A stretch of DNA of 64,000 nucleotides, from contig LNFF01000040.1 of NCBI GenBank assembly GCA_001464585.1, positions 7,267 through 71,266 of the forward strand, in the 5' to 3' direction. Positions within the stretch are counted from its first letter, which is position 1. The number at the start of each line of letters is the position of its first letter. The DNA is from Gammaproteobacteria bacterium Ga0077554 (GTDB lineage: Bacteria > Pseudomonadota > Gammaproteobacteria > Ga0077554 > Ga007554). Made by a program: the position numbers and the translations under genes. Of this stretch, positions 1 through 64,000 are shown one piece after another. The notes under the pieces are model-generated. The model made no database searches and was not told where the DNA came from. It saw nothing but the letters and a program-made list of their open reading frames with translations.

Positions 1-1530
1 ACAGAAATTTTATAATCTCGGCGCCATCGATACCAACGATTTCCAGGAGTAAATTACTGATTTGTCCGCCCGACATGGAAAATCCCGCCTGGCCATCGGC
101 AGTAGCCAGCAATTTGGCAAATGAATTTCCGGTACCGGTAAATTTCGCCTTCCCACCGATAAGTCCGATGCTTGTTTCAGTCAGCTTTACCGTTGGAAAT
201 AATTTATTAAGCGACAGCTTTTTGAACGTGATATCCGCCTGCGCTGTGGCCGGTTCGCTATCAGTATTCAATACAATATTGGAGACGACGTTGCCATCGG
301 CCACGCCAAAATTGAGTGGCTGCAACGTCACTTTGCCATTATCAAGTTTCATATGTGCCTGCAGATCATCCAGCGGCAGTTTACGTCCTGTAATGCTTTT
401 GGCGGTTAATTTCACATCTGCGTTGATGGCGCGTAAGCGCTCGAGCTTAAACTCCGTATCGGGCAGCACGCGTGAACGGCTCGCCAGTTTCTCAGCCGTT
501 TTTTTCTGGGTTGCTGATGCCGTTTCGCCAGCACCCGTTTGCGGGGGCGCCCCGATAACCCCCCCTAAATCATCAAGATCGAGCTTGCGCGACTTCAGGT
601 CAGCGCGCACAAAAGGCTTTTCGCCACCCACATCGACATTGAAATCACCGCCAAGATCACTGTCGCCCACTTTCCCTGAAAATTTATTAAACTGCCAGGT
701 ATCATCCTGGCGAATCAGGCGCCCCGCAATCTGATAAGGCGGTGAAGGGGGCAACGGAATGCCAATGAGCGGGAACAGCGCCGATAAATCATCGCCGCGT
801 AAATCAAGCTGTGTATTCACTGCGGAAAATGTGCCAAGACCCGTGATTGTGCCGTCCACCGATGCACGGGTCGCGCCGACCTGAATGTCAGCCTTGAGTG
901 GATAAGGGGTCTGCTCATCGAACAGTGATAAAATCTTGCCGCCTTGTCCTTCAGCCTTCGAGGGTAGCCCTTTGAATTGGCCTTGGGCGCTGAATTTAAT
1001 TTCGGCCTGCCGGGCATCTGGCATCGTTGAAGCGGGAGAAACGGCCACGGTGACATCCGTTTTAATTGCGGGATCGCGGAAAATAAGCGTGCCCTTGTCG
1101 ACAATCAGTCGCTCAATGCGCGGAACTTCACTTTTGCTCTGCTCCCGGTCGAGTATCCAGTTGCGTTTTCCATCCGCGCTTTTCTCAAGCAGAATCTGTG
1201 AGTCGGCGAGCGACACCTCGGGGAGCACGATGTCGCCTTTTAAAAGGCTGAGTATGCTGATGCTGAAATCGAGTTGCTGAATGTCGAGCATGGTTTTGCC
1301 CGTTCCCCACTCAGCATTGGCAAGGCGCAGCTTTTCTACATGAATACGCGGCGGGAAAGGCAAAAAGTCCACATCGAGATCACCGTTAATCGTAAACTCG
1401 CGCCCGGTCTTTTCCGTGACCTTTTCGCCGATATAACCGCGCAGCAAATTCCAGTCAAACACCGCAAGAAAAATAGCGGGAATGACGATGAGTGCGACAA
1501 CGCCAACGGCTGTCCTTTTTAATATTCGCA
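1..1530 (-). CDS. AsmA-family outer-membrane assembly protein (N-terminal ~510 aa; 3' end lies beyond the window start)
   Basis: Hand translation of the reverse strand from a TTG at 1530 (GGAG 7 nt upstream) gives an uninterrupted frame to position 1. An N-terminal signal/TM segment is followed by long beta-rich sequence typical of AsmA/TamB-like proteins. It is absent from the ORF track because the stop lies outside the window. Confidence 0.55.
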
Positions 1531-1623
1531 AGGCTTATCTCCCTGATTTACCTTTGCAATAATTCTTTACGGCAACTGAGCCTTTCTGGCGATCCGGCCA
1601 TAAGGCTCGTTTTTAAAAAACGA

Positions 1624-2082
1624 CTATTTGTAAACCTGCAAGAAAGATTTTACGTCTTTAAATTGACCTTCATCCGCAAACTGGCCACGATGAAAAACAT
1701 ATTGCTGTTTCTTGCCCGACATATCCATGCCGGTCACAGCAAATGTCTTGCCAACAAAGTCACCAAAAAACCGCACGCCCTTCACCAGATCCACTTGCGC
1801 ACCATTGCGCAGCTCAAAGCGCACACGTTGCTTGTCAATCTCAATTGCCGTGGGCGCGCCAGGCAATAACATCAAGCGCGTTTTGAGAATGCGGTTAGCG
1901 CCGGCAAACGCGAAAATTGTCGCCATGAACACCAGTATATACGTCCAGTCCTTATATGGGCCGTACCATAGCTTGATGGAGATCAATATCAAAAATGCGA
2001 CAGTGGGCACATACAACCATAAGTCCCATATCATGCCTTTACGGTCTTGCACCAGCCTGTAACGCTTGTCTGATTCTGCCAT
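1624..2082 (-). CDS. hypothetical 2-TM membrane protein, last gene of the cytochrome operon (alternative start 2115)
   Basis: 163-aa ORF with two hydrophobic helices followed by a soluble domain. It starts 5 nt downstream of the preceding gene's stop. Confidence 0.5.
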   Translation of the reverse strand: MAESDKRYRLVQDRKGMIWDLWLYVPTVAFLILISIKLWYGPYKDWTYILVFMATIFAFAGANRILKTRLMLLPGAPTAIEIDKQRVRFELRNGAQVDLVKGVRFFGDFVGKTFAVTGMDMSGKKQQYVFHRGQFADEGQFKDVKSFLQVYK

Positions 2083-2086
2083 ACGC

Positions 2087-2641
2087 TTAACTTCTTTCCC
2101 CCAACGCGCGGCCAATCATCAACTCGAATTCGCCATAGAGCATACGGCCGGGCTGCTTGGCGCGCACGATACCTTCCCCATCAATCATGAACGTCCATGG
2201 ATCGCCCTTGACCTTGTAAGCCATAAAAGCCTCGGGATTTTGATATTGATCCATATGCATGAAAATCACCCTGGGCTCGTATTTGGTGGCCAGCGATTTC
2301 AACTGCTGTAATTGCACGTCACACACGGTGCAATGCCCGGGGGTGGCAAACTCCAGCAGTATCGGCTTGCCGGTTTTCAGCGCCTCATCCAGTGAATATT
2401 GATACATGCGCTCATCGGGATAACGGTAGCTGGTGATCCTGCTGAAATCACCGCCCACATCGGCCAGGGTTTTGGTGCGCAATGCCGGGGCTTTCTGGCC
2501 CACTAACAATGTGTCTTTATTGTTGCCGGGGTTATATCCCAGCACTATCAAACCTACAAACAGGACGATGCCTATGGCGACTACTATAGACCACAACTTA
2601 CCCTTGGAGGCACTGTTATCAGCCTGGGCGATCATAGTCAT
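2087..2641 (-). CDS. membrane-anchored thioredoxin-fold (redoxin/TlpA-SCO-like) protein with a CxxC motif
   Basis: N-terminal TM helix followed by a 'GHCTVC' CxxC motif in a thioredoxin-like context. There is a 4-nt stop/start overlap with the upstream gene (2638..2641). Confidence 0.55.
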   Translation of the reverse strand: MTMIAQADNSASKGKLWSIVVAIGIVLFVGLIVLGYNPGNNKDTLLVGQKAPALRTKTLADVGGDFSRITSYRYPDERMYQYSLDEALKTGKPILLEFATPGHCTVCDVQLQQLKSLATKYEPRVIFMHMDQYQNPEAFMAYKVKGDPWTFMIDGEGIVRAKQPGRMLYGEFELMIGRALGERS

Positions 2642-3165
2642 TGGCGCTCCTTCCAGCCCGCACAGGTGCGGAAAATGTTATAAGCCCAAATACAGTTTGC
2701 GGCCAACACCAGCGAGCCAAACAGACCCACCATGATCATAAACGGACGCACCACGGCTTTTACTTCGTCGGGAGCCATGCTCATGCTGGCCATGCCGCCC
2801 AAAGTTCCGGCCGCGACAAACGCAATCACCATGCCCAGCAGGCCAAAATTATGCGTCCAGAAATGCACTTTCACCAATCCCAAGCTATAGATGGGACGCT
2901 TCACAATGCGGGGAATAATGTAATACACCGAACCAAAAATAGCCATTTCCACCCAACCCAGCAAGTTGATGTGTCCATGCCCCAGCATGATGAGGTTGCC
3001 ATGCGGCCGGTGATTAATGAATTCCCGCAAGTCAGGCATCATACCGACGATCACACCCCAGGAAAATCCAATCAGACTATAGATAACGCACGCATAGAAA
3101 AACCACAGGGTATAACGCTTATAATCCATTTCATTAGCATGGATCCATGGCTCATTACTATTCAC
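2638..3165 (-). CDS. small 175-aa membrane protein resembling only the C-terminal helices of heme-copper oxidase subunit I
   Basis: About 5 predicted TM helices. The motif 'GHGHINLLGWVEMAIFGSVYYIIPRI' parallels the helix-X 'HFHYVLSMGAVFAI..YWFP' region of CoxI/CcoN (bis-His heme ligands). It is far too short for a full oxidase. It overlaps the upstream gene by 4 nt at 3162..3165. Confidence 0.5.
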   Translation of the reverse strand: MNSNEPWIHANEMDYKRYTLWFFYACVIYSLIGFSWGVIVGMMPDLREFINHRPHGNLIMLGHGHINLLGWVEMAIFGSVYYIIPRIVKRPIYSLGLVKVHFWTHNFGLLGMVIAFVAAGTLGGMASMSMAPDEVKAVVRPFMIMVGLFGSLVLAANCIWAYNIFRTCAGWKERQ

Positions 3166-3782
3166 TTTTGCTCATTGTCCTTTGCGTCAATACCACCCTC
3201 AGGCGGGGCTTCCGGCCGGGGATTGGTACGCACATCCTTGTATTTCTCTTTCCAGCTCTCCGGCGCAAAAGTGCCCACCATCTGGTCGATAAATCCGGAA
3301 CGTTCCTGCGGCGGCGCCCTGGCTACAGCCGAGCCGGAATCTGCGGTTAGCTCCGATAAAAATACGGCAATTTTACGCAAATCTTCTTTGGGCAGTTTAG
3401 CGACATAGTTTGCCTCTTTAGGGCCAGCTAATGCGCTGCCATGATCAATGGTCGACGCACCATAAACTCTTTCAGGATCATTTAAAAAACCCTCAATCCA
3501 CTGTAAAGAGCGGCGTGAACCAATGCCATCCAGGTTTAGCCCCATATTGGTACCCATGCGCAAGGCGCGATGGCAGGAGTTACAGCGCGCCTCACGATAA
3601 ATCTTGGAACCTTCCAGCCCCACCGGCGAAAAATTAAAATGTGTGGTACTGACAAACATGGGGGTGGGGGCACGAGAACGCACTACCTCCATGCCAATAA
3701 ATGCGATGACACCCAACACAAAAAACGCGCCGAAAATACTAAAAAGTATTTTTTCACCAGATTTGAGTCGTTGCTTCCCCAT
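3162..3782 (-). CDS. membrane-anchored monoheme cytochrome c, CcoO/NorC-like
   Basis: N-terminal TM anchor. The sequence 'GSKIYREARCNSCH' matches the CcoO 'G..IYIREGC.GCH' haem-binding block, and the downstream 'G.NLDGIGSR.S..W...FLNDPER' resembles the CcoO 'GPDLARVGGRYS..W...HLNNPRD' region. Confidence 0.65.
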   Translation of the reverse strand: MGKQRLKSGEKILFSIFGAFFVLGVIAFIGMEVVRSRAPTPMFVSTTHFNFSPVGLEGSKIYREARCNSCHRALRMGTNMGLNLDGIGSRRSLQWIEGFLNDPERVYGASTIDHGSALAGPKEANYVAKLPKEDLRKIAVFLSELTADSGSAVARAPPQERSGFIDQMVGTFAPESWKEKYKDVRTNPRPEAPPEGGIDAKDNEQK

Positions 3783-3944
3783 GAAAATAGCGCCTTATAT
3801 AATAAAATTATTGATGCGAAGCGGTCTAGATAACCCCTTGTCGTGAATCAGCATAAATGCAGGGTTAAGGCAGTATAAACCTTACGATTATTAGACAATA
3901 CACAAAGGGGGAAGTTCAGCGAATTTATAGGGTCTTCTCACTAA

Positions 3945-3985
3945 TCTGCCCTAAAAAACAAGGCGGGGGAAAGTTCCCCCGCCCA
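3945..3985 (-). terminator. rho-independent terminator downstream of the cytochrome c4 gene
   Basis: Stem 'ggcggggg...cccccgcc' at 3961..3984, followed on the minus strand by a T-run (A-run on plus, 3948..3958). Confidence 0.45.
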
Positions 3986-4025
3986 AGGACTTGATTGTTA
4001 TATTTTTAAACCAACGAGCGTCGGT

Positions 4026-4805
4026 TTAGTGCGCAGGATCATACGCAGTGTGAAGATTGCCATCGGAGTAGAATGAGGTTGTTGCCAGGTAAGCGGCGGC
4101 ATTGTTGATGTCTTCATCAGACATTTTTCTTGCCACAGCCTGCATCGCACCCTTTGTATCGTTTGCACGGCTACCATCACGCCATTTCTTCAACTGGTTG
4201 ACCAGATAGACATAGCGCTGTTGACCGATCATGGGGAAAATAGGTGGTGCGCCCATGCCGTTAAAGCCATGACAGGAGTAACAGGCAGGAATGCCTTTAT
4301 CATTACCGCCCCAGTAAACCAGGGACTTGCCCTTGTGCGGCAGTCCCACGGCGATACCTGCGGCCTTCAACTCTTCAAGATCTGAGGGGCCAATCTTGCC
4401 ACTTGCAGTTTTGATGTCGCCTTTCTTGCGCAGACTGGCCAAATAGGTGGCCACATCTTTGCGATCCTGCTCAGTCAGACCCTTGGCGTTGGCGTTCATG
4501 ATGAACATGGTGGTGTCTGTGCGTTTGTCAGAAGCGTAATCTTCCAACTGTTTATGCAAGAAGGTATAAAACTGCCCTGCAATGCGCGGCGTACCCATAT
4601 TGTCATCACCCAGACCTTCTGGGCCATGGCATGAGTTACAGGCCGGAACAGTACCTTTACCCTCGGTAAAGATCTTTTTACCATTGTTCAAATCACCATC
4701 GCCCTTGGGCCATGCCGCCGCCGCCGCCATGACAACCGTCGGCACCATTGCCGTCACAAACCCCGCCATAAGTACTGCTGCAGCCGAAATTATTATACGT
4801 CTCAT
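4026..4805 (-). CDS. dihaem cytochrome c4
   Basis: Signal peptide, two CxxCH motifs (CNSCH and CYSCH) about 100 aa apart with Met-containing segments. GGAGGGTG RBS upstream of the ATG. Confidence 0.8.
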   Translation of the reverse strand: MRRIIISAAAVLMAGFVTAMVPTVVMAAAAAWPKGDGDLNNGKKIFTEGKGTVPACNSCHGPEGLGDDNMGTPRIAGQFYTFLHKQLEDYASDKRTDTTMFIMNANAKGLTEQDRKDVATYLASLRKKGDIKTASGKIGPSDLEELKAAGIAVGLPHKGKSLVYWGGNDKGIPACYSCHGFNGMGAPPIFPMIGQQRYVYLVNQLKKWRDGSRANDTKGAMQAVARKMSDEDINNAAAYLATTSFYSDGNLHTAYDPAH

Positions 4806-4999
4806 TTGAAGACACCCTCCCAGTTTTTAACCATTCTATCTTGCTGGTGGTTTATTATATTGTCACCTACCAACAAGCCTTAACTTGTGAAACTAAACTT
4901 TCTTATACAGACAATTCTAACGGTGGCCAAATAACTCCCCCGCACCCTCACCCAATAGCACACCTGACCTCCCGTAACAACAAGATCAGGTACAACACA

Positions 5000-5092
5000 T
5001 CAGGAATTGAGCTTGACTAGAAGTGCGGCGAAGCCAAAGGCGGCCGGAAACCAAATTGCGTAAATCGTAAAAACATCAGCTGTGTACATCAT
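5000..5092 (-). CDS. possible 30-aa single-TM membrane peptide
   Basis: ATGATG start 6 nt after a strong GGAGGTG Shine-Dalgarno. Encodes MMYTADVFTIYAIWFPAAFGFAALLVKLNS, which is one hydrophobic helix. It sits about 195 bp upstream of c4 on the same strand. Below the ORF-track size cutoff. Confidence 0.3.
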   Translation of the reverse strand: MMYTADVFTIYAIWFPAAFGFAALLVKLNS

Positions 5093-5397
5093 GCGAACCA
5101 CCTCCACTTTGTTTGTAGCCACCCAATACCACAGGCCCCATAATTGATATTATTCTTAAGCTGGTTTGAACCGAGCTTGCAGATATATATCATGACCATT
5201 TTAGTAATGCAAGCACTAGCCCCATAATTCTGCAAGAGCACCTGGGTAAGACTGGGGGCGCCCCTATGTCAGTCAGGCGACGAGCCAAACTACCCCTTCC
5301 CTAGAGCGGTCGTATCATAGTATAAGATGTTCTCGGAAAAGTCCGTCAGATACGCTAAACTTATCATTAACAATGATCAATTATAAAGGGAAATCAA

Positions 5398-6971
5398 TGA
5401 TATCCAGAATTCCGGGCTACTCTTGGGGTATCCTGGCCATGCTTCTATGGGGCGCGGCAATTTTAGCCTTAGGCCTGGTACGGTTCACTCCCTATGGAAT
5501 GGATGAAGGCGCGGCACGTGGGCTATTATTAAACTGGTCTATTGTCGATGCTGTGGCTAACCCGATTGTTATTTTCGGGCTTCCGGATTTCCGGGCGTTA
5601 TTTTTTGTGCCGCTGGGCCTGTATTGGTCTGGCAGTATCGTGGCGGCGAAGGTTTATACGTTAATCATGGCCTTTTCAGCGATTTTGCTCTTGTATAACT
5701 GGAGCCGCCAAACTATCAGCAATGAAGCCGCATTGATTTCGAGCGCCTTGCTGGCGATCTCGCCCATTATGCTGACGCAGGCCGATGCCATTGGCGTCGG
5801 GCCTTATCTCTTGTTGGTTTTCGGCTTGGGGGTATGGCTGGACAAGACCTATCGCGCCTCGCCGCGCTCATCCGGCGGCTGGCTGTTCATGCAGTTATTG
5901 CTGGTGGGTATTTGTGTGACGCTGCACCCCATGGGGCTGGCGTATCCCCTGGCTTTATTATGGCGCTGGTACAAGGATTCATCGCAGGAGACGGTCAGCA
6001 TCAACCATAGAAAGCATATTCTGGTCGGTGTGCCGATTGCGGCGCTGGTGTTGCTGGTGATACGCGAAGGCTGGGGCCTGATGCATTGGTGGAGCAATCC
6101 CTTTACTGCGTTGAGCATGATTGTTGCCGTTGATCCTTCTGAAGAACCAGGCTTGGCGGGAGGAATTATTTTCGCCGCGCTGCTGTTGGTTATTGTGGTG
6201 ACAGAAAGGCGAGCGCTGCTCGGTAGCTTAATGGGTAATATGCTGCTGCTGGGGGTGCTGATTGGACTCACGGCGGCGGATGCGGCCTGGGCGCTGGTGG
6301 CGCTGGTATTGATTCTATACTATGGCATACCGCGCCTGATTGCGGTGAATCAGGCGTTCAATAAAAACAGCCTGATGGGTCAGCGCGGGTTGGTGATGGT
6401 GGTGATGATGATCGCGGCTACGGTATTTATGCTGAATCTCAAGGATTATCGGCAAGTGATACAGGACGATATTTTAAGCCCTGAGGATAAATTGATTCAA
6501 CTGCTCAGCCTGGAGGCGGCAGATACCAAGCAACCTTTTCGTGCCGCCAGCCAATGGCCGGGGCGCACCATGATTGCCTGTAAACGTGACGTGCTGCCAC
6601 TACCGCCACCCGCCAAAGAGGGTGAGGATTTCCTGAAAACAATCAAGGGCATTACTCATCTGATGTTTAACCCTTACCAGCCCACCTACCGCGAGTTGGG
6701 GCGCACCATTGCCCAATTGGGTGGGGCGACGCAAACACTGGCGCTACAGCAGGGCGGGGTGATCGTCAAAATACGTGAAGTGGCGGCGGCAGCAACGCCA
6801 CCGGCGGCGCATGCGCCCGCCAAGGATGGCGGAAGTGTCGGAAATGCAGGAGCAACTTTCCGACCGCCCGCCAAGGATGGGGAGAGCGAAGCGAGGGGGG
6901 TTGCTGAAAACGCAGGAGCGGTTTTACAGCCGCCCGCCACTGCTACTCCGCCAGAAATACCAACAAAATAA
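5398..6971 (+). CDS. polytopic membrane protein, candidate GT-C fold glycosyltransferase (ArnT/PMT-like) with a C-terminal repeat region
   Basis: More than 9 predicted TM helices. A 'YGMDEG' acidic motif lies in the first extracytoplasmic loop, as in the GT-C DE/DD motif. AAGGGA RBS before the ATG at 5398. The soluble C-terminus is Pro/Ala-rich. Confidence 0.4.
6790..6950 (+). repeat. degenerate ~50-60 nt tandem repeat inside the C-terminus of the 5398..6971 CDS
   Basis: 'ccgcccgccaaggatggcggaag...gcaggagc' is followed by 'ccgcccgccaaggatggggagag...gcaggagc', then a third partial 'ccgcccgcc' unit. This encodes repeated 'PPAKDG...NAGA' motifs. Confidence 0.45.
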
Positions 6972-6996
6972 AATGGGCTGGGCGCCGCCTGAATAA

Positions 6997-7016
6997 AGAG
7001 GGGCTAGCGCCCCTGA
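6997..7016. terminator. hairpin between convergent genes (possible bidirectional terminator)
   Basis: 'aggggctagcgcccct' perfect stem-loop between the 5398..6971 (+) and psiE (-) stops. Confidence 0.3.
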
Positions 7017-7034
7017 AAGGCGCCATTTTTAGTC

Positions 7035-7490
7035 TTAACCTTCATCTGTGGCGGCAGATCCCCCTTTAGCCAGTACTTTTTCGCGCTGATACATCAGCAC
7101 TGAACCAATCCGCAATACTGTCAACACCAACAGCAAGGCACTGAGCGCGTAGAGCTCATCCGGCGTCACCTTGTGCTCGAAAAGCTTAATCATGATTTCA
7201 CGCAACACAAAAACAATCGCGGCGTCGACAATAAATGTCATGCGTAAACGCTTGGTATGAAAATACTCCACCAGCGAACGCGACAGCTCGATCAGAATAA
7301 ACAGCGTGAGCACATCCGAGATGATCTTGGAGTATTGCAGGGTAAGCTCTTTTTCCATGATCAAATCACCGGTATACATAAAAAGACGTATCACACCGAT
7401 GATGATGCCCAAGGTAATGAACAGCAACATGAAGCCGAACACAATACCAACTACCCTGTTAAACAGTTTCATTAAATCTATATTGCCCAT
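7035..7490 (-). CDS. psiE: phosphate-starvation-inducible protein PsiE family
   Basis: 151-aa 4-TM protein with the overall PsiE pattern. Confidence 0.55.
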   Translation of the reverse strand: MGNIDLMKLFNRVVGIVFGFMLLFITLGIIIGVIRLFMYTGDLIMEKELTLQYSKIISDVLTLFILIELSRSLVEYFHTKRLRMTFIVDAAIVFVLREIMIKLFEHKVTPDELYALSALLLVLTVLRIGSVLMYQREKVLAKGGSAATDEG

Positions 7491-7523
7491 CTATTTCCGC
7501 CTATTAGACTCTGTTTAGTTAAA

Positions 7524-8339
7524 TCAGGTTTGACAGCCCATACAATAAAAGGTTGAGCGCTGCCCCTGCCGCAGTTGCGCGATCGGTCGCTGACAGGAAT
7601 GGCACGGCTCACTGGCGCGGCCATACACGTTAAGTTGTTGCTGAAAATACCCCGGCCTTCCTTCGCCATTATAAAAATCACGCAAAGTGGTCCCGCCCTG
7701 GGCGATGGCCGCGCTTAACACTTGTTTAATGGCGGTGGTGAGTCGCCCGTAGCGTTTCAGCGCGATGCGCCCGGCGCTGCATCCGGGATGAATGCCTGCC
7801 AGGAACAGGCTTTCACTCGCATAAATATTACCTACGCCTGTGACAATATGACTATCCATAATAAATTGCTTTACGCTGAGCGTGCGGCCACGCGAGCTTT
7901 GGTAAAGATGCGCCTCAGTAAAGTTATTATCCAGTGGTTCCGGGCCTAAATTCCGTAGCAGCGCATGCTGGAGCGGGTCATCCTCTGTCCAGACCACTGT
8001 ACCAAAACGTCGTGGATCACGCAGCCGCAAGCACTGGCCGCTGGCTAATACCATATCGACATGGTCGTGTTTTTCTGCAGGAATGTTTGCGGGCAATAAC
8101 CGTAAATTTCCTGACATGCCCAAATGGATAATCACCGTACCGGCGCTGCTGCGCAGTAATAAATATTTGCCGCGCCGGTCTATGGCATGAATGGTCTGCC
8201 CGGCCAGAGCGGTCGCCAACTGGGGAGACACGGGCTGACGCAAGCGGGGGTTGCGCACGATGACCTGCGTTACGCGCTGGCCTAGCGCGTGGGGAGCAAT
8301 GCCACGGCGGGTGGTTTCAACTTCGGGTAGCTCGGGCAT
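7524..8339 (-). CDS. mutM: formamidopyrimidine-DNA glycosylase
   Basis: N-terminal 'MPELPEVE' catalytic signature, 271 aa, C-terminal zinc finger CxxC...CxxC ('CHSCQ...CMGCQ'). Confidence 0.9.
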   Translation of the reverse strand: MPELPEVETTRRGIAPHALGQRVTQVIVRNPRLRQPVSPQLATALAGQTIHAIDRRGKYLLLRSSAGTVIIHLGMSGNLRLLPANIPAEKHDHVDMVLASGQCLRLRDPRRFGTVVWTEDDPLQHALLRNLGPEPLDNNFTEAHLYQSSRGRTLSVKQFIMDSHIVTGVGNIYASESLFLAGIHPGCSAGRIALKRYGRLTTAIKQVLSAAIAQGGTTLRDFYNGEGRPGYFQQQLNVYGRASEPCHSCQRPIAQLRQGQRSTFYCMGCQT

Positions 8340-8342
8340 GTT

Positions 8343-9725
8343 TTATTGTCTGCGGCGCCGTACCCAAATCAACAAACCAGCGCCTGCCAATAACAAGGGA
8401 ATGCCAAACAGGAATGTCACGGCAATAATCCCCGATGCCACGGGAGACAATGTCAGATTAAGATCGGGGGCGGTTTTGATGGGGATGGCGATCAAGGTTT
8501 CGTCACGGCTCAGCCAGTTCATGATATTCATTCCCAGGTTGAGATTGCCACCGTTGCCCAAATACGCATTCGAGAGAAAATCACCATCGCCCAGTACGAC
8601 TACGCGCTGCTGAATGCGCGTTTTGTCATCGCGCCCCGTCCCATTTAAGGCGTCGCGGCTGATGCTTGCGCCCAAGGTCAATGGCCCTGCAATATCTTCC
8701 TTTTCAGTATAACGTATCTCACCGGCGAGCGGGCCGGTTTCTGCCCAGCTACGTTCGCCCGTGATGATGAATGGCTGGCTTTGCCAACCTTCGGGCGCAG
8801 TGATTTTCAAGCCACTCGCGATAGGAAAAAGTGTAATGACATTAAAGCCACGCGTGATGGCGTGATTGCCATAATCCGCCGCAAGGGCAAAGGCCGGATT
8901 GTTAATGGAATATACCTGCACGCTGGGATCAACAATCACGCCGGGCAAAAATTCCACTCCCAAAAACCGCGCAATGGGCGCCAGGCCATGTAACGAACCG
9001 GGGTCACTCAACCACAACAGGCTGCCTCCCTGCGCGAGATAACGCTGAATCAGCGTGATTTCGCCAGGCAACAAATCAAGTTGCGGGCTGGCAATGACGA
9101 GAATTGTGGTGTTGTCAGGAATTTGGCCGTGGGTTGCCAGATTCAAGGTTTGCGCCTTGAATCCTTTGGCCTCAATCTGGCGCACCCAGTCACCCAGATC
9201 ATGGTTGGCGCGGCCCTGCGGATTACGTTCGCCATGGCCTTCCAGAAACACTATCCAGCGCTCACCACTGCGTAGCAGGCGTTGCAGCGCATTAGTAATG
9301 CTCTGCTCGCTGATGTCGCGGATTATTTCTTTGCGGCCTGCATAGCGCAGCACCAGTTCACCTTCGGCGCTGACGCCTTCGTCACGCACTTGATTGGGCG
9401 CTGTAGCGGGGTCTATAAATGTTAACTGAATATCGGCTTTGTGACGCTGATAGCGCGCGATCATTTCTGCGATGGATTTGCGATTACTGTCTACTGCATG
9501 CACAAAAGCGCTTACCGTGACAGGGCCTTTGGCCTGATTCAGCAATGCGACGCTGGCTGCAGAAAGGGTGTGACGACCGCTGGCCGTCCAGTCCGCTTGG
9601 TAGTCGTAGCGCGTGCTTAGCCACGCCAGCACACCGATAATGCTGATGAGCAACACTACCCACAAGGCATTTTTCAATTGCAGAAAACGGCGTGTTTTAG
9701 GTGTGGCCTTCATAAATAAGGGCAT
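8343..9725 (-). CDS. GldG-like auxiliary component of an ABC-2 type transport system
   Basis: 460 aa, N- and C-terminal TM anchors with a large periplasmic domain. It lies directly downstream of the ABC-2 permease and ATPase genes with 3-4 nt gaps or overlaps. Confidence 0.65.
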   Translation of the reverse strand: MPLFMKATPKTRRFLQLKNALWVVLLISIIGVLAWLSTRYDYQADWTASGRHTLSAASVALLNQAKGPVTVSAFVHAVDSNRKSIAEMIARYQRHKADIQLTFIDPATAPNQVRDEGVSAEGELVLRYAGRKEIIRDISEQSITNALQRLLRSGERWIVFLEGHGERNPQGRANHDLGDWVRQIEAKGFKAQTLNLATHGQIPDNTTILVIASPQLDLLPGEITLIQRYLAQGGSLLWLSDPGSLHGLAPIARFLGVEFLPGVIVDPSVQVYSINNPAFALAADYGNHAITRGFNVITLFPIASGLKITAPEGWQSQPFIITGERSWAETGPLAGEIRYTEKEDIAGPLTLGASISRDALNGTGRDDKTRIQQRVVVLGDGDFLSNAYLGNGGNLNLGMNIMNWLSRDETLIAIPIKTAPDLNLTLSPVASGIIAVTFLFGIPLLLAGAGLLIWVRRRRQ

Positions 9726-9728
9726 GGC

Positions 9729-10511
9729 TCAGGGCTGCATCCGATCGGCATTAAGGCGATGCACGCTCAGGCCAAGAAACAGGATGATCAACAGCAGATA
9801 ATAAATGACATCACTGCTGTCAAACATGCCTTTGAGCAGCGTTTCATAATGACGTAACATGGATAAATAACCAAACACGCCGCCTGCTATGCCTGTTATA
9901 TCAGAGGGATCATTTCCAGCGCTGTTATTGCCCGCCCAGTCGAGGAGCCATAATAGCAGGAGCACACCGAACGTACTGACTGCCGCGACTACAGGCTGCG
10001 CCGTCAAGGTTGACATAAACAATCCCACCGCCGCAAAACTGGCCAGCAACAAACCAAGCCCCAGCAATCCTGACAGCAGCATGCCGCCATCCAGCGCGCC
10101 CCCCAACAGCAAGGCTAATGGCATTAGCGTAATCAATGCCAGCATGATCAGCAGAAAGCCCATGATGCCAAGATATTTTCCCAGAATGATTTCCGTCATG
10201 GAGACTGGGGAAGAAAATAACAGGCTGATAGTTTGCGCTTTGCGCTCTTCGCTGATCAGGCGCATCGTCACTAAAGGTACTACCAGCAACAGCAAAATAG
10301 CGGCGTTACCAAACAACGGCACAATCACCAGCTCAGTCATGCCGGGCGCGCCTTCCAGCGCGGCGAGGCGCGGTTGCACCTGCAGGAAAACATCCACTTG
10401 GGCAAGAAAGATGTACGCCAGAATAAATTGCACTACTGCCAGGATAGTCCAGGCCAGCGGCGAGAGAAACAGGCTGCGCAGCTCGCGTGCGGCAATCGAA
10501 AAGATGATCAT
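9729..10511 (-). CDS. ABC-2 family transporter permease (GldF-like)
   Basis: 260 aa with 6 TM helices. 4-nt overlap with the upstream ATPase gene. Confidence 0.7.
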   Translation of the reverse strand: MIIFSIAARELRSLFLSPLAWTILAVVQFILAYIFLAQVDVFLQVQPRLAALEGAPGMTELVIVPLFGNAAILLLLVVPLVTMRLISEERKAQTISLLFSSPVSMTEIILGKYLGIMGFLLIMLALITLMPLALLLGGALDGGMLLSGLLGLGLLLASFAAVGLFMSTLTAQPVVAAVSTFGVLLLLWLLDWAGNNSAGNDPSDITGIAGGVFGYLSMLRHYETLLKGMFDSSDVIYYLLLIILFLGLSVHRLNADRMQP

Positions 10512-11506
10512 GCGGCCTCGTCCCTGGCAACATCATCTGCTTCGTGCTGTTCGGTGCGGGTGATGTCAACGAAAATCTGCTCCAGCGATACCCGCTCAGG
10601 AATTAATTCATAGAGCCGCCAACCCTGCTGTACGGCACGCGCTACCAGTGCTTCGGCGGGGTTGTGCTCTAATATATTATGGGATACATGATGGGAAGCA
10701 TGATGCAGACGCACGCGGCCATCCGCCAAAAGCTCCACCGAGCCAATGCCGGGCAGTGCGGCAAGCTCGGCCAGCGGCGGCATATTATGCAACCCTACCA
10801 CCATGCTCGATGAATGCATGCGCGCCTGCAGGCCGGCCAGGGTGTCACTCAACATCAACTGGCCTTTATTGATGATCTGCACGCGGTCACAGGTGGCCTG
10901 TATCTCCGGCAGAATATGTGTAGACAGGATCACGCCATGCTCTCCGCTTAATTCGCGGATCAGGGCGCGAATCTCGCGCATCTGGATGGGATCCAACCCC
11001 ACCGTCGGCTCATCCAGGATCACCAGCGCAGGCATATGCACGATCGCCTGGGCAATACCCACGCGCTGCTGATACCCCTTGGAAAGATTACCAATCAGAC
11101 GCTTGCCGACTTCGGTGAGTCCACAACGCTGCTTGGCGCGCTCAATGGCAATGCGTTGCTCGCCACGCGGAATACGGTGCAGGCGCGCGCAATATTGCAG
11201 GTATTCGTTAACCGTCAACTCACGATAGAGCGGCGGCTGGTCTGGCAGGTAACCCAGCGCCGCCTTGGCCTGCTTGGGCTGCTTAAGGATATCTACACCG
11301 TTAATCCACACCCGCCCGGCGCTGGGCGCCAGATTGCCGCTCAAAATCTGCATGGTAGTGGATTTTCCCGCGCCGTTAGGGCCGAGAAAACCCAACACCT
11401 CCCCCCGGCTGACTTCAAAGCTGACGTCATTCAGCGCACAGGTTTCCCCATAATAACGGTAGAGGTGTTCAACGCGAACTAGCACTTGATTGTCCATAAG
11501 TGTCAT
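10508..11506 (-). CDS. ABC transporter ATP-binding protein (GldA-like)
   Basis: Walker A 'GPNGAGKST', ABC signature 'LSKGYQQR', Walker B 'ILDEP'. Confidence 0.85.
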   Translation of the reverse strand: MTLMDNQVLVRVEHLYRYYGETCALNDVSFEVSRGEVLGFLGPNGAGKSTTMQILSGNLAPSAGRVWINGVDILKQPKQAKAALGYLPDQPPLYRELTVNEYLQYCARLHRIPRGEQRIAIERAKQRCGLTEVGKRLIGNLSKGYQQRVGIAQAIVHMPALVILDEPTVGLDPIQMREIRALIRELSGEHGVILSTHILPEIQATCDRVQIINKGQLMLSDTLAGLQARMHSSSMVVGLHNMPPLAELAALPGIGSVELLADGRVRLHHASHHVSHNILEHNPAEALVARAVQQGWRLYELIPERVSLEQIFVDITRTEQHEADDVARDEAA

Positions 11507-11571
11507 TATATTGGCTTAAGGGGTATTCTTGCCATGTTTGTTTTTCATTAAATAACTCTAGATACATTGAT

Positions 11572-12858
11572 ATGGATGATTTAACCACACTATTGCGCGA
11601 CTGGATGGATGCTCTGGGCACGCCTGCTGTGCAAGTGCAACTGGGTGTTATCACGTGCGCGGGTTTGTTTGGCGCATGGTTGTACCGTTATTGGACGCAA
11701 CGACTCGCCACGCTCTCGGCAACCTCTCCCGATCACTGGTTGCGTGATTTCTTTTTACGCGGGTTATCGCGGATTATTTTCCCCTTTGGCATGTTCCTGT
11801 TCATGGCGGTGGGCCGCGTTATCCTGCGCAAAGCGCGCATGGATGTCGAACTACTGGATAGCGTGATGCCCCTGGCGCTCTCCTGGGCGGCAATCCGTCT
11901 CGCGGTATTTATTTTACGCACCAGCTTTAATCCCACCCGCACACTTAAAGCATGGGAAGGCATTATCAGCACCACGCTGTGGGTGGCTGTCGCATTGCAT
12001 TTATTGGGATGGTTGCCGGATATTTTGAATGCGATGGATGAAATTGCATTCCACGCCGGCAAAGTCCACATTTCGCTACTTGCTGTCACCAAATTAGTGC
12101 TGGCGGTCGCCAGTCTGTTGATATTGGCGCTGTGGCTGTCTAATTTTATCGAGAAACGCCTGGCGGGCGCCAGTGATATGGACGCAGGTATGCGCATCGG
12201 CATTGCCAAGTTCAGCCGCTTCCTGCTGCTGACCTTTGCCCTGCTGCTCTCGCTGTATAGCGCCGGTATCGACTTAACGGCACTTGCCGTTTTCGGCGGA
12301 GCTTTAGGCGTGGGGCTAGGCTTTGGCTTGCAGCGCATCGCCAGTAATTTTATCAGCGGTTTTATTCTGGTGATGGACCGTTCGATTCGGCCGGGTGATG
12401 TTATTACCACCGGCAACACTTATGGCTGGGTACAGGAAATGCGCGCCCGCTACGTCGTCGTGCATACGCGTGATGGCTCTGACACCCTCATCCCCAATGA
12501 GAAATTAATCACCTCGGATGTGATTAACTGGAGCTATGCAAATCCCAACATGAGCATTTCATTGGCCCTGCGCATCAGCTATCAGGATGACCCGGAGCGC
12601 GCCATACAGATCATGCTCGATATTGCCCGCAAGCATGCTCGCGTGCTCAGTGATCCTGCGCCAAGCTGCATTTTGAAAGAATTTGGTGAGGCTGGGATTA
12701 CGCTAGAAATGACCGTGTGGATCAATGATCCCGAAGCCGGAATCACCAACGTACGCTCCGATCTGTATCTTGCGATCTGGAAAGCGTTCAAGCAACACGC
12801 CATTACGATTCCCCATACCCTCCCGCCTGCTCCACCAGCACCAGCGCCGGAAATATAA
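11572..12858 (+). CDS. mechanosensitive ion channel, MscS family
   Basis: Multiple N-terminal TM helices followed by the MscS beta-domain pattern ('GDVITTGNTYGWVQEMRARYVVVHTRDG...IPN'). The ATG at 11572 is preferred over the track start at 11500. Confidence 0.75.
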   Translation: MDDLTTLLRDWMDALGTPAVQVQLGVITCAGLFGAWLYRYWTQRLATLSATSPDHWLRDFFLRGLSRIIFPFGMFLFMAVGRVILRKARMDVELLDSVMPLALSWAAIRLAVFILRTSFNPTRTLKAWEGIISTTLWVAVALHLLGWLPDILNAMDEIAFHAGKVHISLLAVTKLVLAVASLLILALWLSNFIEKRLAGASDMDAGMRIGIAKFSRFLLLTFALLLSLYSAGIDLTALAVFGGALGVGLGFGLQRIASNFISGFILVMDRSIRPGDVITTGNTYGWVQEMRARYVVVHTRDGSDTLIPNEKLITSDVINWSYANPNMSISLALRISYQDDPERAIQIMLDIARKHARVLSDPAPSCILKEFGEAGITLEMTVWINDPEAGITNVRSDLYLAIWKAFKQHAITIPHTLPPAPPAPAPEI

Positions 12859-12897
12859 ACCCAAAAAATCCCACGCCGAGTCAGCGCAGAAACGAAG

Positions 12898-13012
12898 CCA
12901 GATTTCTCCCGGCAACTGCTCCTGCGTTGCTCTACCTTCCGCCATCCATGGCGGTCGCCTTCGGTCGAAATGACAGTGAGGCTGTCATCCCGAACGAAGA
13001 GAGGGATCTTGG
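12898..13012. repeat. MITE/REP-like nested palindromic element (family A, 'tgtcatttcgaccgaagg...cgaaatgaca', plus a 'gtcatcccgaacg' module)
   Basis: Near-identical to copies at 21885, 25775, 49845 and 57507. Confidence 0.8.
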
Positions 13013-13029
13013 TTTTTGAACGAACTTTC

Positions 13030-13266
13030 ACTGATGTCAGGAATGCGTTTCTCTACGGGAAAACCCTGATTCCTCCTCACATAATCCCTGATGTATGGGA
13101 TGAAATACCCAATAGCCGCGATGTAAATAATTTGTAACAATTTTGTCACATATGTCACGAAGCCGTAATGTTGAAGTGGTTTAAGCAGCGAAGCCCAGAT
13201 ATTTTGATGGCTATTTATTCATTAAACTCTGGTTAATGAACTTCAGCAGCGTGATGTGTGAAACAT
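13030..13266 (+). repeat. direct repeat copy 1 (237 bp, ~90% identical to 22150..22385): duplicated promoter region of the DASS transporter gene
   Basis: Hand alignment of 13030..13266 against 22150..22385 shows only scattered mismatches. Confidence 0.85.
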
Positions 13267-13362
13267 AGTGTATAGCCTGAAAAAAATAATGGGAACTGTT
13301 GACATTATCAATAATTGGGATTAAATTCCCATATAACAAGGATTGAACAGGGTCAACCACCT

Positions 13363-13458
13363 TACCGGCTTATAGCCGGGGCATAGCAGCGGGGGTGATC
13401 ACGCTCACCATCTGGTTGGGGTTGCCTGAACTCAATACGCAGGCACGCCTGGCTTTCA
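13363..13458 (+). repeat. direct repeat copy 1b (~96 bp, ~85% identical to 22489..22584): duplicated 5' coding fragment of the DASS transporter
   Basis: Encodes '...TIWLGLPELNTQARLAFIT', matching residues about 30-50 of the 22419..23990 protein. Confidence 0.8.
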
Positions 13459-13475
13459 TCACGGAGGATACTATC

Positions 13476-14819
13476 ATGAAGATCCTGCATTATTCTCATG
13501 ACAGCCTGGGGCTGGGACACATCCGGCGTACACTTGCCATCGTTCGCCAGCTCGCGCATGACCTGCCGGGCATCGGGCAACTGGTGCTTACCGGATCAAT
13601 GCAGTTTGGCGCCTACGAATGGCCGCCGCACGTGGATTGCGTGAAGCTGCCGACCCTTCGTAAAAAAACCAACGGCGAATATCACTCACCCTATTTACAT
13701 GGGTCGCTGGAAGCCGTTTCCACCCTGCGCGAGAGCATCATTCTGAGCACGATTAACTATTTCAATCCAGACCTTGTGCTTGTGGACAAGGCCCCGGCGG
13801 GCCTGAACGGCGAAATGATGCGCGCCCTGCATCGTCTCAAACAGGAACGCCCCCAGACGTTGCTGGTTCTGGGCATGCGCGACATTGAGGATGACTCCCA
13901 GACCACGCGCCGGGATTGGACACGCGGTAACATATATCCATTGCTGGAGAACATTTACGACGCCATTCTGCTCTACGGCGCGCGCGAGCTTTTCGATCCC
14001 GTGACCGAATACCATCTCTCGCCGACAATCGCCGACAAGATGCACCCGTGCGGCTATGTCTTCGGTGCCGGTGAGCGTGTGGTGGCGACGGAGTGCCTTC
14101 GCGAGAAACTCGGGCTACAGACGGAGCGCCTGGTGTTGGTGACAGCCGGTGGCGGCGCCGATGGATTTCAGGTCATCAAGACTTACCTTGAGATGCTGGC
14201 GAGCCGGCCGACACCCGCCCCTTTTCATTCCCTGATCGTTGCCGGCCCGCAGATGGCGGCTGCGGAATACAAGGTGCTGGAACAATGTGCCGCAGCGGTT
14301 GCCTCTCCGCTCACACTGAAACTCTTCACCCCCCATTTGTCGAACTACCTGCGCATCGCCGATCTGGTAATCACCATGGGCGGCTACAACACCGTGATGG
14401 AGATTTTGGGACACGGTCGATGCTCGATTATCGTGCCGCGCGTAAGCCCCCGCCGCGAGCAACTGATCCGTGCTGAACGCCTGGCGGCACGGAATCTGGT
14501 TCGCATGATCCACCCTGACGAGTTGACACCCGCACGCCTCCTGGCCGAAATGGACGCCGCCCTGGAACACAGTGATCGCGTCGATCCTGCCGGGATGGGC
14601 CTGCGCATGGACGGTGCGGAGAAGGCGAGTCGCATTCTCGCCGCGCTACTGGACACCCATGCCCACACGATGACCCACACGACAAAGGTCACACCACCTG
14701 TCCGCGCTGAGGCAATGTGCTCCAGCCAAAATTCTTCCGCAGCACCCGCCGGGGAGCGGCGCAAAAACCATAGCCAACGGCGCAAGGACCGAACTGTTCG
14801 GGACACATCCAATGGGTAA
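13476..14819 (+). CDS. GT-B glycosyltransferase (COG4671/MGT-like, GT1/GT28 superfamily)
   Basis: GGAGGA RBS 7 nt before the ATG at 13476. N-terminal 'MKILHYSHDSLGLGHIRRTLAI' matches the 'HxxxGxGH' start of GT1/28 enzymes. The track ORF extends upstream to 13395 only by reading through the duplicated transporter fragment. Confidence 0.6.
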   Translation: MKILHYSHDSLGLGHIRRTLAIVRQLAHDLPGIGQLVLTGSMQFGAYEWPPHVDCVKLPTLRKKTNGEYHSPYLHGSLEAVSTLRESIILSTINYFNPDLVLVDKAPAGLNGEMMRALHRLKQERPQTLLVLGMRDIEDDSQTTRRDWTRGNIYPLLENIYDAILLYGARELFDPVTEYHLSPTIADKMHPCGYVFGAGERVVATECLREKLGLQTERLVLVTAGGGADGFQVIKTYLEMLASRPTPAPFHSLIVAGPQMAAAEYKVLEQCAAAVASPLTLKLFTPHLSNYLRIADLVITMGGYNTVMEILGHGRCSIIVPRVSPRREQLIRAERLAARNLVRMIHPDELTPARLLAEMDAALEHSDRVDPAGMGLRMDGAEKASRILAALLDTHAHTMTHTTKVTPPVRAEAMCSSQNSSAAPAGERRKNHSQRRKDRTVRDTSNG

Positions 14820-16020
14820 GCCATTCCACGTCGGTTATGTCCTCAAGCGCTATCCGCGTCTCTCGGAAACCTTCATTGTCACCGAGATGCTTGAATTGCG
14901 GCGCCTCGGCGTGACGGTTACGATCCTGGCACAGAGAGATGCAGGCGAAACGCTGGTGCATGAAAAGACGCGCCAACTCGATGCGCCGATCTATTACCTG
15001 CCGCGCGTTTCCAGCCAGGAATGGCCGTTTCGCTATCACAAGGACGGGGTCAGCCCTGCGACTACCCTCGAGAGTGGCGGCGCCAATAGCGACGAGAGCA
15101 GCGGGCGCACCATGCTCGAGGCCGCCCTACTCGCGCCGCTGGTCGAGCGGCTTGGTATCGATCATCTGCACGCACACTTCGCCACCTGGGCGAGCGAGAT
15201 GGCCTGCCACGTCAGTGCGCTTACCGGCATCCCTTTCAGCTTTACCGCGCACGCCAAGGACATCTTTCACAACGATGTTAACAAACAGCAGTTGGCATGG
15301 AGGATGGCGCGGGCGAAACTCGTTATTACCGTGAGCGATTTCAACAAGGCCTACCTCAATGATCTGCTCGCCGTCTCCGGCAAAACCGGCCGGATCGAGC
15401 GCCTGTATAACGGCATCGATCTCGATTTGTTCGCACGGCAGGCACGCCACCCGGAGCCGGGGTTAATTGTCGGCATCGGACGTCTCGTGGAAAAAAAGGG
15501 TTTCGACTATCTCATTGATGCCTGCCGTCTGTTGAAGCAGGAAGGTCGGCAGTTCCGCTGCGTCATCGCCGGCGACGGCGAACAACGCGCCGCGCTCGCG
15601 GCGCGTATCAGCGAACACGGACTGGATAACGAGATCACGCTTGCCGGCGCCATGAGCCAGACCGAAGTGATCGCCTTGCTCAAACGCGCAACGGTGTTCG
15701 TTCTGCCATGCGTCGTGGGACGGGACGGCAACCGCGACGGCCTGCCGACTGTACTGCTTGAGGCGATGACCCTCGAAGTGCCTGTGGTTTCCACCCGCGT
15801 TACTGGCATCCCGGAAATCGTTGATCATGGGCAAACCGGCCTGCTGGTAGAGGAAAGGGACGCTACGGGACTGGCTGCGGCGCTTGCCGAATTACTCCAG
15901 GCACCAACGCTACGGCGACAACTCGGCGCCCGGGCACGGGAGAAAGTTGCGCGCCAGTTCAACACGGCCGAAAACGTAAAACAGCTCAGAGAGCATTTTA
16001 TCGTGAGCAGTGGAAGTTAG
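14812..16020 (+). CDS. GT4-family (group 1) glycosyltransferase
   Basis: 402 aa with GT-B fold cues and the C-terminal E-x7-E region ('EAMTLEVPVVSTRVTGIPE'). Overlaps the upstream GT stop by 8 nt. Confidence 0.7.
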   Translation: MGKPFHVGYVLKRYPRLSETFIVTEMLELRRLGVTVTILAQRDAGETLVHEKTRQLDAPIYYLPRVSSQEWPFRYHKDGVSPATTLESGGANSDESSGRTMLEAALLAPLVERLGIDHLHAHFATWASEMACHVSALTGIPFSFTAHAKDIFHNDVNKQQLAWRMARAKLVITVSDFNKAYLNDLLAVSGKTGRIERLYNGIDLDLFARQARHPEPGLIVGIGRLVEKKGFDYLIDACRLLKQEGRQFRCVIAGDGEQRAALAARISEHGLDNEITLAGAMSQTEVIALLKRATVFVLPCVVGRDGNRDGLPTVLLEAMTLEVPVVSTRVTGIPEIVDHGQTGLLVEERDATGLAAALAELLQAPTLRRQLGARAREKVARQFNTAENVKQLREHFIVSSGS

Positions 16021-16170
16021 AACCTGTTTAGAATCTCGATCAAGGGATGCAGCGCAAGGCAAAAGTAACCGAAAAAGCGGAGCATACACGAAGTATGTGA
16101 GCATTTTGAGGTTACTTTTAACGCCGCGATGCGCCCTTCAGCGAGATTCTAAATAGGTTCTATAGGAATT
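16021..16170. repeat. ~150-bp imperfect long palindrome / hairpin element in the GT4-GT4 intergenic region
   Basis: 'tagaacctgtttagaatctcg' (16021..) pairs with 'cgagattctaaataggttcta' (..16165). Inner arms 'aaaagtaacc' / 'ggttactttt' also pair. Confidence 0.6.
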
Positions 16171-16393
16171 TTGGGCTCACCCTATGCGCATGCTCGCGTT
16201 TCCGGAATATTTTATTCCGCCCTTTTCCGCAGGGGAGCAGACACTAACCACGGTCGACCGGGTATGTTTGTTATGGTATGGTATTGTCTGGTCAATGAGC
16301 TTCATTATCTGGCTCACCTGCTGCAACGCGACCTTGCCCTGCTGCCTGTTTTCGATCAGGTCAATCTTTGACAACCGCGAGTAGCCGTGCGCC

Positions 16394-17683
16394 ATGAACA
16401 GTAATAATCAGCATTCACGTCAAGATATGAAGATCCTGTATCTGTGCAGCGATCTGGGTATTCCTGTGCTCGGACGTAAGGGCGCTGCGGTGCATGTGCG
16501 CGTCCTGAGTGAGGCGTTACAGCGCGCCGGGCATACGGTGGTGCTCGCGGCGCCATCGTTGAACAAAGACCCGTGGGAAATTCCGCAGCAGATAAATGCT
16601 GCGCTGATGCATCTGCCGCCGTCACCCGAAGTGGCGCAGGCCGTACTCGGGTTAACGGAATTCAACGAATCGCTCGAGGTTGAAAACTCGCTGCCTGGCG
16701 AGTTGCGGCGCATTCTTTACAACCAGCAACTGGCGGCACAGCTCGAACGCCGCTTCCGCAACCACGCGCCGGATTTCATCCTTGAACGCGCGTCGCTGTA
16801 CGCCACGGCAGGTGTGCGCGTCGCACGTGCGCTTAATATTCCCTTGATTGTCGAACTCAACACGCCGCTGGCGCTCGAGCAATCCGCCTATCGCACCACG
16901 GGCCTGGGCGAGCTGGCCGCCCAGGCCGAGTGTTGGGCGCTGACACACGCCGATGCGGTATTCGCTGTTTCGGATCCGTTGCGCGATTATGTGCTGTCCC
17001 TCGGGGTCGCGTCCGAACGCGTACACGTGCTGCCGAACGGCGTTGATACGGCGCTGTTTTATCCCGCCCCCCGCAACCCCGAACTGCGCGCGCGGCTCAA
17101 TCTTGGCGATGGACCGGTGCTCGGCTTCGTCGGCGGGCTGCGGCCGTGGCACGGCGTTCAGGCCTTGCCGCTGCTGGTGGAGCGATTGGCGCCACGCTAT
17201 CCACACTTGCGCCTGGTTATCGTGGGCGAAGGGCCGATGCGGGCCGAATTGGATGCCGCCTTCCGGGCGCGCCGCATCCAGGAGCATGTGATCTTCACCG
17301 GTTCACTCCCGCACGACGAGGTGAGTGAACTGATTCGCCAATTTGATGTGGCGCTCGCGCCTTATCCCGTACTTGATCATGTGTTCTATTTCTCGCCCCT
17401 CAAACTGTTTGAGTACATGGCCTGCGGCGTGCCAGTGGTCGCGGCGGCCGTGGGCCAGATTGCCGAGGTGGTGCGCGATGGCGATACTGGCCTGCTCCAC
17501 CCGCCCGGCGATCTTGATGCGCTCGCCGCCGCATGCGCGCGACTCCTCGCCGACCCTGCGCTCCGCCAGCGCCTGGGAGAAACGGCGGCGGCAGAGGTTC
17601 ACTCCAACTACACCTGGACGCGGAATGCCACGCGCATCGTCGAACTGGCGCGCACGTTGATCGCACACCGCGCGGGCGGATGA
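16394..17683 (+). CDS. GT4-family glycosyltransferase (alternative start 16427)
   Basis: 'MKILYLCSDLGIPVLGRKGAAVHVRVLSEAL' is a typical GT4 N-terminus. C-terminal 'EYMACGVPVVAAAVGQIAEVV' supplies the EX7E region. Confidence 0.7.
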   Translation: MNSNNQHSRQDMKILYLCSDLGIPVLGRKGAAVHVRVLSEALQRAGHTVVLAAPSLNKDPWEIPQQINAALMHLPPSPEVAQAVLGLTEFNESLEVENSLPGELRRILYNQQLAAQLERRFRNHAPDFILERASLYATAGVRVARALNIPLIVELNTPLALEQSAYRTTGLGELAAQAECWALTHADAVFAVSDPLRDYVLSLGVASERVHVLPNGVDTALFYPAPRNPELRARLNLGDGPVLGFVGGLRPWHGVQALPLLVERLAPRYPHLRLVIVGEGPMRAELDAAFRARRIQEHVIFTGSLPHDEVSELIRQFDVALAPYPVLDHVFYFSPLKLFEYMACGVPVVAAAVGQIAEVVRDGDTGLLHPPGDLDALAAACARLLADPALRQRLGETAAAEVHSNYTWTRNATRIVELARTLIAHRAGG

Positions 17684-18729
17684 TAACGATGCAGCATCCT
17701 TCCATTACGGTTGTCGATCCATTCGGCATTGCGGCAGATGTGAAGCTGCCGCAGGCGCGCCTCGCGCTCGATCCGACCGAGGTCGAGCCGCAACTTGAGC
17801 GGCTTTCGCGCTTAGCAGGAAAAGGCGGGCGCGTGCGGTTGCTGGCCATCCGCGTGATCCGCTACAAGCCGGGGCGGCGTTGCATGCTCGAATACGACGT
17901 GGCGGTGCCGACGGCCACTGGCGCACGGGAACTTACGCTCATCGGCAAGATGCGCGCGCGGCACCATGCCCGAGTCCCCTGCCGCCTGCTCGATACTCTG
18001 TGGAACACGGGTTTTGACGCGAACAGCAACGACGGCATTTCGGTACCCGAGCCTGCGGGGGTGATCAGCCGGTTCAATCTGTGGTTGCAGCATAAAGTTC
18101 CAGGGCGTCCACTGGGGGATCTGCTTTCAGGTTCCGAGGGTACAGCGCTGGCGCGGCGTGTTGTCGACGCCGTTCACAAGCTGCATATTGCGGGCGTTCC
18201 GACCGAACGGCGTCATACGCTGGCGGATGAGTTGCGAATCCTGCACGAACGTCTGCCCCGGGTGGCGCAGGAGCACCCCGGCTGGAGCCAACGCCTCGAG
18301 CACCTGCTGGCGGCCTGCGACCGACTCGGCGCCGACTTGCCACCGCCTGTAGAGCACGGTATCCATCGCGATTTTTACGCCGACCAGGTTATCGTTGACG
18401 GCGAGCGGCTGTATCTCCTCGATTTTGATCTCTATTGCGCCGGTGATCCAGCACTCGATATCGGTAACTTCGCTGGCCATATCATTGAGCAGCGCCTACG
18501 CCTGTCGGGAGACTCCTTAGCCCTCGCGGAATGCGAACAAGCCCTGGTCGAGCGCTTTGTGGAACTGGCTGGCCCGGCGTCGCGGCACGCGGTGGCTGTA
18601 TATACCACCCTGACGCTGGTGCGGCATATTTACTTAAGCACATTGTTTCCTGAAAGGCGCGTGTTGACCGGCAAGCTGCTTGAACTGTGCGAGCAGCGAC
18701 TGAGCCCGTGGCTCTGCGGAAGACCCTGA
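17680..18729 (+). CDS. kinase of the APH / LPS-kinase (WaaP/Kdo kinase) protein-kinase-like fold
   Basis: 'HGIHRDFYADQVIVDGERLYLLDFDL' contains the catalytic-loop HRD...N-like and DFD motifs of APH/WaaP-type phosphotransferases. Its ATG overlaps the stop of the upstream GT4 (ATGA). Confidence 0.55.
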   Translation: MITMQHPSITVVDPFGIAADVKLPQARLALDPTEVEPQLERLSRLAGKGGRVRLLAIRVIRYKPGRRCMLEYDVAVPTATGARELTLIGKMRARHHARVPCRLLDTLWNTGFDANSNDGISVPEPAGVISRFNLWLQHKVPGRPLGDLLSGSEGTALARRVVDAVHKLHIAGVPTERRHTLADELRILHERLPRVAQEHPGWSQRLEHLLAACDRLGADLPPPVEHGIHRDFYADQVIVDGERLYLLDFDLYCAGDPALDIGNFAGHIIEQRLRLSGDSLALAECEQALVERFVELAGPASRHAVAVYTTLTLVRHIYLSTLFPERRVLTGKLLELCEQRLSPWLCGRP

Positions 18730-18731
18730 AC

Positions 18732-20528
18732 ATGAAAAAACGGGACCGGTTGACTCGCATAGTACTTTCGCACCTTGGACGCATGAAAGGCGGTCTGGCG
18801 CTCGCGGCGGTGTGCACGCTGGGTGTCGTGGCTCTTGATCTGCTCGCTCCCTGGCCCCTAAAAATACTGTTCGATCACATCCTGCTCGAGAAACCCCTGG
18901 GTTCCGCACTCTCGTTTCTTGATGGCGTGCTGGCGCGCGGGCCGCTCGTCGCGCTCGCCACGCTCGCGGCAATGATCGTGCTGATCGCGCTCGGCAAGGC
19001 CGCGTTCCTGTATTTCCAGGTCTTTCAGACTTCGCGCATAGGCTATCAGTTGGTGTTCGAGTTGCGCCGGGAACTGTTTCAGCACTTGCAGGGCCTATCG
19101 CTGTCGTATCACAACCGCGCCCGCGCCGGGGACCTGCTTAACCGCATCACCAGCGACACCCACAACCTGCGGGACACTTTCACCGAATCCGCACTCGCCT
19201 TCGGCACCCACCTGCTCACCATCGTGGGCATGCTCGTGGTGATGTTCGCGCTCAATTGGCGGCTGGCGCTGATCGCGGCCGTGACGTTTCCCCTGCTGCT
19301 CGTGGTGCTGATATTGTTCTATGCGCGCGTCAAGGCCACGATGAAAAAACAGCGGCGACGGGAAGGCAAGATCGCCGCGCGCCTCGGCGAGGTGTTCGCC
19401 ACTGTGCCACTGGTGCGCGCCTTCGGGCGCGAGCGCTATGAAATCGCGCAGTTCGAGACGCAAAGCACCAAGCATCTGGAGGAAGGCATTCGCGCGCTGC
19501 GGCTCGAAGCGGCGGCGATACGCGCTACCGAAATCATCAGCGCCTTTGGCCTCGGCGCGACCGTGTTCTATGGCGCATTGCAGGTGCTCGCGGAGCGCAT
19601 GACACCCGGCGATCTGCTGGTGTTCTCGGCCTATGTCTCGCGCATGTATAGCCCGATACGTCAAGTCGCCAAGCTGTTGCTCAAATTTAACAAGGCGGCG
19701 GTCAGTGCGGAACGCCTGCGCGAGATCCTCAACGAAGAGCCCGAGATACCCGACCGGCCGGATGCAATCGAGGCGCACGACCTCAAGGGCGAGATCCGCT
19801 TCGATGGCATCTCGTTCGGTTATGGTGAAGGGGACAAGACATTAAATGACATCAGTTTCAGCATCGCCCCAGGGCAACGGCTGGTGCTGGTCGGCGCCTC
19901 CGGCGCTGGCAAATCAACCCTCGTCAATCTACTGCTGCGCCTGTATGAGCCCACCAGCGGTGCTATTTTCGTGGACGGCCACGACATCCGCGACTATCGG
20001 CGCGAATCCCTCCGGCGCGAGATCGGAATCGTGTTGCAGGACAACGTGCTGTTCGGCGCCAGCGTCCGCGAGAACATCGCTTACGGCAAGCTCCACGCCA
20101 CGCCGGAAGAAGTCGAGGCGGCGGCGCGCGCCGCCCATGCGCACGAGTTTATCGCGGCCCTGCCTGAAGGTTACGACACCCTCGTGGGGGAACGCGGCGC
20201 GACTCTTTCCGGTGGGCAGCGCCAGCGCATCGGGCTGGCGCGCGCCCTGATCAAGCGCCCGTCAATCCTGATCCTCGACGAGCCCACCTCGGCTCTCGAT
20301 GCCAGTTCCGAGGCGCTGATCCAGGAGGTGATTGAGCGTCTGCAGCAAGGCAAGACCACAATCCTGATCGCGCACCACTTTCGCTATATCAAGCATACCG
20401 ATCATGTTCTCGTGCTCAAGCAGGGCATTATCGCGGAACAAGGGAAGGCGCGGGAACTGATGGCGATGAAGGGTCATTATTACGATCTGTATGTGCATCA
20501 GGAATCTGATGCGCGCACCCGGCGATGA
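18732..20528 (+). CDS. fused permease-ATPase ABC exporter (type I, MsbA-like)
   Basis: 6 N-terminal TM helices, Walker A 'GASGAGKST', signature 'LSGGQRQR', Walker B 'LILDEPTSALD'. The start 18732 is chosen 2 nt after the kinase stop. Confidence 0.8.
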   Translation: MKKRDRLTRIVLSHLGRMKGGLALAAVCTLGVVALDLLAPWPLKILFDHILLEKPLGSALSFLDGVLARGPLVALATLAAMIVLIALGKAAFLYFQVFQTSRIGYQLVFELRRELFQHLQGLSLSYHNRARAGDLLNRITSDTHNLRDTFTESALAFGTHLLTIVGMLVVMFALNWRLALIAAVTFPLLLVVLILFYARVKATMKKQRRREGKIAARLGEVFATVPLVRAFGRERYEIAQFETQSTKHLEEGIRALRLEAAAIRATEIISAFGLGATVFYGALQVLAERMTPGDLLVFSAYVSRMYSPIRQVAKLLLKFNKAAVSAERLREILNEEPEIPDRPDAIEAHDLKGEIRFDGISFGYGEGDKTLNDISFSIAPGQRLVLVGASGAGKSTLVNLLLRLYEPTSGAIFVDGHDIRDYRRESLRREIGIVLQDNVLFGASVRENIAYGKLHATPEEVEAAARAAHAHEFIAALPEGYDTLVGERGATLSGGQRQRIGLARALIKRPSILILDEPTSALDASSEALIQEVIERLQQGKTTILIAHHFRYIKHTDHVLVLKQGIIAEQGKARELMAMKGHYYDLYVHQESDARTRR

Positions 20529-21865
20529 GCCGTCATACAGCCATCAGCTTCATGCTTTCCGGAATCCTCGCCTTGGCGCCGCTGGGGGCTCGGGCCGAAG
20601 CGCCCCCAGGGCCGACGATCCCGGAAGGCGCGCCTGAAACCCAGGTCACGGACGTCGATACCGCTGTCCTGCCGCCGCTGCCTTTTCATCCCGCACCATG
20701 GTTATCCATGGGCGCGATGGTCAAACTCACTCTGGCAAGCGGCGAGAACGTCAGTATCGCGGGTTCAGCGCCGCCCCGCCAGCGGTCATCCGAAGCGGTG
20801 TTAACCACGGCGGCCAGCGTTTCCCTGGCGCCGAACCTAGGGATCTTTACTGCGGCCGAGCTGGTACGTGACAAGAGAACGGGGCGGTCGCTGGACACAA
20901 ATGCTGAGATCACGGTCGCCTACCTGCTTTGGAACCGGATGTTCTCATCTCCGTTCACCCTGCAGTTGGGACGCCAGCGTTTCGCCGACGAGCGTCAGTG
21001 GTTGTTCGACGAAAATCTCGACGGCGTGCGCGTGCAGGGGAAGTTCGGCCGTCTGGTGGGTGAAATTTCCGGCAGCACCTATCTGAACCCAAAAAGCGAC
21101 AGCCAAGAGATGGAGAATTACCTGTTGCGCGCCGATTTTCACTTTACCCCCCAGGATCGTCTCGGCGTGTACGCGTTTCATCGCAAAGACCCGCTCAGCG
21201 AAAACAATGATCGTACCTATCTGGGAGTGAACGGCGCGGCGCGGGTATCCGGGCACAAACTCTGGCTCGATGCGGCCTTACTCTCTGGCGATAATGGCGC
21301 GCGTCAGCGCCAAAGCTTCGGCGCTGACGCAGGCATAACATTGCGCTTCGGTGCTGATCGGCAATGGGCTGTTACCCTGGCCCATGCCGTGGGCTCGGGG
21401 GATGGCAACCGGGACGATAACCTCGACAAAACTTTTCGCCAGACGAACCTGCACGACAATGAGGCGCGGTTCAACGGTGTAACGAGATTCAAATATTACG
21501 GTGTCGTCACCGATCCCGAACTAAGCAATCTCCGCATCGCCACGGCCGGCATCGGGCTGAACCCAAATCGGCAGTATTCCATCGATCTGGTGTATCACGC
21601 CTACGAACAGATCGTCGAGAACGACCGGTTCCGTTCGGAAGTAATCCAGGATCCCAATGGAGAACAGCGACGACTGGGCGCAGAGATCGATCTTATCTTC
21701 GGTGCGCGCGTGGGCAAATATTTCCGTATCCATGGGACGGTCGGGGTGTTCCAGCCCGGAGCCGCGTTTGACGACACCCGTCGGGTGGTCTTTGGCGAGA
21801 TCGAACTGCGATTGGCAGCGTCCCCACCAAAGCCCGCAAAAGCGGTTAAACCGGTCACAAAATAA
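20525..21865 (+). CDS. signal-peptide-bearing protein, probable outer-membrane beta-barrel (alginate-export/AlgE-like porin candidate)
   Basis: Cleavable signal 'ALAPLGARA/EAP'. Alternating amphipathic beta-strand pattern rich in G, D, N and aromatic residues. ATGA start/stop overlap with the ABC exporter. Confidence 0.45.
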   Translation: MSRHTAISFMLSGILALAPLGARAEAPPGPTIPEGAPETQVTDVDTAVLPPLPFHPAPWLSMGAMVKLTLASGENVSIAGSAPPRQRSSEAVLTTAASVSLAPNLGIFTAAELVRDKRTGRSLDTNAEITVAYLLWNRMFSSPFTLQLGRQRFADERQWLFDENLDGVRVQGKFGRLVGEISGSTYLNPKSDSQEMENYLLRADFHFTPQDRLGVYAFHRKDPLSENNDRTYLGVNGAARVSGHKLWLDAALLSGDNGARQRQSFGADAGITLRFGADRQWAVTLAHAVGSGDGNRDDNLDKTFRQTNLHDNEARFNGVTRFKYYGVVTDPELSNLRIATAGIGLNPNRQYSIDLVYHAYEQIVENDRFRSEVIQDPNGEQRRLGAEIDLIFGARVGKYFRIHGTVGVFQPGAAFDDTRRVVFGEIELRLAASPPKPAKAVKPVTK

Positions 21866-21884
21866 GGCGCAACCCCATCAATGT

Positions 21885-22039
21885 TGTCATTTCGACCGAA
21901 GGCGACCGCCATGGATGGCGGAAGGTAGAGCAACGCGCCGGGCAGGATGCCCAAGTGCGGTGGGCGCAGGGATGCGCAAGAACCGCCCGGAGCAGTTGCC
22001 GGGAGAAATCTTAAGATTCCTCGCTGCGCTCGGAATGAC
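21885..22039. repeat. MITE/REP-like element, family A with a 'cgaggaatcttaag...cggaatgaca' module
   Basis: Matches 12898, 25775 and 49845. Confidence 0.8.
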
Positions 22040-22149
22040 ATGGTTTATGTAACCTGTCCCAAGTTTATTAAGCGAACAGTATTGAGGCGCAACCCGGTGC
22101 GCCATTACTCGCCGAAGTGACATCCGCTCTGCCGTTTCTAATGGAAAAC

Positions 22150-22385
22150 ATGACATCAGCAATGAGTTTTCTACAGGAAAACCCTGATCTCCCTCCCCAC
22201 AATCCCTGACATATGGGATGAAATACCCAATAGGCGCGGCGTAAATAATTTGTAACAATTGTGTCACATATGTCACGAAGCCGTAATATTGAAGTGGTTT
22301 AAGCAGCAAAACCCAGATGTTTTGATGGACATTCATTCATTAAACTCTGGTCAATGAACTTCAGCAGCGTGATGTGTGAAACATA
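22150..22385 (+). repeat. direct repeat copy 2 (promoter region of the DASS transporter); a second block 22489..22584 matches 13363..13458
   Basis: See copy 1. Confidence 0.85.
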
Positions 22386-22418
22386 AGTGTCATAAAGCGC
22401 CATGGAGAGGTAATCAAC

Positions 22419-23990
22419 ATGATCATGCCTCAAGGAGTGAGCACCTTGCCAGCCACGGGGCACCCCGGCTGGCCCTTTAAGCAACATTACCGGCTCATAG
22501 CCGTGAGTGTAGCAGCGGTGGTGGTCACGCTCGCCATCTGGTTCGGGTTGCCGGAACTCAATACGCAGGCACGCCTGGCTTTCATTACTTTCAGCCTGGC
22601 GCTTATTGGATGGTGTTTCACCACGATCAATGACACCTACATCGCATTGGTGGCGGCGATAATTCCCAGCGTAATAGGTACTGGCGCGCCCAACGAATTT
22701 TTCGAGGCATTGGGTGACTCCATGATCTGGTTGCTGTTCGCGGCATTCATCATCGCCGCAGCGGTAAGTGCGTCCGGCCTCTCGCGCCGTTTGACGATGG
22801 CGGTGGTCAGTCGGGCGCACTCTGTAAATCAATTGTTTTATGCGTTGACCGCCGCGATTATCGCCACAGCTTTTGTCATTCCTTCCACATCCGGCCGCGC
22901 GGCGCTGATGTTGCCGATTTTCATTGCGCTGAGCACCACCATCAATGATGCGCGCATCACCAAAGCGTTGGCGCTGCTTTTCCCCACAGTGATCTTGTTG
23001 TCGGCGGTTGCGTCACTGATTGGTGCGGGCGCGCATCTGGTGACCGCCGATCTGCTGCTGCACATGACGGGACAGCGTATTGGCTTTTGGGAATGGATGG
23101 TATGGGGGCTACCGTTTGCGCTGGTGAGTTGTTTTGTTTCGACGTGGTTAATCCTGCGCCTGTTCCTGAACAAGGAAGAACAGCATAAGCCCGTGCAATT
23201 CAGCGTGGCGCAAATTGAAAAGGGCGACGATAGTTCTGATCCCAAGGCGTTTTCCAGGCAAGAGCGCTACATGTTAATACTGGTGGTGGCCCTGGTCACC
23301 TTGTGGGCCACGGAACCATTACACGGCGTCAACAATACCATGGTCGCCATCGTCGGAGCCTTGCTGGCGACGGCGCCAAAATTTGGCGTGTTTTCGTTCA
23401 TGGAGGCCGTCAAGAAAGTTGAGTGGAGCTTGCTGATTTTCCTGGCGGCGACCATGGAGATAGGCGAGTCCTTGATTGAGTCAGGTGGCGCCAAGTGGTT
23501 GGCGGATCACTTGTTCGAGATGTTGCAGGGTGGAGCCGCAACCTCTGCATGGCTTGTGGTTTCTGTTGTCGCGGCGGTTTCGTTGCTCTCGCATTTGCTC
23601 ATTAATTCGCGCACTGCGCGTTCCTCAGTGCTGGTTCCGCTGGTGATTTTGCTGGGCCTGTCGCTGGGGTTTCAACCGGCGGGGCTGGCGTTCCTCTCCA
23701 CTGCGGCAGCCGGTTTTTGTCTGACGTTGATGGTCAGCGCCAAACCCGTCGCCATGTTTGGCCAGATCGAGGCGTCCACCTATACCGCGCAGGATCTGTT
23801 GCGTTTGAGCGCTGTGCTGTTGCCGATACATTTTGTATTGCTCGTGGTATTCGCCTTTTTTGTCTGGCCTTATCTGGGGTTGGAGTTTCTGCCTGACCCG
23901 ACTGCAGTTCATCAGACACCGACGTGGACGGAATGGCAACCTTCACCCGCACAGACGTCGACGGTCGCTGTTGCTATGCAGGGTAAATAA
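22419..23990 (+). CDS. DASS/SLC13-type (ArsB/NhaD superfamily) anion or carboxylate transporter
   Basis: 523 aa with about 12-14 TM helices and an internal duplication pattern. GGAGAGG RBS. Confidence 0.65.
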   Translation: MIMPQGVSTLPATGHPGWPFKQHYRLIAVSVAAVVVTLAIWFGLPELNTQARLAFITFSLALIGWCFTTINDTYIALVAAIIPSVIGTGAPNEFFEALGDSMIWLLFAAFIIAAAVSASGLSRRLTMAVVSRAHSVNQLFYALTAAIIATAFVIPSTSGRAALMLPIFIALSTTINDARITKALALLFPTVILLSAVASLIGAGAHLVTADLLLHMTGQRIGFWEWMVWGLPFALVSCFVSTWLILRLFLNKEEQHKPVQFSVAQIEKGDDSSDPKAFSRQERYMLILVVALVTLWATEPLHGVNNTMVAIVGALLATAPKFGVFSFMEAVKKVEWSLLIFLAATMEIGESLIESGGAKWLADHLFEMLQGGAATSAWLVVSVVAAVSLLSHLLINSRTARSSVLVPLVILLGLSLGFQPAGLAFLSTAAAGFCLTLMVSAKPVAMFGQIEASTYTAQDLLRLSAVLLPIHFVLLVVFAFFVWPYLGLEFLPDPTAVHQTPTWTEWQPSPAQTSTVAVAMQGK

Positions 23991-24072
23991 AACCCGTAGC
24001 AAGCAAGCTGCGGGGTATTTCTCTGTCATTCCGAGCACCGCGAGGAATCTTAAGCAAGATCCCTCACTGCGC
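23991..24072. repeat. MITE-like element, family B ('gtcattccgagc..cgaggaatcttaag..agatccctcactgcg')
   Basis: Shares modules with 30243, 37690, 42058, 59956 and 63229. A related fragment 'gcgtagcgaggaacccaaacccaaagagattga' lies at 24095..24140 and again at 48205..48245. Confidence 0.75.
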
Positions 24073-24166
24073 CTGAAATGATAAGGGCGATGACAATAAA
24101 CCAAGCTACGGGGAAAGCGTAGCGAGGAACCCAAACCCAAAGAGATTGATCAAGGAGAATGTATTT

Positions 24167-25390
24167 ATGAAATTAAATGTATTGATAGCACCATCTGGAT
24201 TTAAAGAGAGCCTGGGCGCCGATGAGGTGACGGACTGCATCGCCGCTGGCGTGCTGCGGGTGTTGCCCGAAGCCAGGATCATGAAAGCCCCGCTGGTGGA
24301 TGGCGGCGAGGGTTTTACCAAGGCGTTGGTCGCGGCTACGGGCGGGACATTGCACGATATCGTAGTCACGGGGCCGGTCGGCGAGCCTGTGCAATCGCAC
24401 TTTGGTTTTCTCGGCGGGAAGGGGCCTAAAACCGCCGTGCTGGAAATGGCCGCCGCCGCTGGGTTACGCCTGGTGCCGCGCGAGTGCCGCGATCCTTTGA
24501 TCACCACCACCTTTGGTGTGGGCGAGTTGATCAAGGCCGCGCTTGATGCCGGCGCGGAACGCGTGCTGATCGGCTGCGGGGACTCCGGCACCAACGACGG
24601 CGGCGCAGGCATGGCGCAGGCGCTAGGCATACGCCTGCTGGACAATGCCGGCAAGGAGATTGGCCGGGGCGGCGGGGCGCTGGACAGACTGGCGCGGATT
24701 GATCTCTCGGGTCGTGATCCGCGTATTGCTCACGTACACATCGACGTAGCGTGTAACTGGCACAACGTGTTGTGTGGTCCGAATGGAGTGGCGCGCGTAT
24801 TCGGCCCGCAAAAAGGCGCCTCGCCGCAGACCGTCGAACGGCTCGCTGCGGCGCTTGACCGTTATGCCGGGGTGCTCAAGGACGCGACAGGGATTGATGT
24901 GCGCGGTATGCCGGGTGGCGGCGCTTCCGGAGGTCTGGGGGCGGGATTATGTGCTTTGCTCGGCGCGCGGTTGCACTCACGTTATGAGATTGTGATGCAA
25001 TACCTGGAACTGGATAGCCTGCTGGCCCAGGCCGATGTGGTATTCACCGCAGAGGGAGCGATTGATTTTCAAACCCCGCGTGGAAAAATTCCCGCCGAGG
25101 TCGCGCGTCGCGCCAAGAAATACGGATTGCCGGTAATTACCCTGGCGGGGACTATCGGCAAAAATGCCTGTGTCAATCTGGAGTGCGGTATTGATGCCTA
25201 TACGAGCATAGTGGAGGGTCCCTGCACCCTTGCCGAGGCCATTGAAAATGCCCCACGTCTCCTTGAGGAAACGGCGGAATATGTCATGCGCATGGTTCTG
25301 ATAGGTGCGCGCCTGGAGTCCGCACCGCGATTGCCACAGGCATTTTTGCCGCGCGGTGCTGTGGTGGTGGGCCAGCGGGCAATGGTGTAA
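24167..25390 (+). CDS. glycerate kinase (GlxK/GarK family)
   Basis: 'MKLNVLIAPSGFKESL...DGGEG...GCGDSGTNDGGAGMAQALG' are the canonical glycerate 2-kinase motifs. GGAGAA RBS. The ATG at 24167 is preferred. Confidence 0.85.
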   Translation: MKLNVLIAPSGFKESLGADEVTDCIAAGVLRVLPEARIMKAPLVDGGEGFTKALVAATGGTLHDIVVTGPVGEPVQSHFGFLGGKGPKTAVLEMAAAAGLRLVPRECRDPLITTTFGVGELIKAALDAGAERVLIGCGDSGTNDGGAGMAQALGIRLLDNAGKEIGRGGGALDRLARIDLSGRDPRIAHVHIDVACNWHNVLCGPNGVARVFGPQKGASPQTVERLAAALDRYAGVLKDATGIDVRGMPGGGASGGLGAGLCALLGARLHSRYEIVMQYLELDSLLAQADVVFTAEGAIDFQTPRGKIPAEVARRAKKYGLPVITLAGTIGKNACVNLECGIDAYTSIVEGPCTLAEAIENAPRLLEETAEYVMRMVLIGARLESAPRLPQAFLPRGAVVVGQRAMV

Positions 25391-25477
25391 AATCGGTAAT
25401 GCCTGTACTCGCCCCCGCATTTCCGCGAGATCATGGGCAGAGGCCGAGAGATTGGCGTGAAACGGAGGAATAAACGC

Positions 25478-25711
25478 ATGAATGCAGCCGTCGTCGACAA
25501 CAAAGAATCCCAGAGACATCTGAGCTTTATCCACATGATTGCGGAAGCCAGTGGCGTGCCGGATGAAGAAGTGGAACAGATTTATAATGCGGAATTGGAA
25601 AAGCTGAAGAAGGGAGCGCGGCTGAGCACCTTTCTTCCGGTGCTTGCGGGCAGCAGGACAAAGGAAATCCTGCGGCATATGCAGCACGGCTCGCTTCGTA
25701 ACTTGCTATGA
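25478..25711 (+). CDS. hypothetical small protein (77 aa)
   Basis: GGAGGA RBS 7 nt before the ATG at 25478. No family recognised. Confidence 0.35.
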   Translation: MNAAVVDNKESQRHLSFIHMIAEASGVPDEEVEQIYNAELEKLKKGARLSTFLPVLAGSRTKEILRHMQHGSLRNLL

Positions 25712-25774
25712 AAGCTTGCGCTCCTGCATGAAAAATGCGGGGGAGAGGCCGTGTTACGGGATCTTTACGATGTG

Positions 25775-25885
25775 TGTCATTTCGACCGAAGGCGACCGCC
25801 ATGGATGGCGGAAGGTAGAGCAACGCAGGAGCAGTTGCCGGGAGAAATCTTTTGCGTAGGATTTCTCCCTTCGGTCGAAATGACA
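25775..25885. repeat. MITE/REP-like element, family A (complete hairpin form)
   Basis: 'tgtcatttcgaccgaaggcgaccgccatggatggcggaaggtagagcaacgcaggagcagttgccgggagaaatc...gatttctcccttcggtcgaaatgaca'. Confidence 0.85.
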
Positions 25886-25919
25886 ATACCTGCGGAATAG
25901 ACAATACCGCGAAATGAAA

Positions 25920-27005
25920 TTAACCCACTTTCAATACCGGAGATGATGGGATCAGATGCTTTATCGTTTGCGCGATTTCCGCACTTTCCAGTTGCGCCAG
26001 CGTCAATACGGGCAATCCTGTCGCAGCATGGGTCTCGCGTACCGCCAGGGGAGACAGTGTCAACAAACCACTGACACCGATCACCGGCGCCTGGTGTTGC
26101 CGCAGCCACTCCACTCCGGCCGCTCCGCCCATTGCATCGCTGGCAGCGAAAAGCACGCCGTCGATGTTCGCCAGGAAACTGTGGGAGCGCATCAATTGGC
26201 TGGTTTCCTGCTGAAACAGGCCATCGGCAATTTCCAGAACAATGGCGTCCATGCCGTGATGCCCGAGTTCGTGAATGAGCTGGCTGGCAATCCGTTCCAC
26301 TTTATCGTTGGGCTGCAGATAAGTAGAGGGAACGCCTGCGTCAAGGAAATCGAGTACCCGCGTGGCGCCGGCATCACGCATCAACCAGGTATCTCTGCCA
26401 GAACCGGTGCCAGTGACCTTGGCGGCCCCTACTTTAAGACCGGCGCGAACCAGTCCCTTGATGAGATAGGCGGCCGTAGTGGTCTTGCCAGCGTTCATGG
26501 CCGTGCCGGCGACCACGATGGTAAGCGGAGAGTTAGCGTGGTAGACGCCTCGGGGTAAGGTCCAGTCAGACAGGTTGAGCACCTGACGATTGCGGTCAGC
26601 GATCAAACCCAGGGGAGTAATGGCAGTGGGGTTGCCAGTCTTGCCGTAACGATGCACAACCTGGGCAGCGATGCCGCCGGAAGCGGCCAGATGGCACGGG
26701 CCGAGATGATCAGGCACCATCGCCTCGTACTGATCGGGGGCATAACGATTGCCGTAGACGACGACAATGAGATCTCCGGCAAAAAGCTGGGAACGGCGAC
26801 CATCAATAAGTTCCAAGCATTTGTGCTGACCCACCGTGTCGACCCGCGCCAGCACCAGATCACCGGAGCGGGGAACGCTATCGGAGCGTAGGGTCATCAT
26901 TGCCTCACGGGGCACGCGGCGTGTGCTGTAGGCGCTTTTGATTGAGGTGTTGTCTTTAGGGAATAACCGTGTAATGTCATTGTGTTCCATGTTTGCTTCC
27001 TCCAT
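25920..27005 (-). CDS. DUF1611-family P-loop protein
   Basis: 361 aa. P-loop 'GTAMNAGKTTT' in the characteristic DUF1611 context. Confidence 0.55.
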   Translation of the reverse strand: MEEANMEHNDITRLFPKDNTSIKSAYSTRRVPREAMMTLRSDSVPRSGDLVLARVDTVGQHKCLELIDGRRSQLFAGDLIVVVYGNRYAPDQYEAMVPDHLGPCHLAASGGIAAQVVHRYGKTGNPTAITPLGLIADRNRQVLNLSDWTLPRGVYHANSPLTIVVAGTAMNAGKTTTAAYLIKGLVRAGLKVGAAKVTGTGSGRDTWLMRDAGATRVLDFLDAGVPSTYLQPNDKVERIASQLIHELGHHGMDAIVLEIADGLFQQETSQLMRSHSFLANIDGVLFAASDAMGGAAGVEWLRQHQAPVIGVSGLLTLSPLAVRETHAATGLPVLTLAQLESAEIAQTIKHLIPSSPVLKVG

Positions 27006-27138
27006 GTTAGCGCGCCAGCGGCGCTATGTTGATGACTGTGTTTATTTCAGATTACTGCTGAAGGCGCCCCGCATGCAGGCGGGGCCACCGCAAAGTACTT
27101 CAACGAACGGGCGCTGCACCGCCCCGTGTCATGTCACA

Positions 27139-27705
27139 TTACAGCCCCGCGCACTGATCTTCCTTGCTCGGCGACTGGTTGCCGCTGCCAGTAGGTGCGG
27201 GGATGTTTTCCTTGCACTGCATATTGCCGTTCATGCGGTTGTTGATAAAGCTCGCGCCGCCCGTGTTCTGGAAAGCCTGCAGGTTGCCGCCGATGACGTT
27301 GCCAGTAGCGGAAATGGCAGCAGTGTTGGACTCAAACTGCAAGTCGCCCTTGATGCGGGCGCGGTCGATGCTGGCCGTACCTCCCTGCACGAGCTGCACC
27401 GAACCGCCCACGGTGGAGAAACCACCCACGCGGACGGAGGCGGCGCCCTCGGCCTGTAGATTGCCGTTGATCGAGACGCTGGTAGCCTGCAGGCTGGCGC
27501 CATTGCCGACGACCACGCTGCCATTCATGCGCGTGCGATCAAGCACGCAACTCGCGCCGTCAGGCACGAACACATTGTCCAGCGAAACCGGGCCCACCAC
27601 GCCTGTGCAGCGGAACTCCTCGGCCAGGGTCGGGGTGGCAAACAGCGTTGCGCCGGTGGCGAGGACGCCGATCAGAAATGCTCTTGGAAATGCTTTTGCT
27701 TTCAT
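27139..27705 (-). CDS. secreted beta-solenoid repeat protein (hypothetical)
   Basis: Signal peptide 'MKAKAFPRAFLIGVLATGATLFATPTLA', then about seven ~19-20-aa repeats of pattern '..NG.(V/L)...G.ASL/V.'. Confidence 0.5.
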   Translation of the reverse strand: MKAKAFPRAFLIGVLATGATLFATPTLAEEFRCTGVVGPVSLDNVFVPDGASCVLDRTRMNGSVVVGNGASLQATSVSINGNLQAEGAASVRVGGFSTVGGSVQLVQGGTASIDRARIKGDLQFESNTAAISATGNVIGGNLQAFQNTGGASFINNRMNGNMQCKENIPAPTGSGNQSPSKEDQCAGL

Positions 27706-27873
27706 GTCTGTAACTCCTATGGGTTCAAAGGTAGAATCCGTGCCATGCTTATCCGGTTGTCTTCCGACCTGCCAGCATGATAAGTAACCACATCTGGAAC
27801 TGACCGGCTAAGCATGGAATGTACTGTAGATACTTTTCGCCACGAGGGTAATTGGGACGTATCCGCAGCAGCA

Positions 27874-28488
27874 TCAGGGTTTACCTTTATAGCGCAGTAC
27901 CATCTCCACCAGCTTTGACAAGGTGCTGGCCTGCATTTTTTCCATGATTTTGGCGCGGTGCACTTCAACGGTTTTGATGCTGATGTTGAGGTTGGCGGCA
28001 ATCTGCTTGTTGAGTTGGCCTGCCACGACATGCTCCATCACCTCGTGTTCCCTGGGCGTGAGCAAAGCAATGCGGGCGGCGATGATTTCGTGTTCGGTGT
28101 TGCTGAGGCGCATTTCGGCATCGATATCGAGCGCTTGCTGGATGCGGTCGAGCAATACCTGATCGCTGAAGGGCTTTTCGATGAAATCAACGGCTCCGGT
28201 TTTCATCGCCCGCACCGCCATTGCAACATCCCCATGGCCGGTAATGACGATAATCGGGATAGGGGCATGGTTAATGGCGAGTTTTTCTTGCAACTCCAGG
28301 CCGCTCATGCCCGGCATGCGCACATCCACCACCAGACAACCCGGCCTGGCGGCGTCGTAATTGGCGAGAAATTCTGCTGCTGATGAGTAGGTCTCGACGT
28401 GCAATCCTATCGATTCGACCAGCCAGCGCAATGAGCTGCGCATGGCCGGATCATCGTCGACGATAAAGACGGTGGGTTTATGATGCAT
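27874..28488 (-). CDS. response regulator, FixJ/NarL (LuxR-HTH) family
   Basis: REC domain (DD...D54-like 'VVDVRMPGMSG'...K) plus a C-terminal LuxR-type HTH ('LTPREHEVMEHVVAGQLNKQIAANLNISIKTVEVHRAKIMEKM'). Confidence 0.85.
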   Translation of the reverse strand: MHHKPTVFIVDDDPAMRSSLRWLVESIGLHVETYSSAAEFLANYDAARPGCLVVDVRMPGMSGLELQEKLAINHAPIPIIVITGHGDVAMAVRAMKTGAVDFIEKPFSDQVLLDRIQQALDIDAEMRLSNTEHEIIAARIALLTPREHEVMEHVVAGQLNKQIAANLNISIKTVEVHRAKIMEKMQASTLSKLVEMVLRYKGKP

Positions 28489-30172
28489 GAGGTATGCCCT
28501 CCTGTGCTCCCTGTGCCAGGGGGAGTTTTATACGGAATGTCAGGCCACCGCCCTGATTGGGGCCCTGATTATGTGTGGCCCAAAGATGGCCACCGTGAGA
28601 TTCAATGATCGATCTGGAAATGGCCAGCCCCATGCCCATCCCTTCCGGCTTGGTGGTGAAGAAAGCGTCGAAGATGCGTTGCAGATCCTCTTCAGAAAGG
28701 CCAGGGCCGGTGTCACGCACAGCGATTTCGGCATAATGTTCGTCGATACGCGATTGGGAAATCTCGATCTCGCGGCGGGTGGAGTTGCTACCGGCAATGG
28801 CTTCGATGGCGTTGATAATGAGATTCCATAGCACCTGATTGATCTGGATTCTGTCGACAACGACTGGCAAGGTTGCGCTGGAGAGCGCCGACCTGAGCAT
28901 GATATTGTGTTGTCTTGCTTCAAAATCGGCTATCAGCGTTACATCGTGAATGATATGGTTGATATTGGTAAGGACCCGCTCCGATTCTACTCCACGCGAA
29001 AAATTGCGGATGCGGCGCACAATTTTTGCCGCTCTTTCCGCCTGCGCGCCGATCTGTTCCAGCACATCTTTCAATGCGGATTTGTCGATGTCCCCCGCTG
29101 CTACCAGGCGTCGTTCGCATCCCCGCGTGTAATTGATAATGACGGAGAGCGGATTATTGATTTCATGCGCAATACTGGTGGCGATCTCGCTGACTGTACT
29201 GAGGCGCAAAACGTGCGCGAGTTGCGCCTGATGCTGGCGCGCCTTGTCTTCGGCCTGGATGCGTTCGCTGATTTCGATGGAGAGTTCTGTGTTTTTGCGC
29301 TCCAGTGATGACTGCGTTATAAGTAAGGCATCGCGTTGCGACATCAGGTCGGCAGCCATCTTATTGAAGCATTTTGCCAGCTCTGAAAATTCGCCAGTCA
29401 TTGTTTCAGTGCCGTCATGGGCGATACGGTAGCTGAGGTCGCCCGCGCTGATCGCCAGGGTGCCCTGCATGAGTTTCTGGACGGGTTGGGTGATGGCGCG
29501 CATCATGATCCCGACGATGAATATGCTCAAGGCCAGGGTGAAGAGCGATGTTGCTATCACCAGTATCGTCAAGCGTTCCCCACTCGTAATGAGCATAGCG
29601 TCGATCTCCGCAACCTCGCGTCTTTCGCCTTCCACCAATGTATGGAGCAGGCCTCGCAATTGCTCTTTGAACTGGACCTCCGTGGTATTTTGCAAGAATT
29701 GCAGCGCCTGTTTCTGATCCCCCGCGTTATACAGTCGCAGCGCCTGACGAATATCATCAACACTCTCGCTATAGGCCACGCGGATTTCCTGCAATAACCG
29801 CAACTCGCTTTCTTCCTCGATCTTTTCTGCTCCTTCCAGATGAGCGATTTCTTCGCGGATGCCGCGCTCCAGGTGATCCAGAATTAATGAATTATTTTCC
29901 TCTATGCTTTGGAGATGGGTAGGGGTTCTTCCGTTATCACCCTCAGCAGCGGATAGAGAGTGCGGGACAGCCATGTAATCGTAAGCTTTCATGAAGTAGC
30001 GGTACAGCCCGCCGGAAAGGAGAAGGCTATGTTCCAGTACGTCCTGGGATAGCGCATTGCTTGTGATCAGACGCTCTTCCCGTTTGATGCCTATATACAA
30101 TACCACCAGCGTCACCACCGTTAGCGCGGCGATCATGGTTAACATGATGAACATTTTGAGCCTGATAGTCAT
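28478..30172 (-). CDS. sensor histidine kinase (FixL-like; 2 TM, periplasmic domain, HisKA + HATPase)
   Basis: H-box 'IAHEINNPLSVI', plus N, G1 and G2 boxes ('DTGPGL', 'GMGMGLAIS'). 11-nt overlap with the response regulator. Confidence 0.85.
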   Translation of the reverse strand: MTIRLKMFIMLTMIAALTVVTLVVLYIGIKREERLITSNALSQDVLEHSLLLSGGLYRYFMKAYDYMAVPHSLSAAEGDNGRTPTHLQSIEENNSLILDHLERGIREEIAHLEGAEKIEEESELRLLQEIRVAYSESVDDIRQALRLYNAGDQKQALQFLQNTTEVQFKEQLRGLLHTLVEGERREVAEIDAMLITSGERLTILVIATSLFTLALSIFIVGIMMRAITQPVQKLMQGTLAISAGDLSYRIAHDGTETMTGEFSELAKCFNKMAADLMSQRDALLITQSSLERKNTELSIEISERIQAEDKARQHQAQLAHVLRLSTVSEIATSIAHEINNPLSVIINYTRGCERRLVAAGDIDKSALKDVLEQIGAQAERAAKIVRRIRNFSRGVESERVLTNINHIIHDVTLIADFEARQHNIMLRSALSSATLPVVVDRIQINQVLWNLIINAIEAIAGSNSTRREIEISQSRIDEHYAEIAVRDTGPGLSEEDLQRIFDAFFTTKPEGMGMGLAISRSIIESHGGHLWATHNQGPNQGGGLTFRIKLPLAQGAQEGIPHAS

Positions 30173-30242
30173 TATTACGATCCCACAGGTTTATTCCAGA
30201 CCTGAGTAAAATTTGGCATTGTCATTAGTGTGCGCACAAAAC

Positions 30243-30412
30243 TTCAGGGATCTTCACAGCAAGCTGCGGGATATTTCCATGTCATTTCGACCCTCGCGAA
30301 AGCGGGGGGAGAAATCCTTGTCTCGAGTCTCGAACGAGGTGAGGGAACTTTGAGAGATCTTCCAGGATCCCTCACTTCGTTCGGGATGACAACTCCCAGT
30401 CATTTCGTCGCT
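30243..30412. repeat. composite MITE-like element (families A and B modules)
   Basis: 'agcaagctgcgggatatttccatgtcatttcgaccctcgcgaaagcgggggagaaatccttgtctcga...gagggaac..gagagatcttcc..gatccctcacttcgttcgggatgaca'. Confidence 0.75.
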
Positions 30413-30476
30413 CCTGTGCATCCATGCACATCGAACCATCGGGATGCCTGGTTTCCACGCCGTGAAAGAACGCTTA

Positions 30477-31463
30477 TCACTCATTCTCAGGTGCGCCGAA
30501 CAAATATTCAAACACATGCTTCCCCATGCCACGGCGCATACTGCGGCGGAAGGAATGGCCGCAGCGTGGAAGCGTATGCACAGCATAACGGGTGTCCAGG
30601 CCCCGATCATGTGCGGCGGCGTTCATGGCCTCTGTCCAGCGCTGGCCGCGCGTCAGCCGATCATGCCCTTGCTGTTCGATCACGCGCGCGGCCTTGTTGA
30701 GCGCTGTGCCTGGTTTGATGTCGCGCTCGCCCACCACTACGCTGCCCGGCACGCGCAGAAAGCGCTCGGGTTCGAAGCGCACATCCGGAAGGTCGCGCCG
30801 CAGTTTGATACCGCGTGGATAGCGCAGAGTGGCGTCGGGAAAGGTATACCATCCTGCTGCACCGACAATGAATTTCGCCACGCACTCGGGATAGGCCATG
30901 GCATAGCGATGCACGAATTGTCCGCCGCCGGAGAAGCCAAACAGGTACAGCTTGTCCCAATGTGCATCAAGGGTGGCCGCTCCTGCGCATCCATGCACGG
31001 CGCCGCCAGTGAGCATGCGCACTTCGGCAAGAATCTGGTGCAATGCCCGATCGGCGCGTTCTCCCCGGCCCGCTCTCCCCATCTGCTGGTATTTGGCAAA
31101 ACGATCTTCAGGAAACAAGGGCGCAATCAGCACTACGCCATAGCGTTCCGCGAAGGGCGCGAACAGGCGGGCGTGTTCCTCGGCATTGCGGGAAATACCG
31201 TGAACGGTGACGAACACCCGCGCCGTGCATGGACGCACAAGTGTCGCGGGAGGCAGGATGCCGTGAGCGACCACCCCGGCGGCGCATGGCGGTCGCTCTT
31301 GTGCGCCGTCCATGCACGACGGCAGATACAGGAAATAATGCTGGCGCGGGTCGTCGCGCAGGGTACGAAGCTGAATGTCGGGTTTGTGAGCTGACATTGC
31401 CGCAGTTTCGGTGAGGGCGGCGGTGGCATTGTCGTGGCGCATGGGCATTCCTGTGTTGACCAC
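30477..31463 (-). CDS. alpha/beta-hydrolase (esterase/dienelactone-hydrolase-like) with an in-frame palindromic-element insertion
   Basis: 'VFVTVHGISRN' and the nucleophile elbow 'GFSGGG'. Residues encoded by 31226..31315 ('CMDGAQERPPCAAGVVAHGILPPATLVRPCT') correspond to a 90-bp palindrome. Confidence 0.6.
   Translation of the reverse strand: MVNTGMPMRHDNATAALTETAAMSAHKPDIQLRTLRDDPRQHYFLYLPSCMDGAQERPPCAAGVVAHGILPPATLVRPCTARVFVTVHGISRNAEEHARLFAPFAERYGVVLIAPLFPEDRFAKYQQMGRAGRGERADRALHQILAEVRMLTGGAVHGCAGAATLDAHWDKLYLFGFSGGGQFVHRYAMAYPECVAKFIVGAAGWYTFPDATLRYPRGIKLRRDLPDVRFEPERFLRVPGSVVVGERDIKPGTALNKAARVIEQQGHDRLTRGQRWTEAMNAAAHDRGLDTRYAVHTLPRCGHSFRRSMRRGMGKHVFEYLFGAPENE
31226..31315. repeat. 90-bp palindromic element (family C: 'tgcatggacgcacaagtgtcgcgggaggcaggatgccg.gagcgacc...ggtcgctcttgtgcgccgtccatgca') embedded in a CDS
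   Basis: Perfect terminal inverted repeats. Related copies at 52486..52560 and 54290..54345. Confidence 0.7.
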
Positions 31464-31475
31464 TGGGAAAATAGA

Positions 31476-33194
31476 TCAACCGGCTTTTCTGGAACGCGTA
31501 TCTGCGCCCATCAGGAACAGCCGCGATGTTGGGCCCTCGCGATTCAGTAGTTCCCGCGCTGGACCACTTTCTATGAGCCGCCCATCTTGCAGATGCCAGA
31601 TGACATCCGCCCTGGCGGCATATTCCAGGCGGTGTGTCACCAGCAAAATGGTGCCGTGATATTCTTCGAGGATGCGCCGCAGCACCGCGCCCGCCTGCGG
31701 GTCGAGGTTGGCGTCCGCCTCGTCCAGCAATAACACAGTTGGTTCACCGAGCAACGCCCGCGCCAGGGCGATGCGTTGCCGCTGACCGAGTGAGAGGTTG
31801 ACACCGGCATCGTTGATGCGGGTTTTCATGCCGTTGGGCAGGGTCTTGATAATTTCATCAAGCGCGCAAAATGCGCTGACTTTGGTAACTTCTTCATCTG
31901 GCGCCTGCTGCCAGCGATAGCGCAAGTTATCCTCCACCGTACCGCGCGTCAACGGCAGGTCGGGGCTTGCCATGCTGATAGCGCGACGCACTGACGCCAG
32001 GCTGCAGGCCATCAGGTCTTGTCCATCCAGCAGGATGGCGCCGCTCTGCGGCTGGATCAGGCGTGTCACCGCCAGCAGCAGCGTGGACTTGCCGGCGCCG
32101 TTCGGTCCCACGATGGCGATCGTCTGGTGCGGCTCCGCAACCGCAGAAAAGGCATGCAGCCCCTCCAGGCTCAACTCCTTGAACTCGAGCCGACCGGGCC
32201 CGGGCTGCAAATCCTGCGCGCCGGGGATCTCCGGGGGTGGCGCAGGCGTGTTGATAAAGTCGAGTAGTTTTTCGCGCGCCACGATTGTCCCCTGCCAATA
32301 CTCATACACCCGCCCCAGGTCGCGCAACGGCGGCGTCAACAACCCCACGATACTCATCGCCGCCACCACGGTGCCGGGCGTGACCTGGCCGGTGATAACT
32401 TCCAGCGCTCCCAGAATCAGCACGGCGCTGGCGGTGAGGGCGGCAGTGGCCTCGGTAATGCCGCGCAACTGGCCCGTGACGCGGGCCTGATCCACCATAG
32501 CCTCTTTGAGGTGTCGGCTCTGGTTCGCAACGCGCTGGCGCTCCCGGTCTGAGCGGCCGAACACCTGCATGACAGCGAGCGCAGAAACTTTCTCATTGAT
32601 ATTCGCGGCAAGCTGCGCACGGCGGCGGCGCGCCTCACGCACCGCCGCCTGCATGCGCTTGCCTTGGGCGAGCACTACCACGCCACCCACTAACAGCATT
32701 GAGCCTGCCGCGAGCGCCAATATGCCGTTCACGAAAGATAAAGCGAAGGTCGCGCCCGCGATGCTCACTCCGCCCACGATGAGCCGCGCCACACCCAAAC
32801 TTACCCAGCGCCTGAATACTGTCAAGTCACCGATGAAGCGCAGCATCACCCCACCACGACTGCGTTTTTGCGTGGTGCGCACTGCCGAATTTCTCAGGCT
32901 GTCGAACAGCAGCATGCGCACCTGCTCCACATAATCCTGGCCCATGCGTTCAGCATCGGTGTATTCCGTCATACGTAGCCAGGCAACGAACAGGGCCGCC
33001 AGCGCAAGGCCAACGGCAACCCATGCCAGGGACTCCGTTGCCTGAGATCCATTAGCGGTGATGATATGATCAAAAACGAACTTGATCAGCAAAGCGATAA
33101 TCACTGCCGCTCCGGCCTGCGCCAGGCCATTGAGCACCAGACGGATCAACCATGTTGAGCGCCGTTTTTCCAATATGCGAGGCAGGTCCATCAC
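31476..33194 (-). CDS. fused permease-ATPase ABC exporter (CydD/CydC- or MsbA-like)
   Basis: 6 TM helices, Walker A 'GPNGAGKST', signature 'LSLGQRQR', Walker B 'LLLDEADANLD'. Confidence 0.75.
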   Translation of the reverse strand: MMDLPRILEKRRSTWLIRLVLNGLAQAGAAVIIALLIKFVFDHIITANGSQATESLAWVAVGLALAALFVAWLRMTEYTDAERMGQDYVEQVRMLLFDSLRNSAVRTTQKRSRGGVMLRFIGDLTVFRRWVSLGVARLIVGGVSIAGATFALSFVNGILALAAGSMLLVGGVVVLAQGKRMQAAVREARRRRAQLAANINEKVSALAVMQVFGRSDRERQRVANQSRHLKEAMVDQARVTGQLRGITEATAALTASAVLILGALEVITGQVTPGTVVAAMSIVGLLTPPLRDLGRVYEYWQGTIVAREKLLDFINTPAPPPEIPGAQDLQPGPGRLEFKELSLEGLHAFSAVAEPHQTIAIVGPNGAGKSTLLLAVTRLIQPQSGAILLDGQDLMACSLASVRRAISMASPDLPLTRGTVEDNLRYRWQQAPDEEVTKVSAFCALDEIIKTLPNGMKTRINDAGVNLSLGQRQRIALARALLGEPTVLLLDEADANLDPQAGAVLRRILEEYHGTILLVTHRLEYAARADVIWHLQDGRLIESGPARELLNREGPTSRLFLMGADTRSRKAG

Positions 33195-33366
33195 GGCTCC
33201 TTAGTGGACGCGCGCTGAATCAGGCGGGGGGATCCTTTCAGCATCTTAATATACAACAACGCAAATCATAGCATGCTGTGCGCACGTACTTATGTCGTCC
33301 TGTATAGTAATGATACTCTTGTTGAGGGGGGCAATCTTTTAGGGTAAACCCTGATAAGGAAACTAC

Positions 33367-34071
33367 TTACACTGCCAAATGTTGGTTAATTATTTTTTCA
33401 TCCAGGCTGGTCATCGCACCCGAAGCGACGATGCGCCCCTTCTCCATAATACGGAAATAGTCGCCCGCACGTTGCGCAAACGCCAATTTCTGTTCGATCA
33501 GCAAGACAGTAACATTCTGCTCACGATTCAGCCGAATAATCGCATCACCGATATCATGCACGATATTCGGTTGTATGCCTTCGGTAGGTTCATCCAGAAT
33601 CAACAATCGGGGGGCGGCACACAGCGCGCGGCCGATAGCCAATTGTTGCTGTTGGCCACCTGACAAATCGCCACCCCGACGTGCCAGCATTTTCTTTAAT
33701 ACCGGAAACATTTCAAAGACGCTGCCGGGTATATCACGCACACCGTCCTGACGTCCGGCGAGACCTACCCGCAGATTTTCCTCTACACTCAATTGCGAAA
33801 ATATTTCACGTCCTTGTGGAACATAAGCAATGCCTGACCATGCGCGCTGGTGCGGCGGCACCCCGGTAATATTTTTTTCCGCAAAAGTAATGGATCCTGA
33901 CGTCACGGGCAGCACACCCATCAGGCATTTCAGCAAGGTAGTTTTACCCACACCGTTACGTCCCAGCACCACCGTGCATGAACCTTCTGGCACCTCGAAA
34001 GTAACATCACGCAAGGTGTGGCTGCCACCATAATATTGATTAATTCCGTTGACAGAAAGCATAGACATCAA
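33367..34071 (-). CDS. urtE: urea ABC transporter ATP-binding subunit UrtE
   Basis: LivF-like ATPase. It is the last gene of a five-gene Urt operon adjacent to urease genes. Confidence 0.8.
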   Translation of the reverse strand: MMSMLSVNGINQYYGGSHTLRDVTFEVPEGSCTVVLGRNGVGKTTLLKCLMGVLPVTSGSITFAEKNITGVPPHQRAWSGIAYVPQGREIFSQLSVEENLRVGLAGRQDGVRDIPGSVFEMFPVLKKMLARRGGDLSGGQQQQLAIGRALCAAPRLLILDEPTEGIQPNIVHDIGDAIIRLNREQNVTVLLIEQKLAFAQRAGDYFRIMEKGRIVASGAMTSLDEKIINQHLAV

Positions 34072-34877
34072 CCCAGGTAAACTTCAATCACGCGTGGGTC
34101 GTTTTTAATCTGCTCCATATTGCCTTCCGCAAGCACGCTACCTTCATGCAATACCGTGACTTTACGCGCAATGGTGCTGATAAAATTCATGTCATGCTCT
34201 ACTACAATCAATGAATGTTTGCCTGCAAGCGCCTTGAATAATTCGGCGGTACGTTCTATTTCCTGGTCTGTCATGCCCGCCACAGGCTCATCCAGCAGCA
34301 ATAGTTTTGGCTCCTGAATAAGCAACATACCAATTTCAAGCCATTGCTTTTGCCCATGCGAAAGTAACCCGGCCAATGTTTTAGCATGATCCGACAAGTT
34401 AATGAGCGACAGGATCTCATCAATCCTGGCCTGCTGGCTCGCGCTTAAGCGTGCAAACAAACTACGCCATAAACCCTTGTCAGTCTTCAATGCCAGTTCC
34501 AGATTATCAAATACGCTATGGTTGTGAAATACCGTAGGCTTCTGGAATTTTCGGCCAATGCCCGCATGCGCGATCTGATATTCAGATAACTCTTGCAGAT
34601 CTATGGTCTGCCCAAAAAAAGCCGTGCCAGAATCAGCACGCGTTTTTCCAGTAATCACATCCATAAGCGTGGTCTTGCCCGCACCGTTCGGGCCAATAAT
34701 ACAGCGCAATTCACCCACATCAATGCTTAACGTCAATTTGTTAAGCGCCTTGAACCCATCAAAACTCACGGTCACATCTTCCAGATACAATATAACGCCA
34801 TGCGTTACATCCAGCGTCGTGGTATGAGCCGCCCACCCCTGTCCTACCTTATCCTCGCGCTGCTGAATGCCACTCAT
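34068..34877 (-). CDS. urtD: urea ABC transporter ATP-binding subunit UrtD
   Basis: LivG-like ATPase ('GPNGAGKTT', 'LSHGQKQ', 'LLDEP'). 4-nt overlaps on both sides. Confidence 0.8.
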   Translation of the reverse strand: MSGIQQREDKVGQGWAAHTTTLDVTHGVILYLEDVTVSFDGFKALNKLTLSIDVGELRCIIGPNGAGKTTLMDVITGKTRADSGTAFFGQTIDLQELSEYQIAHAGIGRKFQKPTVFHNHSVFDNLELALKTDKGLWRSLFARLSASQQARIDEILSLINLSDHAKTLAGLLSHGQKQWLEIGMLLIQEPKLLLLDEPVAGMTDQEIERTAELFKALAGKHSLIVVEHDMNFISTIARKVTVLHEGSVLAEGNMEQIKNDPRVIEVYLG

Positions 34878-35959
34878 GTCTTCTTAAACCGTCGCAATAA
34901 ACCAATCACCCCTTGCGGTAAAAATAAGGTGACGATAATAAATATGAAGCCCAGGAAAAATAACCAATACTCGGGAAAAGCCGCTGTAAACCAGCTTTTG
35001 GCGCCATTCACCAATCCTGCACCCAGCAATGGCCCGACCAGTGTGCCGCGCCCGCCTACAGCAGCCCAAATAGCGATTTCAATGGAATTGGCGGGGGACA
35101 TTTCACTGGGGTTAATAATGCCGACCTGGGGCACGTACAGCGCGCCGGCAATGCCGCACAACACCGCCGAGAACGTCCAGGCAAATAATTTATAATGCAG
35201 GGGGTTGTAGCCACAGAACATCAAGCGGCTTTCCGCATCACGGATGGCGGTTAATACCCGTCCCAACTTTGATACTACAATGAAGCGGCACATCAGCAGC
35301 GCCATCATCAAAAAAATCGCCGTGGCGATAAACAGGCCAGCACGGGTGGCCGGATCCGTTAATGAATAGCCGACAATGCGCTTGAAATCCGTAAAGCCGT
35401 TATTGCCGCCAAATCCTGTTTCGTTGCGGAAAAATAACAGCATGAAGGCAAAGGTCAATGCCTGGGTGATAATGGAAAAATACACGCCTTTAATGCGCGA
35501 ACGAAATGCGAAATAACCGAAAATAAAAGCCAGCAGCCCCGGCGCAAGCACTACCAACAATAAGGCATACCAAAACATATCCGTGCCCTGCCAATACCAC
35601 GGCAATTCCTTCCAGTCCAGAAATACCATGAAATCCGGCAAGGTACTGCCATATTGTCCTTCGGTACCGATCATGCGCATCAAATACATGCCACAGGCAT
35701 AACCCCCCAAAGCAAAAAATAATCCATGCCCGAGACTTAATATGCCCGCATAACCCCAGATCAAATCCATGGCCATGGCAACAATGGCATAGCACATGAT
35801 TTTCCCGATCAGGGACAGGGCATAATCAGGCACTCGCAACGCGCTGCTTTCTGGCAAAAAAAGATTTAACGCGGGGATCACAATCACAAACAACAGGCCG
35901 AACAGGCCTAATGCCGCCCATCCTTTGATACCATACAAATTTGAAAAATACTGCGCCAT
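34874..35959 (-). CDS. urtC: urea ABC transporter permease UrtC
   Basis: LivM-like permease, 361 aa. Confidence 0.8.
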   Translation of the reverse strand: MAQYFSNLYGIKGWAALGLFGLLFVIVIPALNLFLPESSALRVPDYALSLIGKIMCYAIVAMAMDLIWGYAGILSLGHGLFFALGGYACGMYLMRMIGTEGQYGSTLPDFMVFLDWKELPWYWQGTDMFWYALLLVVLAPGLLAFIFGYFAFRSRIKGVYFSIITQALTFAFMLLFFRNETGFGGNNGFTDFKRIVGYSLTDPATRAGLFIATAIFLMMALLMCRFIVVSKLGRVLTAIRDAESRLMFCGYNPLHYKLFAWTFSAVLCGIAGALYVPQVGIINPSEMSPANSIEIAIWAAVGGRGTLVGPLLGAGLVNGAKSWFTAAFPEYWLFFLGFIFIIVTLFLPQGVIGLLRRFKKT

Positions 35960-35970
35960 GCGTTCGCCCT

Positions 35971-37602
35971 TTAATTCTCTACCGTGCGCCCTTTTAAAGC
36001 AAACAGGCCTTGTGGACGCTTTTGAATAACAATGATAATAAATACTAAGATGAAAATCTTTGCCAGCACCGCGCCTGCATAAGGCTCAAGAAATTTATTT
36101 ACCACCCCCAGTCCCAATGCGGCAAACACCGTACCCGCAATTTGTCCTACACCGCCCAGCACCACCACCATGAATGAATCCACAATGTAGCTCTGGCCAA
36201 GATCAGGGCCAACATTGCCGATTTGCGACAGCGCACAGCCACCCAACCCAGCGACTCCCGAGCCCAGGCCAAAGGCCCACATATCCACTTTACGGGTGGG
36301 CACACCGGCACAATCCGCCATGGTGCGATTTTGCGTAACGGCACGCACAAACAAACCCAGGCGCGTGCGGTTTAATAACACCCAGATCAACACCAGAACA
36401 ATCATTGAAAACACAATGATGGCGATGCGGTTGTACGGCAATACCAAATTACTCACCAGCGCGAAACCACCGGACATCCACGCAGGATTGACCACTTCGA
36501 CATTCTGCGCACCAAATATTGTCCTTACCGTTTGAATAAGAATCAAACTAATACCCCAGGTGGCCAGCAACGTTTCAAGCGGACGCCCATATAAATAGCG
36601 AATCACGCTACGTTCCATCGCCATGCCCACCAATGCCGATACAATAAAGGCTGCGGGTAATGCAACCAGCAGATAAAGATCAAACGCTTCAGGCCAATAG
36701 CTCTTGAATAATACCTGCACCATATAGGTTGTATACGCACCTATCATGAGCAACTCGCCATGCGCCATATTAATAACGCCCATCAGTCCATAGGTGATCG
36801 CCAAACCGAGCGCCGCCAATAATAATATACTGCCGAGACTAATGCCGCTAAACACCCGACCGATGTATTCAGCCGTCAACAACCGGCTATCAATTTCTGC
36901 CAATGACCGTTTGATTTCGCTGCGCACGGCAACATCAACTTCCTGATAATTTCCCGAGGCATCTTTCTCTATCATCGCCAGTAAAGCCGCCTTGGTGGAT
37001 TCTTTTGAGCTCTGCGCCAATACACGCACCGCTTCAAGCCGTAATGTGGCATCAGCATTTTTCAGTTGCATTTTCGCCTTAGCCAGCGATAATGCAATTT
37101 TTACATCACTATCCTGCTCTTTCTTCAATACTGTTTCTATTAAGGGCAGAAAATCTTCGTTGGCCTGATCCTGCAATTGCTCAGCCGCTGCGAGGCGCAC
37201 TTGCGAATCAGAGGAAGATAATTTCAACGCCGCCAACGCAGAATCCAGAATGCGGCGGACACGATTGTTAATGGTTATTTTCTCAAGACCGGCGGGTACA
37301 GGATCAATAATCTGTTTGGTTAAGGCATTATGCGCCACCTCTTTATCTAAAATGATTACCTTTTCACCTCGGGGTGCCACATGCAGCGTGCCATCCAAAA
37401 GGGCTTGCAATATTGGCAACGCATCTACATCTCCGGTAGACACCAAGGCATCAATGGCAGCGATTCTTTCACTATTATCCCCTGTGCTTAAGGTTTTCAA
37501 TATTTCCGGGGTTACCGCATAAGCGACATGGCTCCATGCTCCCCCGGTGAACAGGAGAAAAAACAGAAAGGCGCGCAATAGTGGGAAATAAAAAAATTTC
37601 AT
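35971..37602 (-). CDS. urtB: urea ABC transporter permease UrtB with an N-terminal periplasmic extension
   Basis: C-terminal LivH-like permease domain. About 230-aa N-terminal signal peptide plus a helical-repeat extension. Confidence 0.75.
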   Translation of the reverse strand: MKFFYFPLLRAFLFFLLFTGGAWSHVAYAVTPEILKTLSTGDNSERIAAIDALVSTGDVDALPILQALLDGTLHVAPRGEKVIILDKEVAHNALTKQIIDPVPAGLEKITINNRVRRILDSALAALKLSSSDSQVRLAAAEQLQDQANEDFLPLIETVLKKEQDSDVKIALSLAKAKMQLKNADATLRLEAVRVLAQSSKESTKAALLAMIEKDASGNYQEVDVAVRSEIKRSLAEIDSRLLTAEYIGRVFSGISLGSILLLAALGLAITYGLMGVINMAHGELLMIGAYTTYMVQVLFKSYWPEAFDLYLLVALPAAFIVSALVGMAMERSVIRYLYGRPLETLLATWGISLILIQTVRTIFGAQNVEVVNPAWMSGGFALVSNLVLPYNRIAIIVFSMIVLVLIWVLLNRTRLGLFVRAVTQNRTMADCAGVPTRKVDMWAFGLGSGVAGLGGCALSQIGNVGPDLGQSYIVDSFMVVVLGGVGQIAGTVFAALGLGVVNKFLEPYAGAVLAKIFILVFIIIVIQKRPQGLFALKGRTVEN

Positions 37603-37689
37603 GATGAGAGAGGCCTGTCAAAAACGATATACAAAGCGTAGCCAGGATGAAGTATTCCCGGCTACGCTTTAGCCTTTTCATTCAATAAA

Positions 37690-37802
37690 TACCCCGCAGC
37701 AAGCTGCGGGGTATTTCCATGTCATTCCGAGCATCGCGAGGAATCTTAAAAGATCCCTCACTGCGTTCGGGATGACAGTTATTCTTTACGGTCGGGATGA
37801 CA
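37690..37802. repeat. MITE-like element, family B, between urtA and urtB
   Basis: 'ccccgcagcaagctgcggggtatttccatgtcattccgagcatcgcgaggaatcttaaaagatccctcactgcgttcgggatgaca...gtcgggatgaca'. Confidence 0.8.
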
Positions 37803-37861
37803 ATACACGCAGCAAGAAACCCGAAGGGATTGAAAGAAACCCTGGGAAACTCAGCGCATTC

Positions 37862-39148
37862 TTACATTTTTGATTTCTTTTCGTTACCGGGAATGAAGGG
37901 ACTCCAGGGCTGGGCGCGGATGGTTTTATCAGTCTTCCATACGATATCAAACTGGCCATCAGCCTGGATTTCAGCGATCATCACCGGCTTCCACAGGTGA
38001 TGATTGGTCTCATCCATCTTCAAGGTAAACCCAGAAGGCGCCTTGAATGTTTGCCCGGCCATCGCCTTGCGCACCGCATCGACATTGGTGGTGCCCGCCT
38101 TGGTAACGGCTTGCGCCCACATGTGCATGCCAACATAAGTCGCTTCCATCGGATCATTGGTTACGCGATCCGTACCGCCAGAAAGATTATGCTTCTTCAC
38201 ATAAGCGGCCCATGTCTTTTTGAACGCATCATTCTCTGGGGCTTTTACCGACATAAAGTAATTCCAGGCTGCCAAGTGACCCACTAAAGGCTTGGTATCA
38301 ATACCACGCAATTCTTCCTCGCCTACGGAGAATGCCACCACCGGAACATCAGTTGCTTTCAACCCCTGGTTTCCTAATTCCTTATAAAAGGGAACATTGG
38401 AATCACCGTTGATGGTAGAAATTACTGCCGTCTTGCCCCCGGCTGAAAATTTCTTGACGTTGGCTACAATCGTCTGATAATCATTATGACCAAACGGCGT
38501 ATACACTTCTTCAATATCTTTTTCAGCAATGCCTTTGGATTTCAGGAAAGCCCGCAGGATTTTATTGGTGGTACGCGGATAAACGTAGTCAGTCCCCAGC
38601 AGAAAGAAGCGCTTGGCGCCGCCACCATCCGCGCTCATCAAATACTCTACGGCAGGAATCGCCTGCTGATTGGGCGCGGCGCCGGTATAATACACATTCT
38701 GTGAAAGCTCTTCGCCTTCATATTGCACCGGGTAATACAGCAGGCCATTCAACTCTTCAAAGACCGGCAACACAGATTTACGCGACACCGATGTCCAGCA
38801 GCCGAATACCGCCGCCACTTTATCTTTCTGCAATAATCCCCGCGCCTTTTCTGCAAATAACGGCCAGTTTGAGGCTGGATCAACCACAACAGCTTCCAGT
38901 TTCTTGCCTAATACACCCCCTTTAGCGTTAATTTCTTCAATGGTCATCAGGGCAACATCACGTAATGATGTTTCGCTAATGGCCATGGTGCCAGACAAGG
39001 AATGAAGAATACCGACCTTGATGGTATCAGCAGACCACGCCGCGCCAGAAAACAATAGCCCGACGCCCACGACGCTACCGATAACAGCCTTGCTGAATCT
39101 TTTGATCAGATTATCATTTCGCATTTTCTCTATGCTTGCTCTATTCAT
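37862..39148 (-). CDS. urtA: urea ABC transporter substrate-binding protein UrtA
   Basis: 428 aa, signal peptide, LivK/amide-binding fold, with the characteristic UrtA 'AVFGCWTSVSRKSVLPVFEE...YYPVQYEG' region. Confidence 0.85.
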   Translation of the reverse strand: MNRASIEKMRNDNLIKRFSKAVIGSVVGVGLLFSGAAWSADTIKVGILHSLSGTMAISETSLRDVALMTIEEINAKGGVLGKKLEAVVVDPASNWPLFAEKARGLLQKDKVAAVFGCWTSVSRKSVLPVFEELNGLLYYPVQYEGEELSQNVYYTGAAPNQQAIPAVEYLMSADGGGAKRFFLLGTDYVYPRTTNKILRAFLKSKGIAEKDIEEVYTPFGHNDYQTIVANVKKFSAGGKTAVISTINGDSNVPFYKELGNQGLKATDVPVVAFSVGEEELRGIDTKPLVGHLAAWNYFMSVKAPENDAFKKTWAAYVKKHNLSGGTDRVTNDPMEATYVGMHMWAQAVTKAGTTNVDAVRKAMAGQTFKAPSGFTLKMDETNHHLWKPVMIAEIQADGQFDIVWKTDKTIRAQPWSPFIPGNEKKSKM

Positions 39149-39504
39149 GAGACTCTCTCCTAATGCAGTATGTTTATTAAATTCTGGAATTGCAAACCAA
39201 CATGTATGCTATTGACACTGCTCGACGTCAGCATGCCTGGATCTTTGTTAGCAAATGTCAACGTAACAGGACATCATGACCATGTATCATCCACTTTCAG
39301 TACGTGCCCTGTTGTTACCCCCTCTGAAGCGATAGTATTTTTCAAAGAAACCCTTTTATCCATCCTTAATAAATCTCTATATAAATTTAGTTAAACGATT
39401 GACCAGCACCTCACATATGCAACGATGTCACATGAGCAAAATCCGCGCCATAAAAATAACTGTTTGATTGGTAATATATAATTTATTCTTTTTGGTATGC
39501 CATG

Positions 39505-39521
39505 CGCACCACTATGGTGCG
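39505..39521. promoter_or_regulatory. candidate NtrC-type enhancer site upstream of urtA
   Basis: Perfect inverted repeat CGCACCA-cta-TGGTGCG, one mismatch per half-site from the NtrC consensus TGCACCA-N3-TGGTGCA. It lies about 360 nt upstream of the urtA start. A shared 11-mer 'tttttggtgcg' at 39540..39550 recurs upstream of ureD at 47586..47596. Confidence 0.35.
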
Positions 39522-39721
39522 TAGTCATCTGATCGCCCATTTTTGGTGCGGTACCATGGAGCCAGGATAATAAATATCTAAAGTGCATTTTCTCAGCCAA
39601 TGAAGTTCCGGCGACAGTGACGCCTTAATAAAATCGTCATGTGTCTTTGTTATCGTTTTCATATTCTGGTGATTCAGCACCCGAATCAATCTAACAAATA
39701 ACAAGACATAAGGAGCCCACG

Positions 39722-42025
39722 ATGTTTCATTCACCGTTTTCCAAAAGCCTTACGGCGCTTGCCATTGCCAGCGCACTGAACATTTCGCCAGCCCTTGCCG
39801 AAGATGGGCATGGTGATGTCTTTTCCCGAATTGCAACCTTTCCGGTTTTTCTCAATACCGCTATAGATCAGCCAACCGTGGCTGAAATCGTCGCCGCCAG
39901 TGAAGACGGTAATATCCTCGTCTATACCGATTCCAAGGGCGGGAACATTGGTTTTGTGGATATTGCCGATCCGGCCCATCCCCAACCTTTGGGCACCGTC
40001 GCCGTTGGCGGTGAACCGACCTCGGTGGCCATCGTAGGTAATTATGCCTTGGTCGCGGTGAATACCTCACCCAGCTTTGTTGCACCGAGTGGTAAGCTGC
40101 TTGTCGTGAATATCGCCACGCATTCCATCGTGTCGACCATTGATCTCGGCGGTCAGCCTGATGCCGTTGCCATCAGTCCGGATCGGCGCTATGCCGCCGT
40201 TGTCATCGAAAACCAGCGCGATGAAGAACTGGGCGATGGCGCGCCACCGCAGACGCCCGCTGGCTACTTGACGATCGTCGATCTGGTCGGTGGCCCCGGT
40301 GGCTGGACTACGCGCAAAGTCAACCTGACGGGTTTGCCTGGCATGCTTTACGCCGCTGATCCGGAACCCGAATACGTGGCTATCAACCACAACAACGTTG
40401 CTGTGGTGACCTTGCAGGAGAATAATCATATTGCACTGGTGAATCTGGCGACGGGCAAGGTGGTAGATCATTTCAGCGCCGGCACCGTCAACCTGGATCG
40501 GATTGACACCAACGAAAATGATTTAATCGAACTCAACAGCAGCCTGACCAGCGTCCCGCGTGAACCGGATGGCGTTACCTGGATCTCAAACAGCGAGTTC
40601 GCCACGGCCGATGAAGGTGATCTCAACGGCGGCAGTCGCGGCTTTACCATTTACGACACATCGGGCACAGTCCGTTATGCTGCGGGTAACAGCGTTGAAC
40701 ACACCATCGTCCGTCATGGTCATTACCCCGAAGACCGCTCGGAAAACAAGGGCAACGAACCGGAAAATGTAGCCGCCGCACGCTATGGCAAAGACAACTT
40801 GCTGTTCGTCGGCTCCGAGCGCGCCAGCGTCGTGCTGGTTTACCAGATGATGAACCCGCTTAAACCCAAACTGCTCCAGGTCTTGCCCTCTGCCGTCAAA
40901 CCTGAGGGACTGCTGACCATTCCGCAGCGCAAGTTGCTCGTCGTCGCCAGCGAGGAAGATGCCCGCGACGATAAGATACGCGCGGCGTTGACCATTTACC
41001 GGCAGGGCGCGCAAGCCACCTACCCCACAGTGATTTCTAAAAACCGTGCCGGCGGTACGCCGATACCCTGGGGCGCGTTATCCGGTTTGGCGGCCGATCC
41101 ACAGAAGAAAAGGACGGTCTACGCCATCCATGACAGCTTCTATGACAAGAGCCGCATTTTTGTGATGGATGCGCATAACGAACCAGCGGTCATCAGAAAA
41201 GAAATCGTATTGCATGATGCGATGGGTAAACTGGCTGCGGTACAGGCCAGTATGGTCAACGGCGATGGCACGGTACACCTGGATCCGGAAGGCATCGCCG
41301 TCAGCGATGACGGCGGGTTCTGGATCGTCTCCGAGGGAGGCGGCACGGTAGGCGATGCACAGCGCCCGTTCGAAACGCTCAATCTGTTATTGAAGATCGG
41401 CAAGGACGGTGTGATCGAACGGGTCGTGACCTTGCCGGCAGCAGTCAATGCCCGTCAGGTGCGTTTTGGGTTTGAAGGCGTGACATCGGTCGGCACAGGC
41501 CAGAACGAAGTGATCTATGTCGCGTTTCAGCGCGAGTGGGCCGGTGATCCGAAAGGCAAGGTTCGTATAGGTCGCTATACCACCGCGACCGGTGCCTGGA
41601 ATTTTTACTATTACCCCTTGGACCTGCCGGCTTCCGCCAATGGCGGTTGGGTCGGTCTCTCCGAACTCACCGCTGTCGGCGATGACGAATTCATCGTAGT
41701 CGAACGTGACGACCAGAGTGGAGCCGACGCGGTCATCAAACGCATTTATAAATTCTCCGTTGCGAACTTGAACCCGATGGTAGATGAGGGCGGTATTCCT
41801 GGCTTCCCGGTGGTCAGTAAACACCTGGTGCATGACCTGATGCCGGACTTAAAGGCCACCGGCGGACAGGTGCTGGAGAAAATCGAAGGGCTCACTGTGT
41901 TGCATAATGGTGATGTACTGGTCGTCAATGACAATGATGGCGTAAAGGACTCAAACGGTGAAACCCGGTTATTAAGGCTGGAGAAATTGCTGGGAGACCA
42001 TAATGGACATGATGAGGGGCATTAA
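39722..42025 (+). CDS. secreted 767-aa beta-propeller / phytase-like esterase family protein (possible phosphatase)
   Basis: Signal peptide 'ALAIASALNISPALA/ED'. Repeated beta-propeller-like blocks ('choice-of-anchor I'-like N-half, phytase-like esterase C-half). His-rich tail 'DHNGHDEGH'. AAGGAG RBS. Confidence 0.5.
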   Translation: MFHSPFSKSLTALAIASALNISPALAEDGHGDVFSRIATFPVFLNTAIDQPTVAEIVAASEDGNILVYTDSKGGNIGFVDIADPAHPQPLGTVAVGGEPTSVAIVGNYALVAVNTSPSFVAPSGKLLVVNIATHSIVSTIDLGGQPDAVAISPDRRYAAVVIENQRDEELGDGAPPQTPAGYLTIVDLVGGPGGWTTRKVNLTGLPGMLYAADPEPEYVAINHNNVAVVTLQENNHIALVNLATGKVVDHFSAGTVNLDRIDTNENDLIELNSSLTSVPREPDGVTWISNSEFATADEGDLNGGSRGFTIYDTSGTVRYAAGNSVEHTIVRHGHYPEDRSENKGNEPENVAAARYGKDNLLFVGSERASVVLVYQMMNPLKPKLLQVLPSAVKPEGLLTIPQRKLLVVASEEDARDDKIRAALTIYRQGAQATYPTVISKNRAGGTPIPWGALSGLAADPQKKRTVYAIHDSFYDKSRIFVMDAHNEPAVIRKEIVLHDAMGKLAAVQASMVNGDGTVHLDPEGIAVSDDGGFWIVSEGGGTVGDAQRPFETLNLLLKIGKDGVIERVVTLPAAVNARQVRFGFEGVTSVGTGQNEVIYVAFQREWAGDPKGKVRIGRYTTATGAWNFYYYPLDLPASANGGWVGLSELTAVGDDEFIVVERDDQSGADAVIKRIYKFSVANLNPMVDEGGIPGFPVVSKHLVHDLMPDLKATGGQVLEKIEGLTVLHNGDVLVVNDNDGVKDSNGETRLLRLEKLLGDHNGHDEGH

Positions 42026-42057
42026 GGTTAATTCCAATTATTGTTAAAAACAACACC

Positions 42058-42115
42058 TGTCATTCCGAACGCACGTGAGGAATCTTAAAGATTTCTCGCT
42101 ACGCTCGAAATGACA
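42058..42115. repeat. MITE-like element, family B short form
   Basis: 'tgtcattccgaacgcacgtgaggaatcttaaagatttctcgctacgctcgaaatgaca'. Confidence 0.8.
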
Positions 42116-42166
42116 ATAAAATGATATCTGCGAAAGATATAGACACTTCTAACGAGAATTGGATAA

Positions 42167-42195
42167 GATGACCTGATGGCTTGAATGAAAAGGCC
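42167..42195. terminator. hairpin between convergent genes (downstream of ureG and the 39722..42025 gene)
   Basis: 'aaaaggcctgtgccgaactggcctttt' stem-loop followed by a T-rich tract on the plus strand. Confidence 0.4.
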
Positions 42196-42249
42196 TGTGC
42201 CGAACTGGCCTTTTCATCATTCATCACGCAAATTTATAAAACATTTCAG

Positions 42250-42888
42250 TTAAAGTGCCATCTTGTGATTCAGCCTTTCTGACAACATCCCTTTATCAAT
42301 AATAAATGTAACAATAGCATCCAGCCCCTGTCCCGACTTAAGGTTAGAAAAAATAAAGGGCTTGTCGCCGCGCATTTTCCTGGCATCCCGATCCATCACT
42401 TCCAGTGATGCGCCAACATAAGGCGCCAGATCAATTTTATTTATCACCAGTAAATCAGAACGGGTAATGCCTGGGCCACCCTTGCGCGGAATTTTATCGC
42501 CTGCGGAAACATCAATCACGTATAAGGTCAGGTCTGACAACTCTGGGCTAAACGTGGCGGCCAGATTGTCACCGCCGCTTTCAATAATCACCACGTCAAG
42601 ATTCTTAAATCGCTCACATAATTGTTCAACGGCCGCCAGATTCATCGACGCATCTTCGCGGATCGCGGTATGAGGACATCCCCCCGTTTCAACGCCAATA
42701 ATGCGGTCTTCAGACAAGGCCTGGCTGCGCACTAAAAATTGTGCGTCTTCTTTGGTATAGATATCATTCGTCACTACCGCCATATGAAATCTATCGCGCA
42801 TTTTTTTGCACAAGGCGTCAACCAATGCGGTCTTGCCTGAACCTACCGGCCCGCCAATGCCGACACGCAACGTGGGCTTTTGCAACAT
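42250..42888 (-). CDS. ureG: urease accessory GTPase UreG
   Basis: P-loop 'GPVGSGKT' and UreG core motifs. Confidence 0.9.
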
Positions 42889-42911
42889 GGTGATGTCCTC
42901 TGTCTAATTAT

Positions 42912-43613
42912 TTAAGAACGAAACAAGCGTGAATACTGTGTCTCATGCAAGGCACTAAAAATTCCTGCCATGGGCACAAATACACCTATCTCCTCGTCAC
43001 GGCTCACCATTCCTTGCTCGACCCATGCAGGCATCTGCCCAATTACATGAGATAAAATACGCTGCCCGGCAGTTTGCCCCAGCGAAATTAACTTAAGTGC
43101 GGCAGCCACCTGATTTTCGAGCCAAGTCCATACATAACCCATCGCCAGCGCGCGGATTGGGATATTCCAGCGTACTGCGGCCAAAGAAAATGTGGTGGCA
43201 AAGCTGGTGTGAGGATGAGAAATCCACGTTTTCGCGTCCACCATATCCAGACTCACCAATAATCGGGAAAGCGCCGCGCCCAAGTGCCGGTCTTCCGCCT
43301 GCAATTCAGCGGACTCCCGGCAGGCATGTAAAAAAGCACTCCAATGTTCTACAGCTTCATTGTCTGCGGCGTGCCAGGCGTGATGCAAGCGCATCAGCAC
43401 CGGCACATCCAAGCGACACACAGCATGCTCCATCACACCGCAAATCCAATGCTGGGCGGTGGCCTCATCGCGCACTGTTTCTGTAGAAACTGCATATTCC
43501 AACCCTTGAGAATAGGCATAAGCGCCCACTGGCAAAGAGGGGCTTACCAACTGCATGAGGCGCAACAAAGGAGTATCCGTTACTTGATGGAAGCCATCCT
43601 GCAAAAGAATCAT
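42912..43613 (-). CDS. ureF: urease accessory protein UreF
   Basis: 233 aa, 'LLRLMQLVSPSLPVGAYAYSQGLE' UreF N-terminus, located between ureE and ureG. Confidence 0.8.
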   Translation of the reverse strand: MILLQDGFHQVTDTPLLRLMQLVSPSLPVGAYAYSQGLEYAVSTETVRDEATAQHWICGVMEHAVCRLDVPVLMRLHHAWHAADNEAVEHWSAFLHACRESAELQAEDRHLGAALSRLLVSLDMVDAKTWISHPHTSFATTFSLAAVRWNIPIRALAMGYVWTWLENQVAAALKLISLGQTAGQRILSHVIGQMPAWVEQGMVSRDEEIGVFVPMAGIFSALHETQYSRLFRS

Positions 43614-44050
43614 GGGGTGTGGTGCGCGGCATGCGCATACGCCCCGGCCTCAGGTTCAAACGGCAGCATTTCGTGTGAAACGGTTAACCCCAACTGGCTC
43701 ACCAGGTCATCCAGCACATGATCACGCAAATACCTGACGCAGGTCGTGCCGATGTGCAGCGCCACATGCCGGTTACCCAAATGATAGCAGGCCTTGGCCA
43801 GTAATAATGGAGACGCTGTGCTGGCAGTTGATACCGCCTCGTGCGCCGCATGAATCATCACCACGTTTCCCGCATCGGCACGCAATAAATCACCATGACG
43901 CAATACTGATCCGCGCGGCAGGAATAAAACGGCTTCTTCGCCGTTGTCTAAATGTGTCGACAAACGGCTGCGCTGACGTAGTTCAAAAGGTAAAGTCAAT
44001 GTGGCGTCAAACTTAACACTATGATGAATACGCTCAAAAAACTGCATCAT
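43610..44050 (-). CDS. ureE: urease accessory protein UreE (start at the internal ATG; the track ORF extends to 44116)
   Basis: His-rich C-terminus 'AHAAHHTP'. Positioned between ureC and ureF. Confidence 0.7.
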   Translation of the reverse strand: MMQFFERIHHSVKFDATLTLPFELRQRSRLSTHLDNGEEAVLFLPRGSVLRHGDLLRADAGNVVMIHAAHEAVSTASTASPLLLAKACYHLGNRHVALHIGTTCVRYLRDHVLDDLVSQLGLTVSHEMLPFEPEAGAYAHAAHHTP

Positions 44051-44066
44051 AAACAGACCTCCATCG

Positions 44067-45773
44067 CTAAAACAGAAAATAGCGTTGCGCCAAAGGCAGC
44101 ACCGCAAGTGGTTCACAAGTCAGCAATACCCCGTCGGCGCGCACTTCATAAGTCTGCGAGTCAACCTCCATGTGAGGCTGATAACTGTTGTGAATCAGAT
44201 CAGATTTACGAATCGTGCGGACGTTCTTTACGCTTACCAGTTTTTTTGTCAAACCATACGTTTTGTCTATTCCTGTATCCAACGCCGCCTGCGAAACAAA
44301 ATGCACGCTGGTCGCCGTGCGTGCTCCACCCAGAGCGCCAAACATGGTGCGGTAATGCACTGGCTGTGGCGTTGGAATCGACGCGTTAGGGTCGCCCATC
44401 GGCACGGCGGCGATCATGCCGCCCTTGATAATCATGGAGGGCTTGGCGCCAAAAAATGCCGGACGCCATAATACGATGTCCGCTAATTTACCTGCTTCTA
44501 TCGAACCGACTTCATGGCTGATGCCGTGGGTAATGGCGGGATTGATAGTGTATTTTGCGATATAGCGTTTGATGCGGAAATTATCGTGGCGTGAATTGTC
44601 TTCGGCCAGCGCGCCGCGTTGCACTTTCATCTTGTGCGCAGTTTGCCAGGTGCGGGTAATCACTTCACCGACGCGGCCCATCGCCTGTGAGTCCGACGAA
44701 ATCATGCTGAACGCACCCAGGTCATGCAGGATATCTTCAGCGGCAATGGTTTCGCGGCGTATCCGCGATTCAGCAAACGCCACATCTTCAGCAATCGCAG
44801 GGTCAAGGTGATGACATACCATCAACATATCAAGATGCTCGTCAACAGTATTGACAGTATAGGGGCGCGTGGGGTTAGTTGACGATGGCAGCACATTCGC
44901 TTCGCCGCACGCCTTGATAATATCCGGCGCATGACCACCGCCCGCTCCTTCAGTATGGTAGGTATGAATGGTGCGCCCTTTGAAAGCGGCGAGTGTGTCT
45001 TCGACAAATCCCGACTCATTCAAGGTATCGGTGTGGATGGCAATCTGCACATCGTATTTTTCAGCGACATTTAAGCAATTATCAATCGCTGCTGGCGTCG
45101 TGCCCCAATCTTCGTGCAGCTTCAAACCCATCGCGCCTGCTTCAATTTGCTCTTCCAGTGGTTCCGGCAGACTGGCGTTGCCTTTACCGAGAAAACCAAT
45201 ATTCATTGGCAATGCTTCAGCCGCTTGCAGCATGCGCTGCATATACCACGGCCCGGGCGTGCAGGTGGTGGCATTGGTGCCTGCTGCAGGGCCGGTGCCG
45301 CCACCGATCATGGTGGTCACACCCGACATCAGGGCGCCTTCAATTTGTTGTGGGCAGATGAAATGAATATGCGCATCTATCGCGCCGGGCGTGGCAATGA
45401 GCCCTTCACCGGCAATAATTTCTGTGCCTGGCCCAATCACAATCGTGACGTTGGGCTGAATGTCCGGGTTGCCGGCTTTACCTATGCCAGAAATACGGCC
45501 ATTTTTCAGGCCAATATCGGCTTTGACAATGCCCCAATAATCCATGATCAGCGCATTGGTGATAACCGTATCGGCCACTTCATGCGCGCAACGCTGGCCC
45601 TGGCCCATTCCGTCACGAATAACTTTGCCACCACCAAATTTAACTTCTTCACCGTAGACGGTGTGATCAACCTCTACTTCAATCCATAATTCGGTATCAC
45701 CTAAACGCACCCGGTCACCCACGGTGGGACCATACATTTCCATGTAAGCGCGGCGGTCAATTGTTTTCATCAT
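44067..45773 (-). CDS. ureC: urease alpha subunit UreC
   Basis: 568 aa with the urease active-site motifs ('MVCHHLD', 'GGGHAPD', carbamylated-Lys region). Confidence 0.95.
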
Positions 45774-46093
45774 TTCTTCTCCAGCGGCCCCATCACCCTG
45801 GCATTAAAGCCATAGACGCGACGCTCTCCCACATATTCCACCAAGTCTATTTCACGGGTTTGGCCGGGTTCAAAACGCACGGCGGTTCCGGCTGCAATAT
45901 TAAGGCGGCAGCCATAGGTTTTTTCACGCTCAAAGCTCAAGGCACTGTTGGTTTCATAAAAGTGATAGTGCGAACCCACCTGAACAGGACGATCCCCGGT
46001 ATTGGCAACGCTGATGCGTAATGGCCTGCGCCCTGCATTCAGTTCAATATCACCTGATGCCACTATAATCTCACCTGGAATCATGGCTATCAC
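45770..46093 (-). CDS. ureB: urease beta subunit UreB
   Basis: 107 aa, 'MIPGEI...' UreB signature. 4-nt overlap with ureC. Confidence 0.9.
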
Positions 46094-46125
46094 CTCGCTA
46101 GGGAATCGCTGATTAAATCAAAATA

Positions 46126-46208
46126 TGTCATTTCGACCAACGGGAGAAATCCTTGTCTCGAACGACTGTGAGAGATCTTCAAGATTTCTCCCGTTGGTCA
46201 AAATGACA
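46126..46208. repeat. MITE-like hairpin element inserted between ureA and ureB
   Basis: 'tgtcatttcgaccaacgggagaaatccttgtctcgaacgactgtgagagatcttcaagatttctcccgttggtcaaaatgaca'. Confidence 0.8.
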
Positions 46209-46225
46209 CATTAATCAGCGATTCA

Positions 46226-46528
46226 TTATGAAATCGGATTATGCACTGTAACGAGCTTGGTGCCGTCAGGAAAAGTTGCTTCAACCTGCACATCAGGAAT
46301 CATTTCCGCAATGCCTTCCATCACATCGTCACGCGTCAGCAGTGTCGTGCCATAGCTCATCAAATCAGCCGCGCTACGCCCGTCACGCGCGCCTTCCATA
46401 ATCGCCGCGCAAATATAGGCGATCGCTTCGGGATAATTTAATTTCACACCGCGCGCCTTGCGCCGTTCTGCTAGCAGGGCGGCGGTAAAAATCAGCAACT
46501 TGTCTTTTTCTCGTGGCGTTAAATCCAT
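46226..46528 (-). CDS. ureA: urease gamma subunit UreA
   Basis: 100 aa, '[14 protein letters not shown]...' canonical UreA. Confidence 0.9.
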
Positions 46529-46546
46529 GATGATTCTCTACAGTAG

Positions 46547-47425
46547 TTATGTGGCCCAAATACGCGGTGCGCAGGCGGTTCTTTCCAATACCAGGGGACG
46601 CAGCACTCCCCAGGCGCGAATAAAATAGTGCCGCGCCTGTTCGGCGCTATGCCCCAGATAACGGCATATCAATACTTCATCGCGTTGCGTGGCGCTGAAT
46701 AAATCATCACCATTTTGAGATGGGGTAATCTTCGCCACCGCGTCACGTACACACTGTACTGCGCCCGGATTTTTTGTGATACACACAAAACTGCCCGTTA
46801 CGCTAAACCCCGCCAATCCCCATGCCGCGCCAAGCAAAGCACTGCCGCCCGTCACACAGGCACGCTCTATCCACAGTGGCCGTCCATCACGCCAAATCTC
46901 AAAATGCTGGCGATACTCACCCTGCGTATACACTTCCTGCGCGGCACGGCGCCCCAGGCAGGTAATTTCCCAGCCCATGAAATGCGCGTCACGCGTAAGC
47001 TCTACGCGCGTGACGCTGTCTACCCACGCACCATCAAAAACAATGGACTCTTGTGGAAACCATTCCAGCGACGCGCCTCCTTCTACAGTAAGAGATTGAT
47101 GCAGTCGCGCCGACGTGCCGTTTTTACTGCGATAAAATTTATTTGCGGCGGGGGTTGTCAGCAAGACCTGCGCACGTTCACCTGCCTGCACCTGTATCTG
47201 CAACGTATCGCCACCGACAATCCCACCCGGCGGATGCAATATATAAACATGACACACCTGCAGCTCAGGATAAAACGGGCGCTGCACACGCAACGGGCCA
47301 CTATGCCTACGCCGTGACAAGGTAGTGCGCCCGCCGCTCTCGCTAAAACCCAGCGCGAGTTCCGCACGCCACCCCGCCGCGTGCGCAGACTCCGGGATTA
47401 TCGCAACTAATGCGGCGTGGGGCAT
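46547..47425 (-). CDS. ureD: urease accessory protein UreD (UreH)
   Basis: 292 aa. First gene of the operon. Confidence 0.75.
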   Translation of the reverse strand: MPHAALVAIIPESAHAAGWRAELALGFSESGGRTTLSRRRHSGPLRVQRPFYPELQVCHVYILHPPGGIVGGDTLQIQVQAGERAQVLLTTPAANKFYRSKNGTSARLHQSLTVEGGASLEWFPQESIVFDGAWVDSVTRVELTRDAHFMGWEITCLGRRAAQEVYTQGEYRQHFEIWRDGRPLWIERACVTGGSALLGAAWGLAGFSVTGSFVCITKNPGAVQCVRDAVAKITPSQNGDDLFSATQRDEVLICRYLGHSAEQARHYFIRAWGVLRPLVLERTACAPRIWAT

Positions 47426-47776
47426 ATTTTTTCCGATTTATTATTCAGAGCCACGGCCTCCAGGAATCACCAATAGTTTAGTTATAACATATAAATTATT
47501 GCATTACACAACACTACCCCAAATGCTACCGTAGCTGGAATACACTGGGCACTAGAATGGTGCGTGGGGCGAGGGCTGGAGATGTTTTTGGTGCGCAAGG
47601 CAGGTGGCTATGAACGCAAAAAGACAAAAAGCAAGGCCTGCCCCAAAGCGGAGGAAAATCTTAAAGATTTCTCCTGCGATCGAAATGACAGCGGTTGATA
47701 TGAATAACATTCACCATCCCAAACGAACAGTATTGAGAGGCGATCCCGACCCGTCGCCCTGGTCGGCTTATCTTCT

Positions 47777-48115
47777 TCATTTGATAAGTTTTGCTCGTAT
47801 GCCCATAGCCCCCACAACCACCACTACAGCAGTCATATCCATCGCGAAATCCCCCAGGCTCATTGTCCGGCCAGGAAGAAAGGTCTGGCGCCACTCATCC
47901 AGGGCGCCGACGCAACCCACCAGAAGAATTATCAATAACGGCCATCTTCCCTGAAAACCTACCCATAGCATCAAAGCCAACACACCAAACGTCGTGAAAT
48001 GAGCCACCTTGTCCCAGGGTGGTTGAAACAAACCTGCCGCTTCTGGTTGATTTCCTCCCCAGAAAAGCAGGACCACAAAAATAATGGCTCCCAGCAATGA
48101 AATTTTACTTAACAT
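47777..48115 (-). CDS. VanZ-family membrane protein
   Basis: 112 aa, 3-4 TM helices, with a VanZ-like 'WDKVAHFTTFGVLALML' segment. Confidence 0.5.
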   Translation of the reverse strand: MLSKISLLGAIIFVVLLFWGGNQPEAAGLFQPPWDKVAHFTTFGVLALMLWVGFQGRWPLLIILLVGCVGALDEWRQTFLPGRTMSLGDFAMDMTAVVVVVGAMGIRAKLIK

Positions 48116-48414
48116 AGATACTCTATCCTGGTGTGTTACAACGGCAGCTCAAACAGGCGTCAGCGCTGTAAGGCACAAATAAAAATCCCCGTAGCAAGCT
48201 GCGGGGAGAGCGTAGCGAGGAGGCCAAACCCGAAGAGATTGAACCGCTCATGTTTCGACAGGGCTCTCCTGAGTTTATCGAAGGACTCAGCACGAACGGT
48301 TTTTTGTGGGGCGCACCCAATGGGGGAGGTAGCCCGTTCACCCTGGGCAGCCCGCGCAGCGGGCGTGTCGAAGGGTTGAGCGCACCTGCCACCTGCTGGA
48401 TTTAGGTAAACGAA

Positions 48415-49098
48415 CTATTGCGCCGTAATCTTCAACAACTCGACTTCGAAGATCAACGTGGCGTTAGGGCCGATGGCGCCTCCTGCGCCGCGTTCGCCGT
48501 AGGCGAGTTCTGACGGGACAACGATCTGCCACTTCGCGCCTTCTTTCATGGCTTGCAGCGCTTCCTGCCAGCCCTTAATTACCCCATTCACCGGGAAGCT
48601 GGCGGATTGCCCGCGGCTGTATGAGCTGTCGAACTCCGTGCCATCAATCAACGTGCCACGATAATTCACCTCAACCGTATCACTCGCTTTAGGCGACGCG
48701 CCGGTACCCGGCTTGATGATTTTATATTGCACGCCACTGGGCAAGGTTTTTACTCCGGCCTTGTCCTTGTTAGCGGCAAGAAATTTCTGCCCCGCAGCCT
48801 GGTTGGTCTCGGCAAGTTTAGCGATCTCGACCTCGCGTTGCTTTTGAACACGGGTCAATGTCGCTTGAATAACTTCTGGACTGAGTTGCAACTTGGTACC
48901 GGCCACAGTGTCTTTGATAGCCGCCATGAACGCTGCCTCGTCCAGATCAATATTGTCGCCCTTGATTTGCTGGCCGACCTGCATGCCGACGATATAGCTG
49001 AAGCGTTTTTTGTCGGTATCAAGATCAAGCGCCAGCGCCTGAACTGTCCAGAGGCTTGCAAAGGAAACAACGGAGGCCATCACTAAATATTTTTTCAT
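48415..49098 (-). CDS. fkpA: periplasmic FKBP-type peptidyl-prolyl isomerase (FkpA-like)
   Basis: Signal peptide, N-terminal dimerisation helix, C-terminal FKBP domain ('VEVNYRGTLIDGTEFDSS...GVIKGWQEAL...GGAIGPNATLIFEVELL'). Confidence 0.85.
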   Translation of the reverse strand: MKKYLVMASVVSFASLWTVQALALDLDTDKKRFSYIVGMQVGQQIKGDNIDLDEAAFMAAIKDTVAGTKLQLSPEVIQATLTRVQKQREVEIAKLAETNQAAGQKFLAANKDKAGVKTLPSGVQYKIIKPGTGASPKASDTVEVNYRGTLIDGTEFDSSYSRGQSASFPVNGVIKGWQEALQAMKEGAKWQIVVPSELAYGERGAGGAIGPNATLIFEVELLKITAQ

Positions 49099-49142
49099 CA
49101 GTTAAGTTCCTTGGTTAAAAACATTGTAAATACATAAATCTC

Positions 49143-49610
49143 TCACTTCTGCGGCCGGAAAAAATTCAGGCGTGCGCGCAATTGACGGAGCGTAGTGGCG
49201 TCGGCGCTGTCTTTAGCGAGCACAATGGAACGGCGCCGGGCGCCGCGCTGAGGCGGCGCTTCGAGTTCAAAGTTGAGAATAACCAGTAAGGGGTGTACGT
49301 AGCTGCCGGGCAATAAGCGCACCGCCAGTTGTTCGCCGCTGGCGGCGTGCAGCGACCAGTCGTTGTCGCTGTCCCAGACCACGCGGCGAATGGTGAGCGG
49401 GCCGCGTAACATGGCGTGGGTTTTGAGGGTGTAGACCAGGCTGCCGGTAATTAATCCCACCAAGGGCGCGAGCGCCCATATCGGCAGGGCGAGCGGTACT
49501 AATACGGCGAGCGCACCGCCATGGGCAAACAGGATTAAACTGGCTAACCACCGCGACGGGCGCAGTTCAACTTTCAAGGGGGGCGCGGATTTTGGTGACG
49601 ACATTGGCAA
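49143..49610 (-). CDS. YgfX/CptA-like inner-membrane protein (SdhE-associated)
   Basis: 2-TM N-terminus plus an Arg-rich C-terminus. It overlaps the 3' end of sdhE, as ygfX does in Enterobacteriaceae. Confidence 0.55.
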   Translation of the reverse strand: MPMSSPKSAPPLKVELRPSRWLASLILFAHGGALAVLVPLALPIWALAPLVGLITGSLVYTLKTHAMLRGPLTIRRVVWDSDNDWSLHAASGEQLAVRLLPGSYVHPLLVILNFELEAPPQRGARRRSIVLAKDSADATTLRQLRARLNFFRPQK

Positions 49611-49809
49611 TACTCTGGTCTGTGGGGATCATGCGTCCGAGCATGTATTCTAGCAAAACTGCGTCGGGATAATCCAATAACTCGACGAAGGCGTGCTGCT
49701 CTGCAACGGCAAGCGCATCAAATTTTGTGTCGAGAAAGCCTTGGAGCAGGATATCCAGCTCCAGCATGCCGCGTCGGCATTGCCAGTAGAGACGGGGGCG
49801 GTTTAGCAT
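49567..49809 (-). CDS. sdhE: FAD assembly factor SdhE (YgfY/CptB)
   Basis: 80 aa starting 'MLNRPRLYWQCRRGMLELD'. Contains the conserved RGxxE motif. The longer track ORF reads into a MITE. Confidence 0.8.
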   Translation of the reverse strand: MLNRPRLYWQCRRGMLELDILLQGFLDTKFDALAVAEQHAFVELLDYPDAVLLEYMLGRMIPTDQSIANVVTKIRAPLES

Positions 49810-49844
49810 GGATGTTACCTTAAGGAACCTGTGATTTATTAGCC

Positions 49845-50000
49845 TGTCATTTCGACCGCAGGCGACCGCCATGGATGGCGGAAGGTAGAGCAACGCAGGA
49901 GCAGTTGCCGGGAGAAATCCTTGTCTCGAACGTAAAGAATAACTGTCATCCCGAACGTAGTGAGGGATCTTCAGGATTTCTCCCTTCGGTCGAAATGACA
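49845..50000. repeat. composite MITE-like element (family A plus 'gtcatcccgaacgtagtgagggatcttcagg' module) between sdhB and sdhE
   Basis: Matches the 25775 and 12898 copies. Confidence 0.85.
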
Positions 50001-50015
50001 CATGTTAAAGTTTCG

Positions 50016-50717
50016 TTAAATCAAATGCTTGAGCATTATTTTCTTGATCTGTCCAATAGCTTTGGTGGGGTTTAATCCTTTGGGGCAGACATCGACGCAG
50101 TTCATGACGGTGTGGCAGCGGAACAGGCGATACGGGCCTTCCAGCGCGTCGAGGCGCTCGGCTGTGGCTTGATCACGGCTATCGGCGATAAAGCGATAGG
50201 CTTGCAATAACGCCGCCGGGCCGCGAAATTTATCGGGGTTCCACCAGAATGACGGACACGCGGTGGAGCAGCAGCCGCACAGGATACATTCGTACAGGCC
50301 GTCCAGTTTGTCGCGTTCCTGCGGGGTTTGCAGGTATTCCATTTCCGGCTCGGGGTCATGCACTACCAGGTAGGGTTTGATGGAACGGTATTGATGATAA
50401 AACTGGCTAAGATCCACCACCAGATCGCGGATCACCGGCATGCCGGGCAGCGGGCGAATTGTAATGGGCTGCTTGAGATCAACCAACGGCGTGGTGCATG
50501 CCAGTCCATTGCGGCCATTAATATTCATGGCATCGGAGCCACACACACCCTCGCCACAGGAGTGGCGAAACGTCAGACTTTCATCCTGCGCTTTAAGCAG
50601 GCGCAACGCTTCCAGCAACATCATGTCGGGCGTTACATCAGCGCCTGCCAGCTCCATGGTTTGCATGGTGGGCGCGGCGTCCGTTTCTGGATTATAGCGG
50701 TAAATGGAAAAACGCAT
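50016..50717 (-). CDS. sdhB: succinate dehydrogenase iron-sulfur subunit
   Basis: Cys clusters for the 2Fe-2S, 4Fe-4S and 3Fe-4S centres ('CGSC', 'CILCGCCSTACP', 'CHTVMNCVDVCPKGLNP'). Confidence 0.9.
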   Translation of the reverse strand: MRFSIYRYNPETDAAPTMQTMELAGADVTPDMMLLEALRLLKAQDESLTFRHSCGEGVCGSDAMNINGRNGLACTTPLVDLKQPITIRPLPGMPVIRDLVVDLSQFYHQYRSIKPYLVVHDPEPEMEYLQTPQERDKLDGLYECILCGCCSTACPSFWWNPDKFRGPAALLQAYRFIADSRDQATAERLDALEGPYRLFRCHTVMNCVDVCPKGLNPTKAIGQIKKIMLKHLI

Positions 50718-50718
50718 A

Positions 50719-52470
50719 TCAATATACCCTGGGCTTGGGAGAGAATCCTTCTACGGTTAGCGGCTTCATGCGCACGGGTTTGTAGTCCAGTGCGCCGCCT
50801 TTAAAAAATAAGCTGTGCTTCAGCCATTTCACGTCGTCACGCTGCGGATAATCAATGCGCATGTGCGCACCACGACTCTCTTTGCGCGCCAGCGCAGAGG
50901 CCACGGTGGCCAGCGCAAGATCCACCAGATTTTCCAGTTCAAATGCTTCGATACGCGCGGTGTTGAATATTTTGCTATGATCCTTAAGATAAACATTCTG
51001 CAAACGCTGCTCTATTTGCAGCACTTTTTCCAACCCCACGCGCAACACATCTTCGGTGCGAAACACACCGCAATAGTGATCCATGACGGCTTTTAATTCG
51101 TTGCGTAAACCATCCACCGTTTCGCCTTCACCGCGCCGCTCCCAACGCGCAAGATGCGTCAATGCGGCGTCGATGCTGTGTTGTGAAGCGATACGGCTAT
51201 AGCGGTTTTCCTTGAGGTAGTCGATGATGTGATTACCCGCCGCACGGCCAAACACTACGATATCGAGCAATGAATTACCGCCCAGACGATTCGCGCCATG
51301 CACTGACACGCACGCGCATTCGCCCACGGCATACAAACCCGGCACCGGCTCTTCCGCGCCTTGCTGCTGAGGCACGACCACTTGCCCAAAACGATTGGTG
51401 GGTATGCCGCCCATGGTGTAATGCGCGGTGGGAAAGATCGGGATCGGCGCATCAATCGGGTCGATGTGCAGAAACGTCATCACCATATCGCGTATGCCGG
51501 GCAGACGTTTGCGTATCACGTCTGCACCCAGATGATCGACCTTCAGCAGAATGTGATCTTTGTTGGCACCGCAGCCGCGCCCTTCGTGAATTTCAGTGGC
51601 GACCGCGCGGCTCACTACGTCACGGCTGGCTAAATCTTTGGCGTTGGGCGCGTAGCGTTCCATGAAGCGTTCGCCATTACCATTGATAAGATAACCGCCT
51701 TCGCCGCGCACCGCTTCGGAAATCAACATGCCTTTGCCTGCGATACCCGTCGGGTGGAACTGGAAAAATTCCATGTCTTGCAGCGGAATGCCCGCCCGTA
51801 GCGCCATCGCCATGCCGTCACCGGTATTGATGCGCGCATTGGTGTTGGTGCGGAATAATTGCCCGGCACCACCGGTGGCGATGAGGGTGGTCTTGGCCTG
51901 AATTATCAGCGGTTCGCCGGTTTCAATTTCCAGCACCAGTGCACCGAGGATGTAGCCTTCATCATCCTTGATCAGGTCTATCGCAAAATATTCATCAAAA
52001 AAATGGGTTTTGGCGCGGATGTTTTGTTGATACAGCGCGTGCAGAATGGCGTGGCCCGTGCGATCTGCCGCCGCGCAGGTGCGCGCCGCTTGCGCGCCAC
52101 CGAAATTCTGGCTTTGCCCGCCAAACGGGCGCTGATAAATTTTGCCGTTATCCAGGCGTGAAAACGGCACGCCGATATGTTCCAGTTCAACCACCAGGCG
52201 CGGCGCAGCATGGCACATGTATTCAATGGCATCTTGATCACCGAGAAAATCTCCGCCTTTCACGGTGTCGTACATGTGCCAATGCCAGTTGTCAGGCAAT
52301 ACGTTGGCGAGCGCGGCATTCATGCCGCCTTGTGCGGCCACGGTGTGCGAACGGGTCGGAAATACTTTTGATACCACGGCGACATTGGCATCGGCTTGCG
52401 CCAGTTGCAACGCAGCGCGCAAACCACCGCCACCGGCACCGATGACAAGCGTGTCAAATTTACGCATCGG
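50719..52470 (-). CDS. sdhA: succinate dehydrogenase flavoprotein subunit (start at 'MTIPMRKFDTLVIGAGGGG'; the track ORF is extended upstream by a repeat element)
   Basis: FAD-binding 'VIGAGGAG'-type motif and the covalent-FAD His region ('RSHTVAAQGG'). Confidence 0.9.
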   Translation of the reverse strand, partial: PMRKFDTLVIGAGGGGLRAALQLAQADANVAVVSKVFPTRSHTVAAQGGMNAALANVLPDNWHWHMYDTVKGGDFLGDQDAIEYMCHAAPRLVVELEHIGVPFSRLDNGKIYQRPFGGQSQNFGGAQAARTCAAADRTGHAILHALYQQNIRAKTHFFDEYFAIDLIKDDEGYILGALVLEIETGEPLIIQAKTTLIATGGAGQLFRTNTNARINTGDGMAMALRAGIPLQDMEFFQFHPTGIAGKGMLISEAVRGEGGYLINGNGERFMERYAPNAKDLASRDVVSRAVATEIHEGRGCGANKDHILLKVDHLGADVIRKRLPGIRDMVMTFLHIDPIDAPIPIFPTAHYTMGGIPTNRFGQVVVPQQQGAEEPVPGLYAVGECACVSVHGANRLGGNSLLDIVVFGRAAGNHIIDYLKENRYSRIASQHSIDAALTHLARWERRGEGETVDGLRNELKAVMDHYCGVFRTEDVLRVGLEKVLQIEQRLQNVYLKDHSKIFNTARIEAFELENLVDLALATVASALARKESRGAHMRIDYPQRDDVKWLKHSLFFKGGALDYKPVRMKPLTVEGFSPKPRVY

Positions 52471-52484
52471 GATTGTCATATTGT

Positions 52485-52892
52485 TTACGCCGTGCATGGA
52501 TGCACAAGTGTTGCGAGAGGCAGGATGCCGGAAGCGACCGTTACGATAGATAGCGGGGTCGGTATCAGCATGAGAACACGCAATACCCACAACCCCATGG
52601 CAAACAGCCCCAGTGCAACAGACGTCAGCAATATAAAACGGATCACTGGTGGGCGCGCATAATCCATAATCACATCGCGCAACCCCACCCAGGCGTGCAT
52701 CAGCAGCGCGGCAAAAAATACGCTGGTGGCGACGGCGATAAACGGCAAGCCCATCCACTCCCGCCATGCCGGGTACGACGTCGGCGCATCCAGCAGCAGA
52801 TACAGGCCGAACATTACAATATAAACGGCCAAATATACCGCGCTGACACGTTGCATCAACCAGGCGCGCGAACCGTGGGCGCGCCAGCTCAT
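52485..52892 (-). CDS. sdhD: succinate dehydrogenase membrane anchor subunit SdhD, with a repeat-encoded C-terminal tail
   Basis: 3 TM helices homologous to E. coli SdhD. The last ~20 codons lie within the family-C palindromic element. Confidence 0.75.
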   Translation of the reverse strand: MSWRAHGSRAWLMQRVSAVYLAVYIVMFGLYLLLDAPTSYPAWREWMGLPFIAVATSVFFAALLMHAWVGLRDVIMDYARPPVIRFILLTSVALGLFAMGLWVLRVLMLIPTPLSIVTVASGILPLATLVHPCTA

Positions 52893-53278
52893 AGCAGCAC
52901 CAGCAAGGCGATGATAGGCACGATCAATCCACCCACGTTAATGATCCATGCGCTGCGCCGCGCGCTGTCACGCCCAACGCCGATGTCGGCATCAATCAGC
53001 AGAAAACGGATACCCGCCAGCATGTGATGCGCCAGCCCCCACACCATCAGCACCGCCATAAACTTGACGAAAGGATGCCGCAAAATCTCCAGCGCCTGCG
53101 CATAACCCTGCTCATTGCGCAAAGATAAATCAAGCAGATAAATTAAAAATGGGATCAGCACGCACATCATCACGCCACTGACACGGTGCGCGAACGACAG
53201 CACCGCCACCACCGGCATGCGGATTTGCAGCAGATTCATAAAGATAGGACGATTTTTTTTATTCATTGAGCTATTCAT
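52889..53278 (-). CDS. sdhC: succinate dehydrogenase cytochrome b556 subunit SdhC (start at 'MNSSMNKKNRP')
   Basis: Alignable to E. coli SdhC ('RPVNL...HRVSGV'). 4-nt overlap with sdhD. Confidence 0.8.
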   Translation of the reverse strand: MNSSMNKKNRPIFMNLLQIRMPVVAVLSFAHRVSGVMMCVLIPFLIYLLDLSLRNEQGYAQALEILRHPFVKFMAVLMVWGLAHHMLAGIRFLLIDADIGVGRDSARRSAWIINVGGLIVPIIALLVLL

Positions 53279-53396
53279 CGACGCCTGATTTATCTGGCTT
53301 TTAATGGAGCCAGCCCGTAGTCCTGCTAATGTTATAATGAACAACCGTGCCAACACTAACATTTCCCGTGCAACACTAACAGGTTATACCACGACC

Positions 53397-54500
53397 ATGA
53401 ACGCTGACTGGAACACTTTTTTGCAACAGGCGGGCGCTGCCATTATAGATGGGGTCGTGGCAGGCCGCGTTCGTGACTTTGGCCAGCCCGTCGACGAGCT
53501 ACAGGCGCCGAATAACGGCAATATCCTCGCTGACGTATCACACATGGGTTTGATTGCAGTGCAGGGCGCAGATGCTGCAACCTTCCTGCAAGGCCAGCTT
53601 ACCAATGACATCCGCGAAGTATCTGCAACACACAGCCAGATCAGCGCCTATTGCAGCCCCAAGGGGCGCATGTTGGCCTGCATGCGCATCTTTATGCGTG
53701 ATGACACGTATTACCTGGGCCTGCCGCGCGATATCCTCGATGCCACCTTGCAGCGTTTGCGCATGTTTGTGCTGCGCGCCAAGGTCACGCTCAGCGATGC
53801 CAGCGATACCCTGGTGTATATCGGGTATGCCGGTGAGCGCGCTGCGGCGACACTGGAGGTGGCTCTGGGCGCCATCCCCGCAAACGTCAACGATGTCACC
53901 CAGGGCAACGGACTGACAGTGCTGCGCCTGCCTGGCTCAGTGCCGCGCTTTGGCATCATCGGCGAAGTTGCAGCAATACAAACCCTGTGGAACACGCTAC
54001 GTGTCAGCGCCCAACCAGTAGGCGCGAACGTGTGGGATTTGCTCGATATCCGCGCCGGCATCCCCACCGTCTACGCCGCCACCCGCGATGCGTTTGTGCC
54101 ACAAATGGCGAATCTCGATACGATCGGCGGCATCAGTTTCAAAAAGGGCTGTTACACCGGCCAGGAAATTGTAGCGCGCATGCATTACCTGGGCACGCTC
54201 AAACGCCGCATGTTCCTGGCGAAAGTTATAGCGGACGTGGCGCCCCAGCCTGGCGATGCGTTATATGCCTCGGGCACAGACGACGCACAGGGATGTGTTA
54301 GTGTCGCAGGAGGCAGGATGCCGGGAGCGGCCAACGTGCAAAGCATCGGCACTGTCGTCACAGCACAGCGCGTGTCACGCGGGGAATATGCAGCATTGGC
54401 GGTAGTGGATATTAAAAGCGCAGCAACGGGTCAGATCCACCTGTACACAGTGACGGGCACCGCGCTCACTTTTATTCCCCTGCCTTATACGCCTGAATAA
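53397..54500 (+). CDS. ygfZ: folate-binding Fe-S cluster repair/tRNA-modification protein YgfZ
   Basis: 'KGCYTGQEIVARMHYLG' signature. Divergent from sdhC/sdhE-ygfX as in enterobacteria. Confidence 0.8.
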   Translation: MNADWNTFLQQAGAAIIDGVVAGRVRDFGQPVDELQAPNNGNILADVSHMGLIAVQGADAATFLQGQLTNDIREVSATHSQISAYCSPKGRMLACMRIFMRDDTYYLGLPRDILDATLQRLRMFVLRAKVTLSDASDTLVYIGYAGERAAATLEVALGAIPANVNDVTQGNGLTVLRLPGSVPRFGIIGEVAAIQTLWNTLRVSAQPVGANVWDLLDIRAGIPTVYAATRDAFVPQMANLDTIGGISFKKGCYTGQEIVARMHYLGTLKRRMFLAKVIADVAPQPGDALYASGTDDAQGCVSVAGGRMPGAANVQSIGTVVTAQRVSRGEYAALAVVDIKSAATGQIHLYTVTGTALTFIPLPYTPE

Positions 54501-54502
54501 CT

Positions 54503-54588
54503 CGCCATTCCCGCGCAGGCGGGAATCCAGAAACTATATAGTGTCACCTGCGTCCGAACGCTGGATTCCCGCCTGCGCGGGAATGACA
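54503..54588. repeat. REP-like inverted pair ('attcccgcgcaggcgggaatcc' ... 'ggattcccgcctgcgcgggaatgaca'), family D
   Basis: Two GC-rich palindromes in inverted orientation about 35 nt apart, immediately 3' of ygfZ. Confidence 0.75.
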
Positions 54589-54675
54589 GAAACTTGAATT
54601 TTTAGAGGTACTCTCAAGTATTCCTGAATCCTGCCGAAAACCATACACGGACATTATCACCGCCAAGAGCCACGC

Positions 54676-55542
54676 ATGGTAATCAGCAACACTAGAAAAC
54701 AGGATCCCGAAGGCAAGTTCATTGCCATGTTGCTGGATGGCATCCGCAACAAACGCATTACCTTGCCCACCCTGCCCGAAGTCGCCATTAAAGTGCGCAA
54801 TGCCGCCGCGTCACCCAACACCACCTCGGCGCAGCTTGCACAACTTATCGCCCTTGATCCTGCCTTGTCTGCGCGTTTACTGCAAGTTGCCAACAGTCCT
54901 CTGTACCGTGGCAACAGCAAACTTTCCAATATCCAAACCGCAGTTGCGCGGCTGGGGCACACTTTGGTGCGCAATATTATTGCGAGCGTGGTAGTGACCC
55001 AACTATTCCAGACCCGTACATCCCCATTACTGAAAAGCCACTTAAAGGCCACGTGGGAGCACACCATTAAAACCGCAGCCATCAGCCACGTACTGGCGCA
55101 AAAATTTACCCGCCTGGCGCCTGAACAAGCCATGCTGGCGGGCCTGATACATGACATTGGCAAGTTACCCATCCTCAGCCAGCTGGAACATTTCCCTGAA
55201 TTACTGGAAGACAGCGAAACCGTCGACCGGCTGCTGCAGTTGCTCCATCCGCAAATCGGCAAGGTGATTCTTGAAGTCTGGCAATTCCCACCCGAGATGA
55301 TCACGGTGGCCGCAGAGCACGAAAATCTGCAACGTAACTCCGGCCCTGAGGTGGATTACACCGACATCGTAGTGATAGCAAACATGCACGGGCACCTGGG
55401 CGAAGCGGGGTATGTGGGGTTTGCAGAGTGGCCAACGGTTCCCGCTTACGCCAAACTGGGGTTCAATCCCAAACAATACCTGGCCGCCTTGAGTGACGCT
55501 CAACAGGAAATGCTGGAAATTCAGAAGCTACTGACGGCATAA
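54676..55542 (+). CDS. HDOD-domain signalling protein
   Basis: 288 aa with the HDOD pattern ('ITLPTLPEVAIKVRNA...LAQLIALDPALSARLLQVANSPLY...HDIGKL'). Confidence 0.7.
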   Translation: MVISNTRKQDPEGKFIAMLLDGIRNKRITLPTLPEVAIKVRNAAASPNTTSAQLAQLIALDPALSARLLQVANSPLYRGNSKLSNIQTAVARLGHTLVRNIIASVVVTQLFQTRTSPLLKSHLKATWEHTIKTAAISHVLAQKFTRLAPEQAMLAGLIHDIGKLPILSQLEHFPELLEDSETVDRLLQLLHPQIGKVILEVWQFPPEMITVAAEHENLQRNSGPEVDYTDIVVIANMHGHLGEAGYVGFAEWPTVPAYAKLGFNPKQYLAALSDAQQEMLEIQKLLTA

Positions 55543-55572
55543 TAAGCGCAAGCTTCCGTCGGACACCTGATC

Positions 55573-56016
55573 ATGCAATTCAACCTGGAGCGCGACCCGC
55601 GCACCCATACCATTATTTCCTATGCGCCGGGGCAAGTGGTCGTGACCATTCCCTGGACGGCCGAAGACAACACCCCGCTGCTGCTGGACAACGACGGCGA
55701 ATTGCGTGGCCGCATCCGCCATGAAACACTCAACCGCAGCGTCATCATTATGCCAGAACAGATTGTGAAAGACTGGCCGCCGCAAGCGCGTGGTGATCTC
55801 ACCACTGAACATTTTGACACCGTGATCGCCATGCAACCCGAAGTCGTGCTGTTCGGCACCGGCCCACACCTGTGGTGGCCGTCATCGGCAATACTCTCGG
55901 CATTCGCCAGACAACGCATCGGCTTTGAAGTCATGGACACCGCCGCCGCCTGCCGCACCTATAACATCCTGGTGTATGAAGGGCGAAATGTGGCCACCGC
56001 GTTATTGATGATTTAA
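55573..56016 (+). CDS. Mth938-like (DUF498) domain protein
   Basis: 147 aa. 'VVLFGTGPHLWWP' region typical of the Mth938/NDUFAF3-like fold. Confidence 0.55.
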   Translation: MQFNLERDPRTHTIISYAPGQVVVTIPWTAEDNTPLLLDNDGELRGRIRHETLNRSVIIMPEQIVKDWPPQARGDLTTEHFDTVIAMQPEVVLFGTGPHLWWPSSAILSAFARQRIGFEVMDTAAACRTYNILVYEGRNVATALLMI

Positions 56017-56032
56017 TAAAACCGGACAAGAG

Positions 56033-57433
56033 ATGACAACCAATACTAACTATCGCAGCGAAAAAGACAGCCTCGGCTCACTCAATGTACCCGCCGACGC
56101 CTGGTATGGCATTCAGACCGCGCGTGCCGTGATTAACTTTCCGATCAGTGGGCGTGGCCCGGATCGTGATTTTGTCATGGCGCACGTACGTGTCAAACGC
56201 GCCGCCGCCACCGCTAACCACAAAGTCGGCTGGCTGGATGACACGCAAACCACCGCCATCATCAATGCCTGCGACACGATCTTGCAAGGACACCATCTCG
56301 ATCAATTCGTAGTGGATCGCTTTCAGGCAGGTGCAGGCACCAGCCATAACATGAACAGCAACGAAGTCATCGCCAACCTTGCCAACGTAGCGCTGGGCGG
56401 CGCGCGTGGCGCGTATAAACCCATCAACCCCAATGACCACGTCAACATGGGGCAGAGCACCAACGACACCATTCCCACCGCGATACGCCTCACCGCGCTC
56501 GCCAAACTGCCGCGCCTGCTGACCGCCGTGCGCAGTATGGCCGATGAATACGCGCGCATCGGCGCCGCCGAAATCGATACCGTGAAAAGTGGCCGCACTC
56601 ATCTGCAAGACGCCGTGCCCACCACGCTTGGCCGCGAATTTAACGCCTATGCGTGGACGCTGCGCCGCTGCGCCACCCATCTGCAAAACCGCCGCGACGC
56701 ACTGTGCGAGATCGGCTTGGGCGGCAGCGCTGCGGGCACCGGTCTCAACACCGCGCCTGATTATGCGCAAAACGCCGCCGCAGAACTGGCGCGACTCATT
56801 GGCGAACCGATCCGCCCTGCGACCGACCTTGCCGCGCAAATGCAATCCATGCACGACATTCAGGCGTTGTCATCAGCGATCCGCGACCTCACGCTTGAAG
56901 TTATCCGCATCGCCAACGACATGCGCCTGCTGGCCTCTGGCCCACGCACCGGCCTCGGTGAAATTTTATTACCTGCCGTGCAGCCCGGCTCCAGCATCAT
57001 GCCCGGCAAGGTTAATCCGGTGATGTTCGAAATGCTTAACCAGGTGTGTTATCAAGTGCTGGGACAAGACGCGGCGATTGCCGCCATGACACAAGCGGGG
57101 CAACTGGAATTAAACGTGATGATGCCGGGGCTTGGTTCCGCGCTGTTTGATGCCATGGACTGGCTCACCAATGCCCTTAACGCCACCACCGAATTCAACC
57201 TCAAAGGCTTGCAGGTAGACCGCGCGCGCTGCAAGGAATTTCTGCATACCAGTGTGGCGCTGGCAACCTTGCTCAACACCCGCATCGGCTACGCCGCCGC
57301 CGCTGAAATCGCCAAAGCTTCCGAAAAATCCGGGCGGCCAGTGCGTGATATTGTTGCGGAAAAAAATCTGATGACAGCGGCGGAATTTGATGCCCTGGTG
57401 TTGCGGGCGGCCAAGGAAGGGCGCGAAGGATAG
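56033..57433 (+). CDS. aspA: aspartate ammonia-lyase / class-II fumarase family lyase (closest to aspartase)
   Basis: 'GSSIMPGKVNPV' signature. The following 'FEMLNQVCYQV' is more similar to the aspartase 'PEVVNQVCFKV' than to the FumC 'CEALTMLCCQV'. Confidence 0.7.
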   Translation: MTTNTNYRSEKDSLGSLNVPADAWYGIQTARAVINFPISGRGPDRDFVMAHVRVKRAAATANHKVGWLDDTQTTAIINACDTILQGHHLDQFVVDRFQAGAGTSHNMNSNEVIANLANVALGGARGAYKPINPNDHVNMGQSTNDTIPTAIRLTALAKLPRLLTAVRSMADEYARIGAAEIDTVKSGRTHLQDAVPTTLGREFNAYAWTLRRCATHLQNRRDALCEIGLGGSAAGTGLNTAPDYAQNAAAELARLIGEPIRPATDLAAQMQSMHDIQALSSAIRDLTLEVIRIANDMRLLASGPRTGLGEILLPAVQPGSSIMPGKVNPVMFEMLNQVCYQVLGQDAAIAAMTQAGQLELNVMMPGLGSALFDAMDWLTNALNATTEFNLKGLQVDRARCKEFLHTSVALATLLNTRIGYAAAAEIAKASEKSGRPVRDIVAEKNLMTAAEFDALVLRAAKEGREG

Positions 57434-57506
57434 CGCATTGCCAGGGTAACCTGTGACAACCTGGCCTGGCAACCTGCCGGACTTTCTCCGGCAGCACCCC
57501 CCATAC

Positions 57507-57564
57507 TGTCATTTCGACCGAAGGCGACCGCCATCCATGGCGGTCGCCTTCGGTCGAAATGACA
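57507..57564. repeat. 58-bp perfect hairpin element (family A core)
   Basis: 'tgtcatttcgaccgaaggcgaccgccat|ccatggcggtcgccttcggtcgaaatgaca', 3' of the aspA-like gene. Confidence 0.85.
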
Positions 57565-57620
57565 CGGTTCGCGTAGCACGGCGTGCGCGCCAGCATTCCC
57601 TGCCGACAACACATTCCCCC

Positions 57621-58190
57621 TCAATGCGGCTCGGATTTATCGGGCAGTTTTTTCAACGGGGATGGATGCTCCCCCGCATGCGACAAATACAGCGCCAGAC
57701 CGATCAACGCAATACCCCCGGCGAGATACAGCAAATCAACCGGGCTTTCAAACTTCATGTCGATGGCGTGCTCAAAATACTTCACAATCAAAATCATCAG
57801 GATCACTTTGGCAAGACTCGCCTTCAGATCATCGAGACTGTGGATCAATAATACATTTGATTTTGTTTCCGAACTCTCGGCCTGATCAATGTTGCTGATA
57901 AACAGCTCGTACAAACCCAGCGCAAAAATCAACAATACCGTCGCCAGCAAATAGCCATCCACAATTTCCACCACATGGGTAATCATGGTGCCACGCAACT
58001 GACTGCGCGCTTCCCCCACCAGATCGGGCGAAGCATACTCACCCAGATGGATAACCATGAAATAGGCATCAATCGTAGCGATAAAAAACATGGCGAAACT
58101 TGCCACCAGGCTGGTAATCACCGCCGCCAGCACAATCAGGCGGCTGTTCCACAACGCCCCTTCAAAAGCACTTTCGAGTTTATTTTTCAT
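57621..58190 (-). CDS. yqhA: YqhA-family (UPF0114) membrane protein
   Basis: 189 aa with 4 TM helices, alignable to E. coli YqhA. Confidence 0.6.
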   Translation of the reverse strand: MKNKLESAFEGALWNSRLIVLAAVITSLVASFAMFFIATIDAYFMVIHLGEYASPDLVGEARSQLRGTMITHVVEIVDGYLLATVLLIFALGLYELFISNIDQAESSETKSNVLLIHSLDDLKASLAKVILMILIVKYFEHAIDMKFESPVDLLYLAGGIALIGLALYLSHAGEHPSPLKKLPDKSEPH

Positions 58191-59139
58191 GGCGCTGTGT
58201 CTGACTGCCAGGAATCATCAACACTTGTCCAGGATAAATAATATTGGCGTCCTTGATATGCCGCCGGTTGGCTTTATAAATTATCGGCCAGCGGTGGGGA
58301 TTAGCGTAAAACTCATGCCGCGCCGCAATCTTCCACAAACTATCGCCACGTTGCACCTTGTAATGCGCCGCGCCGATAGAATCAGGGGTAGACTCAGATG
58401 AAGTCACAACAGGAGGAACAGAAGGAGAAGGCACTACAACCACGGGCTGCGACCGCCGTTTCGCCTCACGCAACGCATCTACAAGATGCTGCGCCGCAGC
58501 ATAAGCGGCTTTCCCCTCTTCGCGCCGATGCGCCGCTTCAATGGCATCCATTTCTGCCTGTTGTGCGTGTTGTGGATTGCCCTTCACCTCCTTCCCTGGC
58601 CGCAGGCTACGCGCCTCATCCATCAAAGCATGGGCTTCGTCCAGTAAAATTCGCGTTCGATCCAGCAAGGCCTGATTAACATCGCGCTCGGCATGCTGCC
58701 TGGCTTCACGCGCTAACCACACTGCCGCCTCGTCATCATCAATCAACGCCGCTGCCTCAGCCTTCTGCAACAGATCCACCGCGCCACCTGACAACGCATC
58801 CATAGCGTCAGCCTCTTGCAACGCGGCTTTCGCCTCGCTAATCGCCAAGGCCATAGTGCGCGCCTTGGTCGCCTCTACCTTGGCGGCCAAGGCATCATGC
58901 TGCGCCTGCTCGAACGCACCTTCACTTAATTTTTCTTCGGCTTTGGATAACAGGCTTTGCGCATCCTGCAAGGTTTCCGGCGCGTGGCTGGCGGCATCTA
59001 CCTGATGTGCCGCATCCAGCGCCTGGCGGGCATCACTCATTTCCTGAGTGGGCGGCCCCGAAGTAGCACAGCCCTGCAACAACAGGCTTGCTGCCACACA
59101 CACACATCCCATCCACTGAAAAATCCATGGGCGGTTCAT
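58180..59139 (-). CDS. LysM-domain lipoprotein
   Basis: Lipobox 'LLLQGC'. Ala/Glu-rich coiled-coil middle region. C-terminal LysM ('HYKVQRGDSLWKIAA...YPGQVLMIP'). Confidence 0.7.
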   Translation of the reverse strand: MNRPWIFQWMGCVCVAASLLLQGCATSGPPTQEMSDARQALDAAHQVDAASHAPETLQDAQSLLSKAEEKLSEGAFEQAQHDALAAKVEATKARTMALAISEAKAALQEADAMDALSGGAVDLLQKAEAAALIDDDEAAVWLAREARQHAERDVNQALLDRTRILLDEAHALMDEARSLRPGKEVKGNPQHAQQAEMDAIEAAHRREEGKAAYAAAQHLVDALREAKRRSQPVVVVPSPSVPPVVTSSESTPDSIGAAHYKVQRGDSLWKIAARHEFYANPHRWPIIYKANRRHIKDANIIYPGQVLMIPGSQTQRHEK

Positions 59140-59338
59140 TGCGCAAACCAGGAAGTGACGTTATACAATGGGCGACAACCGTAGCGTATTTTCATTATCT
59201 TACAAATCATATCATTGAATTGCAAACTATCACACTGGCGATAGAGAGTTTTCCCAGCCCCCTGATTTTAGGATTATAATTTGGGGCATATTCCTCAACA
59301 CAGAAGATTGCTACCTGTATAACCAACCTGTAGCCTAA

Positions 59339-59938
<600 letters not shown>

Positions 59939-59955
59939 ACGGAGGATGATTATTT

Positions 59956-60011
59956 TGTCATTCCGAGCGTAGTGAGGAATCTTAAGATGTCTCACTGCGT
60001 TCGACATGACA
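59956..60011. repeat. MITE-like element, family B short form
   Basis: 'tgtcattccgagcgtagtgaggaatcttaagatgtctcactgcgttcgacatgaca'. Confidence 0.8.
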
Positions 60012-60038
60012 GGGTGTTGCACCTCGAATGGCGTAAAG

Positions 60039-60623
60039 CTACGCCGAGAATGGCATAACAACTTCTTCATACACCGCAGCCATTGGCACCGTCAATCCCA
60101 CTGACGCCAAATGCACGGATTCGTTGCCTGCATTATAAGTATCCACCCACCAGCCACCCGCCCCGCCGTCAGACTCACGGCGATATACCTCGACCTGCAT
60201 AGTCTCCTGGGCTACCAGCACATATTCCTTGAGGCTGTCCAGCGTCTGGTACGCCAGCAGCTTTTCACGCCGATCTATGCCTTCCGTGGTGGGGGATAGC
60301 ACTTCAATAACCAGGCAGGGGTGCGTCAGATAATGGGTTTGGGTATCGGCAGCATGACAGGTCACTGCAATATCCGGGTAGTAAAAGGCATTGGTTTTTT
60401 GTACGCGCACTTTGAGGTCAGACATGAATACCCTGCAAGGGCCACCACGTAAATGAGTGCGCAGGGCAAGAGCGATATTGATAGCGATGGTATTATGCGC
60501 CCGGCTGGTGCCCGTCATGGCGAACACACGACCGGCCACATATTCATGGCGCACCGGGCTATGCAATTCACCTTCAAGATATTCGTCTACGCTCAGCAGT
60601 AATAAACGGGTGCGCTGCGCCAT
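60039..60623 (-). CDS. Uma2-family (DUF820) putative restriction-endonuclease-like protein
   Basis: 194 aa, PD-(D/E)xK-like 'D...EVLS' core with the Uma2 pattern ('EYLVAQ..Y'). Confidence 0.55.
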   Translation of the reverse strand: MAQRTRLLLLSVDEYLEGELHSPVRHEYVAGRVFAMTGTSRAHNTIAINIALALRTHLRGGPCRVFMSDLKVRVQKTNAFYYPDIAVTCHAADTQTHYLTHPCLVIEVLSPTTEGIDRREKLLAYQTLDSLKEYVLVAQETMQVEVYRRESDGGAGGWWVDTYNAGNESVHLASVGLTVPMAAVYEEVVMPFSA

Positions 60624-60834
60624 GTTCAGGCCTCAATAAATAAATCGCACACTCGCAGGAACGGTGTGGTGTCACCCTACACCTGACCCAATCCTGTTAC
60701 TTAACCGTTCGTGGTGAGCCTGTCGAACCACCCGCCACACATCCAGCCCTTCGACAGGCTCAGGGCGAACGGGGTTGTATTAGCGCATTGGCACCTGGCC
60801 CCTATTTATCAGGCCAGGGTGCGCACGGCAGACC

Positions 60835-63144
60835 CTACGCCCGGATTTTGCGGCGGCGCAGCAGCAGTGCGCCGGGCGCGCCTAGCAACAGGAGATCAAG
60901 AAAACCAAAGGCACCGCCGCCACCGTCACTGGTGCCAAAGTTAGTACCGGGCGCAACCGCTGTCACCACGCATGCACCGCTTACGCAGCTATCTAGTGAA
61001 CCATTATTACCCGGCAAATAATCGCTGGGTGAAGTCACATCCGCCCTGGCGCGCATTTCTATAGTTCTATTGTTCAGAAGTGGGTCAGTGGGTGTCACAG
61101 TAATAAAAACCGTAAAACTTGCGCCCACTGCCAAATTAGGCGTGCTGCAATTAACCGGATTGGCGGTGGTAACGCACACCACCGACACCAGGTTAGTAGC
61201 ATCAGGAACTACCAAGGCAGAAGTCCCCAACGGTATCTGCGCCGTTAGCGTCACTCCTTGGGCAGCGCCGGGGCCTTTATTGGTCACCACCAATGTGTAT
61301 GTCACCGGGTTGTCCAGTGATACATTAGGCGTATTACCGGTCACGGCCACTTCTAAGTCCACCCTTCCCACTGCCTCAACACCATCCGTTTCCACTGCGC
61401 CGATGTCACACACGGTATTATTGCCCGGCCGACCATAGAGGCGTTGATCAAATTTATTGATACAGGTTCCCGCACCGATTGCCGCACTAGGCGCCTGCGG
61501 CACAAAAACAGCGGGATGGGCAGTAGCATTATCTGAAGTAACTAATAACAGGGTATCTGGTGAATTATTGCCATTTTCACCCAGCGTTCCCAAATTAGGA
61601 GAGGCGTTAATTATATCGGTCGCAGTCAAGCCACAGCTATTACCATTTTCCAGGTTATTACCCCCCGACATCATCTTGGCCGCAGCAGTAATAGCAGTAC
61701 CGACCTCATTATAGCCACTCATACAATTGAGCTGGCCAGACACTGGCGCAGTATTGCCTCCAATAATAGTATTATGAATGGCGTTATTCAATTTCGCTGC
61801 ATTTGCTGGATTAGGATCCACGCTCACAAACATTTCTTCGCCGCTGCCCTCCGCCGTATTTCCGCTAAGCGTGACATTGGTCAACGTCAAGGTGCGGCCA
61901 TTGAAAATTCCACCCCCCGCTCTGAAGGCGTTGTTCCCGGTGATCGTGCTATTGGTCACTGTGACATCACCAGGCGCACGGTTATAGATACCACCGCCGT
62001 CTGCACTGGCGCCATTACCATTTGCTTTATTTCCGCTGATGGTGCTGTAGATGATCTCCGCACCGCCCTGGTTGAGAATACCGCCGCCGGTATTGCTATC
62101 CACGACGCTGGAGATCACGCGCAAACTGCCGGTCACAGAGCTCTGGCCCGCCCCATCCAGATTAGACACACCACCGCCCTCAAGCGCCGTGTTGAGGCGA
62201 ACAATGGTACGCGTGAGCGTGACGGCGCCGCCATGATTACTGATACCGCCACCCGCGTTATTCCCGGCATTGGTGTTGCTGAGCACGATACTTTCATTAA
62301 TGGTGAGCTTGCCCGTACCAGTGGCCGCACCATTACTGTTTTGAATACCGCCACCGAAAGGACGCCCGCTATTGTTCTTAACTGTGGTTTTGTTAAGCGT
62401 CATAATGCCGCTATTGAAAATGCCGCCGCCGCCAATAAACGCGCCCACCGCATTAGCAGTAACATTCAATATTGAGTTATTACTGATGATGCAATTATTC
62501 ACCACCATTTGCGCGTTGCTGCCATTATAAAGCCCGCCGCCGCTATAACTGCCACTAATAGTAGCGTGGCCAATCGTGTTGTTGGTGATGGTGCAATTTC
62601 CCAGCGTCAACCAGCCGTTAGCATTATTAATCGCGCCACCGTCTGCCCGTACTACCCCATTCCGAATGGTCACATTGTTAATATTGACAGTATTCCTGCC
62701 CACAATATGGAAAACACGGTCAAGCCCGCCACCATCAATAATAGTGGCATTACCATTAATAGTAAGGCACGGAGTATTAATGCTGACACTGGGGCACGTG
62801 CCGCGAATATCCAGGTCACCTTGTGCGGCATTGTCTTCATTCGTGCCCGGAATACTCAGGGTGTACGTGGTGGCGAGCAAACCAATGACGATATTGGTAT
62901 CGCGGGTCGCATCAGTGCGATTCATCAAGTCGTTGGCCTGCTGAATGGCGGCGCGCAGGGTGCATGCACCCCCCGCACCCTGACCCTCACACAAGCCATC
63001 GGCAAGATTGGTGTCCGGGGCATCGATCTGAGAATTTACACTAAAGGTCACGGCCTGCGCCGGAGCAGTCAGCAATAACCCTGTGAACAATACCGGTAAC
63101 ATGAATGCGGTATGATAACCACGTAATAATTTGTAATTAAACAT
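60835..63144 (-). CDS. large secreted right-handed beta-helix repeat protein with a CSLREA-like N-terminal motif and a GlyGly-CTERM-like sorting tail
   Basis: Signal peptide. 'CTLRAAIQQAN' is CSLREA-like. More than 20 'N.TI..N.A..GGGI.N' parallel beta-helix repeats. The C-terminus 'GGGGAFGFLDLLLLGAPGALLLRRRKIRA' is Gly-run, then TM helix, then basic cluster. Confidence 0.65.
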   Translation of the reverse strand: MFNYKLLRGYHTAFMLPVLFTGLLLTAPAQAVTFSVNSQIDAPDTNLADGLCEGQGAGGACTLRAAIQQANDLMNRTDATRDTNIVIGLLATTYTLSIPGTNEDNAAQGDLDIRGTCPSVSINTPCLTINGNATIIDGGGLDRVFHIVGRNTVNINNVTIRNGVVRADGGAINNANGWLTLGNCTITNNTIGHATISGSYSGGGLYNGSNAQMVVNNCIISNNSILNVTANAVGAFIGGGGIFNSGIMTLNKTTVKNNSGRPFGGGIQNSNGAATGTGKLTINESIVLSNTNAGNNAGGGISNHGGAVTLTRTIVRLNTALEGGGVSNLDGAGQSSVTGSLRVISSVVDSNTGGGILNQGGAEIIYSTISGNKANGNGASADGGGIYNRAPGDVTVTNSTITGNNAFRAGGGIFNGRTLTLTNVTLSGNTAEGSGEEMFVSVDPNPANAAKLNNAIHNTIIGGNTAPVSGQLNCMSGYNEVGTAITAAAKMMSGGNNLENGNSCGLTATDIINASPNLGTLGENGNNSPDTLLLVTSDNATAHPAVFVPQAPSAAIGAGTCINKFDQRLYGRPGNNTVCDIGAVETDGVEAVGRVDLEVAVTGNTPNVSLDNPVTYTLVVTNKGPGAAQGVTLTAQIPLGTSALVVPDATNLVSVVCVTTANPVNCSTPNLAVGASFTVFITVTPTDPLLNNRTIEMRARADVTSPSDYLPGNNGSLDSCVSGACVVTAVAPGTNFGTSDGGGGAFGFLDLLLLGAPGALLLRRRKIRA

Positions 63145-63228
63145 TGCTTGCTCTCCTCACGACGGACGTGCTTATGCAGGCCGCATTACCCGATATCCCT
63201 GTCAGGACGGTGTTTTTATGGATATTTC

Positions 63229-63380
63229 TGTCATGCCGAATGTAGTGAGGGATCTTAAAAGATCTCTCAAAGATCTCTCACATTCGTTCGAGACTCGAGA
63301 CAAGGATTTCTCACTACGTTCGAAATGACAACGCCTGGCTACGCTCGAAATGACAATGCGTCACTTTGTTCGTAACAACA
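63229..63380. repeat. cluster of MITE-like modules (families A and B)
   Basis: 'tgtcatgccgaatgtagtgagggatcttaaaagatctctcaaagatctctcacattcgttcgagactcgagacaaggatttctcactacgttcgaaatgaca..cgctcgaaatgaca'. Confidence 0.8.
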
Positions 63381-63628
63381 ACGCGCAAGCACTTTCCTGA
63401 CGGTCAAGGTGCTTGATTAAAGCGCCGAATACGCTAATCATCCCTTATAATCGGGGGTGATTGCAAGTCATCCAATACAGATAGGCCTAATGATAAACCC
63501 AGCATAGATTCAGTTGTGTGACAGCAAGACGGTGCTAACAGGGTTTTTAAATGTGGCCTATATATTAGTAGCGGCTGCAATTGTACAAAACTTGATCTTT
63601 TTAGCGCCTTTATATATCGATAAAACCA

Positions 63629-64000
63629 TTGAAAAATCAAATAAATATATTATTTCATGGGCTGCTGGGTAGCCTGCGTGACCTGGCGCCAGTGATTCTG
63701 GTGATTGCCTTTTTTCAGTTGGCGGTGGTGCAGCAGCCGATTCCCGATCTGGGCGGGCTGCTGGCCGGGACGGCGCTGGTGGTGGTGGGACTAACGTTAT
63801 TTGTGCGTGGGTTGGAAATGGGGCTGTTTCCGATCGGTGAGGCGATGGCCTATGCTTTTGCGCGCAAGGGTAGCCTGATGTGGCTACTGGTATTTGCCTT
63901 TGCGCTGGGTTTTGGCACGACGGTGGCGGAACCGGCGCTGATTGCGGTGGCGAACGAGGCGGCCCGGGTGGCGTCAGACAGCAGGCTGATTGCGGCGGGC
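63629..64000 (+). CDS. DUF1538-family membrane protein (N-terminal part; continues past the window end). The start is a tentative TTG at 63629
   Basis: The translation '...[59 protein letters not shown]...' matches the DUF1538 N-terminal pattern. Confidence 0.45.

Follow-up and report, generated by a model that had tools for sequence, protein, structure and literature searches.

Organization of the locus

Within the 64-kb stretch of DNA that was analysed as a whole, referred to as the window in the following, a block of six genes lies between a gene for an mscS-family mechanosensitive channel and a gene for a DASS-family anion transporter. The channel gene, on the left (11572-12858; Pfam MS_channel_2nd, 3e-18, and MS_channel_3rd), has its longest open reading frame from 11500, while the JGI call, made in L008, yields 428 aa from 11572. 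The transporter gene, on the right (22419-23990; Pfam Na_sulph_symp, 3.7e-36), is intact; its 523-aa protein shares 81-97% of its amino acids with those of the relatives L001-L003 and L014, and it is followed by a glycerate kinase gene (24146-25390), as in all relatives. The two neighbors, the six genes between them and the repeat copies described below are all on the plus strand. The original prediction of a GC-rich island at this place is borne out by composition: the GC content of 13463-22149 is 0.603, compared to 0.535 in the remaining window, no other 8.7-kb stretch of the window exceeds 0.582, and the six genes differ from the 44 other open reading frames in GC (Mann-Whitney p = 5e-4) and likewise in GC3.

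The block is a conserved cassette, predicted to encode a GT-B glycosyltransferase, two GT4 glycosyltransferases, a small-molecule-type kinase, an MsbA-like ABC exporter and an AlgE-like barrel. Gene 1 (13476-14819) is a GT-B glycosyltransferase with a Glyco_tran_28_C domain (Pfam 4e-11). Its sequence has no match among PDB sequences; its AlphaFold model (pLDDT 87) shows a generic GT-B fold, with GT1-type glycosyltransferases and MshA as best PDB matches (TM 0.55-0.60). Since its homologs all begin with MKILHYSHDS, the ATG at 13476 is its real start. Gene 2 (14812-16020) is a GT4 glycosyltransferase (Pfam Glycos_transf_1, 5e-41), whose NCBIfam matches all fall under the family cutoffs, and so is gene 3 by its Pfam matches (16394-17683; Glycos_transf_1, 8e-32; Glyco_transf_4, 1e-22). 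Gene 4 (17680-18729; Pfam APH, 9e-11) is a small-molecule-type kinase of the APH family, with its eukaryotic-like fold. The residues H229, D231, Q236 and D248-F249-D250 are invariant (consensus HRDFYADQ and IDFD), and the best fold matches of its model (pLDDT 93) are the choline/ethanolamine kinase family, methylthioribose kinase and APH; among the roughly 100 clusters listed, the homologs are 57-62% identical and none carries a functional name. Gene 5 (18732-20528), with the start chosen by the JGI call and homolog lengths, is an MsbA/NdvA-like half-size ABC exporter with fused membrane and ATPase domains (Pfam ABC_membrane, 4e-46; ABC_tran, 8.5e-39), and gene 6 (20525-21865) is an AlgE-like outer-membrane beta-barrel (Pfam Alginate_exp, 2.2e-26; PDB AlgE, 3e-10).

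The six genes had been described as tightly packed. This is true of the ATGA overlaps at 17680 and 20525, but not of genes 2 and 3, which are separated by a 374-nt gap (16021-16393) with a 145-nt MITE-like element. This element (16018-16162) has 29-nt terminal inverted repeats, is inserted at the 3' end of gene 2 and provides its stop codon. Homology of the cassette to its relatives ends before it, at 15998, and its core matches positions 2-51 of L009, at an unrelated site.

Comparison with known glycan export systems

Several known pathways resemble parts of the cassette. In alginate secretion (Alg8/Alg44 synthase, AlgK, AlgE), the outer-membrane component belongs to the same barrel family as the last gene of the cassette. 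Unlike that system, however, the cassette has no GT2 synthase, PilZ co-polymerase or TPR lipoprotein, and features an ABC exporter for inner-membrane transport. A synthase-dependent secretion of the alginate type was therefore rejected: the barrel alone is present, and the glycosyltransferases are soluble-type GT-B enzymes (the GT28_C-domain enzyme and two GT4). Gene 5 has the same architecture as the half-size exporters MsbA, NdvA (ChvA), HepA and PglK (about 600 aa; E 1e-107 to 1e-130), but differs from these exporters in that it falls under every family cutoff, including the NCBIfam models MsbA_rel, HepA and glucan exporter, and in its pairing with an AlgE-like barrel and a kinase. No NdvB-type glucan synthase or lipid A genes are found near it. 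Export of cyclic beta-1,2-glucan (NdvA/ChvA with NdvB/ChvB) was rejected on bit scores far below the cutoffs (NF010178, 360 bits vs 733; TIGR01192, 280 vs 585) and on the lack of a large synthase gene. Likewise, the ABC-transporter-dependent capsule or glycan pathway, with its two-component ABC-2-type transporter (Wzm/Wzt, KpsMT), co-polymerase and Wza/KpsD-type outer-membrane protein, was rejected, given the fused MsbA-like half-transporter and the absence of PCP and OPX domains from the cassette.

We infer the function of the cassette from its sequence. Its product probably is a glycan or glycoconjugate of small size, probably phosphorylated, that is assembled in the cytoplasm; the ABC exporter would carry it over the inner membrane, and its release through the outer membrane would fall to the AlgE-like barrel. 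The cassette encodes no periplasmic partner joining exporter and barrel.

Two diverged copies of the transporter 5' region

The cassette is flanked by direct repeats. Copy 1 (13030-13462) and copy 2 (22150-22588) are two versions, about 90% identical, of the DASS upstream region together with codons 24-57 of the transporter gene. The two repeat blocks, predicted at roughly 85-90% identity, are confirmed, with ungapped matches of 89% over 219 nt (13049-13267 vs 22167-22385) and 92% over 79 nt (13384-13462 vs 22510-22588). With one gap allowed per block, the matches reach about 13030/22150 and 13362/22488. The longest exact runs shared by the copies comprise 33, 32 and 26 nt, of which the first two are far above chance.

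Copy 2 was rightly taken for the genuine 5' end of the transporter gene. It consists of R1' (22150-22385, with a dyad at 22214-22229), X2 (22386-22487, with the ribosome site and the ATG at 22419) and R2' (22488-22588), thus comprising the ribosome site, the start and codons 1-57 of an intact gene, and it represents the functional DASS upstream region, orthologous to those of L001-L003, L014, L017 and L018. In copy 1, the corresponding parts have had different fates. R1 (13030-13267), the duplicate of the upstream regulatory region, retains every conserved motif block, including the dyad TGGGATGAAATACCCA at 13096-13111; the same blocks are also conserved in L001-L003, L014, L017 and L018. R1 shows just 2 private changes in copy 1, compared to 7 in copy 2. 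By contrast, R2 (13362-13462) is a decayed remnant of codons 24-57, with 8 private changes within 101 nt in copy 1 vs 1 in copy 2, and with a 1-nt deletion near 13379, seen in the alignments, that shifts the frame. With its ATG region replaced, this frameshift and these 8 private changes, copy 1 is a non-coding remnant. The original prediction that it ends as an in-frame transporter fragment joined to the gene at 13476 holds for the frame: the open reading frame list has one that runs from a GTG at 13395 in frame into the ATG of gene 1. The left junction is abrupt: DASS homology stops at 13462, a GGAGGA ribosome site (13463-13468) and a spacer follow up to 13475, and homology to the cassettes of L009, L010, L011 and L020 starts at 13475-13477. 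A microhomology to L009 at this joint, ATC(C)AC (ATCAC / ATCCAC before GGAG), is possible but weak.

A replacement patch with a predicted promoter

Between R1 and R2, copy 1 contains an element that had been missed, the AT-rich patch X1 (13268-13361). It occupies the place where DASS would have its ribosome site, start and codons 1 to about 23; about 75 nt of unrelated sequence replace the ribosome site, the ATG and the first ~20 codons (non-homologous core 13278-13352, GC 0.31). No residual homology was found between X1 and 22401-22478, with an alignment score of -17 compared to a shuffle mean of -17.9, nor any match to X1 elsewhere in the window or in the searched loci L001-L013. The interval of roughly 95 nt that separates the repeat blocks of copy 1 is non-homologous to copy 2, scoring at the level of shuffled sequence.

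A promoter scan predicts a sigma-70-like promoter within X1 (13299-13327; TTGACA-17-TAAATT, 10/12 matches), the sole near-consensus sigma-70 match in either copy. Its -10 hexamer is overlapped by a dyad, TGGGATTAAATTCCCA, at 13316-13331. This 16-nt dyad occurs three times in the 64 kb, compared to 0.56 expected occurrences even with two mismatches permitted, and outside X1 it is confined to the DASS upstream region. No terminator-like site was found on the plus strand between 13299 and 13476, and the structure of the leader is not unusual (z = -0.37). The proposal that the island is driven by a captured transporter promoter is probably too simple, as the promoter-proximal part, from the end of the 5'UTR through the ribosome site and ATG to about codon 20, has been replaced by the unrelated AT-rich patch. 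Instead, transcription of the cassette probably starts at the near-consensus promoter in X1, 149 nt upstream of its ATG. As the dyad recurs over the -10 hexamer and the whole of the retained R1 sits just upstream, the cassette may be co-regulated with DASS.

Empty sites in relatives and the cassette elsewhere

The proposed search for an empty site in relatives was successful in three related metagenome contigs, L014, L017 and L018, in which a copy-1-type left flank or mscS leads through one upstream region directly into the intact, copy-2-type start of DASS. The order in L014 is mscS (89.9% nucleotide identity), MITE, single upstream region, DASS (94.8%) and glyK; in L017, the 3' end of mscS is followed by 78 nt, the single region and DASS (94.2%); and L018, which begins within the MITE, continues from a MITE-1-type flank into the single region and DASS. 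The block is therefore an insertion/deletion polymorphism. At this site, the island is otherwise found only in L006-L008 and L021, contigs of this same strain at 99.9-100% identity. L001-L003, which are more distantly related, have retained the DASS-glyK synteny and the upstream motifs, without a cassette at that place. In other bacteria, the cassette occurs in at least six different contexts (L009, L010, L011/L012, L016, L019 and L020), and in every close relative its homology starts at the start codon.

These data bear on the direction of the polymorphism. One could imagine that the two-copy arrangement with the cassette is ancestral and that the sites became empty by deletion, through homologous recombination of the two repeats. 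The exact runs of 33, 32 and 26 nt suffice for RecA-dependent recombination, and an exchange inside R1 would leave just mscS, one region and a complete DASS gene. Relatives losing the island in this way would show identical empty sites. We nevertheless regard an ancestral arrangement as very unlikely. Three lineages about 10% apart are without the cassette, of which L017 is also without MITE-1; along R1, L014 has 10 sites in common with copy 1 alone and 11 with copy 2 alone, and these are interspersed, with no single switch; the distant relatives L001-L003 lack the cassette beside DASS; and the cassette itself is deviant in GC and found in other contexts in its closest homologs.

Mobile elements at the island

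Each repeat copy had been described as immediately preceded by a MITE of one family. The two elements do belong to one family, but the right one lies about 110 nt from copy 2, and the pair is inverted, with 52 nt being 100% complementary, which had been overlooked. MITE-1 (12898-13012) has a 52-nt core (12924-12975) that recurs at 21885, 25775 and 49845. L014 and L018 have it at the corresponding position, and L017 lacks it; as it occurs in empty sites, it is neither a boundary of the island nor part of the inserted unit. MITE-2 (21885-22040), inverted relative to MITE-1, is contained in a 210-nt block (21876-22085) that is bracketed by a 10-nt direct repeat, GGCGCAACCC, at 21866-21875 and 22086-22095. 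This repeat of its own suggests a separate insertion, and the MITE-2 block probably is a later one. For the spacer at 22041-22149, neither the rest of the window nor L001-L013 contains a match, and it does not align significantly with the intergenic region of L017 or the left flank of copy 1.

Two inverted MITEs with an identical 52-nt core, flanking copy 1 and the cassette, might suggest that they mobilized the segment as a composite transposon-like unit. A MITE- or IS-bounded composite transposon was rejected on the presence of MITE-1 in the empty sites; moreover, there is no transposase in or beside the block, and with the direct repeat of MITE-2, such a unit appears exceedingly improbable. 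Mobility genes are absent from the island altogether: no integrase or recombinase is found in the six genes and both neighbors (Pfam, NCBIfam) or within 10 kb on each side (JGI calls), and ARAGORN finds no tRNA gene in the 64-kb window. Like classical genomic islands, this one is present in some relatives and absent from others, deviates in GC, is flanked by direct repeats and has cargo for a glycan that is secreted or at the surface, but its repeats are 435-bp gene-derived segments about 10% apart rather than short identical att sites. An integrase-type genomic island was thus rejected on the integrase and tRNA/att evidence, even though polymorphism and deviant composition were found.

Age and origin of the arrangement

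That the island was acquired at the 5' region of the transporter gene, as originally proposed, agrees with the empty sites, the raised GC and GC3 and the other contexts of the same cassette elsewhere. That it was acquired recently is not supported by the duplication clock. In R1, copies 1 and 2 differ at 22 of 214 sites, equal to the distances between orthologous regions, and the distances are star-like, every pair drawn from copy 1, copy 2, L014 and L017 differing at 20-23 of 213-214 sites. As the copies are as far apart as the orthologous regions of separate lineages, either the event is old or two alleles were joined. The informative sites in R1 conflict (copy 1 with L018, 4; copy 1 with copy 2, 3; copy 2 with L017, 3) and thus support no tree.

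The left end of the insert abuts codon 57 of one DASS 5' region, copy 1, and its right end is followed by a full DASS upstream region and gene, copy 2, so that the direct repeats of roughly 435 bp would be two alleles of one transporter 5' region. The most economical route would be recombination by homology on the DASS side with an illegitimate joint at codon 57, that is, homology-facilitated illegitimate recombination, in which the donor would be a relative at roughly 10% divergence whose DASS gene was already preceded by the cassette. Such a donor would explain why the copies are as divergent as orthologs; no genome was found with the proposed donor arrangement, in which the cassette lies directly upstream of DASS without copy 1. 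Homology-facilitated illegitimate recombination, with one homologous end and one illegitimate joint, has been described in bacteria capable of natural transformation and in E. coli conjugation (PMC3240628). As would be expected of such a product, the foreign DNA brings no recombinase gene and passes on one side into sequence homologous to the host, here that of DASS. The joint on the other side is abrupt, with microhomology of a few bases at most, next to what would be a remnant of the displaced resident gene. The 435-bp duplication and the later replacement of a patch in copy 1 are not standard for such products, and we infer the event from sequence.

Alternatively, a single event could have put the cassette into the empty mscS-DASS site and duplicated about 435 bp of target, for instance by staggered breaks or replication template switching, followed by ~10% divergence in place and a later replacement of the start region of copy 1. 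In favor of this, the insert sits precisely where the two copies meet, and a 12-nt tract, GGTTTAAGCAGC, is private to them when compared with the three empty-site alleles; its three clustered sites, common only to copies 1 and 2, favor a duplication in situ or a later gene conversion between the copies. A first three-way count also placed the copies marginally closer to each other (10.6%) than to L014 (12.8-13.2%). With more relatives, however, their distance (22/214) is not below that to the orthologs (20-23/213), although the split of the empty-site lineages must predate the insertion, and the private changes in R1 are fewer in copy 1 than in the functional copy 2, contrary to what a long-relaxed duplicate would show. 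A duplicative insertion soon after the lineage split fits almost as well as the joining of two alleles, yet on balance we consider duplication in situ a possible but rather unlikely course of events.

Altogether, we consider it moderately likely that a promoter-less cassette of operon size (13463 to about 21865-22149) entered the site between mscS and DASS in this lineage, with the two-allele origin, the expression and the product proposed above. The gene set is unstudied, and its gain is of an ordinary type that is well documented here.

The island and its empty sites

The six-gene cassette at 13463–22149 lies between mscS on its left and the gene of a DASS anion transporter (22419–23990) on its right, which is in turn followed by a glycerate kinase gene. 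The original prediction regarded this block as an island acquired at the 5' region of the transporter gene. This view is supported by related contigs, as the empty-site comparison suggested along with it, which is the decisive test, was positive in three of them, L014, L017 and L018. In L014 (9.4 kb), the mscS side corresponds to window positions 10529–12922 at 89.9% nucleotide identity and is followed by a MITE, by the equivalent of 22153–23986 at 94.8%, and by the glycerate kinase gene. In L017, 78 MITE-free nucleotides separate the 3' end of mscS from a single upstream region and a DASS gene of 94.2% identity, while L018 starts in an element of the MITE-1 type (MITE-1, 12898–13012) and continues with a flank as found at the left repeat copy, a single upstream region and a DASS gene of 91.5% identity. 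All three thus join a left flank of the copy 1 type to a start region of the copy 2 type, which is the layout predicted for an unoccupied site. Three more distant relatives (L001–L003) retain the synteny of the DASS and glycerate kinase genes as well as the upstream motifs, have flgN-ycgR(-hipA) upstream, and carry no cassette there.

The window is identical to the JGI contig AADWTP_10000019 (sample 3300002461; NCBI WGS LNFM01), whose name we take to denote a drinking-water treatment plant filter; contigs from an activated-carbon metagenome are nearly identical to it, and contig L021 represents the same strain. The nearest species-level genomes are gammaproteobacterial MAGs, with 81–86% amino acid identity in DASS.

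The island is also as GC-rich as had been claimed, at 0.603 (13463–22149) versus 0.535 in the rest of the window, where no other 8.7-kb stretch exceeds 0.582. Its six genes rank higher than the 44 other ORFs in both GC and GC3 (Mann–Whitney p = 5e-4). The window is heterogeneous, with single genes outside the island reaching 0.62, and the signal is that of a contiguous block, not of an extreme value. The cassettes of other hosts usually lie 2–9 GC points above their flanks, L011 being an exception.

Two copies of the DASS 5' region

The two direct-repeat blocks that had been described at the ends of the island are real. The upstream block, R1, spans 219 nt at 89% identity without gaps (13049–13267 vs 22167–22385), and the coding block, R2, spans 79 nt at 92% (13384–13462 vs 22510–22588). 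Gapped alignment pushes their starts out to about 13030/22150 and 13362/22488, and the longest exact runs between the copies are 33 and 32 nt. Copy 2 (22150–22588) is indeed the genuine one: it consists of the DASS upstream region and codons 1–57 of the intact gene (523 aa).

Between the blocks, the stretches at 13268–13361 in copy 1 (X1) and 22386–22487 in copy 2 (X2) are non-homologous, and copy 1 (13030–13462) consequently lacks the DASS ribosome site, the ATG and the first ~20 codons. The core of X1 (13278–13352) has a GC content of 0.31, its counterpart (22401–22478) one of 0.59. We rejected the idea that X1 is a mutated DASS start region, since its alignment to 22401–22478 scores like shuffled sequence. 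Copy 1 further has a 1-nt deletion near 13379. The proposed fusion of its transporter fragment to the first island gene holds insofar as the last codons run in frame into the ATG at 13476, but it is not a coding fusion: all homologues start at MKILHYSHDS, which makes this ATG, preceded by GGAGGA at 13463–13468, the true start of gene 1. An N-terminal extension of this protein from the GTG at 13395 is likewise ruled out by the homologous N-termini.

In R2, eight changes are private to copy 1 and one to copy 2, so that copy 1 is a pseudogene fragment here. The private changes in R1 number only two for copy 1 and seven for copy 2, and all conserved motif blocks are intact in copy 1. Changes at conserved R1 columns number 4/107 in copy 1 vs 5/107 in copy 2, a comparison that is biased by L014-specific changes and carries little weight. 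A metagenome scan for the conserved upstream motifs, written as a degenerate pattern of 45 nt, gave no match, the 12.5-kb region had none in the E. coli genome, and Rfam returned a single chance-level match for 12500–24200 at E <= 1.

Boundaries of the insert

Nucleotide homology to the cassettes of close relatives begins at the start codon (13475–13477), and DASS homology stops at 13462, so that the left joint falls in an interval of 13 nt. At the right end, two direct copies of the 10-nt sequence GGCGCAACCC, at 21866–21875 and 22086–22095, enclose a 210-nt block that contains MITE-2 (21885–22040). This block looks like a later insertion with target duplication into a GGCGCA-ACCCGG-TGCGCC hairpin shortly downstream of the last cassette gene, which encodes an outer-membrane barrel; if so, the original insert ended at most ~65 nt past the stop codon of that gene. 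The insert was thus a bare operon, essentially devoid of flanking DNA. No recombinase was found in it, and no tRNA in the window. The spacer at 22041–22149 matches the mscS–DASS intergenic region of L017 and the left flank of copy 1 no better than shuffled sequences do.

The MITE family itself exists, its cores lying at 12924, 21885, 25775 and 49845, and the two elements next to the island are inverted relative to each other. One had been described immediately before each repeat copy. MITE-1 is present in the empty sites of L014 and L018 and is absent in L017; therefore, the MITEs neither bound nor explain the island. In L003, whose DASS gene is only ~81% identical to that of the window, 52 nt at 8749–8800, at the 5' end of the glycerate kinase region, match the interior of MITE-2 (21936–21987) at 100%. 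This indicates a family that is shared across species and either very conserved or recently active. Separately, L001–L003 have three extra genes between the glycerate kinase gene and a conserved 361-aa gene (L001 12800–16170); at that place, the window has only ~530 nt (25390–25920), filled with MITE copies (25770–25886).

Age and origin of the two copies

Across 213–214 aligned sites of R1, copies 1 and 2 differ at 22. Copy 1 differs from L014 at 21 and from L017 at 20, copy 2 at 23 and 21, respectively, and L014 from L017 at 22, with L018 at 31–42 from the others. The distance between the two copies matches that between orthologous regions from separate lineages. The informative sites in R1 conflict, four grouping copy 1 with L018, three grouping copy 1 with copy 2 (in one clustered tract), and three grouping copy 2 with L017.

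These equal distances can be explained without special timing if the repeats are a resident and a donor allele, and for this reason we slightly favour an origin by homology-facilitated illegitimate recombination, for which PMC3240628 gives a definition. The donor DNA would have come from a relative diverged by ~10% in which the cassette already lay upstream of DASS; one of its joints would have formed by homology within DASS, and the other, an illegitimate one, at codon 57 of the resident gene. Such a donor arrangement was not found among the loci compared. A duplicative insertion in situ, soon after the lineages separated, also fits and agrees with the tract common to copies 1 and 2, but it needs special timing for the distances to come out equal. 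Less likely, the cassette is ancestral and the empty sites are deletions: the block would have to be lost in three diverged lineages, there is no single point at which the L014 allele turns from copy 1-like to copy 2-like, and the distant relatives have no cassette at DASS.

Along the DASS–glycerate kinase stretch, sliding identity to L014, L017 and L018 shows no clear switch that would mark a recombination breakpoint. At the 3' end of mscS (12529–12928), L014 and L017 share 92.5% identity with each other but only 77.5% with the window; the remainder of mscS is 87–99% identical to L014. The left flank thus appears to be a mosaic itself, pointing to repeated recombination in this region.

Putative expression signals

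The two copies contain just one near-consensus sigma-70 match, TTGACA-17-TAAATT at 13299–13327, which lies inside X1, 149 nt upstream of the ATG. No plus-strand terminator-like site was found downstream of it, and RNA structure in the leader (13328–13480) does not rise above shuffled sequences. The 64 kb contain exactly three copies of a 16-nt dyad, TGGGATNAAATNCCCA (13096–13111, 13316–13331 and 22214–22229), against an expectation of only 0.56 matches even with two mismatches allowed. Each R1 contains one, within a block conserved in all relatives, and the third lies in X1, over the -10 hexamer. In L001 and L003, the equivalent block is a perfect TGGAT-N5-ATCCA palindrome, and the dyad is probably a regulator binding site. 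No such dyad precedes the cassette in L009, L011, L016, L019 or L020. A native association of X1 with the cassette was rejected, as nothing similar precedes the homologues in L009–L013.

The proposal that the island simply captured the DASS promoter needs correction: the arrangement suggests that the cassette is driven by a putative promoter in X1, under the same factor as DASS.

Cassette genes and their predicted function

Genes 1 to 3 encode a GT-B glycosyltransferase with a Glyco_tran_28_C domain (13476–14819) and two GT4 glycosyltransferases (14812–16020 and 16394–17683). They are followed by an APH-family kinase (17680–18729), an MsbA/NdvA-like half-size ABC exporter (18732–20528), which stays under the cutoff of every NCBIfam family, and an AlgE-like barrel (20525–21865; Pfam Alginate_exp 2.2e-26, PDB AlgE 3e-10). 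The tight packing ascribed to these genes is uneven: the analysis bears out the ATGA overlaps at 17680 and 20525, but a 374-nt gap follows gene 2. In this gap lies a MITE-like element of 145 nt (16018–16162) whose terminal inverted repeats measure 29 nt; it sits at the extreme 3' end of gene 2 and provides that gene's TAG stop. The core of the element recurs at an unrelated site in L009 (2–51), and cassette homology to relatives ends at 15998.

The model of the first glycosyltransferase (pLDDT 87) has only generic GT-B neighbours in the PDB (TM 0.55–0.60). The kinase retains its catalytic set (H229, D231, Q236 and D248-F249-D250, all invariant; consensus HRDFYADQ and IDFD), with 57–62% identity among the ~100 clusters listed; the closest folds to its model (pLDDT 93) are choline/ethanolamine-kinase-like proteins, methylthioribose kinase and APH. 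PDB sequence searches with these two proteins gave no matches. From this set of three GT-B enzymes of the soluble type, a kinase, an ABC protein of the flippase/exporter type and an AlgE-like barrel, we infer that a small, probably phosphorylated glycan or glycoconjugate is assembled in the cytoplasm and then exported across both membranes. Unlike the alginate pathway, the cassette has no GT2 synthase and no TPR partner, and it does not show the defining features of ABC-2/OPX capsule pathways or of the NdvA/NdvB cyclic-glucan system.

Literature searches found no paper describing the cassette. Besides these gammaproteobacteria, its carriers include contigs named Ca. Nitrotoga, and Nitrospira has a modified form of it. 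The closest homologues are those of L009 (83–84% nucleotide identity), next to a 352-aa protein gene, an ABC gene and minCDE; L020 (81–87%), downstream of a Peptidase_S8 gene; and L010 (78–79%). On the amino acid level, identity is 68% in L011/L012, where the cassette lies between gyrB and DUF2914-valS, 53% in L019, which has an extra APH gene, and 47% in L016 (Nitrospira), which has fused GT4s, a heparinase II/III, two APH genes and a phosphatase. In L010, a 640-aa TPR + Porin_O_P protein (7138–9060) replaces the AlgE-like barrel, an architecture reminiscent of the TPR-barrel exporters in synthase-dependent polysaccharide systems. In L009, the genes for the 352-aa protein and the ABC exporter adjoin the cassette divergently (2283–5935) and share 64–72% nucleotide identity with genes at window positions 25920–27005 and 30477–33194, which are found downstream of the island at a distance of 4–11 kb; a functional link to the cassette is possible.

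It is conceivable, if on balance unlikely, that the cassette represents an undescribed and widespread envelope-glycan route, built on three GT-B enzymes and a highly conserved kinase of the small-molecule type, that pairs an MsbA-like ABC exporter with an AlgE-family barrel, with no OPX, PCP or TPR partner, and that it was rewired here via X1 and the dyad to the regulator of the DASS and glycerate kinase genes.

Significance

As a gene gain, the event is of an ordinary kind, documented here with unusual completeness, and neither the island nor the cassette overturns current understanding. It provides a clean natural case of an operon-sized block without mobility genes entering a chromosome, with a filled site, three empty sites and at least six other contexts. 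It also shows how an inserted block can gain local expression signals, here from the retained upstream region of its neighbour and a new promoter-like patch. The cargo is widespread but uncharacterised. Drinking-water and wastewater biofilms are dominated by organisms that carry the cassette (contigs named Nitrospira and Ca. Nitrotoga). With no characterised member, a conserved kinase and hosts dominant in water biofilms, the cassette makes a reasonable target for studies of the biofilm matrix or of envelope glycans.

Follow-up and report, generated by a model that had tools for sequence, protein, structure and literature searches.

Kinases of the APH-like and ePK-like types act on glycans in ABC-transporter-dependent pathways, at times as fusions to glycosyltransferase (GT) modules (PMC3482155, PMC11231755). 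WbdD of E. coli O9a and the AmiN/APH-like ORF6 kinase of K. pneumoniae O7 belong to such O-antigen pathways, where phosphorylation of the non-reducing end stops the chain and provides the signal for export (PMC3482155, PMC11231755). Like these proteins, the kinase described here, K1, is encoded together with glycosyltransferases and an ABC exporter, the likeness between the kinases themselves lying at the level of the superfamily fold. The K1 exporter is a fused TMD-NBD protein (ABC_membrane + ABC_tran), which differs from the Wzm/Wzt pair of the WbdD and ORF6-O7 pathways, and an AlgE-like barrel is present for the outer membrane, in contrast to ligation and Lpt for LPS.

Three further groups offer comparisons. 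Maltokinase (Mak/Pep2) and the actinobacterial glucosamine kinase (GlcNK) are APH-fold kinases of free sugars, in which a Lys, an Asp, a Gln at D+5 and an Asp 12 residues further on, in a DFD/DFE loop, serve catalysis and Mg binding (PMC6520443, PMC4306142); their genes lie with TreS/GlgE, whereas that of K1 lies among GT and ABC export genes. The WaaP/Kdo kinases (PF06293) share with K1 a kinase-like fold and an HRD-type catalytic loop and, by analogy, may also resemble it in acting on a sugar in a glycoconjugate pathway with GT4 enzymes and an MsbA-type exporter. Finally, LxmK, the class V lanthipeptide kinase (NF038156), is the best single neighbour of K1 in both NCBIfam and Foldseek comparisons; it works in a setting with an LxmY-like partner and a precursor peptide, neither of which was found with K1.

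Gene organisation of the locus

K1 is encoded in a window of 64,000 nt, the whole stretch of DNA analysed, from Gammaproteobacteria bacterium Ga0077554. The features of the cassette and its borders are as follows.

13037..13271, + strand: direct repeat, left copy, ~235 nt, 89.5% identity to 22156-22390
13476..14819, + strand: GT28_C-containing glycosyltransferase (GT1/GT28 clan, MurG/MGT-like), first cassette gene; PF04101, 4.4e-11
14812..16020, + strand: GT4 glycosyltransferase GT4a; Pfam Glycos_transf_1 (5e-41) and Glyco_transf_4
16018..16162, no strand assigned: nested palindrome, 145 nt, in the 374-nt GT4a/GT4b spacer; inverted arms 16018-16046 and 16134-16162
16394..17683, + strand: GT4 glycosyltransferase GT4b; Pfam Glycos_transf_1 (8e-32) and Glyco_transf_4 (1e-22)
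17680..18729, + strand: K1 kinase of the APH/ELK superfamily, 349 aa; no internal stops, PF01636 match, catalytic signature
18732..20528, + strand: half-size ABC exporter (TMD + NBD, MsbA/NdvA/HepA-like), 598 aa; Pfam ABC_membrane (4e-46) and ABC_tran (8.5e-39)
20525..21865, + strand: outer-membrane beta-barrel of the alginate-export (AlgE-like) family; Pfam PF13372, 2.2e-26
22156..22390, + strand: direct repeat, right copy, ending 29 nt upstream of a DASS-family transporter gene (22419)

The genes are closely packed. As the preliminary description had stated, the start of K1 overlaps the stop of the upstream GT4 gene: its ATG (17680-17682) and the TGA of GT4b (17681-17683) form an ATGA. Gene calls for L008, L010, L011-L013 and L014, all distant relatives, show the same 4-nt GT4/kinase overlap, whereas the junction in L006 is a 69-nt gap. 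Downstream, the ABC start (18732) follows the K1 stop (18729) closely, and the end of the ABC gene overlaps the beginning of the porin gene (20525-20528); the GT28-like and GT4a genes overlap too (14812-14819). Translation of K1 could also begin at a second in-frame ATG (17689); a longer in-frame ORF from 17533 would overlap the GT4 gene by ~150 nt and finds no support in the N-termini of homologues. That K1 is a real gene rather than a chance ORF follows from the identical protein called on 8 public contigs and from its relatives, of which an exhaustive HMMER search of a 1.84-billion-protein library returned 5040 at E≤1e-3 and 742 at E≤1e-30.

The remaining genes were assigned to broad families. 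The GT28-like gene, called at 447 aa with an alternative GTG start at 13395, scores far under the NCBIfam cutoffs for MurG (32.8 bits) and MGT (28.7 bits), and its weak PDB sequence matches are confined to the UDP-sugar-binding half. The best NCBIfam models for GT4a are EpsE (199 bits) and WcaL (150 bits), again under cutoff, and the best solved relatives of GT4b are the sucrose-phosphate synthase Tll1590, GlgM, MshA and PimA. The PDB matches of both enzymes are generic to GT4 and point to no particular acceptor. The exporter is similarly placed, with all its NCBIfam scores under cutoff (MsbA_rel 435, MsbA 423, HepA 420 and glucan exporter 360 bits); TM segments were found in this protein, and none in K1 or the transferases. 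The barrel has a signal-peptide-like N-terminus (MSRHTAISFMLSGILALAPLGARA), and the same AlgE-like family occurs in an E. coli plasmid cassette and in L006. A second kinase (K2), present in many relatives, is absent from the window. Weak GT4-conflict and TCAD9 matches had suggested anti-phage defence, a reading that was dropped: PADLOC returned nothing for the kinase, transferases, porin or tandem kinase, and generic ATPase matches only for the ABC protein.

Between GT4a and GT4b, the palindrome folds as RNA at -77 kcal/mol (z = -11.7) and may be a large hairpin or an insertion of the MITE type; the spacer of the nearest relative, L005, measures ~93 nt. The small ORFs in the spacer (16021-16393), considered as a source of ribosomal peptides, look spurious. 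Between 12500 and 22600, Rfam models matched nothing at E≤0.1, and a promoter and terminator scan performed no better than on shuffled sequence. The whole cassette is bracketed by the ~235-nt direct repeats.

Fold and catalytic signature of the kinase

K1 adopts the two-lobed kinase fold, including the helical subdomain at the C-terminus. The sole Pfam family that matches it is APH (PF01636), at 42.7 bits over residues 119-266 (curated cutoff 23.2, E 7e-11). The motif on which the preliminary description was built, HGIHRDFYADQVIVDGERLYLLDFDLYCAGDPALDIGNF, is indeed present, as residues 227-264 of the translated window ORF. The putative catalytic residues are K90, H229-R-D231, Q236 and D248-F-D250 (the DFD loop, 248-250), with the roles of K90, D231 and D248 assigned by motif position. 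These three residues are invariant or nearly so, K90 being invariant in a close set of homologues. Six basic residues, R205, R274, R315, R326, H267 and H316, are invariant as well. Among 264 family members, HRD is found in 259, the D+5 position is Q in 232, H in 24 and N in 8, and a D[FL]D loop follows HRD at constant spacing. The arrangement fits the pattern of maltokinase and glucosamine kinase, HxD-x4-Q followed 12 residues later by a DF[DE] loop (PMC4306142, PMC6520443). Judged by this intact signature, K1 is apparently an active kinase, and its sequence places it in a large, uncharacterised branch of the APH/eukaryotic-like-kinase (aminoglycoside/choline-kinase) superfamily.

Beyond the signature, K1 departs from the free-sugar kinases. 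Its catalytic loop reads HRD where Mak and GlcNK have HGD, and its N-terminal extension of ~50 aa is a different one. Neither was retrieved by K1 in phmmer and hmmsearch runs against the PDB, and the maltokinase comparison called for in the preliminary description found neither the cap domain nor a family model in Pfam and NCBIfam at E≤1. Three observations weigh against the interpretation favoured below: the sugar-binding D-x-H of GlcNK and maltokinase is replaced by D231-F-Y233; the GlcNK helix alpha-12 motif, Q-x2-RE-x2-YA-x3-LP-x-W, is absent from K1 by regular-expression search; and sugar kinases do not stand out in structure comparison, where homoserine kinase II, the peptide kinase LxmK, a choline-kinase-like protein and a steroid kinase reach scores as high as that of maltokinase.

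Conservation of the cassette and gene fusions

The conserved gene order is GT28-like, GT4, GT4, kinase and MsbA-like ABC exporter. Of the 46 metagenome loci whose upstream sequence is long enough, 39 have a GT4 gene immediately upstream of the kinase on the same strand; of the 23 loci that span 8 kb or more, 21 contain an ABC exporter, 20 a GT4 and 16 a GT28. Some cassettes have extra genes, including a second kinase, an AlgE-like porin, sulfotransferases and a sugar dehydrogenase. In many, 2-8 sulfotransferases or a nucleotide-sugar dehydrogenase are present, which would likewise add negative charge to a glycan or supply it.

The cassette ranges from Nitrosomonadales to Escherichia and Paracoccus plasmids, a breadth that is under-sampled, as the single-sequence search of genome contigs yielded one locus. 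The full cassette is present on the E. coli and Paracoccus plasmids, with kinase identity of 33-37%; of 5426 complete E. coli genomes, 18 carry it on conjugative IncF plasmids. In E. coli RM9088, plasmid p1RM9088 bears an 8-gene version (NZ_CP042296.1, 32389-42567). The family is abundant in soil and water metagenomes. Full-text literature searches, in which the RefSeq protein accessions of its E. coli version were also used, turned up no paper on the cassette.

Gene fusions tie the kinase to its neighbours. In L019, L037 and L043, kinase and GT28 are joined in one ORF (761-768 aa), with GT28 at the kinase C-terminus; these fusions were first indicated by ORF clustering, which is unreliable in high-GC sequence, and then verified separately. 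Tandem kinase-kinase proteins make up 117 of the best 150 cluster representatives, and further fusions are ABC-kinase-kinase (P0242), ABC-kinase (P0245) and sulfotransferase-kinase-kinase (P0164).

Candidate roles of the kinase

A glycan substrate for K1 is well supported by genomic context. Since the kinase is nearly always found with, or fused to, three glycosyltransferases and an exporter, it most likely phosphorylates an exported sugar chain. The preliminary description had assigned it the glycan made by the adjacent transferases; context and fusions back this class of substrate. We infer the class, as well as when K1 acts in relation to the transferases and what becomes of the product; the fold, the intact signature, the operon packing, the conserved neighbourhood and the fusions are observed. 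On balance, K1 is probably a soluble small-molecule kinase of a glycan assembly-and-export cassette that phosphorylates a sugar hydroxyl of the transferase product. Under this scheme, the three transferases would build a short oligosaccharide or glycosylated acceptor on the cytoplasmic side of the inner membrane. K1, as a cytoplasmic, ATP- and Mg-dependent enzyme dedicated to the cassette, would phosphorylate a hydroxyl on it, and the ABC exporter would expel the anionic product, which would leave through the AlgE-like porin. Against this scheme, the cassette lacks a priming enzyme, a polymerase, a ligase and a periplasmic adaptor, so that the acceptor may be a lipid, a polyprenol-linked sugar or a soluble metabolite; the absence of the second kinase of many relatives from the window also counts against it.

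A broader proposal is put forward more tentatively, as a possibility that falls short of the favoured reading. The cassette may represent an undescribed, widespread and horizontally mobile pathway, in which a short oligosaccharide made by the three transferases is charged at the mouth of an MsbA-like exporter by APH-fold kinases, joined in many lineages by batteries of sulfotransferases, and is secreted through a dedicated barrel as a small polyanionic glycan. Kinases fused to the exporter or a transferase would then represent the charge-installing step that licenses export.

In a specialised form of the glycan kinase interpretation, K1 would phosphorylate only the non-reducing end, stopping extension and signalling to the ABC exporter. 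Published kinases fused to GT modules (PMC11231755, PMC3482155) provide a precedent, to which may be added the kinases at the C-terminus of the ABC exporter (P0242, P0245), those joined to a glycosyltransferase elsewhere and the possibly iterative action of the GT4 enzymes. This role is nevertheless unlikely: no methyltransferase domain of the kind that partners WbdD and ORF6-O7 was detected by Pfam in any cluster ORF, the exporter is of the fused ABC_membrane type, and several kinases with up to 8 sulfotransferases per cassette suit decoration at multiple sites better than a single cap.

It is also rather improbable that K1 acts first, on a free sugar or polyol, and that GT4 then glycosylates the phosphorylated acceptor. 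Such an order would fit the solved relatives of GT4b, namely sucrose-phosphate synthase (3e-23), the maltose-1-phosphate synthase GlgM (4e-20) and MshA (7e-18), all of which use phosphorylated acceptors, as well as the Q/DFD signature common to K1 and the free-sugar kinases and the translational coupling of GT4b and K1. However, the solved GT4 enzymes matched by GT4b are matched by GT4a as well, which makes the signal mostly a general GT4 one; in many loci K1 adjoins the GT4a type or GT28 and not GT4b; no recurrent phosphatase occurs in the cassette; and the exporter and sulfotransferase fusions indicate late steps.

In another role, K1 would phosphorylate Ser/Thr of a ribosomal peptide, as an LxmK/TvaE-like kinase, or would regulate the exporter or transferases by phosphorylating them. 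This is very improbable, given that the LxmK model scores 38.9 bits, far under its cutoff of 315, that no lyase partner was seen and that the invariant companions of K1 are three glycosyltransferases. The small ORFs sampled from the gene calls of the cassettes do not recur at other loci and so give no sign of a conserved precursor peptide, and the K1 catalytic loop has Tyr, not Lys/Arg, at D+2 (compare PMC4702295).

That K1 is a WaaP/WaaY-type LPS-core kinase or an antibiotic-resistance APH is scarcely credible: the PF06293 (Kdo/WaaP) profile and the resistance-APH families of NCBIfam gave nothing at E≤1, PDB APH sequences matched weakly (E 0.14-0.95), and WaaP, Kdo and Rio-type minimal kinases are not its closest structural neighbours. 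Of the motifs described earlier as intermediate between APH and LPS-core kinases, the APH side therefore stands on the PF01636 match and the LPS-core side falls away, leaving the HRD motif as the point of likeness.

Secreted phosphorylated or sulfated bacterial glycans are poorly understood, and a cassette of six to eight genes provides a simple genetic entry to them, with its carriage on E. coli plasmids offering a tractable host. If K1 merely decorates an ordinary exopolysaccharide, the outcome would be a useful annotation and no surprise. The identity of its substrate could, however, expose a new coupling of glycan modification to ABC export, and it would give a function to thousands of genes labelled 'aminoglycoside phosphotransferase family', which would no longer be taken for resistance genes.

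The kinase gene and its surroundings

The gene of the kinase under study (K1) comes fourth in a tightly packed cluster, and neither the transferases nor K1 contain membrane segments.

Genes of the cluster (window coordinates)
13476-14819: GT28_C-containing transferase (GT28)
14812-16020: glycosyltransferase GT4a
between GT4a and GT4b: spacer, 374 nt
16394-17683: glycosyltransferase GT4b
17680-18729, + strand: kinase K1
18732-20528: ABC exporter, fused TMD-NBD, nearest to MsbA, HepA and glucan exporters
20525-21865: alginate-export-family (AlgE-like) beta-barrel with signal peptide

The K1 reading frame comprises 349 uninterrupted codons, and the motif string quoted in the preliminary description is present at residues 227-264. 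The overlap with the upstream transferase was likewise confirmed, the ATG at 17680 sharing ATGA with the TGA of GT4b. An in-frame ATG at 17689, three codons further in, is an equally possible start, and with either start the two genes stay within a few bases of each other; judged from these reading frames, K1 is translationally coupled to GT4b. Gene calls for a protein identical to K1 are carried by eight public contigs, one of which (317 kb, from a drinking-water-treatment metagenome) includes the whole window. More than 1300 homologues were found by word-indexed search, and HMMER, run exhaustively over 1.84 billion cluster representatives, yielded 5040 relatives at E<=1e-3, of which 742 reach E<=1e-30. 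K1 is therefore a real gene and not a chance ORF.

The cluster is flanked 5' by a mechanosensitive channel gene and 3' by genes for a DASS-family transporter and glycerate kinase, none of which is conserved beside the cassettes of relatives. A search of the window found no second kinase. A nested palindrome of 145 nt (16018-16162; fold -77 kcal/mol, z = -11.7) begins at the GT4a stop codon and makes up much of the GT4a/GT4b spacer, which measures about 93 nt in the nearest relative, locus L005. The palindrome occurs once in the window and matches nothing in Rfam; it may have arisen as a MITE-like insertion, or may act as a strong hairpin that divides the operon into two transcription units. 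In addition, a 52-nt repeat (GCGTTGCTCTACCTTCCGCCATCCATGGCGGTCGCCTTCGGTCGAAATGACA) occurs at four sites with 98-100% identity in both orientations; it is intergenic wherever copies were placed against ORFs, and may be a REP/MITE-like dispersed repeat of the source genome.

Copies of the 52-nt repeat (window coordinates)
12924-12975
21885-21936 (-)
25775-25826 (-)
49845-49896 (-)
57507-57564: partial 37-nt copies

Elsewhere, window 34000-46000 encodes a urease alpha subunit and, close by, a Peripla_BP_5 periplasmic binding protein and a BPD_transp_2 permease, which were read as components of a urea ABC transporter; a phytase-like esterase is encoded at 39722-42025. The urease and urea-transporter genes are consistent with a ureolytic Nitrosomonadales-like organism; the nearest genomic relative of the cassette is a Nitrosomonadales MAG.

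Family placement and catalytic signature

The preliminary description had placed K1 between aminoglycoside phosphotransferases and LPS-core kinases. Its sole Pfam assignment is PF01636 (APH; 42.7 bits, cutoff 23.2), and PF06293 (Kdo/WaaP) gives no match at E<=1. In NCBIfam, K1 is above threshold for no family: the top match, to the lanthipeptide kinase LxmK, scores 38.9 bits where the cutoff is 315, and neither resistance-APH nor maltokinase models match it. Sequence comparison reveals no recognisable relative among solved structures (best E 0.5 with the single sequence, 0.0055 with the family profile), and Foldseek gave TM-scores of about 0.5-0.6, highest for LxmK, with WaaP missing from the top 50 neighbours. 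Since these searches agree, K1 is assigned to a divergent branch of the APH superfamily, about equidistant from every characterised member. Thus, among the three models named for comparison, APH matched and the Kdo/WaaP and maltokinase models did not, and K1 is no intermediate towards LPS-core kinases; the resistance-APH clade, against which a glycan-kinase reading had been set, was not recovered either.

Throughout an alignment of 46 close relatives, K90 (in the 'GK' closing the third strand), H229, D231, D248-F-D250, G255, P257, L259, D260, G262 and N263 are invariant, and R230 and Q236 are kept in at least 90%. Of 270 family proteins that were collected, 264 were used to count the K1-type domain signature: HRD is present in 259/264, Q (232), H (24) or N (8) comes next after four intervening residues, and D[FL]D after eleven more. 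According to published structures (PMC6520443, PMC4306142), glucosamine kinase uses K133, D300, Q305 and D317, the last in a 'DFD loop', and maltokinase employs HGD305, Q310 and D322 of its DFE motif in catalysis and in binding two Mg ions. K1 shares these residue types and their spacings (D to Q +5, Q to D +12), but has no cap domain and no match to the family model, and the sugar-binding D-x-H and helix motif of glucosamine kinase were not found in it. The shared signature argues that K1 is catalytically competent and tied at motif level to free-sugar kinases, and the missing features argue against membership of either family. K1 is very probably an active APH-superfamily kinase.

The cassette and its fusions in relatives

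The same gene set (GT28-like, GT4, GT4, kinase, ABC exporter) recurs, with additions, at 55-62% kinase identity. These additions are a second APH-like protein and a porin in L006, a second kinase and a sulfotransferase run in L008 (at least seven) and L010, and a UDP-sugar dehydrogenase with four sulfotransferases in L014. Tandem sulfotransferase runs, of 2 to at least 7 genes, lie straight after the second kinase (L008 14263-21041, L010 14229-16003, L014 10239-14065, L085 5950-9357). Such sister cassettes suggest a heavily sulfated small glycan, of a kind for which no description was found in the literature. The family alignment recovered 80 metagenome loci. Upstream sequence extends to 1.3 kb or more in 46 of them, and in 39 of these the kinase is immediately preceded by a same-strand GT4 gene; of the loci that are 8 kb or longer (n=23), 21 contain the ABC exporter, 20 a GT4 gene and 16 the GT28-like gene.

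At 33-37% kinase identity, cassettes are found on plasmids. That of E. coli RM9088 (p1RM9088) comprises GT28, GT4, GT4, ABC, APH, phosphotransferase, alginate-export protein and nucleotide-sugar dehydrogenase genes, and that of Paracoccus aestuarii GT28, GT4, GT4, ABC and a double kinase of 740 aa. Among 5426 complete E. coli genomes, 18 carry the cassette, every time on a plasmid (IncF plasmids). Because the genes flanking the E. coli cassette are unrelated, its eight genes, with host precursors, are suggested to be self-sufficient. In the window, G+C is 0.58-0.66 at 13600-21900 and lower, at 0.44-0.57, over the 3-4 kb on its flanks, and a direct repeat of roughly 235 nt (13037-13271 and 22156-22390, 89.5% identical, two copies only within the window) brackets the cassette; together with the plasmid-borne copies, this suggests horizontal movement. 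Of the two copies, the left precedes the GT28-like gene, and 29 nt separate the end of the right one from the DASS-family transporter gene; the repeat could be a scar of cassette insertion or recombination, or a shared regulatory leader.

Of the best 150 representatives at 50% identity, 117 are at least 700 aa long; in the representatives scanned, the K1-type domain forms the C-terminal half and a second APH domain (HGD...Q...D[LF]D) the N-terminal half. At L019, L037 and L043, one ORF of 761-768 aa joins the K1 domain to a GT28-like transferase (translation and Pfam).

Further fused family proteins
P0242: ABC exporter + kinase + kinase, 1404 aa
P0245: ABC + kinase
P0164: sulfotransferase + kinase + kinase

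Independent fusions thus tie the kinase physically to a transferase, an exporter and another hydroxyl-modifying enzyme.

The stand-alone second kinase of L006 (13152-14525) combines an ePK-like HRDLKPDH catalytic loop with a duplicated N-terminal segment, whereas in the fused 800-aa proteins the corresponding N-terminal domain has HGD....Q. The two kinases of a cassette may differ in substrate, or one may be regulatory. A distant relative, L015 (2-5561), begins at the contig end with a 1025-aa protein that joins an ABC exporter to WD40/beta-propeller repeats. A tandem kinase of 819 aa and a metallophosphoesterase come next, and the 6 kb downstream contain no transferases; the kinase-exporter pair may be the older core of the system. 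Other cassettes (L037 156-1514; L080 6456-8921) encode a TolC-like OEP protein or a large OMP beta-barrel that contains a carboxypeptidase-regulatory-like domain. These are possible replacements for the AlgE-like porin; if so, the outer-membrane component would be interchangeable.

Proposed role of K1

Phosphorylation of the glycan made by the adjacent transferases, as first predicted, is proposed for K1 on account of its intact active site, soluble cytoplasmic nature, coupling, near-invariant transferases and exporter, and fusions. The conserved neighbourhood and the fusions support a substrate within the cassette's glycan pathway, which is likely; the phosphorylation itself we infer. WbdD-like capping, a specialised form of the same idea, has good precedent in Klebsiella O7, where an APH-like kinase is fused to GT modules (PMC11231755), but is unlikely: the cassette has neither the methyltransferase nor the Wzm/Wzt transporter of a WbdD-type system, and several kinases and sulfotransferases per cassette suggest multi-site decoration. 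Priming, whereby K1 would make a phospho-acceptor for GT4 (compare sucrose-phosphate synthase, GlgM and MshA), is hinted at by the best solved relatives of GT4b; GT4a, however, matches the same enzymes, and this role is rather doubtful. A peptide kinase is very improbable, since neither precursor peptide nor lyase was found in the cassettes, although LxmK is the nearest single neighbour of K1. A resistance-APH or WaaP role has almost no credibility, K1 falling in neither group by Pfam, NCBIfam or structure comparison.

An ELK-fold kinase acting in a glycan pathway is already known. No paper describing the cassette or the kinase family was found, and the RefSeq names of the cassette genes are generic in E. 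coli (all genes) and Paracoccus; the kinase family, with its HRD/Q/DFD signature and its usual tandem and fused architectures, appears undescribed, as does the cassette.

As a glycan kinase, K1 would move the gamma-phosphate from ATP onto a hydroxyl group of the cassette-made carbohydrate at the inner face of the membrane. NdvA/ChvA-type exporters export cyclic glucan, so that this exporter class can move soluble oligosaccharides, and NdvA/ChvA-type glucan exporters are among the nearest NCBIfam models of the cassette ABC protein. The AlgE family conducts an anionic polymer, and the sulfotransferases and sugar dehydrogenases of sister cassettes fit a theme of adding negative charge. On the account towards which we lean overall, the phosphorylated, and hence anionic, product would be exported by the ABC protein and would pass the outer membrane via the AlgE-like barrel.

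What the first reader, a model, noticed from the sequence alone, without database searches (positions are those of the whole stretch)
31226..31315. In-frame insertion of a 90-bp palindromic element into an alpha/beta-hydrolase gene (RPE-like behaviour)
The hydrolase ORF reads through a perfect-armed palindrome ('tgcatggacgcacaag...cttgtgcgccgtccatgca'). The palindrome contributes about 30 extra residues ('CMDGAQERPPCAAGVVAHGILPPATLVRPCT') just N-terminal to the conserved 'VFVTVHG' strand, without a stop or frameshift. This mirrors Rickettsia palindromic elements, which insert into protein-coding genes and are tolerated as surface loops. A second partial arm-like sequence at 30960..31000 may be another remnant.
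Basis: seen in the sequence. Interest (0 to 1): 0.65.

Follow-up and report, generated by a model that had tools for sequence, protein, structure and literature searches.

The report
Hairpin repeats inserted in-frame in genes
The "palindrome" inside this hydrolase gene is two separate, oppositely oriented copies of a 51-base (17-codon) hairpin repeat. In this uncultured bacterial lineage the repeat sits in frame inside many genes, much like the palindromic elements of Rickettsia, so it is a new example of a known but uncommon phenomenon.

Summary
The hydrolase ORF (30477..31442, minus strand) reads through an imperfect inverted repeat at 31222-31319. Orthologue DNA shows this is not one 90-bp element. 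It is a 30-nt internally deleted copy (31290-31319) and a full 51-nt copy (31222-31272) of one repeat family, in opposite orientation, flanking 14 nt of native sequence. One orthologue has neither copy, one has only the short copy, and two have only the long copy.

The unit is 17 codons long, has no stop codon in any of six frames, and folds into two hairpins. The second hairpin covaries between taxa. Both insert sites fall in low-confidence loops of an otherwise confident alpha/beta-hydrolase model.

The same unit is read in frame in SdhD (C-terminal tail) and YgfZ in this window. It also appears in hydrogenase-cluster and hydrolase genes of sister MAGs as 51/99/102-nt presence/absence differences, and a 39-nt remnant lies in the porin gene. 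In this lineage 33 of 34 judged copies lie inside long ORFs. In Thiodiazotropha the same unit is intergenic; in Xanthomonadales the picture is mixed. No transposase was found.

Verdict: an undescribed REP/RPE-like family, a new member of a known kind.

The parts
30477..31442 (-). Host gene: alpha/beta-hydrolase, 321 aa as P0001 (328 aa from the upstream GTG at 31463). Closest solved folds are PahZ1 and the LpqC PHB-depolymerase-like protein. The gene is intact.
   Evidence: ORF list. 1261 homologues, with P0001 100% identical. The invariant residues S178 (in GFSGGG), D248 and H303 are present. AF2 core pLDDT is above 90. Foldseek hits 6ve6_A at E 3e-19 and 3d0k at 1e-16.
31222..31272 (+). Full 51-nt unit of the repeat family: GCCGTGCATGGACGCACAAGTGTCGCGGGAGGCAGGATGCCGTGAGCGACC. 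It is antisense to the gene and encodes V64-T80 (VVAHGILPPATLVRPCT).
   Evidence: A 51-nt gap in orthologues P0003, P0002, P0006 and P0007; present in P0004 and P0005. nhmmer E 3e-15. Copies at 52488 and 54281.
31276..31289 (-). Native hydrolase sequence between the two units (CCATGCGCCGCCGG in gene orientation; residues P59-G63). It is not part of any element.
   Evidence: It aligns to CCGTGCGTCGCCGG in the insert-free orthologue P0003 and to equivalent sequence in all seven orthologues. Distant homologues have about 7 residues here.
31290..31319 (-). 30-nt short unit, sense to the gene: TCGTGCATGGACGGCGCACAAGAGCGACCG. The head and tail of the family are kept and hairpin 2 is deleted. It encodes S49-P58 (SCMDGAQERP).
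   Evidence: A 30-nt gap in P0003-P0007. P0002 has a 27-nt version at the same place. Head and tail match the family.
30960..31001 (-). Second insertion site in the hydrolase. It holds a 27-nt short unit, GCCGTGCATGGATGCGCAGGAGCGGCC (30975-31001), plus a roughly 12-15-nt remnant. Together they add 13 residues (within GAVHGCAGAATLDAHW).
   Evidence: 39 extra nt relative to P0003. P0004 has a 99-nt composite at the same site and P0002 has 12 nt. The short form equals the full unit minus the 24 nt between its two GGATGC repeats.
30402..30433 (-). Short family copy in the intergenic repeat cluster downstream of the hydrolase stop codon.
52489..52539 (+). Full unit forming the last 17 codons of SdhD (ORF 52485..52892, minus strand; tail ASGILPLATLVHPCTA followed by the stop). 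It lies 5 nt before the sdhA start.
   Evidence: SdhD orthologues at 91-93% identity end at ...PLSIS (117 aa). Others carry one to several units (135-173 aa).
54282..54332 (+). Diverged unit, sense to the gene, inside the YgfZ-like folate-binding protein (ORF 53304..54500, plus strand). It encodes DDAQGCVSVAGGRMPGA.
   Evidence: The 17-aa block is present only in the window protein and P0122. It is absent in P0123-P0131 at 76-82% identity by BLASTP.

Best explanation
The feature is two separate insertions of a small non-autonomous repeat into the coding sequence of a working alpha/beta-hydrolase gene. The repeat is REP-like and has two hairpins.

The family unit is 51 nt: GCCGTGCAKGGAYGCAC-AAGTG-(stem, GCAGGATGC-type loop, stem)-CC. 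That is exactly 17 codons, normally with no stop codon in any of the six frames. An insertion anywhere in a gene, in either orientation, therefore adds 17 residues instead of truncating the protein.

Copies survive where the added peptide is harmless. Here that means two surface loops: one before the VFVTVHG strand and one before the nucleophile strand. Slippage between the unit's internal GGATGC repeats, or deletion of hairpin 2, yields 27-30-nt derivatives that are still multiples of three.

One full unit and one short unit landed tail-to-tail 14 nt apart and together mimic a 90-bp palindrome.

Shown: foreign origin, the exact boundaries, presence/absence among orthologues, loop location, hairpin covariation, and the lineage-wide in-frame occurrence.

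Inferred: the units are, or recently were, mobilised in trans. The likeliest agent is a single-strand-DNA Y1 (RAYT/IS200-like) transposase that inserts 3' of a CGCC-like target. Selection then filters insertions to tolerant loops and protein termini.
For: Orthologue comparison:
- P0003, P0006 and P0007 have neither insert. P0002 has only the short one. P0004 and P0005 have only the long one.
- The central 14 nt are homologous to native sequence in all seven orthologues.

Same unit in unrelated genes:
- In this window: the SdhD tail and YgfZ.
- In the hydrogenase cluster (a Fer4_22 iron-sulfur protein and a NAD_binding_1 protein) and the hydrolase of MAG CAMTYI01, as 51-, 102- and 99-nt in-frame indels against sister MAG JAMPIW01, which is 89% identical. 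A separate 39-nt remnant is present in the JAMPIW01 porin gene and absent from CAMTYI01.
- Tandem arrays have a 51-nt period.

Census: 33 of 34 judged copies in the window-like lineage lie inside ORFs of at least 200 codons. Random positions give 75%. In Thiodiazotropha it is 2 of 35.

Six-frame openness: 86 of 101 full-length copies are open in all six frames, against 4.4% of random window 51-mers and 8-16% of dinucleotide shuffles.

Structure of the unit: 92.6% of cells pair. All 4 pairs of the outer helix and 3 of 5 pairs of the inner helix of hairpin 2 show changes on both sides. There are 46 compensatory cells against 14 +/- 2.7 in shuffles, and slid controls collapse.

Protein model: pLDDT is above 90 in the core and below 50 only at the termini and at 54-79 and 155-168, which are the two insert sites lying between core elements.

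Target: CGCC or TGCC is native immediately 5' of the insertion point in the empty alleles of 4 of 7 filled/empty comparisons.
Against: - No transposase was found. There is no RAYT-like ORF in the window or in 841 kb of related loci. The only hit is a truncated N-terminal remnant in L112, with no link to this family.
- No GTAG or CGTC tag, no terminal inverted repeats and no clear target-site duplication. The mobilisation step therefore rests on analogy.
- The CGCC flank is absent in 3 of 7 comparisons.
- Six-frame openness also holds for the intergenic copies in Thiodiazotropha. It may be a by-product of G+C-rich hairpins rather than an adaptation to coding DNA.
- The long unit sits at the same nucleotide in two clades but is absent from closer relatives of each. 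This needs either site-specific re-insertion, or repeated precise loss, or allele exchange. I cannot tell which.
- Translation of the inserts has not been observed.
Confidence: 0.8

Rival explanations
1. One reading: a single roughly 90-bp palindromic mobile element (RPE- or MITE-like) inserted once, and the whole palindrome is the element.
For: The region folds as one long hairpin. REP dimers are common as intragenic inserts encoding 20-30 residues in other bacteria (PMC3733652).
Against: - The two arms occur separately in orthologues: P0002 has the short arm only, P0004 and P0005 the long arm only.
- The central 14 nt align with native sequence of insert-free orthologues, and distant homologues keep about 7 residues there.
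- Elsewhere the family unit is a 51-nt monomer.
- The two arms differ in length: 30 nt against 51 nt.
Confidence: 0.05
2. The copies spread without a transposase. Short GCC/CGCC microhomologies let replication template-switching, or repair synthesis or gene conversion from another copy, write the hairpin module into new sites. Precise loss occurs by slippage.
For: - No transposase was found.
- The native empty sites resemble the element's own head: CCGCCGTGC in P0003 and GCCGCCGT at site 2.
- Boundaries are ambiguous by 2-3 nt of CC/GCC.
- Many internally deleted forms are explained by slippage between GGATGC repeats.
- Nested insertions occur at hairpin loops.
Against: - The 51-nt unit length is uniform, including in tandem arrays.
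- The same unit occurs in distant orders.
- The hairpin covaries with structure maintained.

All three fit a protein-recognised mobile unit better than sporadic repair errors.
Confidence: 0.12
3. The inserts are native, selected protein segments: a lineage-specific loop or peptide motif with a function, and not selfish DNA.
For: - The reading frames are kept.
- The peptides recur in different proteins (GILPPATLVxPCT, GCTSVAGGRMPGA).
- Insert-bearing alleles persist in several MAGs.
Against: - The same DNA is read in at least three different frames and in both orientations in different genes, so no single peptide is conserved.
- It also occurs intergenically.
- Close orthologues lack it.
- The inserts model as low-confidence loops.
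Confidence: 0.03

Closest known systems
Rickettsia palindromic elements (RPEs; Ogata et al. 2000, 2002; summarised in PMC10969869 and PMC3733652)
   Same: Both are dispersed palindromic repeats found in frame inside many unrelated functional genes. The inserts fall in places compatible with the protein fold, and close relatives differ in presence or absence. These features were tested here.
   Different: - RPEs are about 100-150 bp, or CGTC-tagged short REPs for RPE-4 and RPE-6. This unit is 51 nt, has two hairpins and has no CGTC tag.
- The host here is an uncultured free-living bacterium from drinking water and soil, not an obligate intracellular alphaproteobacterium. Its SdhD and hydrolase relatives are betaproteobacterial-type.
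- About half of the RPEs of the coding-prone families are intragenic. Here 33 of 34 judged copies are.
- No sequence comparison with RPEs was run.
Intragenic REPs of the GTAG and CGTC super-families (Di Nocera, De Gregorio and Rocco 2013, PMC3733652)
   Same: Both are short G+C-rich stem-loop repeats. Both occur as single units, inverted dimers (including tail-to-tail), clusters and tandem groups. Some copies lie inside ORFs of known proteins and encode 20-30 residues. The transposase is unknown for one super-family.
   Different: - Neither a GTAG nor a CGTC tag is present. The conserved 5' end is (C)GCC, and GTG[T/C/G] precedes hairpin 2.
- The unit has two hairpins and 51 nt, against a single 20-40-bp stem-loop.
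- Neither the 14-mers nor the encoded peptides occur in that paper, its supplements or the searched library.
REPINs and RAYT transposases (Bertels and Rainey 2011; Nunvar et al. 2010)
   Same: Two inverted REP-like units separated by a short spacer fold into one long hairpin. The presumed mobilisation is by a Y1 single-strand transposase in trans.
   Different: Here the two units are not one replicative unit: they occur separately in orthologues and the spacer is native gene sequence. No RAYT flanked by the units was found.
IS200/IS605-derived palindrome-associated elements (PATEs) and MITEs
   Same: The units are small, non-autonomous and rich in hairpins. They lack a clear target-site duplication and are often found 3' of a short conserved motif (CGCC here), as with IS608-type insertion.
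   Different: - At 51 nt the unit is far shorter than typical MITEs or PATEs (70-300+ bp).
- It has no terminal inverted repeats.
- No parent IS was identified.

Membership tests
Rickettsia palindromic elements (RPE) | A dispersed palindromic repeat present at many loci of the genome | tested here: met
   Six copies or remnants in the 64-kb window. Dozens of copies in related MAG loci.
Rickettsia palindromic elements (RPE) | Inserted in frame in functional protein-coding genes; orthologues without the insert exist | tested here: met
   Hydrolase, SdhD, YgfZ, hydrogenase-cluster genes and porin.
Rickettsia palindromic elements (RPE) | Size about 100-150 bp, or a CGTC-tagged short REP for RPE-4/6, and sequence homology to an RPE family | tested here: not met
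   The unit is 51 nt with no CGTC tag. Homology to RPE consensus sequences was not tested because no RPE sequences were available. The host is not Rickettsiales.
REP (GTAG/CGTC-tagged repetitive extragenic palindromes) | A short G+C-rich imperfect palindrome, with the stem-loop maintained by compensatory change | tested here: met
   92.6% of cells pair. 7 of 14 pairs change on both sides. 46 compensatory cells against 14 expected.
REP (GTAG/CGTC-tagged repetitive extragenic palindromes) | An unpaired GTAG (GTRG) or CGTC tetranucleotide at one end | tested here: not met
   The 5' end is CGCC/GCC. Hairpin 2 is preceded by AAGTG plus T, C or G. Only the Stenotrophomonas subfamily reads GTGG.
REP (GTAG/CGTC-tagged repetitive extragenic palindromes) | Association with a RAYT gene flanked by the repeats (a REPtron) | tested here: inconclusive
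   A motif scan and tblastn with 8 RAYT/TIRYT sequences found no RAYT in the window plus 116 loci (841 kb). The only hit is a truncated remnant in L112 that is not flanked by the units. Whole genomes could not be searched.
REPIN | Two inverted REPs plus a spacer that replicate as a single unit | tested here: not met
   The halves occur separately in P0002 and in P0004/P0005. The spacer is native sequence.
MITE | Terminal inverted repeats of 15-30 bp and a target-site duplication | tested here: not met
   The head (GCCGTGCA) and tail (AGCGACC) are not inverted copies of each other. Filled/empty junctions show at most 2-3 nt of ambiguous CC/GCC.
IS200/IS605-type (Y1 transposase) non-autonomous element | Hairpin ends, no target-site duplication, and insertion 3' of a specific short target that flanks the left end | tested here: inconclusive
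   Hairpins and the lack of a duplication are met. CGCC or TGCC is native 5' of the insertion point in 4 of 7 empty alleles. The enzyme was not found.

The most novel reading that the evidence does not exclude
A 17-codon hairpin module with no stops in any of six frames has become an almost exclusively intragenic repeat in one uncultured betaproteobacteria-like lineage: 33 of 34 judged copies, more coding-biased than RPEs. The cause would be either preferential insertion into coding DNA (a CGCC/GCC-type target) or a ratchet in which only precise deletions survive inside genes. On this reading the module is an ongoing generator of new protein loops and C-terminal tails across core metabolism (SdhD, YgfZ, hydrogenase-cluster proteins, hydrolases), and the same module lives as an ordinary intergenic REP in other Gammaproteobacteria.
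Probability: 0.35. Interest if true: 0.7.

Novelty: new member of a known kind. Interest (0 to 1): 0.5.

Why it matters
In-frame "selfish DNA in proteins" is best documented in Rickettsia, and only sporadically for REPs elsewhere. This case gives:
- a compact, well-delimited family (51 nt, 17 codons) in free-living environmental bacteria;
- natural filled and empty alleles of several genes at nucleotide resolution;
- nested and tandem forms;
- a contrast between intragenic and intergenic lifestyles of the same unit in different taxa.

That makes two questions testable with existing metagenomes and MAGs. One is how such elements choose or survive in coding DNA. The other is how often they seed new loops and tails.

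There is also a practical warning. These inserts inflate protein lengths, create spurious antisense ORFs and could mislead annotation or alignment-based phylogeny in these lineages.

Tried and rejected
- **Rfam.** Searches of the region, the whole window and nine related loci found no known RNA family on the element. The only hits were a chance SNORD57 match below threshold, a tRNA, and 5_ureB_sRNA inside ureB.
- **Literature strings.** Searches for the hairpin 14-mers and the encoded peptides found no paper. The supplements of PMC3733652 do not contain them either.
- **Peptide census.** phmmer with the 33-residue insert region against 1.84 billion representative proteins gave two unrelated repeat proteins. 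The query is too short, so this says nothing about spread.
- **Transposase.** A regex for HUH...Y..NP and tblastn with 8 RAYT/TIRYT sequences from PMC3733652 found only a truncated remnant in L112. ORFs next to Thiodiazotropha copies, and between an inverted pair in L050, are unrelated housekeeping-type ORFs and no recurring transposase appears.
- **YgfZ structure.** The model was poor overall (mean pLDDT 54.6). It is only weakly informative: the insert coincides with the low-confidence stretch 325-343 between two strands.
- **Taxonomy.** The source organism could not be named. The records say only metagenome (LNFM01) or "Gammaproteobacteria bacterium". The named relatives of its SdhD and hydrolase are betaproteobacterial-type: Casimicrobiaceae, Pollutimonas, Nitrosospira, Nitrotoga.
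- **Rejected readings.** A single 90-bp element; native sequence; and assembly artefact. The artefact reading fails because the same kind of insert occurs at the same sites in independent MAGs from other studies.
Full report
**1. The observation**

The minus-strand ORF 30477..31463 encodes an alpha/beta-hydrolase and reads straight through an inverted repeat at about 31221-31321. The database protein P0001 starts at 31442 and is 321 aa.

The arms are imperfect. The right arm carries a 3-nt bulge (cttgtgcgCCGtccatgca). The repeat finder reports the pairing as a 15-nt arm pair at 93%, an 8-nt pair at 100%, and an inner 11-nt pair at 91%.

As a single strand the region folds at -62.8 kcal/mol, against -50.3 +/- 3.5 for dinucleotide shuffles (z = -3.56; none of 200 shuffles fold as well). 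The arm 16-mer recurs four times in the window at up to 3 mismatches, against 1.05 expected. The left 52 nt recur at 52488 (90%) and 54281 (77%). So the sequence feature is real and belongs to a repeat family.

**2. What orthologues show**

The protein has 1261 homologues, typically about 282 aa. In the alignment the insert-free orthologue P0003 reads LYLPPCVAGARVFVTVHG. It is 79% identical by BLASTP and about 92% identical in DNA over shared columns. The window protein reads LYLPSCMDGAQERPPCAAGVVAHGILPPATLVRPCTARVFVTVHG.

I fetched the DNA of six orthologues and aligned it. In gene orientation the window has:
- CTGCCG, then a 30-nt block;
- CCATGCGCCGCCGG;
- a 51-nt block, then GGCGCGGGTG.

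P0003, P0006 and P0007 have neither block. P0002 has only the first block, in a 27-nt version. P0004 and P0005 have only the second. The 14 nt in the middle are homologous to native sequence in all seven orthologues, and distant homologues keep about 7 residues there.

The "90-bp palindrome" is therefore two separate insertions in opposite orientation (tail-to-tail) around native codons P59-G63. They add 10 residues (S49-P58) and 17 residues (V64-T80).

A second site, 30960-31001, carries 39 extra nt (13 residues, within GAVHGCAGAATLDAHW). P0004 has a 99-nt composite at the same site and P0002 has 12 nt.

**3. The repeat family**

Comparing all copies defines a 51-nt unit: GCC-GTGCAKGGAYGCAC-AAGTG-stem-internal loop-stem-GGA-stem-internal loop-stem-CC. 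The window example is GCCGTGCATGGATGCACAAGTGTTGCGAGAGGCAGGATGCCGGAAGCGACC at 52489-52539.

- Tandem arrays have a 51-nt period (L066, L047).
- Short forms of 27-30 nt keep the head and tail. The site-2 form equals the unit minus the 24 nt between its two GGATGC repeats. The 30-nt form at 31290-31319 lacks hairpin 2.
- Larger forms are nested. A 102-nt insert in L003 is one unit inside another. The 99-nt composite is a unit with a 48-nt module of a second family inserted in its loop.
- On 30 diverse units, 92.6% of cells pair. All four pairs of the outer helix and three of five pairs of the inner helix of hairpin 2 change on both sides. There are 46 compensatory cells against 14 +/- 2.7 in shuffles, and sliding the partners collapses pairing to 8-50%. 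The hairpin, not its sequence, is what is maintained.
- The canonical unit has no stop codon in any of six frames: 86 of 101 full-length copies, against 4.4% of random 51-mers from the window and 8-16% of shuffles. The other repeat families in the window do contain stops.

No Rfam family matches the unit. No paper in the library contains its sequence or its peptides.

**4. The behaviour is lineage-wide**

*In this window.* The unit at 52489-52539 supplies the last 17 codons of SdhD (ASGILPLATLVHPCTA, then the stop). It sits 5 nt upstream of the sdhA start. SdhD orthologues at 91-93% identity stop at ...PLSIS (117 aa), while others carry one to several units (135-173 aa). The diverged unit at 54282-54332 is read in the opposite orientation inside YgfZ (DDAQGCVSVAGGRMPGA). 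Only the window protein and P0122 have it. Other YgfZ orthologues carry other units at other positions, for example VAPGILPPATLVLPCTS in P0123. The same DNA is thus translated in at least three frames and both orientations.

*Between two sister MAGs (89% identical).* In-frame 51-, 102- and 99-nt units are present in L003 and absent from L004. They lie in two genes of the hydrogenase cluster (a Fer4_22 iron-sulfur protein and a NAD_binding_1 protein, next to the [NiFe] hydrogenase subunit genes) and in the hydrolase. A 39-nt remnant is present in the L004 porin gene and absent from L003.

It had found 108 stretches in Candidatus Thiodiazotropha, Stenotrophomonas, Lysobacterales, Rhodanobacter, Pseudoxanthomonas, Sedimenticola, Acidiferrobacterales and several unnamed "Gammaproteobacteria" MAGs.

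*Coding context.* "Inside a long ORF" means within an ORF of at least 200 codons and at least 20 codons from each end.

| Group | Copies inside a long ORF | Random positions in the same loci |
|---|---|---|
| Window-like lineage | 33 of 34 | 75% |
| Thiodiazotropha | 2 of 35 | 64% |
| Xanthomonadales | 6 of 11 | 89% |

One Stenotrophomonas copy that I inspected sits just 3' of a gene. Long spurious ORFs in these G+C-rich genomes may inflate the Xanthomonadales count. The head's identity across orders is partly ascertainment, because the scan required it.

**5. Placement in the protein**

The AlphaFold2 model built from 22 sequences has pTM 0.80 and pLDDT above 90 through the core. pLDDT is below 50 only at the termini and at 54-79 and 155-168. 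These two stretches are the insert sites. The first lies between strand 38-46 and strand 83-87. The second lies between helix 137-151 and strand 172-177, which leads into the GFSGGG motif.

The closest solved folds are poly(aspartic acid) hydrolase PahZ1 (6ve6, E 3e-19) and LpqC, a PHB-depolymerase-like protein (3d0k). The invariant S178, D248 and H303 are intact. Reading them as the catalytic triad is an inference from alpha/beta-hydrolase knowledge.

The YgfZ model was too poor to use.

**6. How it most likely works**

Shown:
- The DNA is foreign, modular, hairpin-forming and present or absent among close relatives.
- All intragenic lengths seen are multiples of three: 27, 30, 39, 51, 99 and 102 nt.
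- The inserts fall in loops or at termini.

Inferred:
- The 51-nt unit is a non-autonomous mobile element whose length (17 codons) and lack of stops make any intragenic insertion non-truncating.
- Selection removes insertions in structured regions.
- Slippage between internal repeats trims copies in steps that keep the frame.
- For the mobilising enzyme I favour a Y1 (RAYT/IS200-like) single-strand transposase acting in trans. The reasons are the hairpin architecture, the lack of inverted termini and of a target duplication, insertion into other copies' loops, and a CGCC/TGCC motif native 5' of the insertion point in 4 of 7 empty alleles.

No such gene was found in the window or in 841 kb of loci. 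The only hit is a truncated remnant in L112. This step therefore remains an analogy. Template-switch or repair copying through GCC microhomology is a live rival.

The gene tree has two clades about 20% apart in DNA. The long unit sits at the same nucleotide in the window (clade 1) and in P0004/P0005 (clade 2), but not in their closer relatives. This requires two site-specific gains, or one gain with at least three precise losses, or allele exchange. This is unresolved.

**7. Comparison with known families**

Functionally this matches Rickettsia palindromic elements and the "intragenic REPs" catalogued by Di Nocera et al. (PMC3733652). That paper reports single units, inverted dimers and clusters inside ORFs encoding 20-30 residues, and notes that CGTC REPs lack a known transposase. 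A recent MITE review still singles out RPEs as the extreme case (PMC10969869).

Membership fails on defining features:
- no GTAG or CGTC tag;
- two hairpins and 51 nt instead of one 20-40-bp stem-loop or a 100-150-bp RPE;
- no inverted termini or target duplication (so not a MITE);
- the two halves are not one replicative unit (so not a REPIN).

I file it as an undescribed REP/RPE-like family, a new member of a known kind. The most novel feature is the near-exclusive intragenic location in one lineage. That needs a whole-genome census to confirm.

**8. Dead ends**

- The peptide census by phmmer was uninformative.
- Neighbouring ORFs of the Thiodiazotropha copies show no recurring transposase.
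- The source organism could not be named beyond metagenome or "Gammaproteobacteria bacterium". Named relatives of its proteins are betaproteobacterial-type.

Noticed in passing
window 5373-6971 (+), especially 6808-6854: A 532-aa membrane protein ends in a tail (...PAKDGGSVGNAGATFRPPAKDGESEARGVAENAGA...) encoded by a second repeat family (GGCGACCGCCATGGATGGCGGAAGGTAGAGCAACGCAGGAGCAGTTGCC type). The same 48-nt module is nested inside a family-C unit in L003 8443-8490. So a second family may also be read in frame.
   Followed up: partly
window 30210-30440: In orthologous loci (L001-L004, L115) a Porin_O_P gene lies between the hydrolase and the histidine kinase. It is missing in the window, and its place is taken by a cluster of repeats from at least three families. 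L116 also lacks the porin gene.
   Followed up: partly
window 12900-13012, 21885-22047, 24002-24064, 25775-25892, 37698-37809, 46120-46215, 49823-50007, 57505-57565, 59934-60018, 63228-63362: Dense clusters of other palindromic repeat families (TGTCATTTCGACCGAAGG...; TGTCATTCCGAGC...GAGGAATCTT), with up to 10 copies each. They contain stop codons in some frames. Their coding context was not checked.
   Followed up: no
L112 164-300: An N-terminal remnant of a RAYT/IS200-like Y1 transposase: 31% identity to E. coli b0228 over 58 aa, E 6e-4. It is preceded by the hairpin GTCGGGTTAGCGTAGCGTAACCCGAC and followed by a run of CCTCCAAT repeats. No link to the 51-nt family is shown.
   Followed up: partly
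L007-L111 (Candidatus Thiodiazotropha loci), e.g. L045, L012: In Thiodiazotropha MAGs the 53-nt unit is the 5' part of a longer, highly conserved intergenic repeat of about 150 nt (...ctattccgcgtcgttgcgc|unit|cttgccctgcaccaccacaagcgcacccttcacgctgtccaactgatctttttaggtt). There are at least dozens of copies in some of these MAGs.
   Followed up: partly
L008, L013, L041, L063, L074, L089, L114 (Stenotrophomonas): The unit is always preceded by a conserved GGTAGGGTCGGTTCCCAAACGAC-like flank. It occurs in only a few copies per genome. In L063 it lies just 3' of an enolase-phosphatase-like gene.
   Followed up: partly
window 45335-45617: An Rfam 5_ureB_sRNA hit (104 bits). It probably just reflects conserved ureB coding sequence in a urease cluster. 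I did not check the ORF there. The same family hits L012.
   Followed up: no
window 13049-13267 vs 22167-22385; 13384-13462 vs 22510-22588: Two direct repeats, 89% and 92% identical, about 9.1 kb apart. They look like paralogous coding segments rather than mobile repeats.
   Followed up: no
L004 10991-11041; L003 9051-9116: Family units lie at the very 5' end of the porin genes next to the hydrolase. In L004 the annotated start codon is followed immediately by unit-encoded residues, so either the N-terminus is element-derived or the start is mis-called.
   Followed up: no
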